Positions 1 through 51,143 of a stretch of DNA of 51,143 bases are shown piece after piece. The notes beneath the pieces were generated by a model. The model worked only from the letters and a program-made list of their open reading frames with translations. It was not told where the DNA came from and did no database searches. Where the stretch lies: positions 1 to 51,143 of the forward strand of contig CAJFCJ010000081.1 in the NCBI GenBank assembly GCA_904063045.1. Reading direction: 5' to 3'. The translations under genes were made by a program, and so were the position numbers. How positions within the stretch are numbered: position 1 is the first letter of the stretch; every line of letters begins with the position of its first letter. The stretch comes from Dimorphilus gyrociliatus (lineage: Eukaryota; Animalia; Annelida).

Positions 1-978
1 GTCACAGAATGGTGGGTGTTGATAATTTGGCTTTTTTGAAAAATCATCCAATTATTCGTACTTTGGTTAATTTTATACGCTTTCTTGTCTAATATTGAAA
101 GAGTATTGAACAATTAGAAATTAGGCAATCTACTTTAAAAGAAGAGCTTGTATTCAGTTAGGGAAAGTTTAATACACTGCTCAACTTTAAATCAATTCTA
201 ATCGATAATATAAGATATATGAATGAGTCATTTAAAAATATATGCAACGGATTAAGCTGTTCACCGTCGTTTTCTTTGATAAGAATAACCATTTCCGTTG
301 TTATTTAACCGAGGAACAAGGAATATGGCTTGGTGATTTATTACAAAATTGTATAAATCTACAAGAGATTAACTTGAGTGATAATAAAATTTAGGAAAAT
401 CATTTCAAAGAATTTGCATTGCTTTAAAAACTGTACAAACTGGCCTATTAAAGATTGATTTTCTTCTTGTAATCTATCGGAAGAGCATGGCTATTGTCTT
501 GTGATTTATTGATAAATTGTAAAAACTTGGAAAAAATCGATCTAAGTTCAAATTATAAATTAGAAAATGGATTTAAGAATATTTGTAACGGATTAGAGAA
601 TTGTTCTTCTTTACTTGATATTAACTTTTATAATTGTAATCTCTGTGAAAATCAGATAATTTGGTTAAGTAATTTATTAATTAAATGCAAGATATTACAA
701 CATATCGATTTGGGAGGTAATTACAATTTAAAAGAAGGATTTCAGATTGTATGCAACTCTTTAAAATCATCTTCTCTATTGAATATTTCCATGTATAATT
801 GCGATTTAACAGAAGATCAAGGATATTGGTTAGGAGAATTATTAATTGAATGTTCAACCTTACAAGATATTCAATTGCATCATAATGAAAATTTATTAAT
901 GGATTAAAGAGATTAGGAGATAAATTACATTCTTTACCTTCATCTTTGTTAAAAATGTTACCTAATGAAGCTGACTAA
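1..978 (+). pseudogene. Frameshifted, 5'-truncated copy of the RNI-like LRR gene at 7844-9052
   Basis: Same sequence as 8061-9052 but with several 1-bp deletions that break the ORF; these may be sequencing errors. Confidence 0.85.
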
Positions 979-1209
979 TCGAAAAGAAATCTATTTATTA
1001 GCTTATTAGCAACAAAATGCCTTCTTATTATACAGAATGCTTTCTCTCTCTGATATTGTCTTGTCTTATTATTAAATCATCAAATGTTTTTAAAAATTTC
1101 TACTAAGTTTAATTAATTTTTTCTACATTAATTTATTAAAAAAATCTATTATTCCTTGTAATAAACAGTCTTTTTATCTGGCATTTCAAAGTGTTCATTC
1201 AATATTCAG

Positions 1210-2520
1210 ATGTCCAATTGATTCTGAATCATCATCTGAAAACCTATTGATAGTACTTTTTGAAGATCCGAATAATTGTGCTAACTACCACCAATGCATT
1301 AATGGAACTTCATATCCGCAAACTTGTCCACCTGGTCTTCGCTTTAAATTTTCTATTGAAGTATGCAGTTACGTTACCTGCGTTCCTCCAAACATTGGGA
1401 TGTAGGTTGAAATCGTCTGTAGTTCTTTCGAAAGAGGAATAAGACGAAGAATAAGAAGAGAATAAATGCGGAAATGTGGATAGAGTTAATTCTTTTCGAT
1501 GCTATGATAATATTGACGAATGTTCTTATCATTGCTTCAACGTGTTTCTTGGCCTCAGCGTAGTCCTACTGGCTACTATTTCGCTCCACAAATTAGCGTT
1601 TAAGCCTGTAATATTAGGATGTGTGTTCCATTTATCGAAGCTAATTGTCCAATTCCAGGAGGATGGTCAGAAAGGTCGGAATAGTCGGAATGCGATACTC
1701 CATATGGTATTCGATCTAGAACCAGACAATGCAATAATCTAACTCTGTCTAATGGCGGTGTAGGCTGTCCAGGTAGTTCAAATGCGAAATAATACCCTGC
1801 ACAAGTCCAGCGTTTATGTATCATTACCTCGACCAGAAAGTGTTAATAGTGGAAGGATGAATTGGACATCAATAGATATCAATAGAAAACAATTATTTAA
1901 CGAATTGGATAATAGTCTTCATATTAAAACATCAGGAATGTATTACTTTTCAATAACGGGTTCAATGGAAGTTCAAGATTATACCCTGTTAACCCTTGAG
2001 AACGTTGGAAGGAGGATAGGCCTGCAGAAATATCAGAGTAACACCACAATTAATTCAGTAACTAGAGGAGGATTATTCGCATTAAGTAGTTTACATAAAC
2101 CGAATATAGTTCAAAGATTTCGAGGTTCAAACTTAATCAGAAGTGAAACTGGAAAAGAAACTTTATGGTTAAGTTTTTACTACGAAAGCGATAGCTGTCT
2201 GTTTGTCGCTCGTGATAATCCAGGGAAGGTGGATATTTTTCATTAATTATGGAATAGGCGTCTACAATACAAACAGAACTAAAGTTTCCTTTTCACAAAA
2301 TGGTTATATTAGAAAATTGTATAGCCGAGAGTACATTTCCCTTCGAAGAGATGTAGGATTACCATACACAGATTCCAGTCTACAAATATATTTAGCAGCT
2401 TTTAAATTAAATGAAACTTTACCAGTTTTCTCAATTCGTCGAAATATCTTTGCTTGTTCCACATATTTCTCAAGTATAATCTTTAGGGATAAGGTTATCA
2501 TTGACACATGGTCCAGTTGA
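1210..2520 (+). pseudogene. Chitin-binding (peritrophin-A) x2 - TSP1 - C1q-like pseudogene, copy A
   Basis: Same as 9285-10599, including the in-frame stops. Confidence 0.7.
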
Positions 2521-2702
2521 AATAATTATACTAGTATATACAGAGCGCCACTCAGCGGCACATCTCTTTCAAGCGGCTTACTACTAATTCGGTTCTATGT
2601 AAATCAGTATTTACCTACAACTCCACACCTCTAGAAAAGTCTTAACAAAGAGCAACTTTTCAATTTGTACGCAATTTTAAAGGAAAAGGAATTGAATTGG
2701 GC

Positions 2703-2791
2703 AATGAGAAAAGAAAACCTGCTGTTTAATTTCTTAGTGATAAAGTTGCCATTGAATTAAGAAATTAAACAGCAGGTTTTCTTTTCTCATT
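2703..2791. repeat. Perfect 34-bp inverted repeat with 21-nt spacer (foldback/MITE remnant), copy A
   Basis: aatgagaaaagaaaacctgctgtttaatttctta (2703-2736) is the exact reverse complement of 2758-2791. Confidence 0.9.
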
Positions 2792-3658
2792 CAAAGAAAA
2801 CTATTTTTGAATTACTCTGAATTTCTTCACTTAATAAATATTTTTTTTCCAATATCTCCAATAAGACCACTGAACTCATAGTGAAATATGTCAACGTTCT
2901 TAGAATAGACATTGAGATAAGAGCCAAAATATTCCTTAAATTCTCTTTTAACAACTATAATTAATTTAAAATGTTTAGATGTTGTTGCAATGGGAATAAG
3001 ATCATTTGTTATTTTAATATTAACAAATTTAAATTTGCATTCTACAAAATCAGTTTAATTGAACTTTTGATTATTGAAAAACTTTAATTAAGCCATCTTT
3101 GTATTGAAGATGATGAACAAAATTGTGGTAAATGTTTCAAGCTAGAAACTAAACAATTTAACAGTAGTAAAAGTAGTCACAGAATCATCTACCGGAAATG
3201 GGTGTGATTCAAATGATTAACTATCATTGTACAATGGTTGTTTGTAGTTTGTACTACTTTTTTTATACTTTTGCAATTAATTAGGCCTATAAATTTTTCA
3301 TTAAGAATACCTCTTTAACATTTGCGCTGTTTTTTATCCATCAACCAATTATAAGAATTTGGACAGCTGATTTTCTAAGCAGGTAAGTAATTGAGCTTTG
3401 TTAATATTTGTATTGTGAAGAGGTAAATTTAGGGCTGTTCTGTGCACACCCTTCATCATTTTAAACTTGCCACTCTCCAATTAAACATAAACACAATGCT
3501 TTCTACTTTTATCTCTAAACTTTAATTGCTAATTAGTTTTTGTTTGTCTGAATATTAAACAGTATATAAAGTCATGTTTAGCAAGTATTCATCAAAACTT
3601 GCTTCTTGCTTACTTCTCCTCCTCCTCCTCCTCCTTCTCCTATTCCTCTGAGATAACC

Positions 3659-4702
3659 ATGAATAATTCTACATTCTTTTATCCAATGTATCCTGTCATT
3701 CCGGATACTTTGAATTGGTTTATAGGTGCAAAAGTCATTTCAACGTTGTGTTTTCTTACCGGTATATTTGGTAATGTTGTAAGTTTTATTATATTTGGAA
3801 AGAGTGGTATGAGCGAAACTACTACGTCAATCTATCTTCGTTGTTTGGCAATTGCAGATATTGCAGTTCTATTATGTTGGTTTGGTTTAAATATGTTTTT
3901 TACAGTTGAACTAAGAGTTCTTTCCGATCAGCTAATTTTATATTTATCTTGTATGGCTAGGCATACTGTGAGCAAAATGTCTCAGCAGATTAGTTCATTA
4001 ATACTGTGCGCAATGACGGTTGACAGAAGTCTGTTCATCCTTTTTCCAACAAAGGCAAAAGCCTTAGCCTCAAAGAAACGAGCGCTGTTTGTAGTTGGAG
4101 CAATAACTGTCATGTCAATAATAGGCTACTCAATATATTTCCTAATTTATGGCAATCTATTGATTGTTGCTAATCCAAAAAAGAGAGAAACTGGAATATT
4201 TGTTTGTCTTGTTCGGGATGAAAAGTGGGAAACTTATGCCAATGATATTTCTCCAACAATTGATATTATGTTTTTGTACTATATCCCTGGAATTATTCTC
4301 CTTATAACAAATATTCTAATATTAAGAGCGTTAATAAATGCTGGTAGAAACAGGAAGAAACTTACAACAACTAGTCAAGATAACAAGGGTCGAAATTCAT
4401 CAATTATTCTTCTCATTATTTCAACATATTTCATTCTATGTTCAATACCAAATGCAATATTATTTATATATTTAACAAGATACGTCATAGTTCCAACTCC
4501 GAATGACATTGCTTTCTTAAAAAAGGCTGGTCTTGTAACAGAACTTATAGTTAAATCGAATAGTGGTCTTAATTTCTGTTTTTACTGTATAAGTGGCAAT
4601 AGATTCAGGAAAGAATTCGTAGCAATGTTTTGCGGGAGAAAATCCAACAGCAGGAATTCAAATACATCTTCGAAATCCAAAACTATATCTTCCGTCAAGT
4701 AA
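3659..4702 (+). CDS. Intronless rhodopsin-class (class A) peptide GPCR, FMRFamide/TRH-receptor-like orphan, copy A
   Basis: ATG at 3659 (MNNSTF, N-glycosylation sequon); 7 TM with GN (TM1), LAxAD (TM2), DRS (TM3), and NSGLNFCFYCISGNRFR (TM7/helix 8). Confidence 0.9.
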   Translation: MNNSTFFYPMYPVIPDTLNWFIGAKVISTLCFLTGIFGNVVSFIIFGKSGMSETTTSIYLRCLAIADIAVLLCWFGLNMFFTVELRVLSDQLILYLSCMARHTVSKMSQQISSLILCAMTVDRSLFILFPTKAKALASKKRALFVVGAITVMSIIGYSIYFLIYGNLLIVANPKKRETGIFVCLVRDEKWETYANDISPTIDIMFLYYIPGIILLITNILILRALINAGRNRKKLTTTSQDNKGRNSSIILLIISTYFILCSIPNAILFIYLTRYVIVPTPNDIAFLKKAGLVTELIVKSNSGLNFCFYCISGNRFRKEFVAMFCGRKSNSRNSNTSSKSKTISSVK

Positions 4703-5189
4703 CACTTTCAGATTTCATCTACCACAGATTTTTTGTTCAAAATGACAATTGAATGAAAATTTTAGGTCCATTTATGATTGTTTTTATGACAATTAACTCA
4801 AATATTTCCCATCACCCAGCACTTGTAAACTTTTATCAATTATTGGTGTTTTTTTTCTTCAGTTAATAAATAAGTCAAAGTATTGAAAATTAACTGTTTT
4901 TTTTCTTGAAATGGCCAGATCTAGATTTGGCAAATTGAGTAAGAACTTCTATATGCAATAAAATAAAGAATTGCAACAATATGATCCATTAACAACCGTA
5001 ATTTAGTAATAATCGTTAATAAATTTTAGTTGACTATGGTTGCAAGAACACTATAACCAAAAAAGTGTGGCTATATTTAATATACAGTATACTATATAGG
5101 TCAGTTGGTTGTTTCACTAAAATTGAACAGCATTTGCAGATCTTTTGTTATCAAACAGCAAGAGTAACAAGTCTTCAAGAAAGTACTTT

Positions 5190-5930
5190 TTGAATAAGGA
5201 ATCATTAAAATGTTCCATTTGTTTTGAACTAAGAATTTGAAAAGACCCTAGAGTGCTACCGTGCCAACATGTGTTTTGTCTACAATGTTTAAATGGTTTA
5301 AGAGTTGAGAACTTTCAAATTCATTGCCCTGTCTGTAGAGAAGAAGGCAGGCTTCCTAATAGTGGATGTGCAGGTCCAAGAAAATGTTTCATTTCGACTT
5401 CTTGCCAAGAAATGTCTCCCCCCGAAAATACATGCGAAAAGATAAAGAATTTTCAGTATATTGTGAAACACATAATCTTGAAAGTCTATGTTCTAGCTGC
5501 TGGGAGGAAAATCACTTGACATGTGAAATTTGGCCTCTTGAAAAGCAAATTAAGAGAAAAGCAAAGCTAAAATCCTACTCACAAGAGGAAGATAGAGATT
5601 TTTTTAAAAAACTGAATAAAGTAAATGGTGAATTTATAGAAAATATTAAGAGAGACTTTCAAAATCGAAAATATATTTATTAAACTAACAAAAGAACAGC
5701 AAGAGAAACTTTCGACTATTTTAGAAAGAGAAAATTTAGACAATGATTTTATTACAACAAATAAATGAACTATCAAAAGAAAAGCCAACATTAGAAATCT
5801 TGAATGAAGTAATAATTAATTACAAAATAAATACTACTGATTTGAATAAATTTTCAGTATTGATTGACCAATCAGTAGACTTTTCACAATTCTTATTTAA
5901 AAGATTAAAGAATTTGTCGAATGTTCTATT
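5190..5930 (+). pseudogene. TRIM-like (RING - B-box - coiled coil) pseudogene, copy A
   Basis: CSICFELRI*KDPRVLPCQHVFCLQC...CPVCR RING with a stop, a frameshift into the B-box (CEK/DKEFSVYCETH...CSSC...H), then further frameshifts. Confidence 0.8.
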
Positions 5931-6223
5931 TTTGAGATTATTCATATTTCCAGCCTTTTCTATTATCATTCCGTGCTACTACTGCAATACTTTGCAGTAT
6001 ATATCACTTTACAAAACAAAAGCTAATTATCATACTGGCAACATTCTCAATTGCTTTATATATTTATATTTCTTAATTAGTTTCACTAAAGAATAATTTG
6101 ACATTCAAATCGGATGGAAGATTAACATGATTAAATGAAAAATTGAACAGGATTGTTCATAAATGATTATATTAATTATTTTCAAAAACATTCCTTTAAC
6201 TTTATAAACATTCTAAAGAGGAA

Positions 6224-7303
6224 ATGAAACTTTTCATTCTTTTAAATTTATTTTGCAGTACATTCTCTTCTATTCGAATTAAATATCAAGATATTTTGAC
6301 AGCAATCAATTGAATTATAGTCTACAAACAATTCATTCAGATTCAATAAAATCATACGGAATGTTAAAGGTCTACAGCAAAATTTTGCAGAATGAATATT
6401 TCGTTGTCTATTATCAATTAAATGTTGAAGATAGGAATAATTTTTGCAAAATGATGAATTTTGATGGATTGCATTCTGTAGTAAGACCATGCGATAAAAA
6501 TTCTGGTTAGATATACTGTATTACAGATTTTGCGATGAATTAACTATTATGGTACTTTGTTTTTTGATGATTCAGCAAAATACAATACAAACTCGACGGA
6601 CAACGCTCTTAGTTTTGGAGAAAAAAACAATTGTAAATAAAAAATTATTAAAGGAAGAAAATTTGTTTTCTTTATTTTTTTTCATCTAGTTCCGGTTTGG
6701 AAACTTGCCAAAACTATCATTCTTTTCTTTGTTTAACCTGCTTTAAAAAGGAATCTCAATGTTTGTTGTTACACTGTGACTCTTCAATTCCTTTTTAGTG
6801 ATTTTTATCCAATAAGATCTCATCGCCTTGACAACCTACCATAGCATTTTTCAACTGTACAAGAAATCTACCAACAACACTCTATATAGAGTTATAACAA
6901 AAATAAAAGATATGAAATACTTTTGTGATAAAGGTGAATATTTTATGAGAAGAAGAAAATCTTGTAAGTTTTTTTTTGGCAGTTTGCCAAATTATTGAAA
7001 ATTTAATAAATATTCATCCTTTTTTCTAGTAAGAATCTCTGATAAGGTTGAAATTGGATTGGATTATAATCAATCCAACGCGTTTTACTCTCACGACAAT
7101 ACTAGTGATTATAGAGGAATAAAATGTAGCTTTTTGGATATACGAGGCGTGTAGTTTGCTTGAATAATCAATCAACCAATTATCGTTCATTTACTATACA
7201 GATGTTAAAAGGACTTTGGCTAATGATTTTTATATATCATTCTTTGGTTATAGTCTTGAAAAAAAGTTCTTGAATACAGAGAGGATACTCTTCTACTATG
7301 AGT
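6224..7303 (+). pseudogene. Duplicated 5' part of the lectin-LDLa-LRR-GPCR locus, truncated at the duplication breakpoint
   Basis: Matches 14305-15386 (signal peptide MKLFILLNLFCSTFS) and ends at 7303. Confidence 0.7.
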
Positions 7304-7460
7304 AGCATTCAACTTACCAAGTGCGGAAAGTGTGGACGAACTAACAGTCTATATCGATATTAACGGATTGCAAAAATCTAGAATATTTTATTCAAGCAAT
7401 CCAGCTAATAACTATTCAGGCTACGCTTCCGGTGCAGTAATGATACAATTATCTAAGTAA
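7304..7460 (+). other. Orphan C1q-like coding fragment at the duplication junction
   Basis: Reads AFNLPSAESVDELTVYIDINGLQKSRIFYSSNPANNYSGYASGAVMIQLSK, a C1q beta-strand pattern; absent from copy B; followed by N at 7476. Confidence 0.45.
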
Positions 7461-7475
7461 TTATAATGTAATATT

Positions 7476-7476
7476 N
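7476..7476. other. Single N: scaffold join or ambiguous base
   Basis: atattntaag at 7471-7480. Confidence 0.85.
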
Positions 7477-7843
7477 TAAGTCATTAAATGTAAAATTTCA
7501 ATTGAGAAATATAATTGAAAAGCAGGAAGATAATTTTGAAAAAGATATCTTTTCTTTTGGTGTTTTAATCAAACAAATTTTTTATAGACTATCTTTGTAA
7601 TGAATAAATGATATATATTCATATTTTCTCCAATGTTTGTTTTTGTTAATGATTATAGAATATAATTTGGTGTGTATATCAGCAGTCTCACTAACTTTTA
7701 GCAGAGGTTAGACTAGGCCATAGATCAAGCTTAAAGTGTCAAGGTCAATAACAAGAAAAATCGAAAAACGTTCCATATTATTGCAGTGTCCAGTTTAATA
7801 TTTTATTTGTTTTCTTATATTTTCAGTACCATTTGCAGAGAAA

Positions 7844-9052
7844 ATGTGTGTAATTTCTCTACAAGACATTCTATTAAAATTTATTAGTAATAATCTACGA
7901 TTAATTTGTGATATTTGTCGAAAACATTCGAATATACTTCCAGGTTATATCAGTGAGAAAATTTTAATATACTGCTGTACTAAGATATTTCCATTTTCAA
8001 GAGAAAATCTGGAATTATTTTCACCTAAAATCCTACCTTTATATAATATCTCTCTCAATGGTCACAGAATGGTGGGTGTTGATAATTTGGCTTTTTTGAA
8101 AAATCATCCAATTAATTCGTTATCTTTGGTTAATTTTTATACGCTTTCTTGTCTATATTTTGAAAAGAGTATTGAACAATTAGAAATTAGGCAATCTACT
8201 TTAAAAGAAGAGGCTTGTATTCAGTTAGGGGAAAGTTTAATACACTGCTCAACTTTGAAATCAATTCTAATCGATAATATAAGATATATGAATGAGTCAT
8301 TTAAAAATATATGCAACGGATTAAGCTGTTCACCGTCGTCTTCTTTGATAAGAATAACCATTTCCGGTTGTTATTTAACCGAGGAACAAGGAATATGGCT
8401 TGGTGATTTATTACAAAATTGTATAAATCTACAAGAGATTAACTTGAGTGATAATAAAAGTTTAGGAAAATCATTTCAAAGAATTTGCATTGCTTTAAAA
8501 ACTGTACAAACTGGCCTATTAAAGATTGATTTTTCTTCTTGTAATCTATCGGAAGAGCATGGCTATTGTCTTGGTGATTTATTGATAAATTGTAAAAACT
8601 TGGAAAAAATCGATCTAAGTTCAAATTATAAATTAGAAAATGGATTTAAGAATATTTGTAACGGATTAGAGAATTGTTCTTCTTTACTTGATATTAACTT
8701 TTATAATTGTAATCTCTGTGAAAATCAGATAATTTGGTTAAGTAATTTATTAATTAAATGCAAGATATTACAACATATCGATTTGGGAGGTAATTACAAT
8801 TTAAAAGAAGGATTTCAGATTGTATGCAACTCTTTAAAATCATCTTCTCTATTGAATATTTCCATGTATAATTGCGATTTAACAGAAGATCAAGGATATT
8901 GGTTAGGAGAATTATTAATTGAATGTTCAACCTTACAAGATATTCAATTGCATCATAATGAAAATTTTATTAATGGATTAAAGAGATTAGGAGATAAATT
9001 ACATTCTTTACCTTCATCTTTGTTAAAAATGTTACCTAATGAAGCTGACTAA
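7844..9052 (+). CDS. RNI-like LRR protein with ZYG11/ZER1-like (VHL-box) N-terminus
   Basis: Intact 402-aa ORF. N-terminus SLQDILLKFISNNL...LPGYISEKIL resembles the ZYG11B N-terminus. About 8 repeats of ~28 aa (LxxIxLSxN...FxxICxGL...LLxIxFxxCxL). Confidence 0.85.
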   Translation: MCVISLQDILLKFISNNLRLICDICRKHSNILPGYISEKILIYCCTKIFPFSRENLELFSPKILPLYNISLNGHRMVGVDNLAFLKNHPINSLSLVNFYTLSCLYFEKSIEQLEIRQSTLKEEACIQLGESLIHCSTLKSILIDNIRYMNESFKNICNGLSCSPSSSLIRITISGCYLTEEQGIWLGDLLQNCINLQEINLSDNKSLGKSFQRICIALKTVQTGLLKIDFSSCNLSEEHGYCLGDLLINCKNLEKIDLSSNYKLENGFKNICNGLENCSSLLDINFYNCNLCENQIIWLSNLLIKCKILQHIDLGGNYNLKEGFQIVCNSLKSSSLLNISMYNCDLTEDQGYWLGELLIECSTLQDIQLHHNENFINGLKRLGDKLHSLPSSLLKMLPNEAD

Positions 9053-9284
9053 TCGAAAAGAAATCTATTTATTAGCTTATTAGCAACAAAATGCCTTCTT
9101 ATTATACAGAATGCTTTCTCTCTCTGATATTGTCTTGTCTTATTATTAAATCATCAAATGTTTTTAAAAATTTCTACTAAGTTTAATTAATTTTTTCTAC
9201 ATTAATTTATTAAAAAAATCTATTATTCCTTGTAATAAACAGTCTTTTTTATCTGGCATTTCAAAGTGTTCATTCAATATTCAG

Positions 9285-10599
9285 ATGTCCAATTGATTCT
9301 GAATCATCATCTGAAAACCTATTGATAGTACTTTTTGAAGATCCGAATAATTGTGCTAACTACCACCAATGCATTAATGGAACTTCATATCCGCAAACTT
9401 GTCCACCTGGTCTTCGCTTTAAATTTTCTATTGAAGTATGCAGTTACGTTACCTGCGTTCCTCCAAACATGTTGGGATGTAGGTTGAAATCGTCTGTAGT
9501 TCTTTCGAAAGAGGAATAAGACGAAGAATAAGAAGAGAATAAATGCGGAAATGTGGATAGAGTTAATTCTTTTCGATGCTATGATAATATTGACGAATGT
9601 TCTTATCATTGCTTCAACGGTGTTTCTTGGCCTCAGCGTAGTCCTACTGGCTACTATTTCGCTCCACAAATTAGCGTTTAAGCCTGTAATATTAGGATGT
9701 GTGTTCCATTTATCGAAGCTAATTGTCCAATTCCAGGAGGATGGTCAGAAAGGTCGGAATAGTCGGAATGCGATACTCCATATGGTATTCGATCTAGAAC
9801 CAGACAATGCAATAATCTAACTCTGTCTAATGGCGGTGTAGGCTGTCCAGGTAGTTCAAATGCGAAATAATACCCTGCACAAGTCCAGCGTTTATGGTAT
9901 CATTACCTCGACCAGAAAGTGTTAATAGTGGAAGGATGAATTGGACATCAATAGATATCAATAGAAAACAATTATTTAACGAATTGGATAATAGTCTTCA
10001 TATTAAAACATCAGGAATGTATTACTTTTCAATAACGGGTTCAATGGAAGTTCAAGATTATACCCTGTTAACCCTTGAGAACGTTGGAAGGAGGATAGGC
10101 CTGCAGAAATATCAGAGTAACACCACAATTAATTCAGTAACTAGAGGAGGATTATTCGCATTAAGTAGTTTACATAAACCGAATATAGTTCAAAGATTTC
10201 GAGGTTCAAACTTAATCAGAAGTGAAACTGGAAAAGAAACTTTATGGTTAAGTTTTTACTACGAAAGCGATAGCTGTCTGTTTGTCGCTCGTGATAATCC
10301 AGGGAAGGTGGATATTTTTCATTAATTATGGAATAGGCGTCTACAATACAAACAGAACTAAAGTTTCCTTTTCACAAAATGGTTATATTAGAAAATTGTA
10401 TAGCCGAGAGTACATTTCCCTTCGAAGAGATGTAGGATTACCATACACAGATTCCAGTCTACAAATATATTTAGCAGCTTTTAAATTAAATGAAACTTTA
10501 CCAGTTTTCTCAATTCGTCGAAATATCTTTGCTTGTTCCACATATTTCTCAAGTATAATCTTTAGGGATAAGGTTATCATTGACACATGGTCCAGTTGA
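9285..10599 (+). pseudogene. Chitin-binding (CBM14/peritrophin-A) x2 - TSP1 - tandem C1q-like pseudogene, copy B
   Basis: FEDPNNCANYHQCINGTSYPQTCPPGLRF (CBM14). In a frame not listed in the ORF track, a second CBM14 with TAA at 9679 and a TSP1 motif GGWSERSE*SECDTPYGIRSRTRQCNN...NGGVGCPG (TAG 9760). Then C1q-like SGMYYFSITG...TRGGLFAL, with a frameshift near 10310. Confidence 0.75.
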
Positions 10600-10781
10600 A
10601 ATAATTATACTAGTATATACAGAGCGCCACTCAGCGGCACATCTCTTTCAAGCGGCTTACTACTAATTCGGTTCTATGTAAATCAGTATTTACCTACAAC
10701 TCCACACCTCTAGAAAAGTCTTAACAAAGAGCAACTTTTCAATTTGTACGCAATTTTAAAGGAAAAGGAATTGAATTGGGC

Positions 10782-10870
10782 AATGAGAAAAGAAAACCTG
10801 CTGTTTAATTTCTTAGTGATAAAGTTGCCATTGAATTAAGAAATTAAACAGCAGGTTTTCTTTTCTCATT
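10782..10870. repeat. 34-bp perfect inverted repeat, copy B
   Basis: Same hairpin as 2703-2791. Confidence 0.9.
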
Positions 10871-11738
10871 CAAAGAAAACTATTTTTGAATTACTCTGAA
10901 TTTCTTCACTTAATAAATATTTTTTTTCCAATATCTCCAATAAGACCACTGAACTCATAGTGAAATATGTCAACGTTCTTAGAATAGACATTGAGATAAG
11001 AGCCAAAATATTCCTTAAATTCTCTTTTAACAACTATAATTAATTTAAAATGTTTAGATGTTGTTGCAATGGGAATAAGATCATTTGTTATTTTAATATT
11101 AACAAATTTAAATTTGCATTCTACAAAATCAGTTTAATTGAACTTTTGATTATTGAAAAACTTTAATTAAGCCATCTTTGTATTGAAGATGATGAACAAA
11201 ATTGTGGTAAATGTTTCAAGCTAGAAACTAAACAATTTAACAGTAGTAAAAGTAGTCACAGAATCATCTACCGGAAATGGGTGTGATTCAAATGATTAAC
11301 TATCATTGTACAATGGTTGTTTGTAGTTTGTACTACTTTTTTTATACTTTTGCAATTAATTAGGCCTATAAATTTTTCATTAAGAATACCTCTTTAACAT
11401 TTGCGCTGTTTTTTATCCATCAACCAATTATAAGAATTTGGACAGCTGATTTTCTAAGCAGGTAAGTAATTGAGCTTTGTTAATATTTGTATTGTGAAGA
11501 GGTAAATTTAGGGCTGTTCTGTGCACACCCTTCATCATTTTAAACTTGCCACTCTCCAATTAAACATAAACACAATGCTTTCTACTTTTATCTCTAAACT
11601 TTAATTGCTAATTAGTTTTTGTTTGTCTGAATATTAAACAGTATATAAAGTCATGTTTAGCAAGTATTCATCAAAACTTGCTTCTTGCTTACTTCTCCTC
11701 CTCCTCCTCCTCCTTCTCCTATTCCCTCTGAGATAACC

Positions 11739-12782
11739 ATGAATAATTCTACATTCTTTTATCCAATGTATCCTGTCATTCCGGATACTTTGAATTGGTT
11801 TATAGGTGCAAAAGTCATTTCAACGTTGTGTTTTCTTACCGGTATATTTGGTAATGTTGTAAGTTTTATTATATTTGGAAAGAGTGGTATGAGCGAAACT
11901 ACTACGTCAATCTATCTTCGTTGTTTGGCAATTGCAGATATTGCAGTTCTATTATGTTGGTTTGGTTTAAATATGTTTTTTACAGTTGAACTAAGAGTTC
12001 TTTCCGATCAGCTAATTTTATATTTATCTTGTATGGCTAGGCATACTGTGAGCAAAATGTCTCAGCAGATTAGTTCATTAATACTGTGCGCAATGACGGT
12101 TGACAGAAGTCTGTTCATCCTTTTTCCAACAAAGGCAAAAGCCTTAGCCTCAAAGAAACGAGCGCTGTTTGTAGTTGGAGCAATAACTGTCATGTCAATA
12201 ATAGGCTACTCAATATATTTCCTAATTTATGGCAATCTATTGATTGTTGCTAATCCAAAAAAGAGAGAAACTGGAATATTTGTTTGTCTTGTTCGGGATG
12301 AAAAGTGGGAAACTTATGCCAATGATATTTCTCCAACAATTGATATTATGTTTTTGTACTATATCCCTGGAATTATTCTCCTTATAACAAATATTCTAAT
12401 ATTAAGAGCGTTAATAAATGCTGGTAGAAACAGGAAGAAACTTACAACAACTAGTCAAGATAACAAGGGTCGAAATTCATCAATTATTCTTCTCATTATT
12501 TCAACATATTTCATTCTATGTTCAATACCAAATGCAATATTATTTATATATTTAACAAGATACGTCATAGTTCCAACTCCGAATGACATTGCTTTCTTAA
12601 AAAAGGCTGGTCTTGTAACAGAACTTATAGTTAAATCGAATAGTGGTCTTAATTTCTGTTTTTACTGTATAAGTGGCAATAGATTCAGGAAAGAATTCGT
12701 AGCAATGTTTTGCGGGAGAAAATCCAACAGCAGGAATTCAAATACATCTTCGAAATCCAAAACTATATCTTCCGTCAAGTAA
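11739..12782 (+). CDS. Intronless class A peptide GPCR, copy B
   Basis: Same 347-aa protein as 3659-4702; ATG at 11739. Confidence 0.9.
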   Translation: MNNSTFFYPMYPVIPDTLNWFIGAKVISTLCFLTGIFGNVVSFIIFGKSGMSETTTSIYLRCLAIADIAVLLCWFGLNMFFTVELRVLSDQLILYLSCMARHTVSKMSQQISSLILCAMTVDRSLFILFPTKAKALASKKRALFVVGAITVMSIIGYSIYFLIYGNLLIVANPKKRETGIFVCLVRDEKWETYANDISPTIDIMFLYYIPGIILLITNILILRALINAGRNRKKLTTTSQDNKGRNSSIILLIISTYFILCSIPNAILFIYLTRYVIVPTPNDIAFLKKAGLVTELIVKSNSGLNFCFYCISGNRFRKEFVAMFCGRKSNSRNSNTSSKSKTISSVK

Positions 12783-13269
12783 CACTTTCAGATTTCATCT
12801 ACCACAGATTTTTTGTTCAAAATGACAATTGAATGAAAATTTTAGGTCCATTTATGATTGTTTTTATGACAATTAACTCAAATATTTCCCATCACCCAGC
12901 ACTTGTAAACTTTTATCAATTATTGGTGTTTTTTTTCTTCAGTTAATAAATAAGTCAAAGTATTGAAAATTAACTGTTTTTTTTCTTGAAATGGCCAGAT
13001 CTAGATTTGGCAAATTGAGTAAGAACTTCTATATGCAATAAAATAAAGAATTGCAACAATATGATCCATTAACAACCGTAATTTAGTAATAATCGTTAAT
13101 AAATTTTAGTTGACTATGGTTGCAAGAACACTATAACCAAAAAAGTGTGGCTATATTTAATATACAGTATACTATATAGGTCAGTTGGTTGTTTCACTAA
13201 AATTGAACAGCATTTGCAGATCTTTTGTTATCAAACAGCAAGAGTAACAAGTCTTCAAGAAAGTACTTT

Positions 13270-14010
13270 TTGAATAAGGAATCATTAAAATGTTCCATTT
13301 GTTTTGAACTAAGAATTTGAAAAGACCCTAGAGTGCTACCGTGCCAACATGTGTTTTGTCTACAATGTTTAAATGGTTTAAGAGTTGAGAACTTTCAAAT
13401 TCATTGCCCTGTCTGTAGAGAAGAAGGCAGGCTTCCTAATAGTGGATGTGCAGGTCCAAGAAAATGTTTCATTTCGACTTCTTGCCAAGAAATGTCTCCC
13501 CCCGAAAATACATGCGAAAAGATAAAGAATTTTCAGTATATTGTGAAACACATAATCTTGAAAGTCTATGTTCTAGCTGCTGGGAGGAAAATCACTTGAC
13601 ATGTGAAATTTGGCCTCTTGAAAAGCAAATTAAGAGAAAAGCAAAGCTAAAATCCTACTCACAAGAGGAAGATAGAGATTTTTTTAAAAAACTGAATAAA
13701 GTAAATGGTGAATTTATAGAAAATATTAAGAGAGACTTTCAAAATCGAAAATATATTTATTAAACTAACAAAAGAACAGCAAGAGAAACTTTCGACTATT
13801 TTAGAAAGAGAAAATTTAGACAATGATTTTATTACAACAAATAAATGAACTATCAAAAGAAAAGCCAACATTAGAAATCTTGAATGAAGTAATAATTAAT
13901 TACAAAATAAATACTACTGATTTGAATAAATTTTCAGTATTGATTGACCAATCAGTAGACTTTTCACAATTCTTATTTAAAAGATTAAAGAATTTGTCGA
14001 ATGTTCTATT
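13270..14010 (+). pseudogene. TRIM-like (RING - B-box - coiled coil) pseudogene, copy B
   Basis: TGA at 13318 inside the RING and the same frameshifts as copy A, so these lesions are unlikely to be copy-specific errors. Confidence 0.8.
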
Positions 14011-14304
14011 TTTGAGATTATTCATATTTTCCAGCCTTTTCTATTATCATTCCGTGCTACTACTGCAATACTTTGCAGTATATATCACTTTACAAAACAA
14101 AAGCTAATTATCATACTGGCAACATTCTCAATTGCTTTATATATTTATATTTCTTAATTAGTTTCACTAAAGAATAATTTGACATTCAAATCGGATGGAA
14201 GATTAACATGATTAAATGAAAAATTGAACAGGATTGTTCATAAATGATTATATTAATTATTTTCAAAAACATTCCTTTAACTTTATAAACATTCTAAAGA
14301 GGAA

Positions 14305-17300
14305 ATGAAACTTTTCATTCTTTTAAATTTATTTTGCAGTACATTCTCTTCTATTCGAATTAAATATCAAGATATTTTTGACAGCAATCAATTGAATTAT
14401 AGTCTACAAACAATTCATTCAGATTCAATAAAATCATACGGAATGTTAAAGGTCTACAGCAAAATTTTGCAGAATGAATATTTCGTTGTCTATTATCAAT
14501 TAAATGTTGAAGATAGGAATAATTTTTGCAAAATGATGAATTTTGATGGATTGCATTCTGTAGTAAGACCATGCGATAAAAATTCTGGTTAGATATACTG
14601 TATTACAGATTTTGCGATGAATTAACTATTATGGTACTTTGTTTTTTGATGATTCAGCAAAATACAATACAAACTCGACGGACAACGCTCTTAGTTTTGG
14701 AGAAAAAAAACAATTGTAAATAAAAAATTATTAAAGGAAGAAAATTTGTTTTCTTTATTTTTTTTCATCTAGTTCCGGTTTGGAAACTTGCCAAAACTAT
14801 CATTCTTTTCTTTGTTTAACCTGCTTTAAAAAGGAATCTCAATGTTTGTTGTTACACTGTGACTCTTCAATTCCTTTTTAGTGATTTTTATCCAATAAGA
14901 TCTCATCGCCTTGACAACCTACCATAGCATTTTTCAACTGTACAAGAAATCTACCAACAACACTCTATATAGAGTTATAACAAAAATAAAAGATATGAAA
15001 TACTTTTGTGATAAAGGTGAATATTTTATGAGAAGAAGAAAATCTTGTAAGTTTTTTTTTGGCAGTTTGCCAAATTATTGAAAATTTAATAAATATTCAT
15101 CCTTTTTTCTAGTAAGAATCTCTGATAAGGTTGAAATTGGATTGGATTATAATCAATCCAACGCGTTTTACTCTCACGACAATACTAGTGATTATAGAGG
15201 AATAAAATGTAGCTTTTTGGATATACGAGGCGTGTAGTTTGCTTGAATAATCAATCAACCAATTATCGTTCATTTACTATACAGATGTTAAAAGGACTTT
15301 GGCTAATGATTTTTATATATCATTCTTTGGTTATAGTCTTGAAAAAAAGTTCTTGAATACAGAGAGGGTACTCTTCTACTATGAGTCGAAAACTTATGGA
15401 CCACTTCCCTATTCGTTCAGCTTTTTTGAAAATATGTATAAAGCTTTGAATTCAATCTGTGGAAAATTAAATATGAGATTATATACAAGAATTCCTAATT
15501 ATAAAATCTATCGAACAAAAAACAGATGGCAACAAATGAAAGATGTCAATTTTATATTTTGTCTCTTTTTCTATTTTAAATCATTATCTTTGTTATCATT
15601 TAGGATAAGGAAAAATGCAAATCAACATTTAATCCTGACAGTCTTTCAAAGTATTTTGCAATGTCAAATTGTAAATGGATTGCCGAAAATGAAAGTTATG
15701 ACTGTGAACCAACATGGTCCTATAGGCGGACTATTTCATTCCTTAGTTATTGCGTTAAAAAAGATCCTCTAGTTGACAGTAAATTGATTTTGGTTTTAGC
15801 TAGAGTGGTTTTCCTTAGAAAGTTGACATTCATCTATTTTTCTTTTTCAGATATGAGATATAGACTGTTCAATTTTAAAAATGGTTCAATTTTGAAAAAT
15901 GGTATTTTGAACGGAAAAAATCAATTCAAAGGCGAAAGTTTTGAAGGTGTTTTCCAAATAAATTTTGAAAATTTCTGGTCGAATATCAATCCTTTTCATT
16001 TATATTCAAACGTCATTCAAGCTGCTTGTAAATATTTCGGGTTTGAATATGGAAGGTTAAGCAACTATAATGGGCGAAACTATATTCAATTAGTTCTATT
16101 CACTATAATTTGTGTAGAAACTACAGATTTAGAGAATTGCAAAATAACAAAAGCTCCTCAAAGGGTAAAAAAATCTATTTGTTCTTTAATAAAAACATTC
16201 TTTTTAAGAAAATGATAAATTTCACGTTGACAGTTTAAAGATACTAGAATTTTGACATTCAATGAAAGAAGGCAGTAAATCTATTACTTATATCGTAATT
16301 TAAATGTTACATTTATATTTTATCTTTAGCACAGTGTTCTTTGAATTGTACAATTTACAGTTTTATCCAATTATATCCTGTTTTAGGAGACGTCAATCAA
16401 AGAGTACGTATTAACCATAACCCTAACCCTAACCCTTAAAATCCTAATTAGTTAGTACTCAATCAATGAATATAAAACAGTCTGTAAAAATGAAAAAGGA
16501 CTATTGTACCATGGTTCTTGCTTTTACTTTTACCAATCGAAATATCCCATTTCGGCTAGTGATGCTGTAAGATTATGCAATAGCAGAAATTTAACGATAT
16601 TCGATTTTATAAGATTTCAAGATCTTTTCTACGTGTTCAAGTATCTTACAGCAGTAGCTTTTCTTTCCAATGATTACACTGGCCCACTTACTGATAAAGT
16701 CGGAGGTTTTTCTTTTAAGATACTCTACAAATAGATTAACATAATATCCTCATTTTGCAGCTGTTAAAGAATTCAGCATTCCAACTGGTAAAAATGGCAT
16801 TTAATTTTTTTCTAATTAAAACAAAATAATGTTAATTAGTTTTCAGAATGGCGGAAGATAACAGAGGATATAAACATAGAATATTTCCAAATGGATTATC
16901 CTTCAATTTGAAATTTAGCCGCTTTTTCTAGTAACAGATTATCTTCTTTTAAATCTTCAGTTATCTAAACTTTATGTTTCTATCTCCTTCATCTCCTCTT
17001 CCTTTTCAGTTTTGAGACTAAAGATCAGGTGAAGACAATGAATGTGAAAATAGATGATAAAATTAACTGTTACGAGTTGAAGAATGATCAGTTAGTTTGG
17101 ATTGATATAAAATATCGTGCAGTGCCTTGTTTGCAGGAGAAGTATCAATATTACTTTTGCTACGAACGTGTTGGTGAGTTTAATGCTGTCAACATTAAGT
17201 TATCATCCCATCTAAAAAATAATTCCACTCATTTTGAATATTTCACTCAGGAACGAATTATAAAGATATTATGAATGATTTAATATCTGTTGAAAATTTT

Positions 17301-20094
17301 TCAAATTGTTCATTCAACAGTTTCCTATGTCAAAATTCGAAAAACTGCATTAACGCCATTTATGTTTGCGATGGAATTTTTGATTGTAGAGATGGCGAAG
17401 ACGAAATCAATTGTACAACCAATGATGAGAAACGTCTCTTCTACTGCAATACAACTGTAACTATTCCCTATCAATTTGTTTGTAATTTCATTTCGGATTG
17501 TCCCAACAACATGGATGAAAAATATTGCAGTTGTATCATTTTAAATAATATACTTAACGTAATACTGACTTTTATTTTTCAGCCTACATTTGTCCTAAAT
17601 ACTATAAGTTCGTTAAAAGACAAAATATTAAATTTTTTTAATAGTTACGTAATGTGTTTCTTTTTTATTTAAAAACAACAAAGGCAATGCAAAAACAAAC
17701 AATGCATAAATAAAGATAACTTTTGTGATAATAACCAAGAATGTTTCGACAAATCAGACGAAGAAAACTGTATTGTGAACAATACTTGTTTGTCATCAAA
17801 TTTTCAATCAAATTATAAACAATGCTAATAAACACACAGATTGCAGAGGAAAAACGCAATTTTTATGCGATGGAAAGTGTTCAAGTACAGTATTTCAATG
17901 CGATGCAGATATTAATTGCCTTTCGAAAAGGGATGAATTTGGATGTGGGTTGCGGAAAAAGAAAGAAAGATGTGAATTGACCTATGACAATGACGGACTA
18001 TTGAAAAAAGTCTATTCAACATATTGGAAAATATATTACTGCAATGATAAAATCTGTAATGTAGGTTATTACCAATGTAACATCTATAAATATTGTATAT
18101 CAATTAGTCAAGTTTGCGACGGTATAAGTCACTGTCCTTTCCACGATGACGAATTATATTGCGGTGGGAAGACTTTTATCATTTGTTTCTTTATTCTTTT
18201 CTTCTCTTTCATTCTTTGATTTTAATAGAAAATTTTAATCCAAGTGGTTTTTTCAAATGTAAAAATGAAGAATATTTTATACATCTGAACAAAGTTTGTA
18301 ACAATCATTCAGATTGTAAATACAGTAGTGACGAATTATTTTGTGCCAATCAACATAACTGCCTGAAAAACTGTACTTGTAACATTCCATACGAAATTAA
18401 TTGTCCTTTCGACAAAAGGAACAAAATGACAAAATTGAATTTAGATTCTCTTCTAATCACCAATTTTAAAACTATTGAAATTCATTCAAAGACATTATAC
18501 TACGCGAATATTGCTGTTGTGTCAAATTACGAAATACTTCAATTACGTTTAATTGATATTATTTGGAAAAATTCTTTAAATATTGCTCATATTTTACCAA
18601 ATTTAATCTCTTTAATTATGGAAAATAATGAAATTGTTCATTTAGAGAATATTTTCACTCAAAGTATGGCCATATTGCAGTATTTAAGCTTAAAAAGAAA
18701 TCCTATTAGCAATATTGATCTACTATCCAAAATTCATCTGAATCAACTCTATTCAATTGATCTATCATCTATTAAGGTCAAGGTCATTAAGGATAAGATA
18801 TTTTCTAAAATGAAACGTTTGAGATACGTCTATTTGATAAATTTGAAACTTTTATATATAAAAGAGAAAGCGCTATGGCCATTGAGTAATGTCAAAGAAT
18901 TACATTTGAACGATACCAGTTTTTCATTGAAGAATACAAAAAGGTTGTTTGAAAATCTAACAAATCTTAAAGTTCTGTTTAGTTCATATAGCGATTTGTG
19001 TTGTTATGCAAAAGTCTATTCATATGACCTGACAGTTTGTCTTCCGGTTGAGAATGCTATTAGTACGTGTTTCCATTTAATTGGGTCATATTCATTAAGA
19101 ATTTCCATATGGTTGATTAGTATAATCTCCCTATTGGGTAATATATTGACAATTTGCGCAAGAATTCCATCATCTTTAAACAAAGGAATTAACATAGCCA
19201 GTTTTTTTTTAAATCTATCCGACCTATTTATCAGTATATATTTAATATCAATAGCCGTGGCTGATCAAGTATACAGAGGCAGATATGTACTCAATCATTA
19301 CTATTGGCAAATAGAATTTGGTTGTAAATATTTAGGTTGTTTTTTAAATTTTTCATTGCTAATGTCAATGGGATGTTTACTTTGTATATCAATTGAAAGA
19401 TATATGATAATATCTAATCCTTTTGTGAAGAGGAGCCGCTACATTATCCTAACAGAGTTGATAATTACATTGCTCTTATCATTCATACTAGCAATTCTAC
19501 CTTTTCAACTTTTTGAAGTAAACAATAAATAAATCTATTCAATTTATTCAATTCAATTCAACGAATTTAATGAACCCCATTAAATTTAGGGATATTATTC
19601 AAATACCTCAATTTGTTTTTCTCTATATATTCAAGGTAAAAAATTTAATGGTTGGATATATTCAACAATTCTATTTGGTATATTAACAATGTCAATTTCG
19701 TTAATTATCTCTTTTCTCTATTTTAAAATATTCTCAACCGTTCAACGTTCCGCCAAAGACTGCAAAAGTCAAAATAATAATAATAATCATATTTCTGATA
19801 AATTAGCAGTTAATATCTTCTTAATTGTTATCAGTAATTGTCTTACTTGGCTTCCATTGTCACTGTTAAGTAAGCTCTTTTTTTCAACATAAAAACTATA
19901 TATAGAATTGTATTTTTCATCCAATAGGCATCTATACTACTTTTGGAACAATGCCAATTAATACGGAGCGATATAAATGGCTAATATTAATATTTATTCC
20001 ATTAAATTCAATGCTAAATCCATTTATATATACTCTTGGAGAAATTCGGAATAGGAAGAAAAGTGCTCAGAGAAGAAGAGAGGAAAAAATGTAA
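14305..20094 (+). CDS. GRL101: Multi-exon GRL101-like receptor: signal peptide, C-type-lectin-like modules, 6 LDLa, LRRs, 7TM
   Basis: LDLa repeats 17300-18340 (e.g. CDGIFDCRDGEDEINC) joined by short GT-AG introns. LRRs, DLCC hinge, TM1 LGN, ERY; intron after ~19517; final exon LNSMLNPFIYTL...EEKM* (TAA 20092-20094). CTL motifs GSCFYF/AVRLC at 16500-16580. The part from ~16450 appears intact; exons in 14590-15250 contain apparent stops, so the 5' model is uncertain. Confidence 0.8.
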
Positions 20095-21015
20095 GATAAA
20101 AAGTTTTTTGGCAAAATTCCAAAAAAATAAAAAATAATGAAATATTATATTTTCAGAGAGAATAAAATTGATAATGCGATTAAAAATATCATTTCAAGAT
20201 GTTAGTTTCTCATTCTATTCCTAAATCATTTCTAAAACTATTTTCATTCTTGTGCTGTAGTTTTACTATTCTTACAAAGTAAAGGTACAATACTGCAGCA
20301 GCATCAAAATCTGGATCATCGAAAAAGATTGTCCGCTATGGAAGATTTGTACAAAAATTTAAAATATTACAACTGCATCAAGTCCATTATGACAACTATT
20401 AACTCATTACACAACAATCAAATATCATTCAATAGGCCTATTGACCATAGTTGTATTCTGGTTCAGGTTTTAGAATATTTTTTATTAAACAAACAGACAA
20501 ACCAAAGAATGACATTTTCTGTGAAAAATTTCAGGACTCAATCTACTCTTTGTGCTTTACTCAAAATCTCTGCTTTCTTTCAACTGAAAATGAAAAGAAG
20601 GATATTGAATCTTTTGGAATGTTTGTAAGAGGAATTCTTCAGCAACGTTCTTTGTTTGCCAAAAAAATGTTATGCTAATCATTCTTAGTTTTTCCCTGTG
20701 AAATACAGAAAAACACAATCAATCAATGATATTTCAACTTTTCAAGAGAATTATACTTTCTGACTATTTGTTTTGTTTTACATTGTTGAAAATGTTTACT
20801 TTTCTTCCTGGCAGTAATATTTTCATCACAACAATCACTACAATCTCTTCCTCACCCACTTTTCCCATTTTCTAAAATACATTGTGTAGCGTATCAGACA
20901 GCTACAGTGCTTTTTTCAATCATCCATTGAAAATAGTATTGAAATAAGTCAACATTTTCCAAAAATGGCATTTCTTAGAGGATGCTGGTGAACATCTTTT
21001 ATAACTACAAATCAA

Positions 21016-21212
21016 TGTACAACTTTTGTTATCATTTATGCCTGAACTATATTGCTTTATGCAACTTACATATGTACCTCTCAAAACCTATGCAAAAAAA
21101 TGCTATAACATTGGCCAAACACAGATCTGATTAGTCAGCTTGAAGGCTCATCTTTAATTACCAATTAAGGTTATAATTCAATTAACCTTCCTAAATGTTG
21201 AACCTTGTAACT
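21016..21212 (+). mobile_element. 5' part of solo-LTR-like family (TGTACAAC... family)
   Basis: Starts tgtacaactttt; matches the reverse complement of ~49690-49934. Confidence 0.7.
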
Positions 21213-21554
21213 GTTCAATATTCCTTAGAAAGTCACTAGACTTTACCAGAAATATATAGCAATATAGAAGTTTTAGCACAAAGCATTTTCCATTCATCCA
21301 AAAGTAGAAAACATGTATAATACTTATCTCTTTATATATTTAGTGAAAAATATGTTGAAACAATAACTCCAAAATTCTTGAAGCATTGTCAAAAATATTT
21401 TAGATCTTTTACACACAGTTCCGGACAAAGATACAGGAGGAAGAGAAAAAATCAATAATAGAAATACAGATTTCATAAAACATTTATATAAAGGAAAGAG
21501 AAAAATAGTTTGACAGGTTATTGTTAATGAAGGCAACCAAGACAAAAGAAGTAC

Positions 21555-21730
21555 TCAAACAAATAGAACCTTTTAAACTTGTCCACAAATAATCTTAATA
21601 AATGTAATTTAAACACTTGTATTTTGTTCAAAGAAAATGTATTGACTAAAGTGAGCTTCTAGTTCTAAACAGACTAGTTTAGATGGCAAGCTGATGATTG
21701 GAGAACTGAACTATCAGCTGTTAATTTCTC
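21555..21730 (+). repeat. Dispersed repeat, second copy at ~26130-26330
   Basis: caaatagaacc...gtccacaaata...gagcttctagttctaaaca...gagaactgaactatca shared. Confidence 0.75.
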
Positions 21731-21749
21731 AGGGTTTAAACACTCTTTA

Positions 21750-23080
21750 AAGACTTGAAGGTTGACGAATTTCAATGTTTATAAAAACATTAGTGACAAT
21801 TTAAGACAAGGAAAAATTCAAAAATATGGTCATGTTTTTATTGATGTCTTCTTGTAAATAATAGTTGATTTTCGAAAGTTGAAGAGTTACATAAAATGTA
21901 ACAATTTTGATACAAGTCCAACAATGAAGAAACTATAAGCATTGTATATTTGATCATTTTTGTATTCTACTGTAACAGTAATAATTAATGACTTCAGTTA
22001 ATAAATTTGGCATCTGGATAAAAGGAGGAAGGTTAGTTGGAATATCCTTTGAAGACAAAGTTAGATTTCTGGAAAATCCACTCTTGTCAACCATTGTGGG
22101 AAAGTTTGAAGAAAGTTTCGCTAAAAATGTCATGAGGTCCAGACTTGATCGGCAATTTTCAACTGATCATATAAGTATTTCGTGTTTAGATTTTGCCTGC
22201 TGAAAATGCCCACCTTCTTCATGTTTACCCAAACAAAGGCATTTTGATAGTCTCTAGCAAAAGAATGGCATTATATTATTGTTTCTTGTTTTTTATAGAC
22301 TCTTTAAGCAGTATAGAATTGCAAAGATGCGTGATGATCAGTAGTATAACAGTTACAGTTTGCGAAATTAGGCACAAAATGCAAAAAATACAAAAATGTC
22401 AACTTCTATGGATTGCACTCAATGGATTGTGAAAAGAAAATTTCGAGTACATCAGATGTAAAGAAGAGATGAGTAAAGAGAAGAACTAAGAAAATGGGGG
22501 TTGATTGAAATCGTATCCCGTTTAAAGGAAAATATTTAAGCATTTAATAAATTCATAGATTTAAAAAAGCTGTCTTTGTTATGTAAAACTAAAGTATGCT
22601 ATTTAGGTGGCACTTTTAAATTTATGAACATACTTTGTTTGTATTCTAGTAACTTTTAAACTTTGTATAACATCCTTAGCTTTTTACATTTTGGAGACAT
22701 TTTCATAAATATATATTCATTATTAATTATGATATTCTCACTATATTACCATTAGTTCCGTAGTTAGAACAATTTTTTTACCATTGAAATATCATTTCCT
22801 ATTCCTTGGAGATATAAAGTATTTCCCAGCAACTCTAACACTCTCAAAAATGCACAATTCTTAAGTAATGTCACTAATTTTTGTGAATAAAACTTTAAAC
22901 TACAATGATTAAGATTTTTATTTCCAGATTATTAAGATTATTAGTAATTACTGTTATTAATATCTCACCAGAGTTTTTAATTTGAGTGGCATAGGCATAA
23001 ATTCTGTCAATTCTGTAAAATTTTTCAGAATTTTTATCATCCATTTTAAAGTCCAATTGATCACATTCACAGAAATTGAT
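21750..23080 (-). pseudogene. Highly degraded RNI-like LRR remnant
   Basis: Minus-strand fragments such as NLNHCSLKFYSQKLVTLLKNCAFLRVLELLGN, with many stops and frameshifts. Confidence 0.35.
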
Positions 23081-23116
23081 TATTTCAGTTTTGTTTGATG
23101 GTAGAAAATTGGTAGC

Positions 23117-23256
23117 GGGTGAAACCGTACCAGTGTGACACCATACCTGAGTGAAATCGTACCCATAAAAATATTAGGTCTTTTTAATTTTATTATTTTG
23201 AATTGTAATAATGGAACCTACAAAAATAAAAACCCGGGTACGGTTTCACCCCTATT
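23117..23256. mobile_element. ~140-bp MITE of the MULE family at 45238-46550
   Basis: TIRs gggtgaaaccgtacc (23117) and gggtacggtttcacccctattc (23236-23256), identical to the right end of the larger element. Confidence 0.75.
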
Positions 23257-23339
23257 CTAGAAACTTGAACAGCATTTCAATGTTCTTTTCTGTTAAAAAA
23301 ATAGATTTTCAACATCTTTTTTATTGAGTAATAAATTTT

Positions 23340-24466
23340 TAAGGTATAAAGCAGAGAGTAATTATTCAATTTCTTGTATCACAAGTTATTGCAATCAATA
23401 TTCATAAGCAATCAAAAGTTTTTTTGATAGTACAACACTTAGGAAAGGTTCAGTAAGAAAGTGGGTTAAAGAATTTAAAGGAGGAAGAACAAATATTCTT
23501 GATGAAGACAGACCAGGATGCACAAGAACAGTCAGTATCAATGAAATAAGGACAGAGTTATGGCTCTAATCAGATATAATAGGAGAATAAGCCAGGCTGA
23601 GTTATCTCAAACATTGAATATAGGCCATTCAGTTGTTGAAGGTTTGATTACAAGTCTTGGATTGAAAAAGATTATCTCAAGATAGATTCCCTACCAACTT
23701 AATTGGGAACAGAAAGACATAAGGGTGGAGAGGTCTACAGAATTCCTAGAAAAGTATGGTGAAGGAGAGAATTTTATGTCAAAAATTGTTACAGGAGATG
23801 AAACATGGGTATTCTATCATGAATCATTAACTAAAAGAGTTTCTTTAGAATACCATACAAAACTATCACCACCACCAAAAAAGGTTGAGGCAGGTAAGTC
23901 AGCAGACAAACTAATGGCATGTGTGTTTTGGTATAGGGAAGGGCTTATTCACCTGGAATTTCTAAATTCACATATCAGAATAAATTCAGAAATTTGCATC
24001 AACATTCTAAAGCGATTAAAACAAAGAATAAATAGAATCAGGCCTAATAGAGAAGTGATTTTTTTGCAAGACAATGCCAGATCTCACACCAGCCTACAAA
24101 CAAGCCAATATCTTCAAACAACTGGATGGGTAATGCTGCCTCATCCAGCCTACAGCCCAGATCTTGCTCCATCAGACTATTATCTTTTCTGGAAATTGAA
24201 GGACCATCTTTGCAGACAAATATTTGAAAATGATGATGAATTAAAAACAGCAGTCAGGGCCTTTTTTAGGTCCAAACCGCTCTTATACTTCGCCAAAGGA
24301 ATTGATATGCTTCCCGCCAGGTGGCAAACATGCATTGACAATAATGGGGAATTTGAAGCTAAATAGACATACCTAGGACATTAATTAACATTTATGAATA
24401 AGCATATTTTGTAATTTTTTTTTAGCTGTTAGACACAAACGGCGAGAATTTTCCGGGTGACCCTAA
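23340..24466 (+). mobile_element. Mariner (DD34D) transposon, left end missing, N-terminal HTH frameshifted
   Basis: TGDETW, LQDNARSH-(34 aa)-D, YSPDLAPSDY motifs in ORF 23725-24366; degraded HTH (VRKWVKEFKGGRT) upstream; right end ...ccgggtgaccctaa followed by TA. Confidence 0.93.
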
Positions 24467-24845
24467 TATATATATATTAATATATCTGCTCATTGATGTT
24501 TGATTGGAATTGTTAATAAATATGTTAAATGACACAAAATACAAAAATTGCTCAAAATTTGTGTATTTTATATTAACATATATGTTGTCATATTAATAGA
24601 CAAAAGTTAAGATCACAACAACTAAATGAAATTGATTTTGAAATTATCTTTACACAAGATAATTTCTTCACAGTGATATTATTGTGAATAATCAATATCA
24701 ACAAGACGATGTTAGTTATTTCACATTTAGTGAAAACATATTTTAAAAAGGGAAAAGTACATCTTACAATTTATTCTATTGAAAAAGAATGAATGAAGTG
24801 TTTAAAGATGCCATTTCATGTGATACATATCATAATTCTATAATA

Positions 24846-25144
24846 CAGTCACGACAATAAGTAATTATAACAAGGGATAAAAAGTTTTAAACATGTGAAT
24901 TTTTTGACGACCAAAATATGTTTATAGTCTAGATTACTTCACAAGCTATTAAGTAATTTGAAGACAGTTGCTATGACGTTACAATTAAGAGTTATTATCT
25001 CCCAGATCACAAACAATAACAAGGAAAATGGAATTTTAGATTACAAAAAAATGAAGATTTAAACCAAACTGGACAGCACAAGAAATTTTATAATTACCTT
25101 ATAAAACCTTTTTTCTTTGTACTAATTACTTATTGTCGTGACTG
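24846..25144. mobile_element. Tc1/mariner-type MITE (299 bp) with TA target duplication
   Basis: TA-cagtcacgacaataagtaatta ... taattacttattgtcgtgactg-TA: 22-bp perfect TIR flanked by TA on both sides. Confidence 0.88.
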
Positions 25145-25709
25145 TATAAATGGAACTGCATTTCTAAGGAAATGTACTGCAGGATAGCTCCTGCTATCAA
25201 CGGAAATTGTGTGTTCATTTATCTTTTTCTAACATTATCCAAAATCAAAGTAACTTAGATCGGTGACATAAATATATAAATATATTGAGGTAGGTTTCAA
25301 CCTTCCAAGGGGACGTTCGCGCCCCCACCCTTTTATTCTTCCTAAGCCACTTTCAAACCAAAATCTAGATTTGAAATTCCCCATTTAAGGATATTTTTTC
25401 TCAACCCTTATTTAAACACTTAATTTTAATCAGAAAAAATTTCTTTGGCGGTGAACTTGAAGTTCTATAACACTGTCACAGAAAATAAACTCAATGATAA
25501 CTTATCATTATCTTTTCTAATACTAGTTTTTGACCTTAATCAAAATTTTTTTTATAATCTAATTGTACAGTTATCAAATACTCGTACTCATTAAATGCAT
25601 GTCATTTCAGGCATATAGGATAAAGAATTATATTTCATGTATGTGTAACTCACTTTTCTGCTCTTGACTTTTTTGTAAAAAATGAAATTAAGACTGAACA
25701 GAACGTTGC

Positions 25710-26089
25710 ATGTTATGTATGAATGTAAGTCAGTGGATGTATGTCAGTATGTGAGCGTCACTTAAGAAGGGAGTTTGACTTAGCCTAAAGCCGGGACAGT
25801 CTAGTCAACTTGATGTCATATCACCAGTTAAATAACGATGTGGCACAATGTGGCACGAACGTGGCAACACGAATGAGCACAATCAAACACTCAGTTAAGT
25901 GACGCTAGCAAGATATAAAAGGAAGTGAATGTAATAGAATGGTGTGAGAGACCAAGAGTACCTTAAATACAATTTTATACGGAATTGTTCGCAATTCCGT
26001 GATACAAGCAATAAACAAAATCTTGTAAAAAGACAATCGGTATTTGTACTTTGTTGTATTGTAATTATAGGAATTTCTGGTTCATCACA
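25710..26089 (+). mobile_element. Probable solo LTR (separate family)
   Basis: GC-richer block with TATA (gatataaaag ~25913), AATAAA (~26010) and a ...catcaca end; no TSD found and left boundary uncertain. Confidence 0.4.
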
Positions 26090-26957
26090 ACTGTAATCGT
26101 CCTTTCCAATCATTTACCAACTTGCCAAAGTACTGGTCCAAATAGAACCTTTAAAGTTTGTCCACAAATAGTCTAACAAATGCAATTTCGGTAGAAATTA
26201 ATCAACAAAACACGAGTATTTCGTCCAAAGAATATGTATTGAGTAAAATGAGCTTCTAGTTCTAAACAAGCTAGTTTAACAACCAGCTGACGGTTAGAGA
26301 ACTGAACTATCAACTGTTAATTTCATAGGGTTTATATACTCTTTTAAAATAGTCATTTTGGTGAATACAAAGTAAAGGCCTAAAATACCCGGACACTGTA
26401 AATTTTGATAGGCTGAAGATTAAAAATTTTTTAAAACACCCCAAAAATGTTATGTTTGTTTTAAATTTGTTTTTTTGTCTAAATTTCCATGGGATTAGGG
26501 ATAGGGCAAAACACAACAAAACGAGACATTTTCTTCCAAATCCCCTTAAAAAGGACTTAGATAATTAGATAAATAGATAATTTAAGTATAAAAAATGCAT
26601 AGAAATTTTAGTGTAAAGTTTAGGGCTGGGTTTGGGGCTTTTTTAGAGTTAGTGTGAAGATCTATCTTGCTATAGATAAGTATTATTAAAGTAGTATTGC
26701 GTGATATTGATTCAGAACTGATATAGATCAACTATTGGCCTACTTTTAAGAAGCGCCATAAGTCCAATAGAATTAAATATGTTACAGACTGTTACAGATA
26801 TTTAACTGAAATGGCTATTCATTGCAGAATGGTATTCCATGTTATTAGATAGAAATTTTTATTATACGGTATATCTCAGTCAAACTAATGCCAAAAAATT
26901 ATACACAATAAATTGTACAAAATGTCTATTCAATAATAGTCTTTTTGTTCTATTCAT

Positions 26958-28247
26958 TTAAAATAAGACTGCATTTGGATTAGCATCTGGCCACGTTTCC
27001 GGCTTGTACTTGTTTCTGAACAATTTCAGAAGGTTTAATGCGCGATTGATTTGCGGATATGTTAATGTGTGATTTATCGCAAATCTAATGGCAGCATTTT
27101 TTTCTGTTGCAGACGGATAAAGGTCAGGTGCGGGAAACATTTGCTCTTTAATAAAGTCGTCATTCATTTCTAAAACTAAATCTAATGATCCAACAATAAA
27201 TGTTGGAATTAGCGTGTTGTCGTCACGGATTAATACGCCGTTGTAGCCTAATTCTATACAAGACTCTTTAAAGTATTTGATTTTATCGAATAGATCATCT
27301 CGTCTCCATTTTTCGGTCTTTACTAATTTTACAGTTTCAATTAATCGTTCGGCAAGACAGTCCTGAGCGGCCAGAGTGAAAATGGACATATTTGATCCTT
27401 TTCGAATGTCATCAATATACTCTCCAGCGACTTTGTTAAGAACTACGGCACCACCACCAGCACCCATAGCCTTTCCAGTTGAGAAAGTTCTAATAGGTAT
27501 ATCATCTTCAAGACCTAATTGTTTTACTAAACCTCCTCCATCTTCGTTATAAATACCGTAAGAATGACTTTCATCAACCAAAAATATACAACCAGTTTCT
27601 TTACAGAGCTGCGCTATTTTTTCAATGGGTGCCATTGTTCCGAAGGCGGAATAGACTGAATCAACTCCAACTAATCCAGGCCCATTAGCCCTAATAAGTT
27701 CTCTCAGGTGGTCGACATCGCAGTGATTGAAATATAGAGAGTTGTATCTACCTATTGCCTTTGCTCCAAGATCCATTGTGGGATGGGAATATTTATCTAA
27801 ATAGATTGGTACTTCCGGTCTATCCTGTAAAATTACTTGAAATGCAACTTGGTTTGCTTCCGTACCAGAGTTGACAAATATAGTTTTATGTCCACCTGCG
27901 TGTTCCGAGATGACTTCTTCCAATTTGGTCACCTTTGAATTGGGATGTCGATTGTAGCAGCTGGAACGATTAAAGCTAATTCTTCCATGTTTAACAATGG
28001 AACTACCATCAATTTGGTTAAGATAGGGATGAGCTGAATAGCTTAAATAATCGCAAGAAGAGAAATCAATATCTCCCTTTAAACTGTCAAAGTATACATC
28101 TCCCAAAGCTTTTTTAATCAACCCTGTGGATTCCAATAAAGCTGGAGAAATGGGTCCAAGTGCTTGAATTTTATCAGCAGTACTTTGATACCTTAGAGAA
28201 AGTGTCAGGTGTCTAACGACTTTGAGAAATCTATAAGACCTTAACAT
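26958..28247 (-). CDS. cqsA: Intronless PLP-dependent alpha-oxoamine synthase most similar to CqsA/LqsA autoinducer synthases, with mitochondrial-type presequence
   Basis: ATG at 28247 (429 aa). Motifs SSCDYL, NSGTEAN, SHPTM, DHLRELIRANGPGLVGVDSVYSAFGTMAPI, GCIFLVDESHSYG, TFSTGKAMG (PLP Lys), PATEKNAAIRF align by eye with V. cholerae CqsA ([43 protein letters not shown]). AATAAA on the minus strand at 26858-26863. Confidence 0.8.
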   Translation of the reverse strand: MLRSYRFLKVVRHLTLSLRYQSTADKIQALGPISPALLESTGLIKKALGDVYFDSLKGDIDFSSCDYLSYSAHPYLNQIDGSSIVKHGRISFNRSSCYNRHPNSKVTKLEEVISEHAGGHKTIFVNSGTEANQVAFQVILQDRPEVPIYLDKYSHPTMDLGAKAIGRYNSLYFNHCDVDHLRELIRANGPGLVGVDSVYSAFGTMAPIEKIAQLCKETGCIFLVDESHSYGIYNEDGGGLVKQLGLEDDIPIRTFSTGKAMGAGGGAVVLNKVAGEYIDDIRKGSNMSIFTLAAQDCLAERLIETVKLVKTEKWRRDDLFDKIKYFKESCIELGYNGVLIRDDNTLIPTFIVGSLDLVLEMNDDFIKEQMFPAPDLYPSATEKNAAIRFAINHTLTYPQINRALNLLKLFRNKYKPETWPDANPNAVLF

Positions 28248-29061
28248 CGTTGTCCGATTAGCGACTGAAACTAGTAGGTCATTAATTGTATATTTATAGA
28301 CTTTCTTTATCCATCTTGAATCAAAATGTGATACTGAAAAGATAATAATAATCTCCTTTTTAAACAAACACCAAACAGAAAAAAGAGGTAAATTTTATAT
28401 CAAATTTCTTTGGCAATGCTTATTTTCCTAAATCTCTTCTTCAAAATCTCAATAACACCAAGACAACTTCGGAAAAAGCATTTCTTTGCCAAAATTTTGA
28501 TTGATTGTTAATAGGTCAAAGTTTCTAATCGCAAGAACTTCTGATAAGAGATTAGCAAATAAAATTTCTAAAACATAAATTACATCGACTAAAGATTAAA
28601 TGTTCTCAAGATTTTTTTTAAAGAACCATCAACAATTTTTAAAATTTTTGTATTAAATTCAATTTGGTAGGTCTTTTTTTGCAAGATCTCAATGCGATCT
28701 GATAGAAAAAATTATTCCTTGACTGTATTATTTGAAGATTAGAAAGTTAGATAAGATATTACAATTCTAGTAGTAATTTGAGCACAACAATGAAAAAACT
28801 AGGCTAGTATCAGCTCTTTGCTGTTTTCTGTTATATAATCTACTTTATTGATTGTTGTTTAAGACAAAGTTTATATGATTGTATACAACTAGACAGCTGC
28901 TTATTTACTAAGTTCAAAGGTATCTTTGATGCTATTCTGTACGTTTTTAGAGAGTGTTATACCTTCAATACTCTACAGTAATCACCTTATCCTACATTTC
29001 GAAATAGAAGAAAATATAAACCCAAACATTCATTCAAGTTACTTTTTAAGATTAACAGTAT

Positions 29062-29555
29062 TGTACACTTATGAACTATAGTTTATAGATATTTTGTAAA
29101 TAATACTTACCATATGGTAGAAGTGTTGAAGTAGATGTTACCTCTGGGGTAGATGGTACTGAACTGCCAGAATCAACCCCTTTTATAGGCAAAGGATAAG
29201 ATATTACATAATCAAATATGTTGACAACAACAAGTGTTTATTTTCATAAATATGATGTAACAATTGACCTTCGAGGGGTAACATACACAAAGTTGTTGTT
29301 GTTGTTTACATCGCTATTGCATAATTTGATAACCCTTGATCCTGTTTTGTTGTGAACAATCCTTATCTGGGGTTAGACCCTTGTTGTTGACAGCTAAGGC
29401 ATAAACAACTGATAAGGAATTGTATAAAAGCAGGGTATAGGTAGTAACAGGCATTCAGTCCTGAATCAACTCCCTTAGTGAACAGGTCTAGTATTACTTT
29501 AGAATACAGTTATATTATTCTTACGTTTTGGTTCTATATTCATCCTCCCTCAATT
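29062..29555 (+). mobile_element. LTR (left copy), last ~5 bp missing at the junction with the next element
   Basis: Direct repeat of 33365-33861; starts TGTACAC; TATA gtataaaag at ~29422. Confidence 0.9.
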
Positions 29556-29757
29556 AAAGGGAAAACGCCCACAGTTTTGTGGTTTTACCCTAACCCTAAC
29601 CCAGCCCTGGACCCTTTTTTAAGCGCTTCATTGTTCCTAACCCTTAGTTTGGACCCACCTAATTACAAATCAATTGTCAGAACATTTTTCCTAACCCTTT
29701 CCCAACCCAAAATCTCACCCCAAAATAACTGCAAAATGAGCGTTTTCAACAGCCCCC
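29556..29757 (+). mobile_element. Short non-autonomous element with (CCCTAA)n core and subterminal inverted repeats (HINE-like)
   Basis: gaaaacgccca...accctaaccctaacccagccct...tgagcgttttc; related copies at ~30185-30390 (reverse) and ~40755-40950. Confidence 0.6.
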
Positions 29758-31190
29758 CAGTACTGGCGGTAAGTCACTGTTACACCTCAAAAAAATAATA
29801 TTTTCTTGATTTTTTCTCTTTCCATAGTTAAAGAATGAAAATGAAGGATATTATTATATTTTAATAATATTCTTATTTATTTATTTATCATTATAGAGAG
29901 AAAATATACATTTTTCATTTCAAATCTCTGAATTATTGATATTTTAATGCAGTAGGCCTATTTTCAGTGGGAGCATAAGTCAAATCACAAAAATTAATCT
30001 AAAAGAATATAAAAAGTATTTTTTTGTTCTTATTTTGACTGTTATTTACAGGATATGAAGTTGTCATATGATTAGACAGTAAAGCTACGTCCCTATCTTC
30101 ATGAACTTAATGTAGCCGAATACCATGATATTCCCTCCCCCAAATTTTACTGTTTTTGTGGTATATTTGGGATCGTTCCATTTGGGGTTGACAGAAAATG
30201 TCCACAAATGAGAAATTTCAAGACAAAAATTTGGATTGGGAAATGGTTAGGCAAAAGAAAACAGCAACTTATTTGTACTTAGGAGGGTCTCCCCTAAGGG
30301 TTAGGGGTAATGGAAAAGGTTAGGTACAGGTAAGGGCTGGGTTAGGGTTAGGGTAAAAGCACTGATTTGTGGACGTTTTCTGTCGCATCCGTTCCATTTA
30401 CCTGGTGGCCTCCTAACAAACTCCTTCCTCCTGGGATGCAGCTCAACCTTTGATTCATCAGAAAAAATTACTTTTTTCCAATTTTCAATACCCCACTTTT
30501 CTCTCTCTCTACAGAACTCTTTCCTACTTATTATCTGCCTCTTGCATAAAACAGGTGTTTTGGCTGCAATCCTTCCATTTAATTATTTTTTCCGAGTACT
30601 TTCTTCACTGTTGTAAGAGACAGAGATATAGGTATGCCAGAGTTATATAAATTTGCCTTTCCATTTTTGGTGTCACTGTTTTTGGTCTACCACTTCTTTG
30701 TTTATCTTTGACAGTTTTTAGGTCTTTAAATTTATTTTTTATGTTTTGTACAGTAGTTGGACTACATTTAAAAAGCTTTACCACTTTTCGAATGGACATT
30801 TCAGGTCTTTGAAGACAATTTAAGATAGAAATTCTTGTTGCTTCAGATAGCTTCACCATTTTTATTTTAAATTTGTCAACTGTTAGATTACACATGCGCA
30901 AACACATAAATGACCTTAAAATCTGGTTAAAAGTGACACTACTCAATGATCAGGGTAAATTTTTTGAACATAACTGATGCTTGTGCTTTTCCATAAATAG
31001 GCCTATCACATTAAAGTGATCATATTTCTGAGATTTTAAATTAAAAACATATATTTTCTTTCTATAATGATAAGAAGAATATTATTAAATATAGTAATAT
31101 CCTTCATTTTCATTCTTTAGGCGTGGAAAGAGAAAAAATCAAGAAAATATTATTTTTTTGAGGTGTAACAGTGACTTACCGCCGGTACTG
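29758..31190 (-). mobile_element. Internally deleted Tc1-like transposon
   Basis: ~115-bp TIRs (cagtac[t/c]ggcggtaagtcactgttacacctc...), TA after the right TIR; ORF 30605-30946 encodes a paired-like HTH (MVKLSEATRISIL...SIRKVVKLFKCSPTTVQNI...RSGRPK). Confidence 0.88.
30185..30390 (-). mobile_element. HINE-like telomeric-motif element nested in the Tc1
   Basis: 20-bp IR gacagaaaatgtccacaaat / atttgtggacgttttctgtc around gggttagggttaggg. Confidence 0.65.
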
Positions 31191-31296
31191 TATGTGGGGA
31201 TAACTAATGGATCAAAGGGATTCTTTATAGAGAGAACTTCTACACTTATATTTTTTTGGTTCAAAGAAGCACAAAGTTGAAAAATTCATTGTTAGA

Positions 31297-33342
31297 TTGT
31301 CAGAAGAAGAATGCAGAAAGATGTATCAAGAGAAGAAAGCTTACTCTCGGCAGAAGCTTTATAACAAAGGAAATATTTGGACTTATAATGAAAGGAAAGG
31401 AACAGCCTATAAATACCCATCAACAACTTTAGTTATAGAATATACTACAATTATACAAGTTGGAAAAGCATACTGGTTACCTTATCAAAACTATGTAACA
31501 ACAGATCTTGATTTTGTTGAAGATTGTCCAGTCCAACAAAGATTTTGCAGAACTATAAATTCAGTTATTATCCTCCAATTGTTAAAAGATAATAGAATCA
31601 TGGGACAAGAATCACCATGGAGAGTGATTTCAAGAAGGATATCATGTATAAAGTTTGCAGGATATTACTCCTGTCCTGAATATACTATTATGGATAAATA
31701 CTATAAAGATAGTTTCATAGAAGGATTTGGAGGGCCAGGTACAAAAGTTCTGGTTCCTATCGAAGAAAACCAACTTCTGAGAACAGATTTATCAACATCT
31801 GGGTACCAAGATGATGAAATGCTAAAGAATGCAGTATTCAAGCTGGCGTCAGAAGAGGGAGTAGTTTATTTGAAAAAGTACCAGTCAAAGAGTTTAATGC
31901 TAAGGAATGCTCTTCAGAAAGACCATGAAAGTATACCAACATTTAGAGATTGGTATAGGGAAGGAGATAAAACATATCATATGATGATTAAAATCTCTGG
32001 TCATGCTGTAGTCAGAACATACCAATTAAAGCAACCTATAGCACCAGATGTATGGAGTATACAAAATGCATATATTGGAAAAATGTTAAAGAAAGTAACC
32101 TTGCCCATTGCAAAGGAGTCAAGAAAAGATGAGTACAAAGTTACCCACAAATTTGTTGAAGAAAAATTGTTGCCAAACACAGATGTTTGGTTTCAAGGAC
32201 CTCAAGGGAAGCAGTTTAAGTTGACTAAAAGAAAATTAGGATATCTCCTACTAGAAAGAGTTGCAAAATCAGAAGAAGAAAAAGAGATGAAAATAAAAAT
32301 CACCAAAGTGGAACAAGGGCGCATGGAAGAACCCATAAATATTAAGGATGCAGTAAGAACAGCAGCATTTCTAAAATCAGTTGACAGAAATTTCATCAAC
32401 TTACAAGAAACCTTTAACCAGCTCTCAAGAATGTTATGTAGAGCATTTGTGCAGAGGAATAGAATGATAACTCTACTAAGTCCTATCTCACCTCAGTTAC
32501 CAACAGTTTTATCTGAAGAGAAAGGAACACATAGCACTTGGCTGGGAGACCTCACAACAATTAATTATTGTACACAACACAAATCTATTCAGATCATATG
32601 TGACTTGAACATTATTGTGAAAGATGGTAAATGCTCAAAGCAACTATTGGCCAAGTATAAGGAGTTAATATTCTCAGTGGAGCCCATAACCCATCAGATA
32701 CGTGAAATCAGCTTAAAAGATATAATATATGGCGAATGTAACACTGAACAAAATCTATTCAAGGTAAAAGATAATCCTTTGGATAGCCAGAGTAATAATG
32801 AACAGAAAATATTTATTCATTATTCTACAAATGGATGCAAATTCAGGAAAGTTGCTGCTCAATCAATAAGATTAAAGATTTCTAATAACCTGGAAGAACC
32901 TCAATTAGACATTGAAAGACTCTCAGAACTTTTGAAATTAGGTATCAAAGAAGACGTTGGAAAAAAGGGTGTACAGCTACAGCAAGTATTGGATTATATG
33001 ACAAATAAGCTTGATCAACATTCAGATCAACTAAATTATGCAAAACAAATTGGCATTGACCCTGCAGTAACTAAATCTAGAAGATATTTTATGGCTTGGA
33101 CAAAGAAACCACTACAAACTATTATCAATTTCCTTATTCCTGCAACAACAACTGGTGCAATTGGAATGATATTGTATTGGATAAAGATGAAAGGATTACA
33201 TAAAAATGTAACACAAAGAATACTAAACAGATTCAGAAAAACAAATGACATCAAATCCATTGAGGAAGACCAACCCTTAAGAGTTGTCAGCAGCAGGAAA
33301 GGTCAAGTTATTATTGCCAATGTTGAACCATCAGTGGAATGA
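31297..33342 (+). CDS. Env-like viral glycoprotein (probably class III, gB/chuvirus-like) of an LTR retroelement, 5'-truncated
   Basis: 681-codon open frame; Cys pattern (EEECRKMY, CPVQQRFC, MLCRAFVQRNRMITLLSPISP...WLGDLTTINYC), C-terminal TM and basic tail; followed by PPT and LTR. The frame extends back to the Tc1 TA site (31191) across one extra T in the T-run at 31251-31257. Confidence 0.72.
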   Translation: MSEEECRKMYQEKKAYSRQKLYNKGNIWTYNERKGTAYKYPSTTLVIEYTTIIQVGKAYWLPYQNYVTTDLDFVEDCPVQQRFCRTINSVIILQLLKDNRIMGQESPWRVISRRISCIKFAGYYSCPEYTIMDKYYKDSFIEGFGGPGTKVLVPIEENQLLRTDLSTSGYQDDEMLKNAVFKLASEEGVVYLKKYQSKSLMLRNALQKDHESIPTFRDWYREGDKTYHMMIKISGHAVVRTYQLKQPIAPDVWSIQNAYIGKMLKKVTLPIAKESRKDEYKVTHKFVEEKLLPNTDVWFQGPQGKQFKLTKRKLGYLLLERVAKSEEEKEMKIKITKVEQGRMEEPINIKDAVRTAAFLKSVDRNFINLQETFNQLSRMLCRAFVQRNRMITLLSPISPQLPTVLSEEKGTHSTWLGDLTTINYCTQHKSIQIICDLNIIVKDGKCSKQLLAKYKELIFSVEPITHQIREISLKDIIYGECNTEQNLFKVKDNPLDSQSNNEQKIFIHYSTNGCKFRKVAAQSIRLKISNNLEEPQLDIERLSELLKLGIKEDVGKKGVQLQQVLDYMTNKLDQHSDQLNYAKQIGIDPAVTKSRRYFMAWTKKPLQTIINFLIPATTTGAIGMILYWIKMKGLHKNVTQRILNRFRKTNDIKSIEEDQPLRVVSSRKGQVIIANVEPSVE

Positions 33343-33348
33343 TGCTTT

Positions 33349-33362
33349 AAGGAGAGGAGAAG
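33349..33362 (+). other. Polypurine tract (PPT)
   Basis: aaggagaggagaag, 2 nt upstream of the LTR TG. Confidence 0.85.
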
Positions 33363-33364
33363 TC

Positions 33365-33861
33365 TGTACACTTATGAACTATAGTTTATAGATATTTTAT
33401 AAATGATACTTACTATATGGTAGAAGTGTTGAAGTAGATGTTGAATCTAGGGTAGATGGTACCGAACTGCCAGAATCAACCCCTTTTATAAGCAAAGGAT
33501 AAGATGTTACATAACAAACATGTTGACAACAACAACAAGTGTTTATTTACATAAATATTGTGTAAGAATTGACCCTTGACAGGTAACCTACACAAAGTTG
33601 TTGTTGTTTACATCACTATTGCATAATATGATAACCCTTGACCCTGTTTGTTGTGAACAATCCTTATCTGGGGTTAGACCCTTGTTGTTGACAGCCAATG
33701 CATAAACAACTGATAAGGAATTGTATAAAAGCAGGGCATAGGCAGTAACAGGCATTCAGTCCTGAATCAACTCCCTTAGTGAACAGGTCTAGTATTACTT
33801 TAGAATACAGTTATATTATTCTTACGGTTTGGTTCTATATTCATCCTTCATCAATTCTACA
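33365..33861 (+). mobile_element. 3' LTR (497 bp, TGTA...TACA)
   Basis: Inverted termini, preceded by the PPT, internal TATA, repeated at 29062. Confidence 0.92.
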
Positions 33862-34082
33862 TCTCTCTTCTAAGTGGCTTACTCCTGGTTCGGTTCTATT
33901 TGGACCAGTACTTACCTACAACCTCAGCAGGAAAGTACATACAGTATAGTTTTTGAGCAGACAGCATTCTCATGGACACTTTTCAAATGACTATAATTTT
34001 TGAACAATCAACAGTTTTGTTTGTCATTTTTGTATTTTTCAATCGATTAAGGATATCTCAAAATATTCCTGGAAAATTTCTT

Positions 34083-35045
34083 TTACTTGAAAGAATTTTT
34101 CATCATCATTTCGAAGAGAGAATCATCGGGTATATGATTGCTCAAATTCGTGTAGTAGTCCATAAATTCGTTTAGAGTTACCTTTTTAAAAATTGTTAAT
34201 TGATTGATTAAGAAAAAATGAAAATACACAAAAGTTATTTTACCACTCCATCGCTTTGTTCTCCATCATATATTTTCAAGAGTTCCTTATAAACTCTATT
34301 CGCACTCCATTCTCCTGACATATATTTTGGATCCTTTCTGTAATCGAAACGATTTTTCAAATCGTCCACTGAAATTACTCCATTTTTGTTAACATCCAAC
34401 TTTTCAAAAGCTGCCACAATCAGGCTTTTTCTTGCCTCACTCACTTCAGACTGTTGAAACATAGAAGAAAACTTTACATTAGTTAACATTATATTGATTA
34501 ATAGGGTTATAAACATTTAAATGGATGTTGAACTGTGAAAAAGCAAAAACGAGAGAGAACAAAATTGATCTAACCCTAAAACTTTCCATGAATTCATCCC
34601 ATTTGATCGAACCACTGCCATCTTTATCGAAATAGGCAAACAGTTGAGTCAATTCTTCTTGACTAGCCTTGATGCCATAAGTGCGTAAACCCTTAAAAAA
34701 GAAAAGTTGGAAACGTTACTTAAAACTTAACTGGCATTAAATTTGAAAGGTGAAGGTTAAAAACATATAGTAGTGCCTCCTGCAACTTCTTTCACAAGTG
34801 ATTATATTTGTAAAGAGATCTTTTCTATACATTTATTAATAAAAAATTGAGTAACTTTTTAGTGTTAGGATTTATATTTTTGTAAGATTATATTTTCTAA
34901 GTCTATATACTGGCTATACTCTCCTACTGTTTTCAAAACAGTCTCTATAGTCATAAATAAACAATGTGGTCAATTTTATTGTCTATCACACATGAAACGA
35001 GAAAGACTGCATGGTCTAGAGGAGAGTGGAATTTGAATATACTTG

Positions 35046-35095
<50 letters not shown>

Positions 35096-35193
35096 GATTG
35101 CCTTGTGAGACAAAAAATATACTTTACCTCTCGAAATTCAGTGTGATTTAAAGTTCTATCTCTATTCTTATCATACAAAACATACCTTGCCAA
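34083..35193 (-). CDS. Calcyphosin-like EF-hand protein (multi-exon; 5' end unclear)
   Basis: Exons ~35193-35128, 34691-34575, 34450-34244 and 34181-34083 splice in frame: DKNRDRTLNHTEF, FDKDGSGSIKWDEF, LDVNKNGVISVDDL, DPKYMSGEWS, DGVVTLNEFMDYY. Confidence 0.85.
35053..35092. repeat. (AG)20 microsatellite in calcyphosin intron
   Basis: Directly visible. Confidence 0.95.
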
Positions 35194-36029
35194 TGATCTA
35201 AGATTAATTGGGTCATCATAGGTCTATGCAGTTAGCCTATCTTTAGTCGTTTGTTGTGGCAAGATTTCAATACATCATCACATGCAAGTCTTATTTTAAT
35301 GTACCCTAATTAGAACCCTAGTCCTTTAATTCTTTAGTTATTATTCTAGTTCACCTCTGTAATTTGATTCATCAATTATTCAAGATGTATACTGTTTATA
35401 GCCAAATTAGATTTCTAAAAAGTAATATCCAGCAAAAGAACAACAACTTATAGAATAATGTGAACTAAGAGCATTTTAGTGCAAATTATGATTAGCTCTA
35501 GGATTACCTATTCAAGAAAATATATTTATCAACTAAAGCTTAGAGCTTAGGGTAAAAAATCTTTGTTGACCTGCTAGAGATTTTAAAATAAGAAATGCGA
35601 CAAAAAATGTCCAAAATTTGGTGCTTTTACCTTAACCTTTAGATGAGACCCACTTTATTACAGATCGATTTCGCTTTCTTAACCAGTTTACAATTCAAAA
35701 TCTATGCTTTATATTTCTCTTTTTCTGTCAACCCCAAACAATTACATCTGGTCAGCGTTTAGCCCTAACCAGGTGTAATTTAAGTAGAAGTAGGATGAGA
35801 TTAACATATTATTCATTCAAATATTGCTTATTGGTCTCGGTATAACACTAGGTTATTTAGTTGTAAAATTTAATTTCTACTAACTCCTCTAACTTCGCGT
35901 CAGTTCGGTATACTATTTTGGCTTATTTTATTGTCCTCCATCTAAATGTTTCTTGGACATTGCTCATCATTGAACAGTGACACCCCAACTTTTTATTGAA
36001 TTTAAAACTGTGCCTTAAAGGCATTTGGT

Positions 36030-36350
36030 CGCTATTGTATATACTTTTTTTGCTGAATTAGACAATTTTTTTAATACGATTCTCCAGAATTATAAACAAC
36101 AGCTCCTAATTATTATTAACAATGCAACGTTTTTTTTTATTTCATAGGCTAAATGTAGACGCATATGTTTCATTTTTAATTCTAAGCCAAGCCAATAATA
36201 CTTGTTAATAAACTGAAGCAAATTTACTGATTATCAACAGGCTGCCTATCTCCAACAATTTGAATCAATTATATGTATGTTGTCTATCACTGTATTCTAT
36301 TTTTAGCTCACAGAATTGCATAGGCCAAAAAAATAGGACAAAAAAGTTAT
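36030..36350 (+). repeat. ~320-bp dispersed repeat, second copy at ~38480-38810
   Basis: ttctccagaatta...ttctaagccaagccaata...cacagaat...ataggccaaaaaa shared, moderately diverged. Confidence 0.8.
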
Positions 36351-36559
36351 ACTATTCAAAAATTTTTAATTTTGTATAAGGCAACAGAGTTAGGGTTAGC
36401 AGTTAGATTTAGGATCTGCCAATCAGTCTTGATGATTGCAATTGATCGCTTTATTTGAAATGAATTTAAAAGCAACTAATTCTTATATATGTTTTAAAGT
36501 AAAAATTTATATATCTATATGTAAATTTAGGGCAAGCACAGCTGCGGAGCAAATGGAGG

Positions 36560-38310
36560 GCACTAGGGCTCTATGATGTACATTTTGGACGTACAATCAT
36601 TTTAAAGTTTCTTCCACCACCTTCAGTCATCTCAAAATAATTGATGTTTAAATCTCCAGGTCCGGGAGCATAATATGTTGTTCGGAGTTTGGGAGGTCTT
36701 ACTCTTTGTCCAGTAAAAATGTCAATTCGTTTCCTTCCTATGCTGGAATAAAAAAAAGAGTAGTAGTATATTAACCATATTTTAATGTTGAACTCTGATT
36801 GGGTAAGGTCGAGATATAGGTTATGATAAAGCTAATAAGGTATAGTTTATGGTTAGGGTTAAATGTTAGTAAATTGTAAGGTAGTTACCCCACTTGATTT
36901 GCTACTCCAGAATACTGAATATTGCGGTCACCTTGAGTAAATTCAAGGATATCGGCCATAGCAGTATCAAGTCCGCCATATTTCACTAGATTGAATTGGA
37001 GAAATTCAATTTCCACTTCCTAAGTGGTAAACAGATTTTTCAGTTGAATTTTCTGAATTTAGAATGCCAGCAACTACTCACCAAATTGCTCTTGGTTATA
37101 GATAGATTAACTGTACACCGAGTTTTATATCTACTCCATGGAGCTATTATTGTAAAACTTTTCGTATTACAGTCCATTTCAATATTAACTTTATTCCTTT
37201 TGCATAAAATTTGTTTATTCGTTTGAGTATCTGGTAGAAATTTTGACATTATTTAAGTTTTATTGTTAATTTGTTTCCATAGTAACACTACCATTATTTT
37301 CAGTTGTTGTTGTATTAGATTTGTTATTAGTTGACAATTCTTTACAACTGTGTTTACTGATTGTCTTTAAAGTATTAGCTTCATTTTTGGTTCTTGTATT
37401 TCCATTACACTTAAAGTTGTCATTTCTAAATTTGGCTTTCAATACAAATCCAGAATTAGAAAATTTTTTACCACTTTTAAAAAGCATGACTAATGATCCA
37501 TTGGGTTTAATTTTAAAAGTTTTATTAATTATTGGCTGATATTTTCCACTTGCAAAGAAATTATCTTTATCCATAGAATTAATAGTTGAATCTAAATGTG
37601 TAAAAGGAATTCATAATTTGAAAAGAATGTTTGCAGAAAAGAAGATATTCTTAACTGGTTAAGCCTTTTCCACAAAAATTTATTTTTTGTTTATCATCCG
37701 AAATCGTTAGATAATCGTATTTGCAATTTTTTGAATATTCAAGGTGGAATTCATCAAATGTCAATTCTATATACTATACATAAAAATAGATGATAGCAAT
37801 TATCATTAATTTATTTGAGCCCTTATTATCCATTTATAAAAAAATACAAACCCCATTAAATGTGTCCTTGACATTCATAATTATCATACAGAAATGATTA
37901 TTTGGATAATTTTTTGGATTGTTCTTTGAAGAGATGACATATCCCATAAAATTTTTACTGTCTGAATTTTGATTTAATGTAATCTGTCCTTGACATTCAA
38001 TTTGTTCTATAAGGAATATTTAGAGAGAAATGAAAATTTTTTATTGCATGGAATGGTTTATGAAGAAAGTATTAATAGAATTACCCTGTTTTGGAAATCT
38101 GTCATTGTTGACAAAACCTGATAAAAATATATAAATAAACTAAAGACAAGCACTTGAAAAAGATTCTGGTACAAACTGATTAAATTATCAATTTTTTGTG
38201 TTAAATCATTTTTCAATAATTTCATATTGTCCTTTAACAAATTGTTTGTACATTCATCACTTTTGACGCCATATTTGTATTGCGCAATCTGTTGAATGAA
38301 ATGTATTCTA
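36560..38310 (-). CDS. CUB-domain protein, multi-exon, possibly pseudogenised
   Basis: CQGQITL...GYVISSKNNPKNYPNNHFCMIIMNV (~38010-37870) and GSLVMLFKSGKKFSNSGFVL (37574-37266) are CUB N- and C-terminal motifs; the exon model is not fully resolved. Confidence 0.5.
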
Positions 38311-39084
38311 AATATATATAGAAAAAAAAACAAATACAGCAATATATTAGTATTTACCAAAATTAATAAAAAGCTTCCTTGAACAGTTTTAAACATTTCT
38401 GCTTTCATTCCTCTCTTCCAACTCTCTGTTAAAGTGAACAGGGGAAGCACTTAAGTGATTTTATAAATTATCTTTATGGCCTCTTATAGTTCTTTTTTCT
38501 TGCTGAAATACGCAATTTTTTTAATACAATTCTCCAGAATTACAAACAATAGCTCCAAATTATTTCTAATGAAGCAACCGTTTTTAATGCGTAGGCGAAA
38601 TGTAGACACCTACGCAAATGTTTCATTTTAAATTCTAAGCCAAGCCAATAGCAATTGTTAATAATTTAAGCAATTTACTTATTATCAACAGCTATCTATC
38701 TTTAAAAAATTTTATTAATTATATGTTTGTATTATCTATCATTATACTCAATTTCTAGTTCACAGAATAGTATAGGCCAAAAAAAAGATAGGATAAAAAA
38801 GTTATTTGGAAAATACAGTATTATTTTTTTCAACAGTTTTTAATTCTGTTTTGAGGTTGACAGGTTTCATCCTTTGCACACCATCTCTCAGCATAATTGA
38901 CAATTTGTCCCTTCAAACCATTGTTTAAAATACTCAGGAGTTGTATTTCTTTTAAAAGCCAAGAAATCAACAATAAACTAAGAAAATTGATGTAGTTCTA
39001 TAGAATTCAATATAGAAATTATAAAAATAGAATCAAAATGTTGATTAAATACAAAACAAAAAACAAAAATATTTTCAATTTAGT

Positions 39085-40150
39085 TTAAAAATTTCTACTT
39101 TCTTTAGCAAAAAACTCTAAAACATGTCTGTTCTTGTTTGTCATATTCCAATTTTTCATATACGGTCCAGTTATAATTGAACCAAAATCATTTTCATCAT
39201 CAGTTAGACCAAAAAGTTCAACATTTGATGGTTTAATTGTATCAAATTCTGACCAATTAATTTTATGCAATGGATTTTGACTATCTCGCATAAGAATACC
39301 TGGTTTCTTATTACAAAATCCTAGTTTTTCTTTTGATGATTGCCAACGTACATCCATTGACCAGCGAATTTCATTAGATAAATTATTTGTGCTTGTGTGT
39401 GGAAGCATATTGTTAAATAATAAAATACTTCCTTTTCGCATTTCACAAAGAACAACATCCTTTTCCATATCTGCTCCCAAAGTTCTTTCTATCTCAGACT
39501 CTGTTAATACAAGATATGGAGTATCTTTGTAACAGCCTTCGTGACAGGCTACTTTTCCTTTTTACTACTTTCATACATGAATTTGTTTCATTAACATCAA
39601 TAAATGGTATCCAACCAGTTATTTGTAAGACTTTGCAGGCTTCCATGTCAAGATATGCACTGTCTTGATGCCATGGATCATTTGCTTGATTATTTGGTAT
39701 CTTGGTACGAAACAAGTAATTTGGATGACCTTGAATATCAGGACCAAGCAACTGTTCAAGGGCATCAAGTAAACGTTCATTTGACCACAAGTTTCTAAAT
39801 TCTATTGGAAAACCACCAAATTTATAAGCAATGACAGGGGCGTCAGGATATTCTTTTGCCAAATATGTCAAACGTTCATGAGAACCTTTATCTTCATGCT
39901 TATTTGTGATTTTCCCTGCTTTATATAGAATACTTGCACAATTCTCTACAATACAATCCATAGCCTTTAAACAAGGATTAATATCATTTTCAATATCGAA
40001 AAAATCCTCTATCACCAAATAACCTTCCCTAAAAAAGAAATCAACTTGTTCTTTTGACAATGGACCTTGTTCTTTTGCATCTTTTGGTGGTACAGTAAAT
40101 ATTTCAGGATGACATTCTCCAGAAAAGCCATTTGATCTTGAATCACTCAT
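39085..40150 (-). pseudogene. Intronless phytanoyl-CoA dioxygenase (PhyH) family 2OG-Fe(II) oxygenase with one frameshift
   Basis: FFREGYLVIEDF, PWHQDSAY (HxD), GWIPFIDV, LPHTSTNNLSNEIRWSMDVRWQ (distal His, Arg). The frame switches near 39560 (VVK/GKVACHEGC...LG ADMEKDVV). Confidence 0.8.
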
Positions 40151-40754
40151 ATCTCAATTTTAAATTATCAAGTTGATCATAAACTGAAGCTGACTACCAA
40201 ATGGCAATGTTTTTTTCAAAATTTTCAACTTATTGCCTTTATATGTTAATAATGAGATAATAAATATCTTGACAGAGATTTTCACTTCAATTAAATTTAA
40301 ACACCGATAGAGAAAAATTTGATAAGGCAGCCAATTTCAGAGATTATTAACAGTTTTATTCATTTAGTAAATTCATATTTCAATAAATATCAAAAATTCA
40401 ATTAACAATTCGGCCTTTTTAATAAAAGACCCAATGATAATCTTAATGAGAAGCTTTCGGATAAATAGAGAGAGCTTAGATGTATATATATAATTAATTA
40501 AAAATGATAATTTCAATTATCAGATTAAATGTGATCAAAGTATTAAATAATTGTCAAATTTAAGGTGTTTGGTGTCTTGAAAAAAAAAACTAGTCTCAGT
40601 TTTCAACCTCTTTGACAATCTTCAAACTTTGTACAATCAAACAAGTTGTACAAAGTTCTTGTAAACGAATATACAATAGAAAATTATGAAATTAGAGATA
40701 CATTCTCCAATCAGGGATTATAGAGTTTTGGGTAGGTGTAATTTTTCCCGGATA

Positions 40755-40950
40755 TGGTAGAAAACGGCCATAAATCTATGGTTTTACCCTAACCCTAACC
40801 CAGCCCTTGTTTTTGCCTAACCTTTTTGAATACCCCTAACCCTTAGATGGGACCCTCCTAAGAACATATCAACAGTTATCTTATTCCTCCTAACCATTTC
40901 CCAGGCTGAAATCTAACTTTCAAATATTTCATTTATGGCCGTTTTCGACC
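40755..40950 (+). mobile_element. HINE-like telomeric-motif element
   Basis: IR gaaaacggccataaat / atttatggccgttttc enclosing accctaaccctaacccagccct. Confidence 0.65.
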
Positions 40951-41010
40951 GGTCCCGTTTTTCCCAATACTCCTCAATGAAGGAGACCGAACACTGAAGA
41001 CACAGAAATT

Positions 41011-42390
41011 GGGGTGCAAACGTACCAGTGTGCAAATATACATGAGTGCAAACGTACCCCACTGTGCGAATGTTTTCTGTTTTTCTGTGTTCTAGTGGCT
41101 TTTGTTTTAGTTCTGAATTACTTTGGATGGTGGTTGTTTCTTTTCCTGCCAGTTCTTTTTCGTTTTCGGAAACAAGCTCAATTAGAGCAAGTCTTATACT
41201 CTTCCATTTTGGATACTAGTTTGGTAATTTGACAACCTGTTACTACAAACTATCTATTCTACTATTGAACTTTTATATTATTACTTGCTTAAGTATTATT
41301 TTGAATAAACCATTTGAATGAAAGATTTATTTTAATGGTTTGAGTAGAACCAGTACTATTTTAAATTGTCCAAAGCAGAGCAGTACATCATTTTTAATGT
41401 CAAATATTTTTTTTAAGAATATTTGATTATTGTCTTATCTGTTGATTAAAGGCATCACATATGAATTTAAAACTTATTGGTGTTGCTTAAAAAAGTCTTT
41501 TTGGAACCAATCAAATCTAAATATAAACTGTATAAACACTTTTATCATAGAAAGAGTTCAAAAAGTAAGTACATCAATTCTGTTGGTTTTCTATTAAAAA
41601 CTCTGACTTGTAAAATAGATGAAAGCTTTTGCAATGATTGCTTCAATGTAAAAAAACCTGTTATCAAGATAAGAAGACTGGAAGAAAAGAGAAAACAATG
41701 TAACTCTTACAAAATGTAAAATGACAATCTTGTTTTGGTTAATGAAACTTTTGGAGAAGATAATTTAACAGAAGAAAATCAGGTGAAAATTCAATATTTA
41801 TATCATTCTTTTTAATAACTCTTTAATTTTTTCGGCTAAGATTATCATTTGATTTTGAAAATGATGTAACTGACTCTTCATTTGTTAATGAACAAAGTGT
41901 TGACAAGGAGAAAAACCAGTAGACATTTGTCATGAAGTATCTTTAGATCAAATCAAAGAATTGAGTTTCAGTGATATGTATGATAATAATTTTCAAATTA
42001 TAGAAAAAGGAAGCATAAAAGGAAATGATATTTTATTACATAGGAATTTTTCATATTCAATTAAAAAGATTACAAGTACCTCAACAACTTAGACATGCAC
42101 ACAAATTTTTACTTTTGATTAATGGGATCAGTTTGAAGAAAGAGAAACCAGTCTAGAAAATCTTTAAGATCAATTAGTTACATTATATGTGTAAAATATC
42201 TGTTTTAGTACACTTTGTTCTCTGTAATTTGTCATTATCAGTTAACAATATTTGCAATAAATATTTAACACAGTCAATATGTTTTTAACAAAACAAAGCT
42301 AATGTCCAAAAATGTAAGATTAAATTGATATCCAAATGGACAAAATGTCCATACAAAAGGGACGAAATGTCCTGTAATCGTTTGATTTAT
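41011..42390 (+). mobile_element. Degraded MULE-like element (FLYWCH-like remnant)
   Basis: Left end ggggtgcaaacgtacc resembles the MULE TIR of 45238-46550; remnant EKGSIKGNDILLHRNFSYSIKKITSTSTT*TC near 42000-42100; right boundary uncertain. Confidence 0.4.
41190..41387 (+). mobile_element. 3' part of solo-LTR family (ends gcagtaca)
   Basis: Matches 47100-47258 and the reverse complement of 49300-49500; contains AATAAA at ~41306. Confidence 0.75.
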
Positions 42391-43266
42391 GAAGATAAGA
42401 GTAATGATTTTTTTTTTAATATTTAAATATTAATATTCTTTATTGTATTAAATGAGAGCAGTGCCGCGGTAAATTATGCTGATATGGTAAAAGAGTATGT
42501 TCACAATTCGTTTGTTTTTTTTTTGACAAGGAAGTTGAAACAATTGTCTGCTAAGTCAAAATTGTTCAAAATTCAAATGTTCTAAGAATCATTTAGACAA
42601 AAAACAAAAGATAAAAGTCAAAAGATAAAAGAAACTAAAAAAAATAGAACATATCTTATTAAATGACTTTTTTAAATTAGTGTTTTTTAAAATAATATAG
42701 AGATTTTGCAGATGTGTTTTACTTGAACATTAGTTGAATTATAAATAAGATATTCATTCAAGTTCCACTAGACCAATAACGCCAATAAATATGCCTAGAG
42801 TTCATTGACTTATTGTCTGACGAGGTGCATGTTTTATGATTGTTTAAAAATTTTGCATACATATTTCATGATATTTCTATTTTCCAATTATAAAAAAAAA
42901 GAATAAATAAAAATTGTCAAATAAGGTATGATAATATAACAATTCCCTTCAAAAATGAAATCATAGCAACTCAATTTGTAATAAATAAAAAACTTATATA
43001 ATCAAAAATGTTGTTGTCAAGTGGGTAGTGAATATCTCTTCAGAAGAAAACACATTCATAAGTTGTTACGCCTATGTCTCTACTACAAGTGGGCGTTCTT
43101 TTTTCATATGTTAATTGTTTCTTTCTCAGCTGATAAATAGAATTCTTGGAATAATTGAACTAATGATCTTCAAAAAAATATACAAGGGTAAAAAGTATAT
43201 ATTCCTTGATTTAGTTTAAGAGAACTCAGATTGCTTCAAATGGAGGAAAAACATTTCACTCCACTA

Positions 43267-45201
43267 ATGGATTACAGGATATTTTTATTTATTGCCTGGT
43301 GTTTTACAAGTAATTCTACAAAAATTAAACATTATCTCTCATCTTATTGATAAAACAGAGATTTCTTTTTTTAGATATTAACTTAGTTTTTGTATCAAAG
43401 AATGAAATTTTTAATTGCAAACCAGGGATAGGATACAATCTTGTGGAGTTTGTCAAAGTGGTACAATTCATTCTGTTGATAGATTGAGCTGTTACAGTTA
43501 GTTTCTTCTTTCCATTTTTAAAAGAGTTATAAAATTAAATTTTATTCAAGAATGTCCTGATTTTTGTGCACTTGGATTCTGTAAATTAAAATCTGATACA
43601 AGTAATCCAGCTGATGCAACTCTCTGTGAAAAATGCATTGACAGTTATTTTATGAAAGAAGGAAAATGCCATAGTAAATTTTTTTATAAGAATTTTTTAG
43701 CCTAATTTAGATTTTACTTCTAATAACATTTAAAAATTGTTGTAGAATGTTTACCTGGCTGCAAAAAGTGTGAAGATTGTTTAACAAATTTTGCTATAAG
43801 AAGAAAGTCAAATGATTGTGTTAGCTGCCCTTACAATTGTCAAAAATGCAGTTGGCTAACAACTACCCTTAATGTACAATGTGAAATCTGCAAAGCAGGA
43901 TATACTGTCAAAAATCAGAACTGTTTAGGTAAGTTCTCAAGTAATATTAGCATTCACTCAGTTTTGTTTAAAACTTTTATTTTTCAAATTAAGCATGTGG
44001 ATCATTCTGTAAATCTTGTAGATACCATAAAGGTAGAGGAATTACTTGCAACACCTGTAATAGCAATGCTTATATGGAAACTAATAACAATATAACAACA
44101 TGTAAATTATGTTCTTCATCAAATACTGGCTGCTCAAAATGTTCCAATAAAGATACTTGTACTGAATGCATCTCTAAGTCCTATGCCCTGACAACATCTA
44201 AAAAGTGTATAAAGTGCAGCTCCATCCACTCTGCCTGCTTAGAATGTGAAGCACACAGTAATACTAATATATGCACAAAATGTGACCTTGGCTATTATAT
44301 GAAAGATGATTCATGCTCCCCCTGTCCAAGAAATTGCCATTCTTGTCTGGAAACTAGTAATGGTTTAAAATGTTCAAAGTGTATGGCTGAGTATACAGTT
44401 CTTGCCAGTAATGCATGTGACAAATGCCCTGATAACTGCTTGGAGTGTCAAGTCTCTTCAGGCAATGTCATTTGTAGAGCTGACAAATGCAAACCAAAAT
44501 ATACTAGAAACTCAAACAATCTTTGTTCAAAGTGTCCTGATAATTGTAATGAATGCACTTGGAATTCTACCAACTTTAGGACAGAATGTACTGGAGCAAA
44601 TTCTGTTCATTCTTGTACTGAAAAAGAGAATGGAAAATCATGGACACGAAGGAGTGATGGATCTTGTGCAGGTATGCAAGCATAGGCCAGATTTTATTTC
44701 AAATATTTTAATGTCTGCAATACCACTCTTATAGCTTGCCCCAATAATTGTGATAAATGCTACTTTGAAAATAATTCAGCAGCAACTCCAATTTGCTATG
44801 TTTCTATGTGTCAAAAAAAATATACATATGATGATACAAGTGGTCTTTGTGTTCCATGTCCAGTTGGCTGTGATTACTGTAAGAAAAGGATGTCAAGGTT
44901 AACATGTCTGGAATGTAGTGAAGGGTTTGCTTCCAATTATGGAAATTCATCTACCATTTTAGAATCTTGTGTGGCTTGTTCAATTGAAAACTGTAACTAT
45001 TGTGAGGTTGTATCCAATGAGATAAAATGTATGAGATCACCATGCATAAATTCTGCAACCACAAAGTTCTCTTTTGCAACTGGAACCTGTGAAAATCTCC
45101 CTGTCAGTGATACATCATTTAGCACTATTTCTGAAGAGAGCGATCTATTCTCTGATTATGTATTTTTTGATTATGATACTGTTCATGAGTATGCTGAGTA
45201 A
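43267..45201 (+). CDS. Secreted furin-like/growth-factor-receptor Cys-rich (CxxC) repeat protein, multi-exon; one apparent frameshift in exon 2
   Basis: ATG 43267 MDYRIFLFIAWCF; exons starting ~43380, 43551, 43747, 43995 and 44735 joined by GT-AG introns, all CxxC repeats (CPDFC, CPYNCQKC, CPRNCHSC, CPDNCLEC). The frame shifts after CKPGIG (~43435). Confidence 0.7.
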
Positions 45202-45237
45202 AACGTTTCAGGGAACACCGATAATATGCTTTGGTGA

Positions 45238-46550
45238 CAGGTGAAACCGTGCCCGGGTGAAATCGTACCCATTGAGGGTGAAATCGTACCCATTGTGGGT
45301 GAAATCGTACCCAGGTGAAATCGTACCCATTGGTGGTGAATCTCTTGCTGTGACCAAGTAAAACTGTTATTGTTGATTCATATAGAAATGAAAAAAATAT
45401 GATAATGTATGTATTGAAGAGGTATTATACTATAAGTTAACTAAAGAAAAGAATAGATAATAGCAACTATGGAGTATAAATATAAGATGTCTGGATTAAT
45501 AATTCATCAGCTAATATCCTTCCAAGCTTATAATCATCCCAGATTTCAAATATTTTCTTCTCTATATCACCATATTTTTTCTCTGATATTTGATAATCTT
45601 CTTCTCAGAGAGAAGTTTTTCATAAATACAAACCAAATCAGCCTCTCTTTTCAATTCATCAATCAACAAATAGAATGATCCTTTTGATTGTACTTTATTA
45701 TTCATTCTATTGGGCCATCCTTCCATACTATTATTAGTCCTTATTGATAATCCAAATATTGACCAATTCAATGGTTTCCAAGTAGAATTCAAAATCCAAG
45801 TATTTTCATAATTTTCCAGCAAGTCTGAAAATTTTCTCTTTTCTTCCAGCTGACTCTTCAAGCTAAAAAATGTAGGAGTAATAATATCTGCAGGCAGAAA
45901 AGGTAAAGCCATCAACTTCCTCAGGTCTCTCCAGTCCTCTCCTTTCTCCATATATCTGTTGTCTCTTCATCAATCTTTTCATCTTCATTCTCATCCATTG
46001 CAACTCTTTCTTTCATTCCTTGATCTTCTAGTCTTGTCATTTGAAGAAGACACTGTCTTTTTTCACAATCCAGACAAACTGACAGCCTGGAATCTGAAAG
46101 GAAGTAATTGTATATTTACAATTGACCAGATGAATTACAAAATTCTTACTGATGATACATTTTTCATGAAGAAGCTCATTACATAGCAAACAGAATTTTC
46201 TCTTCTGTCTTCCATAAACTGTAAGTTTGCAATTTTTGCACTTGATTGCCACATTTCAAAATGTGCAGATTTGAAATGTTTAATTTATTATTTTAAAAGC
46301 AGCAGAAAACTTTGAAACAAATATTTATAATACTATTTCAAGATTCTCTTATCAAGTAATCAACAAACAAATTCAAAATGGCTGACCTGAAAAAAACTGG
46401 TACTTGTATATCACATATTTGTTAAAACAAATAAATTAATTATTTCATATTTTGATTTTCTCATGTTGACAGTTAAAATTTCATCCAGGTACGATTTCAC
46501 CCACAATGGGTACGATTTCACCCTCAATGGGTACGGTTTCACCCCTATTC
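45238..46550 (-). mobile_element. Internally deleted MULE (Mutator-like) element with PHD-like finger and subterminal tandem repeats
   Basis: ~65-bp inverted arrays of gggtgaaatcgtacccatt at both ends; ORF 45562-45951 has the MULE C-terminal motif LMALPFLP...RTNNSMEGW; ORF 46037-46252 has CxxC...CxxCx4HxxC. Confidence 0.8.
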
Positions 46551-46772
46551 ATTCAGCCTTATCCTATGTAGTCTCTTCCCCAATCTCTTCAGCATCTCTA
46601 CATATTGTATGGGGTTTCAGGAGATTTCGTTCATTTTCTGGAAATTTCATCCATTTTTTTACAGATTTTTTACAGATATAATGCTTCAATTAATAAATTT
46701 TTAACTACTTCGTTGTTTTGAAATTCATATATATTAAAATAAATAAAATATCAAATTTCATTAGAAATATAT

Positions 46773-47258
46773 TGTACAACTTTCAATATATTTGATGCTT
46801 TTATCAATGATACAATAAAAACCACTTTTCCATGTACTTATTCAAAAACCTAGGCCAGAAATACAATCACCTTTTGGCCAAACTCAGACCTTGCCTTGTC
46901 ATACTTAAAGTTCATCTTTAAGTGCCACTTAGGGTTTGGCCAAGTTGTGATTGATGAGCTGGTCTAAGGATGGGACAAACTATGATTAATTAGTTTCTCA
47001 AGTGTTCATTTTTGTAACATATTACTCCTAAGGTTAAATATAAACTAGTTTTGTGATTGGACAACCCTACTGGGACAAGTCTTCTATTTCTTCAACAATG
47101 GACACTAGTTTGGTAATTTGGAGACCTGCTATTACGAACTATCTACTCTGCTATTGAACTTTTCTATTGTTACGAGCTTAAGTATTTTCTGTTAAAAGGT
47201 TAGAGTAGAACCAGTACTGTTGTAACTTGCAAATGCATAAATTTGCAAGAGCAGTGCA
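46773..47258 (+). mobile_element. Solo-LTR family copy (TGTAC...GTGCA) at an ATAT/ATAG site
   Basis: Homologous to the reverse complement of 49300-49934; flanks atat / atag. Confidence 0.75.
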
Positions 47259-47399
47259 ATAGCAACCAATTGCTTCTCTCTCATTAGTATTCTCTTGTGA
47301 GCTAAACTGGTATGGCAGTTAATCCTCATGCATTTACTTGGTCAACATATATATATATATTGTATATATATTATGTTTCAACTAAAAGTATGCTTGCCA

Positions 47400-47640
47400 T
47401 GAATTTGCTTCTTCTTTGCAAAACTTAAGATGCTCAGTGTCCTTTTTTCTTCTTTTTAGTAATGCTAGAGGTTAATTTTCTGAACATAACTGCTACTCTT
47501 CCCTTATTTAAGATTATGGGATAGCGCACCTTTATTTTTCTGTATTCCAGCTCCTCAATCATCTTCCCAACAGCCTCTTGGCAAATCTCCATTTTTTTGG
47601 CAATTACTCGCTGAGATATGATTCAATCTTTCCTGATGAA
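47400..47640 (-). mobile_element. Mariner transposase HTH remnant
   Basis: IRKD*IISQRVIAKKMEICQEAVGKMIEELEYRKIKVRYP matches the second mariner HTH pattern. Confidence 0.55.
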
Positions 47641-48197
47641 TTATTTTGACTTAATATTACTACTCTAAAACCTAACAAATAATAAATTGCTAAGCGCCAT
47701 CTAGCGTATTCTTTTAGAAAAACTTTAAAGGCTATTGTTAATCATTCAGTCATTCTTTCAAAATAGTGCTAAGTTCATTCTTCGCTGTATCCTTTACAAC
47801 AATATCTTCTTTTAACTGTCTGAATGTTCATTGAAAAATTCCTATCTATCATGTAACAGTAATTTATTGGTTGTACACAAATTATTCAAATTACATAAAA
47901 AATTTTCTAGCAAAAGCAATCAATAGATTGGTGAACCGGAAATAAAACATTTTAAATTGAAATTTAAAGTAAGTATGTTAATTTAGAGACAATTGTCTAT
48001 GGAACAAAGCTTAAAGACGCTGCCATTGTTGTATTTACAACAATTGAAAGGAATCGCATTGGATATACGAAAGGTTTAGAAATTAGGGATAAATGGGAGA
48101 ATTTCATCAATGAACAAGTAAATTTTGTCATTATTAAGAGATAGAGACGGGAAAATAAAAAGAAAAAAAACTTTATATACTTTTTTACTAGAGATTA

Positions 48198-48548
48198 TTG
48201 GCTGTTGATTATATTGTGCATTTAGCCGAGGGTTATTCGAGGTCAGTTTATGGGTCACGAGAAGAAAGAGTAAAAGATATGTTGACTCAAGTTGGCATTT
48301 CAGTTCTTCCTGGAGCTATAACACTTGGAGCCTCTTTTTTCTTACTATTAGAAGATCTGCTGTTTTTTGTAGAATTTGGGGCTTTTATGTTTGCTACCAT
48401 TGGCTTTTCAATTTTGTGGGCTTTGGGATTTTTCTCAACAATTTTGGCTATGTTCGGACCTCAGAATAGTTTTGGATCATTGAAATCATTAAATTTGTGG
48501 ATTGGAAAAAAATTTAAAGGTAAACAGTACGCAATTAGTGCCAAGTAA
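48198..48548 (+). pseudogene. Orphan C-terminal exon of a Dispatched/Patched-family (RND) protein
   Basis: LAVDYIVHLAEGY...REERVKDMLTQVGISVLPGAIT...FFVEFGAFMF...FFSTILAMFGP; no upstream exons recognisable in the window. Confidence 0.7.
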
Positions 48549-48960
48549 ATTACGGATAGATGTCTCAAAAGACATGTTCTTTACTTTTTGATACTACTGC
48601 AATTGCTGATATACTTGATGCTTTTGCTTTTCAATATATAAGGTAAAAATATTATTATTCGTCAAGCTTTTTAAAATGTCATTAGAGGAAAAGAGAAAGA
48701 GAGAGAGAGAGAAAGAATATATTTTTTCCAGTGAATAATATAGGTGAAAGTCAAAACTAGTGTTCAATTATGCTGGGGATTTGTTTGTTAATGATTGAAA
48801 AATGTGGAAAATACAATCTAATATCTTAGTTTCATATCCCAAGTGTAACCTTTAGATGACAACTGCCTTATTCTTCCAAGCCATTTTCAACACAAAATCA
48901 ATCAAATCATTCAAAAGTCTTTTTAGCAGACGTTTTCTGTCGAATCATCCTACTTGTTAA

Positions 48961-51141
48961 TTAATCAAGAATAGCAACATTTTGCATTTTCGCCGCCGTT
49001 TTTCTTGCAAATTCCAAATCATTTTTTGCATTAAATATTAGTTTAAAATTCAAAGTATCCTTTGTTTCTATATAATAGAAAATAGATTTCCACAAATCAT
49101 CAGTATTTTTCAGTTTTGAATTACTCTTCAAATACAGATGTGTAAGCTTTTTTGGTAGTTTTATATATTCAACTATTCCAAAAAAAATGGAAAATTCTAA
49201 ATTACAATTATTCATGTTAATTTTGCTAACATTTTTACAAAATTCATGCAAACACAATAAAATCTTTTGACCGCTCTTTCCCAAAGAATTTTCACATATT
49301 GTACTGCTCTTGCTGGCAAAATCTATGCGTTTGCAAGTTATAACAATACTGGTTCTACTCGAACCTTTAAACAAATGTTTAAATTAAAATGGTTTATTCG
49401 CAATAATAATACTTAAGCAAGTAACAATATGAGAGTTCAATAGCAGAGTAGATAGTTTGTAATAGCAGGTTGCCAAATTACCAAACTGTCTTCCAATGTT
49501 GAGGAGTAGATGGATGGTTCCAGTGGAGGTTGTTTCCAGATGATTTTCCCAGGTCCTTGGGTCCAGATGGAAGCTGCATGCCAAATGAGAATAATGAGGA
49601 TTTATATACTTTGAGGTTTGTCTCTGACATCCAATCATCACTTTACAGTTGCCAAAATGTGTAGTTCATATTTATCTTTAGTAACAGGATGTTACAAGGT
49701 TCAACATTTAGGAAGGTTAATTGAATTATAACTTGGCCACACCCTAGGCAAGTTAATTAAATTATAACTTGGCCAAACCTTTATTGGTAATTAAAGATGA
49801 GCCTTCAAGCTGACTAATCAGACTTATGTTTGGCCAATGTTATAGCATTTTCTTGCGTAGGTTTTAAGATGTACATGTATATGTTGCATAAAATAATAGA
49901 GTTCAAGCATGTAAAATATAACCAAAGTTGTACAATATATTCAACTCTTTGAGCATTTGTAACCTTTTCAATAGGCCAATTAAAGGTTTACCAATTTTAT
50001 GTGTAAATTTACAATTGTTCAATAAAAGAATTTGTAAATTTACTGTCTTTTTAGACAGTTGCTCAAATAGAATTTTTCCAATGGCATCTCCAAAGTTGTT
50101 ATTGCCTAGATCGAGATGTGTCAAGTTGACTGTTTTACTGAAAGAATTCTTAAATGATTCTACAATCTCCTCTGCAGATTCACAACGTTGAGGTGTTTTT
50201 TCTTTAGAATTCAAACTACGCCATAGAGTTTTCGGAAATTTGACAGTCGCCACTTTAAGCGTTATCAACAATGATTTCTCATTGAAAGATTGTACAATTT
50301 TGCAGAATTTCTCATTGAATTTGTTTCTATTGAGTTCTACATGTTTAAGATGTTTTAATTCTTTAATACATAATACAAAACTTTCGCCAATTGCTCCTGT
50401 AACATTACAGTTGTGAATGTAAAGTTGTTGAAGATTCTTACACGATTTAGATAAGCCATTGAGAATAGTTTTACAATGCACATCTCCAATTTTATTTTCA
50501 CTTATTGAAAATGTATGCAAATCTGGCAAAGTCTCTAATGCATTACAAAGTCCTTCAGAATTGAAATTTCTTTCAGTAAGACCATTTTGTCTGAGAATCA
50601 ATTGACCTAATTTATATAATTTTTGCCTTTCAATATAACTGGTGAGTTTATTTATTGCCTCATCGCCCAAGTCACATTTCGCAATATCCAACATTAATAA
50701 TTTAGGTCTTTTTTCCAGAATTTTTAAAAGTGGTCTTATTTCATAGTTTTGCTTTCTTAGTCCAATTTGTTTTAATTTTTCCAATTTTTTAGTATAACTC
50801 AATGTATTATTTAAATCACCAATATTTTCACAATGACCCAATTCTATATATTTCAGATTTGCATTATTGGATACAATGTCCGGGAGTAAATTATTTAGCT
50901 TTAGTTTACTTCGCCAAAATGACAGTTCATGAAGATTGCAACATTTATCTTTGATTACTGTCAAGATATTTGCTTGAATAGTCGAATTTTCTATTATAAT
51001 AGTTGTCAAACTGTCATGATTCGCTTCAATCAATTTGGACAGATTTTCAGAAATATCATACTCACCGTGAGAGATTATCAATGTATTCACTGTACTTGAA
51101 TGACATTTATCGAATGAGATATTAGTGAGTAGATTGTTCAA
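48961..51141 (-). CDS. RNI-like (NLRC3-type) LRR protein, 5' end outside the window, interrupted by a 635-bp solo LTR
   Basis: LRRs throughout 51141-49935. Removing 49300-49934 plus one ATAT restores ...LKELNI-CENSLGKSG... in frame to the stop at 48961. Confidence 0.85.
49300..49934 (-). mobile_element. Solo LTR (635 bp), TGTAC...GTACA termini, ATAT TSD
   Basis: ATAT at 49296-49299 and 49935-49938; on the minus strand TATATAAA (~49607-49614) then AATAAA (~49391-49396). Confidence 0.88.
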
Positions 51142-51143
51142 AA

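Follow-up and report, generated by a model that had tools for sequence, protein, structure and literature searches.

An intronless relative of the bacterial CqsA/LqsA synthases in the annelid Dimorphilus gyrociliatus: a spiralian alpha-oxoamine synthase family of probable ancient bacterial origin

The alpha-oxoamine synthases (AOS) of animals are taught as three kinds: ALAS, GCAT, and SPT. A 51,143-nucleotide stretch of Dimorphilus gyrociliatus DNA (contig CAJFCJ010000081.1 of assembly GCA_904063045.1; the whole stretch is called the window here), in which a preliminary description had placed a horizontally acquired, apparently domesticated gene for a synthase of the bacterial quorum-sensing CqsA/LqsA type, raises the question of whether there is a fourth. 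We consider it probable, on the evidence below, that this locus is a real, expressed nuclear gene, one of two paralogues, and a member of a spiralian family of intronless AOS genes that is the closest known relative of CqsA/LqsA/JqsA and was probably acquired by ancient transfer. The label "spiralian" is anchored by three species only (Dimorphilus, Owenia, and Lingula). The family is previously uncharacterised; no paper discussing these proteins was found, their database entries read "unnamed" or "uncharacterized," and the main text of a metazoan HGT compendium does not mention these taxa.

The gene lies on the minus strand at positions 26958 to 28247. The open reading frame (ORF) listing and translation gave 429 amino acids and a TAA stop with no intron, read without interruption from the first ATG at 28247 to the end at 26958; in its longest mechanical form, the ORF reaches upstream to a TTG at 28367. 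The same locus is a called gene in the assembly. The 429-residue protein matched Pfam PF00155 (E value of 3.5e-22; 79.5 bits versus a cutoff of 19.7), and every motif that had been quoted for it was found, in keeping with the initial account of an intact, intronless PLP enzyme with all catalytic motifs. About 95 nt past the stop codon is an AATAAA poly(A) signal (26858 to 26863, minus strand). Read contig X2 runs about 42 nt past this signal and ends at 26816; contig X5 stops 5 nt before reaching it, at 26868, so that the signal was not confirmed by X5.

The neighbors of the gene are rhodopsin-type GPCRs, an LGR-like receptor, a PhyH gene, and a mariner element with a transposase ORF at 23725 to 24366. 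This ORF and three repeats, which reads covered 100 to 1,500 times as deeply as the CqsA-like gene, bear out the description of a setting among host transposons. The first (25982 to 26375), a high-copy dispersed repeat in the host transposon flank downstream of the gene, was covered at a depth of 150,000 to 220,000 compared to 142 for the gene (run X1), and self-BLAST located a related copy at 21549 to 21751. The second (29062 to 29555; depth of 9,000 to 38,000) lies about 815 bp upstream of the ATG and resembles an LTR, given a 92% direct copy at 33365 to 33856 (self-BLAST). The third is at 30119 to 30512.

Whether the ORF belongs to the worm at all was also at issue. An intronless, bacterial-like gene with a GC content of 38% between flanks of 30% could reflect bacterial contamination or a chimeric assembly. 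However, the rise in GC is limited to codon positions 1 and 2, GC3 (0.30) is that of host ORFs, and the RSCU correlation was 0.76 with host ORFs versus 0.09 for Vibrio cqsA. A 2,690-bp read contig bridged the gene and both unique flanks with 0 differences, independent read sets joined the gene to these flanks, and the depth of the gene (142) equaled that of the adjacent unique DNA (106 to 134), indicating a single-copy locus. The assembly was built from long reads and decontaminated (PMC7854359). Together with a paralogue and orthologues embedded in large animal contigs and chromosomes (see below), the spanning read contigs and host-like GC3 and codon usage rule out contamination or chimerism for practical purposes, and we assign that explanation a vanishingly small probability. 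The CqsA-like ORF is a genuine animal nuclear gene of D. gyrociliatus.

The catalytic residues of the encoded protein were read directly or by alignment (all codons on the minus strand). N132, H155, D225, H228, S256, K259, and R388 are all retained. The PLP-stacking histidine, His155 (codon 27783 to 27785), lies in SHPTM (S154 to M158), in a column that holds His in 28 of 28 bacterial CqsA-like sequences and in 25 of 26 other AOS. In the DESH motif (D225 to H228; 27564 to 27575), Asp pairs with the PLP ring nitrogen and His bonds O3'; these residues align with D204 and H207 of Escherichia coli BioF. The Schiff-base lysine, Lys259 (27471 to 27473), lies in STGKAMG (256 to 262), corresponds by register to BioF K236, and is invariant among the CqsA-like (28/28) and other bacterial AOS (26/26) sequences. 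Arg388 (27084 to 27086) aligns with BioF R361, Kbl R368, and HemA R371; this arginine is universally conserved in AOS enzymes and binds the carboxylate of the amino acid. The AF2 model had a mean pLDDT of 91.6, and Foldseek comparisons with it gave TM scores of 0.77 to 0.88 to CqsA, ThAOS, ALAS, BioF, and Kbl. The window enzyme probably condenses an acyl-CoA with an amino substrate.

Its closest characterised relatives are CqsA (the CAI-1 synthase of Vibrio cholerae and V. campbellii; PDB 2WK7-9, 3HQT, and 3KKI), LqsA (Legionella), and JqsA (Janthinobacterium). Like CqsA, the protein is a PLP fold-type I AOS, and the DHLRxLI, GPGxxxVDSxYS, and DESHS blocks are common to both. The best NCBIfam model was NF005526 (alpha-hydroxyketone autoinducer synthase), V. 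cholerae CqsA ranked first among solved structures in sequence as well as fold, and the top six Foldseek matches in the PDB were all to this V. cholerae enzyme. By residue alignment to 2wk8, the most CqsA-like stretch (27648 to 27713, minus strand) consists of DHLRELI (179 to 185) and GPGLVGVDSVYS (189 to 200); G189 and G191 fall in columns that are Gly in 26 to 28 of 28 CqsA-like sequences, with Arg and Lys the commonest residues in other AOS. CqsA-likeness was judged on clade-signature columns instead of published substrate-contact residues, and by this measure 10 of 21 columns are common to at least half of the animal clade, including the GPG glycines, Y149, and the Ser of DESHS (Ser227). 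The initial reading of the motifs as CqsA-like holds, these being columns specific to the CqsA clade. The remaining 11 columns are unshared, including an Arg at Lys+5 (26 of 28 bacteria versus 0 of 16 animals) and F375 (28 of 28 versus 6 of 16).

CqsA-type enzymes join SAM or 2-aminobutyrate to C8-C12 acyl-CoA, giving CAI-1/LAI-1-type products (PMC3376566, PMC10491745). The window protein could be a working equivalent that uses SAM (or 2-aminobutyrate) and medium-chain acyl-CoA to make such signals, mimicking or jamming quorum sensing. Such a role would fit the rank of CqsA as the nearest characterised enzyme in HMM, sequence, fold, and tree comparisons and the retention of nearly half of its specific columns, as well as the worm's life on marine biofilms and the presence of near-identical RNA contigs in a coral metatranscriptome. 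However, identity to CqsA is only about 25%, and NF005526 scored the protein at 196.5 bits compared to a cutoff of 428; other animal members scored 185 to 277, crown bacteria scored 444 to 580, and V. campbellii CqsA scored 697. No NCBIfam model matched the second Owenia copy at an E value of 1e-40. In V. campbellii, a gene encoding HATPase_c and Response_reg domains follows cqsA, whereas no ORF for a CqsS/LqsS-type sensor kinase was found near the window gene or the animal relatives examined. The animal genomic setting, the host-like codon bias, and a presequence-like N terminus, which would be unusual in the synthase of a secreted signal, also set the protein apart. With these points and the unshared columns considered, a working CqsA/LqsA equivalent seems to us quite unlikely, and by its NF005526 score and with no CqsS-type partner gene beside it, the window protein is not a CqsA equivalog. 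The kinship to CqsA/LqsA first proposed stands. Since only half of the CqsA-specific positions are kept in the family, its substrates may differ from SAM and C8-C10 acyl-CoA.

The other AOS enzymes are more distant. ALAS, the classical mitochondrial animal AOS, has the fold, the catalytic residues, and (probably) mitochondrial import in common with the window protein, but the TIGR01821 score was 111.3 bits versus a cutoff of 338.55. Kbl/GCAT and BioF belong to the same superfamily and catalyze the same type of reaction (acyl-CoA plus a small amino acid to an alpha-aminoketone); their models gave 117.5 and 152.9 bits against cutoffs of 460 and 426, and they occupy the opposite half of the tree. 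SPT is similar in AOS fold and in its acyl-CoA substrate, but the scores were at most 103 bits compared to cutoffs of 500 to 670, and human SPTLC2 matched at an E value of only 3e-10. The second-best solved relative was ThAOS, a promiscuous AOS of Thermus (PDB 7POA/8S1Y; E values of 3e-28 by sequence and 3e-27 by fold), which shows that AOS enzymes are able to take many pairs of amino acid and acyl-CoA; it differs in being annotated as a BioF/Kbl-type bacterial enzyme, and it was left out of the trees described below.

The N terminus of the protein was examined for its composition and register. Residues 1 to 22, MLRSYRFLKVVRHLTLSLRYQS (28182 to 28247, minus strand), form an extension that is a putative mitochondrial presequence: the first 20 residues include five Lys/Arg and no Asp/Glu, LRYQS fits an R-x-x-S pattern, and the extension is helical with low pLDDT in the AF2 model. 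The match to V. cholerae CqsA begins at residue 58 of the query and residue 40 of CqsA, corresponding to about 18 extra residues in the animal protein. Basic, acid-free N termini recur in most aligned family members, which makes a mitochondrial location likely, and we regard the window protein as a likely mitochondrial enzyme on these grounds.

The gene is not alone in animals. D. gyrociliatus carries a paralogue, P0002, which is 57% identical to the window protein; its contig is 839 kb long, and its neighbors there are SSF and LARP1 genes. Relatives were found in Owenia, with two intronless copies of which one is nested in a UCH gene, and in Lingula, with two intronless copies in tandem; further copies in other animal assemblies lie on megabase-scale contigs with LINE, SET-domain, and GPCR neighbors. 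Every family copy examined was intronless. A HMMER scan of 1.84 billion representatives returned only about 20 animal-side relatives, the named ones all annelid or brachiopod, and word-index searches for which the family profile and P0004 served as queries added few members, of which the one further named was the second Owenia copy. A recent, Dimorphilus-only transfer is ruled out by P0002 and by the Owenia and Lingula relatives. Thus, the idea of a domesticated gene holds in that this is an animal nuclear gene, and fails insofar as it implied a one-off capture in D. gyrociliatus.

Trees were used to place the family. The animal members form one clade (support of 99-100/98) that is sister to the bacterial CqsA/LqsA/JqsA clade (96/86-87), and the two are joined by a branch with 100/100 support; BioF, Kbl, ALAS, and SPT are far from this group. 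Uniting the animal clade with ALAS was rejected (delta lnL of 86; p-AU of 0.00125), and choanoflagellate and amoebozoan ALAS group with bacterial HemA across the 100/100 branch. The HMM scores, the trees, and (for ALAS) the AU test therefore rule out kinship with eukaryotic ALAS/GCAT. P0189, a candidate animal member, was rejected as bacterial; it branches with a Desulfobulbaceae genome.

The best trees placed the animal clade beside the CqsA-like bacteria and not within them, and this topology by itself does not prove a bacterium-to-animal direction. The family could instead descend vertically, with no horizontal transfer, from an old AOS paralogue of eukaryotes or metazoans that most lineages have lost. 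Beyond the sister position, this would agree with the fully host-like codon usage, with the putative targeting sequence, and with the searches for a donor, in which no close bacterial lineage was found (best bacterial identities of about 30 to 32% to the window protein and, for the Owenia protein, of 31 to 38% in the best segment). However, all other sequences of recorded origin on the animal side of the 100/100 branch are bacterial, the nearest ESM Atlas clusters are 86 to 100% bacterial, and nesting with the bacterial crown was not rejected (p-AU of 0.25). The scarcity of animal-side relatives, with annelids and brachiopods alone among those named, and the lack of introns in all examined copies also count against vertical descent, which we regard as unlikely. 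Bacterial origin is the most economical reading, and a single ancient bacterial transfer predating the annelid-brachiopod split is most likely. Horizontal acquisition as first proposed is upheld in its kinship to the bacterial side, not in any recent or species-specific sense; given the sister branching and bacterial identities of at most about 32%, we infer the donor, and indeed the direction of transfer itself. As a single clade that is intronless in the copies examined and has presequence-like N termini in most aligned members, the family is a clear-cut candidate for a bacterial gene that was acquired long ago and retained across two phyla.

Under an ancient bacterial origin, one bacterial gene would have entered the ancestor of annelids and brachiopods and later gained a mitochondrial presequence, host codon usage, and repeated duplications. 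The enzyme would be imported into mitochondria, where an amino-acid-type substrate would form an external aldimine with the PLP bound to Lys259; the carbanion so generated would attack the thioester of an acyl-CoA, CoA and CO2 would depart, and the product released would be a lipid of the alpha-aminoketone (or enaminoketone) type. Of this scheme, the analysis shows the fold and a full set of catalytic residues; the remaining steps we infer. The family would be a fourth kind of animal AOS, known so far from spiralians alone. An active enzyme would mean that these animals produce an aminoketone lipid for which no one has yet searched; such a lipid might serve in interkingdom signaling or in defence, or be a new intermediate of metabolism. 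Annelids and brachiopods might even make CAI-1/LAI-1-type alpha-aminoketone or alpha-hydroxyketone lipids in their mitochondria with an enzyme inherited from a bacterial quorum-sensing synthase, whether to talk to or jam Vibrio/Legionella-type CqsS/LqsS sensing in the biofilms on which they live and settle or as a new class of endogenous signaling lipid; we consider this a speculative and rather improbable outcome.

The two D. gyrociliatus copies have not diverged equally. The branch of the window copy (0.51 to 0.62) is about three times as long as that of P0002 (0.18), and it deviates from the animal-clade consensus at six positions versus one. Two of its changes, Asn to C176 and Gly to N234, affect residues that at least 85% of all aligned AOS have conserved, and the activity of this copy may therefore be altered. 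Alignment of the two loci was confined to the CDS, and the SSF transporter that neighbors both P0002 and P0003 was absent from the window by tblastx. This loss of synteny, the transposon-rich surroundings, and the faster branch would suit a relaxed or neofunctionalised duplicate that is losing or changing its activity while P0002 carries the ancestral function. We judge this very unlikely for a copy with an intact ORF, all catalytic residues, a confident AF2 model, and apparent transcription at good depth. Rough dN/dS values (dS between paralogues is saturated, above 1.2) were 0.14 to 0.26, with 0.26 for the window copy versus P0002, which also argues against relaxation.

On assembler contigs, the CqsA-like gene appears to be transcribed. 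Metatranscriptome contigs were limited to its CDS, and in a 2017 run of unrecorded type, probably RNA, contigs covered the CDS and 3' untranslated region (UTR) at a depth of 343 compared to 5 upstream. The genome paper reports no trans-splicing for D. gyrociliatus (PMC7854359). The RNA run also has a loose end at 28323, which fits neither a 5' UTR intron nor a spliced leader.

The CqsA-like synthase ORF runs on the minus strand from its first ATG at 28247 to 26958 and, by ORF listing and translation, encodes 429 aa plus a TAA stop without interruption. All of the motifs quoted in the preliminary description were found in the translation: SHPTM (including His155), DHLRELI (residues 179 to 185), GPGLVGVDSVYS (residues 189 to 200), DESH (residues 225 to 228), and STGKAMG (including Lys259). 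Pfam matched the protein to nothing more specific than PF00155, the aminotransferase class I/II domain (E value, 3.5e-22). The top NCBIfam model was NF005526, [quoted passage not shown] (196.5 bits), followed by bioF (152.9 bits), kbl (117.5 bits), ALAS (111.3 bits), and SPT (≤103 bits); the protein scored far under the equivalog cutoff of every one of these alpha-oxoamine synthase (AOS) models. By sequence, the closest solved structure was Vibrio cholerae CqsA (2wk8; E value, 1.2e-33), ahead of a BioF/Kbl-type enzyme (3e-28), Kbl, human ALAS2 (1e-21), and human SPTLC2 (3e-10). Since both NF005526 and CqsA ranked first, the original observation and its recognition of CqsA-like motifs were correct.

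By exact sequence match, the protein belongs to contig CAJFCJ010000081.1 (51,143 bp, the entire window) of the Dimorphilus gyrociliatus assembly GCA_904063045.1. Linkage of the gene to host flanks was checked, and read contigs join it to unique DNA on both sides. In the main DNA run, a single 2,690-bp read contig (26399 to 29088, 0 differences) contains the gene and both flanks at a depth of 142, compared with 106 to 134 in adjacent unique contigs; repeats outside this interval reach depths of 10^4 to 10^5. Two more runs yielded contigs at 26816 to 29136 (3 differences) and 26868 to 28131 (0 differences). These data support a single-copy host gene. The GC content of the gene is 38%, versus 30% in the flanks, with the excess located in codon positions 1 and 2; GC3 is 0.30, the same as in host ORFs, and the RSCU correlation with the host ORF pool is 0.76, versus 0.09 for Vibrio campbellii cqsA. 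Contamination or a chimeric join was excluded by the flank-spanning contigs, the host-like GC3 and codon use, and the origin of the sequence in a PacBio assembly that had passed four decontamination rounds (PMC7854359).

To place the protein, trees were built with FastTree (142 sequences), with IQ-TREE under LG+C20 PMSF (70 sequences), and with IQ-TREE on 66 sequences that included 23 named bacterial genomes; references were Escherichia coli BioF and Kbl, Rhizobium HemA, V. campbellii CqsA, and choanoflagellate and amoebozoan ALAS. The three trees agreed on a single animal clade (support, 99-100/98) and on a bacterial CqsA-like clade (96/86-87) with members from, among others, Vibrio, Photobacterium, Janthinobacterium, Legionellales, Nitrococcus, Cupriavidus, and Paraburkholderia. 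A 100/100 branch united the two clades, apart from BioF, Kbl, ALAS, and SPT-like enzymes. Branching with eukaryotic ALAS/GCAT, named beforehand as an outcome that would refute a domesticated CqsA/LqsA-like gene, was absent from the trees, and a constraint grouping the animal sequences with ALAS was rejected (86 log-likelihood units worse; p-AU, 0.00125). A constraint nesting them within the bacterial radiation, grouped with crown CqsA, cost only 10.5 units (p-AU, 0.25), so that sister and nested placements are indistinguishable.

The window gene has a paralogue in the same genome, P0002, on D. gyrociliatus contig CAJFCJ010000022.1 (839 kb), which is intronless, encodes 431 aa (57% identical to the window protein), and adjoins an SSF transporter gene and LARP1. 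Another family member, P0003, from Logan contigs (50% identical), has the same SSF neighbor. The window protein paired with P0002 (98-99/86-89) on a branch ∼3 times as long as that of P0002, with P0003 outside the pair. Owenia fusiformis has two copies, of which CAH1779745.1 is intronless and sits within a UCH gene of a 35-Mb chromosome, and Lingula anatina has two intronless tandem copies (XP_013411736.1 and its neighbor). The Lingula copies, at L006:2136-3434 and L006:8001-9224, are nearly identical and ∼4.5 kb apart; the pair is a lineage-specific duplication. Other animal copies lie on contigs of 0.1 to 4 Mb with LINE, SET-domain, or GPCR neighbors, and some are on mRNA-sized contigs. Public databases name the family proteins "unnamed protein product" or "uncharacterized protein LOC106174625," and a full-text literature search of incomplete coverage found no published description of a CqsA/LqsA-like gene in animals, which is absence of evidence only. 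A one-off capture by this animal is not borne out by the paralogue and the Owenia and Lingula relatives. The evidence upholds a real CqsA/LqsA-related animal gene, and what does not stand is the recent capture of a quorum-sensing gene: this is an old, undescribed, multispecies animal family, placed by the trees as sister of the bacterial CqsA/LqsA synthases. In this reframed form, the finding is real and merits follow-up.

In an exhaustive HMMER scan, bacterial proteins reached no more than ∼32% identity to the window protein, and no donor is identifiable. The main alternative to transfer, an old eukaryotic paralogue that nearly all lineages have lost, is possible but less economical, as the sister group is all-bacterial and introns are lacking. 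Most likely, a CqsA-like gene passed from a bacterium into the germ line of an ancestor of annelids and brachiopods, after which it would have gained a presequence and drifted to host composition, with separate duplications in several lineages. Of the dinophilid copies, one would have remained beside the SSF gene, while the window copy would have relocated to, or been enclosed by, transposon-rich DNA and then evolved faster.

Every scanned family member had NF005526 as its top model, ∼45 to 100 bits over the next-best AOS model, except the second Owenia copy, for which no NCBIfam model matched at an E value of 1e-40. Against a curated NF005526 cutoff of 428 bits, V. campbellii CqsA scored 697 bits, crown bacterial members 444 to 580 bits, deep bacterial branches 294 to 395 bits, and the animal family 185 to 277 bits. 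Signature columns were those with ≥75% conservation in the bacterial CqsA-like set and ≤15% in other AOS enzymes; the animal clade keeps 10 of 21 (Q137, Y149, A154, I185, G189, G191, S227, V241, F252, and S256) and lacks 11. Arg at catalytic Lys+5 occurs in 26/28 bacterial CqsA-like sequences but in 0/16 animal sequences, and F375 in 28/28 and 6/16, respectively. The gene after the synthase in Vibrio encodes CqsS, a hybrid sensor kinase with HATPase_c and Response_reg domains, a pairing regarded as typical of the system (PMC3376566); no CqsS-like gene was found close to any of the animal copies. CqsA itself joins C8/C10 acyl-CoA to SAM or, with lower efficiency, to 2-aminobutyrate (PMC3376566, PMC10491745). 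Judged by these sequence features, the animal family is like CqsA yet is not a CqsA. Among the bacterial proteins, the P0035 cluster is a fusion, a 1,195-aa protein that ends in a CAI-1-synthase-like domain and whose fragments are annotated as MMPL transporter, and P0016 (802 aa) is a tandem of two AOS domains, of which the second alone scores as a true CqsA.

The superfamily-conserved residues of the window protein are complete (N132, H155, D225, H228, S256, K259, and R388). Its AlphaFold model (pLDDT, 91.6) is confident beyond the first ∼30 residues, and the six top PDB fold matches were V. cholerae CqsA chains (E values, 7e-30 to 7e-28), with a small margin over ThAOS and ALAS because a single fold is common to all AOS enzymes. 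Among three dinophilid sequences, dN/dS was 0.14 to 0.26, with dS saturated. The window copy departs from the family consensus at 6 positions, versus 1 in P0002, and differs at two positions that are ≥85% conserved over all sequences (N to C176 and G to N234). Three animal members on very long branches (P0015, P0018, and the second Owenia copy, P0038) have the catalytic Lys or a catalytic His replaced and may be pseudoenzyme paralogues.

ALAS and GCAT are mitochondrial enzymes. The window protein is ∼18 residues longer at the N terminus than CqsA, and residues 1 to 20 include five K/R and no acidic residue. These 20 residues, predicted with low confidence to be helical, end in LRYQS, for which the nearest relatives have ARYQS and ARFQS, and similar basic, acid-free N termini occur in most other aligned family members. 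This composition resembles a mitochondrial matrix presequence and suggests that the family is probably mitochondrial. The predicted product is most likely a mitochondrial enzyme that would convert acyl-CoA and an amino-acid-type substrate to an alpha-aminoketone, the standard AOS reaction.

A coral metatranscriptome run, recorded as RNA, gave contigs at 27110 to 27546 and 27610 to 28095 (3 to 4 differences each) that were confined to the CDS, with the unique flanks uncovered. A 2017 run of unrecorded type, returned under an RNA filter, covered the CDS and 3' UTR at a depth of 343 and the upstream region (28346 to 28936) mostly at ∼5, with one bin at 32. An AATAAA on the minus strand (26863 to 26858) lies ∼95 nt past the stop codon. 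The gene is likely transcribed, a grade set by support from assembler contigs rather than stranded reads. No trans-splicing was reported in the genome paper (PMC7854359).

D. gyrociliatus is a dinophilid annelid, and the remaining ORFs in the window are animal. Two intronless rhodopsin/Srw-type GPCR ORFs (3599 to 4702 and 11685 to 12782) lie one in each copy of a 7.3-kb tandem duplication (1 to 7303 and 8061 to 15386; 99.6% identity), which reflects either segmental duplication in the very recent past or an error of assembly. The ORF at 18159 to 19532 combines LDL-receptor class A (LDLa), LRR, and the beginning of a 7TM domain and resembles one large exon from the gene of an LGR-type receptor, of the glycoprotein-hormone or relaxin-like kind. 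The window also contains a PhyH-domain gene, a further gene with LRRs, and a mariner transposase. Direct repeats of ∼495 bp (29062 to 29555 and 33365 to 33856; 92% identical) surround an ORF at 31297 to 33342 (681 aa) for which a Pfam search was empty even at an E value of 1, and this arrangement resembles an LTR element whose internal protein is unrecognised. Only ∼815 bp lie between the left repeat and the synthase ATG downstream of it, and a read contig extends from the gene into this repeat, which could thus be a promoter source for the gene. Dispersed short repeats at 25982 to 26375 and 30119 to 30512 have read depths up to ∼1,500 times single copy, which fits the transposon islands reported in this genome, described as transposon-poor (PMC7854359).

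Follow-up and report, generated by a model that had tools for sequence, protein, structure and literature searches.

A gene of bacterial derivation becomes useful to an animal only once it is equipped with a host promoter and host mRNA signals and, if its function calls for it, with a tag for an organelle. How far this process has gone is the question raised by scaffold CAJFCJ010000081.1 of the annelid Dimorphilus gyrociliatus, which encodes P0001, a CqsA-like alpha-oxoamine synthase of 429 amino acids with no intron. Among characterised proteins, the closest relatives of P0001 are the enzymes that produce quorum-sensing signals in bacteria. The window is the whole stretch of DNA that was analysed, 51,143 nucleotides in length. 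A first-pass annotation of the locus had proposed a mitochondrial presequence, a possible 5'UTR intron and a poly(A) signal as adaptations to the eukaryotic host. The account that explains the locus best, and which is held here as reasonably probable, is that of an expressed single-exon nuclear gene with a TATA/initiator start, an unspliced 5'UTR of about 19 nt, a predicted mitochondrial presequence and an mRNA end shortly past AATAAA.

The gene, its family and its surroundings

All the features described here lie on the minus strand, where the start codon ATG of P0001 is found at 28247..28245 and the stop codon TAA at 26960..26958.

26958..28247, minus strand: coding sequence of P0001, a CqsA-like PLP-dependent alpha-oxoamine synthase (open reading frame, Pfam, transcript-like contigs)

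P0001 matches Pfam PF00155 (3.5e-22), and its AlphaFold model (pLDDT 92) matches CqsA, ALAS and KBL. The best PDB match in both sequence and fold is V. cholerae CqsA (1e-33; Foldseek TM 0.77-0.87), with ALAS and KBL structures also among the matches. In the alignment, the PLP lysine K259 and the cofactor-binding residues H155, D225 and H228 show little or no variation; together with PF00155 and a predicted PLP fold of type I, these residues indicate an alpha-oxoamine synthase. The best NCBIfam match is the CqsA/LqsA equivalog NF005526, at 196.5 bits and far under the cutoff of 428, and P0001 falls outside this family of autoinducer synthases.

CqsA and LqsA are the bacterial alpha-hydroxyketone autoinducer synthases behind the quorum signals CAI-1 and LAI-1. 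With these enzymes of V. cholerae and Legionella, P0001 has in common the PLP-binding residues and the first helix, PxFLxxRVxxYY, which aligns with SPALLESTGLIKKALGD. However, identity is only ~25%, and the animal proteins form a separate clade, carry ~23 additional N-terminal residues and are devoid of the WGG loop. In the family tree, a 14-member animal clade (starred), which includes Owenia and Lingula, stands beside the bacterial group as its sister rather than arising from within it. A search for literature on animal CqsA-like genes returned nothing.

The same genome holds a paralog, P0002, on scaffold 22, with 57% identity to P0001, and P0003, the ortholog of P0002, is 50% identical to P0001; both genes are intronless, like that of P0001. 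Intronless homologs were also found in chromosome-scale annelid and brachiopod contigs, and in Owenia the contig measures 34.9 Mb and the homolog sits within a UCH gene. In the window, the gene is accompanied by rhodopsin-type GPCRs, an LDLa-LRR-7TM receptor and a mariner transposase, and its GC3 of 0.30 is close to the 0.22-0.29 of neighbouring ORFs. Capture by a transposon was considered and rejected, as no flanking direct or inverted repeats enclosing the gene were found. Short telomere-like CCCTAA repeats occur near 29580-29700.

The transcript data consist of two runs, taken as assembled contigs and placed on 25500-29400. The X2 contigs, whose depth profile points to an RNA nature, cover 26868-28208 at a depth of 156-343 and without joints, whereas the flanks are at ~5 or have none; X2 record 11 spans 26868-28131 at a depth of 343 with zero differences. 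In an independent metatranscriptome, contigs 99% identical to the gene were found. That the gene body is expressed and its coding sequence uninterrupted by introns was observed directly, and the contigs end at 28208, 39 nt inside the CDS, with the ATG, the start site and the poly(A) site outside their coverage. The fold-back seen in one contig at 28208 is best explained as an artefact of cDNA synthesis or of assembly.

The N-terminal leader

28176..28247, minus strand: presequence-like leader, codons 1-24, MLRSYRFLKVVRHLTLSLRYQSTA (K/R-rich, without D/E, conserved, outside the fold)
28193..28182, minus strand: putative MPP site around R19-Y20-Q21-S22 (loose R-2/R-3 fit)

The N-terminus of P0001 reads MLRSYRFLKVVRHLTLSLRYQSTAD, with five K/R and one H, and its first acidic residue is D25, as was described in the first-pass annotation, which had called it Arg/Ser/Leu-rich. 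The leader comprises 5 K/R, 5 S/T, 6 L/A and zero D/E. This basic, hydroxylated and acid-free composition is that of a presequence, although for one protein it is a weak indication alone: 24 successive residues without an acid have P ~0.05 when a simple model of composition is applied, and there are three longer acid-free runs elsewhere in P0001, so that this one is not exceptional there.

The leader lies N-terminal of the first helix common with bacterial homologs, and in the AlphaFold model residues 1-30 have a pLDDT of 55-59, AF2 drawing helices 2-11 and 14-29 with low confidence, while the fold starts at helix 35-48. The leader is thus predicted to lie outside the mature fold, and the catalytic fold would begin at about residue 34. 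The pattern MLRS..L..R[YF]QSTA[DE] is kept in P0001, P0002 and P0003, and among P0001, P0002 and P0003 identity is 40-64% in residues 1-25 versus 18-32% in the following linker. Ahead of the first helix, the median leader length is 34 in animals (n=11) versus 11 in bacterial relatives (n=74), the median position of the first acidic residue is 25 versus 6.5, and 9/11 animal proteins versus 7/74 bacterial ones have no D/E up to residue 19. The proposed lack of an extension in bacterial CqsA is correct only in part: the leaders of the bacterial relatives vary in length and reach a maximum of 48, and the NCBIfam CqsA/LqsA profile is shorter at its N-terminus by ~3 residues only. The leaders of P0010, P0013, P0015, P0016 and P0017 are unrelated in sequence and nevertheless acid-free for 24-41 residues; those of P0004 and Lingula P0018 are less typical.

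Given the conservation of the leader in P0002 and P0003, the recurrence of basic, acid-free leaders in animals and a position outside the predicted fold, a mitochondrial presequence is the best available reading of this segment, supported by comparison but unproven. The first 20-24 residues would most likely act as a cleavable matrix-targeting presequence, with R19 at -2/-3 of the presumed cleavage point in the conserved R-[YF]-Q-S-T-A site. Of the R-2/R-3-type cleavage site LRYQ/S proposed earlier, only the loose forms fit: R19-Y20-Q21-S22 agrees with R-2 (xRx|xS) and with R-3 and is conserved in the three proteins, whereas the strict R-3 motif of MPP/Icp55, R-x-[FYL]-[SA], has no match in the leader. 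A search for the Oct1 motif gave loose or unconserved matches, the R-10 match in the leader being present in P0001 only and not in P0002 or P0003. Both cleavage and import of P0001 are predictions at the level of sequence.

The claim of a retargeting to mitochondria can be sustained by the conserved leader, its recurrence in animals and its position, but not by alpha-helical amphipathicity: at 100 degrees, the hydrophobic moment does not exceed that of shuffled sequences (z = 0.56, -0.1 and -0.05 for P0001-P0003), while a 120-degree periodicity of the P0001 leader exceeds them (z = 2.9). This shortfall, the missing strict motif and the variable leaders of bacterial relatives speak for a different reading, in which residues 1-24/33 are a structural or regulatory helix, particular to the lineage, of an enzyme in the cytosol, or else a membrane-associated segment that stays uncleaved, and residues 1-25 are conserved like the catalytic core, more than is usual for presequences. 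This reading is nevertheless unlikely, if a possibility to be taken seriously, since leaders of like composition recur without sequence relationship across the animal clade and are rare in bacteria, the segment has low pLDDT, no hydrophobic anchor is present in it, PTS2 and C-terminal PTS1 were not seen by eye, and the part of it conserved best has an Arg at its centre and S-T-A after it, as would suit the vicinity of a processing site. Two other addresses were considered and rejected: a signal peptide, as the leader has no signal-peptide-like hydrophobic core, and peroxisomal targeting, on the by-eye inspection (the C-terminus is -LF).

A presequence on an enzyme of this kind has parallels. 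ALAS and GCAT, two other animal enzymes with this type of fold, act in mitochondria, and their leaders are cleaved upon import. Animal ALAS1/2 and GCAT (KBL) have the PLP fold in common with P0001, as well as the layout, in which a basic, acid-free leader precedes the catalytic domain of an acyl-CoA-using enzyme (for P0001, substrate use is by analogy). In contrast, the leaders themselves have zero sequence likeness, ALAS-type heme-regulatory CP motifs are absent from that of P0001, and P0001 belongs to another subfamily, sister to bacterial CqsA/LqsA. If import is real, the enzyme would reach the compartment in which acyl-CoA thioesters are made.

Predicted transcription start, 5'UTR and mRNA end

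28291..28298, minus strand: TATA box TATAAATA, beginning with a T 32 nt before the initiator A
28263..28268, minus strand: initiator-like TCAGTC, A+1 = 28266, overlapping the acceptor-like 'ctagtttcag' (28274..28265)
28248..28266, minus strand: predicted 5'UTR of 19 nt, from the distance between the presumed initiator A and the ATG
28328..28355, minus strand: upstream block GATTA..ATC..TTTCA, a possible regulatory site (from alignment, common to paralog and ortholog)
28265..28334, minus strand: GT..AG interval of 70 nt, formally possible; its reading as an intron is not supported

Metazoan promoters of the TATA and initiator type carry TATAAA at about -30 and an initiator TCA+1KTY or YYA+1NWYY. 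Ahead of P0001, the first T of TATAAATA is at -32 of a perfect TCAGTC, a spacing of about 30 nt that agrees with a core promoter of this type, and the elements and their spacing are kept at the loci of the paralog and the ortholog (L001 and L002). From the ATG, TATAAA is found at -51/-49/-49 in the window, L001 and L002, and TTTCA is invariant at -23/-22/-22, its next base being G, A or T. The initiators of L001 (TTCAATC) and L002 (TTCATAA) match the consensus only partially, in contrast to the perfect one of the window. TATAAA with TCAKTY at promoter spacing has just 6 occurrences in the window (both strands, 102 kb). When the 130-nt upstream regions were locally aligned and compared with dinucleotide shuffles, z was 3.8 for window-L002, 2.2 for window-L001 and 9.7 for L001-L002; over the next 130 nt upstream the window resembles neither relative, and the match between L001 and L002 persists (z = 4.1).

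It is most likely that transcription starts at TCA(+1)GTC, with A = 28266, behind the TATA box at 28298-28291. A start at this predicted position would give an unspliced leader of ~19 nt, in which case 'tttcag' would mark where transcription begins rather than an acceptor for splicing. The equivalent leaders are 18 nt in L001 and L002, and the implied 5'UTR of 18-19 nt is short versus typical ones. Rather long UTRs have been reported for D. gyrociliatus, for which 19 nt is unusually short (PMC7854359). Spliced-leader trans-splicing at 'tttcag' was also considered and rejected, since the species was reported to be without trans-splicing (PMC7854359).

The alternative suggested by the first-pass annotation is that 'tttcag' at 28270-28265 truly closes a short 5'UTR intron as its 3' splice site, for instance 28334-28265, with a short non-coding first exon. 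The motif itself is as described: 'ctagtttcag' ends exactly 17 nt before the ATG, whose -3 base is A. The GT..AG interval of 70 nt comes close in length to the introns of the species, whose median is 66 bp (PMC7854359), the AG is preceded by a YTRAY-like TTAAT, and the distant homologs L006 and L007 have strong pyrimidine tracts and CAG 4-7 nt before the ATG. Yet a conserved AG with a pyrimidine tract, as a 3' splice site would be expected to have, is not found: at the aligned site L001 has CAA and L002 has CAT, so that AA and AT replace the AG, and the tract ctactagtttcag is interrupted by purines. L002 is also without AG in its last 45 nt and without GT in -130..-40, the interval would hold the positionally conserved TATA box, and the donor GTATCA is weak, without the usual +4A, +5G and +6T. 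Across the window, 8.8% of ATGs are preceded at a distance of 5-40 nt by a motif of the YYYYAG type. No splice joint near the gene was found in the contigs, which cover the sequence up to 28208 and again from 28358, the proposed junction falling between the two; 28358-29088 is at a background depth of ~5 versus 343 for the gene. With its AG unconserved and its motif overlapping the initiator behind a conserved TATA box, the 5'UTR intron is probably not real, and a splice site at this position is regarded as very doubtful. The correction matters for annotation, as the gene should be modelled as one exon whose leader is very short.

26868..26957, minus strand: 3'UTR within a transcript-like contig (X2 record 11)
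26858..26863, minus strand: AATAAA, candidate poly(A) signal, beginning at the 95th nt after the stop

At the other end of the gene, AATAAA lies at 26863..26858, ~95 nt after the stop as noted earlier, and is the sole AATAAA/ATTAAA in the 200 nt past it. Its reading as the poly(A) signal is plausible but weak, since AATAAA occurs by chance in 17-18% of 120-nt windows; relatives have AATAAA at +24 and +46 after the stop. The 3' flanks of the three genes show no conservation (z at most 0.4). The transcript-like contig stops at 26868, 5 nt before AATAAA, and carries no tail. The mRNA probably ends shortly past 26863-26858, a poly(A) site whose use is presumed from sequence.

A host gene and its possible role

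Bacterial contamination, or a dead recent insertion with signals that are chance products of AT-rich DNA, is of negligible probability: although each signal is singly common by chance in 30%-GC DNA and among characterised enzymes the bacterial CAI-1 synthases are closest, the gene lies among animal GPCR genes and transposons in a 51-kb contig, its GC3 is host-like, its ORF is intact with K259, H155, D225 and H228 conserved, it is highly represented in transcript-like contigs, its clade is sister to bacteria, and the Owenia copy is inside a UCH gene. The gene is not contamination and is adapted to its eukaryotic host, as had been argued earlier from the presequence, intron and poly(A) signal; the conclusion was correct, but what carries it is the animal neighbours, the host-like GC3, the eukaryotic core promoter, expression and the intronless homologs in annelid and brachiopod contigs.

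With its conserved TATA/initiator promoter and mitochondrial-type leader, the gene represents an unusually clean end state of such an adaptation. If the leader is functional, the enzyme would act at the source of acyl-CoA, which narrows the search for its product and makes the production of autoinducer-like ketones by the worm directly testable. A broader scenario, speculative and doubtful as a whole, is that spiralians, annelids and brachiopods among them, keep an ancient, bacterial-derived CqsA-like enzyme which is imported into mitochondria and condenses an amino acid with an acyl-CoA from beta-oxidation to give an alpha-amino- or alpha-hydroxy-ketone of the CAI-1/LAI-1 class, and that Dimorphilus duplicated the gene together with its promoter and leader, the window copy evolving faster toward a new specificity. 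The window copy does have the longer branch (0.61 versus 0.2-0.3 for P0002/P0003) and a promoter more diverged than those of P0002 and P0003, and the SSF transporter gene that adjoins both of these is lost beside it.

The gene and its animal relatives

The site flagged by the first-pass annotation belongs to the following gene:

ATG at 28247 to stop TAA at 26960-26958, minus strand: intronless CqsA-like ORF of 429 aa, of which the flagged site is the 5' end

Through its PF00155 match, the encoded protein is a PLP-dependent alpha-oxoamine synthase, and its closest solved relative, in sequence and fold alike, is Vibrio cholerae CqsA. The top curated match was NF005526, the alpha-hydroxyketone autoinducer synthase model, with 196.5 bits, well under the CqsA equivalog cutoff of 428. 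By descent the protein stands beside, not within, bacterial CqsA/LqsA: the animal homologs form a separate, starred clade in the tree, sister to the bacterial CqsA group and including Owenia and Lingula. The nearest homolog, P0002 (57% identity), comes from the same Dimorphilus gyrociliatus assembly, GCA_904063045.1, as the window (scaffold CAJFCJ010000081.1), and the two are therefore paralogs within one annelid genome. P0003, from another species, is the ortholog of P0002, and a convergent SSF-transporter neighbour is common to both. The topology is (P0003,(window,P0002)), with the window copy on the longest branch of the three.

Every animal copy examined has a single coding exon. The Owenia fusiformis homolog (locus L005, 3001-4302) is intronless and lies on a 34.9-Mb contig, nested on the opposite strand within the bounds of a UCH-domain gene encoding 1516 aa. 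Bacterial contamination, already argued against in the first-pass annotation, was ruled out by the animal clade, by a GC3 of 0.30 in line with that of the neighbours, and by the animal character of those neighbours, the contig also carrying rhodopsin-type GPCRs, an LDLa-LRR-7TM receptor, a PhyH-domain ORF and transposons. No paper describing an animal CqsA-like gene was found.

The N-terminal leader

The N-terminus was confirmed as MLRSYRFLKVVRHLTLSLRYQSTAD, and acidic residues appear only from position 25 on. Acid-free runs of more than 24 residues occur three times elsewhere in the same protein, and the single leader run is thus weak evidence alone. The motif MLRS..L(K)..R[YF]QSTA[DE] is kept in the paralog and the ortholog, residues 1-25 being 40-64% identical among the three proteins, while the linker after them falls to 18-32% and contains an indel. 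The first helix common with the bacterial enzymes, PxFLxxRVxxYY, aligns to residues 34-50, and AlphaFold pLDDT rises from 55-59 over residues 1-30 to at least 92 from residue 51.

The comparison of 11 full-length animal proteins with 74 bacterial relatives revealed a median of 34 versus 11 residues ahead of this helix, and a median position of the first acidic residue of 25 versus 6.5. The first 19 residues lack D/E in 9 of the 11 animal proteins, in comparison with 7 of the 74 bacterial ones. The homologs P0010, P0013, P0015, P0016 (Owenia) and P0017 have sequence-unrelated leaders, yet all of these are basic and acid-free over 24-41 residues; a composition that is kept while the sequence is not is typical of targeting peptides. 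A signal-peptide core was sought in the leader and none was found. The mitochondrial presequence originally proposed is likely: the conserved leader and the leader composition across the animal proteins favour it, but the alpha-helical hydrophobic moment shows no excess over shuffles and only loose forms of the MPP motifs fit. From these comparative data, a mitochondrial presequence is the best reading, and a reasonably probable one. In functional terms the layout, a leader ahead of an acyl-CoA-using PLP enzyme, resembles that of ALAS and GCAT, two mitochondrial enzymes of the alpha-oxoamine synthase type. Genes of bacterial ancestry are known to have gained host promoters and organelle leaders, and this gene would be a new example.

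Probable promoter and predicted transcription start

The 130 nt upstream of the ATG were aligned for the window gene, its paralog (locus L001) and the ortholog (locus L002), and the following elements were located:

28298-28291, minus strand: TATA box TATAAATA, position-conserved in the three genes
A at 28266, minus strand: initiator TCAGTC, a perfect fly-type TCA+1KTY, 32 nt past the first T of the TATA box
28328-28355, minus strand (5906-5930 in L001; 1254-1279 in L002): shared block GATTA..ATC..CTTTCAC/G, present in the two paralogs and the ortholog

Relative to the ATG of the window, L001 and L002 genes, TATAAA is located at -51/-49/-49 and TTTCA at -23/-22/-22. Both the TCA+1KTY consensus and the spacing expected between TATA box and initiator are established, and TATAAA followed by TCAKTY at the spacing of the window gene occurs just six times in the whole window, counting both strands. 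The shared block stands some 40-55 nt ahead of the TATA box and is a possible binding site for a transcription factor.

The sequence 'ctagtttcag' does lie at 28274-28265 (minus strand), 17 nt ahead of the ATG and with A at -3, and it had been taken as a possible acceptor of a 5'UTR intron. A 70-nt interval from GT (28334) to AG (28265) is formally possible and close to the median intron size of the species; however, its candidate donor, GTATCA, is poor, and the intron would enclose the conserved TATA box. The G of the acceptor AG is replaced by A in the paralog and by T in the ortholog, in whose upstream sequence AG is absent from the last 45 nt and GT from -130 to -40. An acceptor-like motif stands upstream of 8.8% of the ATGs in the window, and any single one is weak evidence in DNA of 30% GC. 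Trans-splicing has been reported absent from Dimorphilus gyrociliatus (PMC7854359). Given the unconserved AG, the poor donor, the enclosed TATA box and the rare pairing of TATAAA with TCAKTY, the acceptor reading, which we consider quite improbable, was dropped, and 'tttcag' is read as the transcription start region. Transcription from this TATA/initiator promoter would begin near 'tttcag', with a predicted start and a leader of about 19 nt.

In the more distant animal homologs P0010 and P0015 (loci L006, 2985-3000, and L007, 2975-3000), a strong pyrimidine tract with CAG stands 4-7 nt upstream of the ATG, suggesting that a 5'UTR intron may exist in other lineages of the family.

RNA evidence, 3' end and surrounding contig

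In sequencing run X2, a 1265-nt contig is identical to 26868-28131 (depth 343) and a 140-nt contig extends to 28208 (depth 156), whereas depth over the upstream DNA (28358-29088) is about 5; we infer from this contrast a transcript profile, the library type being not on record and contigs being unable to reveal transcript ends. Two contigs from a coral metatranscriptome (X1) are 99% identical to the gene. No splice joint touches the gene in these contigs, which leave the ATG, the predicted start and the AATAAA uncovered. After Met1 the reading frame has no further Met before residue 158, which lies within the catalytic domain, and codons 1-25 show conservation at the protein level despite several synonymous changes among relatives; the ATG at 28247 must therefore be transcribed. 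The contig chain ends at 28208 because of a fold-back contig in X2: 28102-28208 runs into three unmatched letters and then into 28102-28131 in reverse complement. An artefact of cDNA strand switching or of assembly, close to the 5' end of the transcript, is the probable cause.

The proposed poly(A) signal, AATAAA, was located at 26863-26858 (minus strand), its first base being the 95th nt past the stop, as the single copy in the 200 nt past the stop. AATAAA also follows the stop at +24 in the paralog and +46 in the ortholog, the 3' flanks of the three genes being otherwise unalignable, but it occurs by chance in 17-18% of 120-nt windows; a poly(A) signal is thus a plausible candidate on modest evidence.

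Segments flanking the gene, at 26024-26416 and 29037-29400, reach X2 depths of 800-7500 with many diverged contigs, and represent abundant repeat families, possibly transcribed. Within 1-16300, about 8.08 kb is present twice in tandem: six 300-nt blocks sampled from it are 100% identical at a spacing of 8073-8083, and a rhodopsin-type GPCR ORF (3599-4702 and 11685-12782) is doubled with it. This is either a very recent event or an assembly artefact. Nested inverted repeats at 29561-31190 look like a DNA transposon remnant. Further features of the window are:

29758-29861 and 31087-31190: inverted-repeat arms, 104 nt, 94% complementary
29561-29608 and 30333-30380: inverted-repeat arms, 48 nt, with short CCCTAA telomere-like repeats
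30605-30946: 113-aa ORF enclosed by the inverted repeats
23725-24366: mariner-type transposase ORF
18159-19532: ORF with LDLa, LRR and 7TM (rhodopsin-family) domains
39494-40150: PhyH-domain (phytanoyl-CoA dioxygenase-like) ORF

The ORF at 18159-19532 has its domains arranged as in an LGR or relaxin-type receptor; it and the ORF at 39494-40150 are likely exons of larger animal genes.
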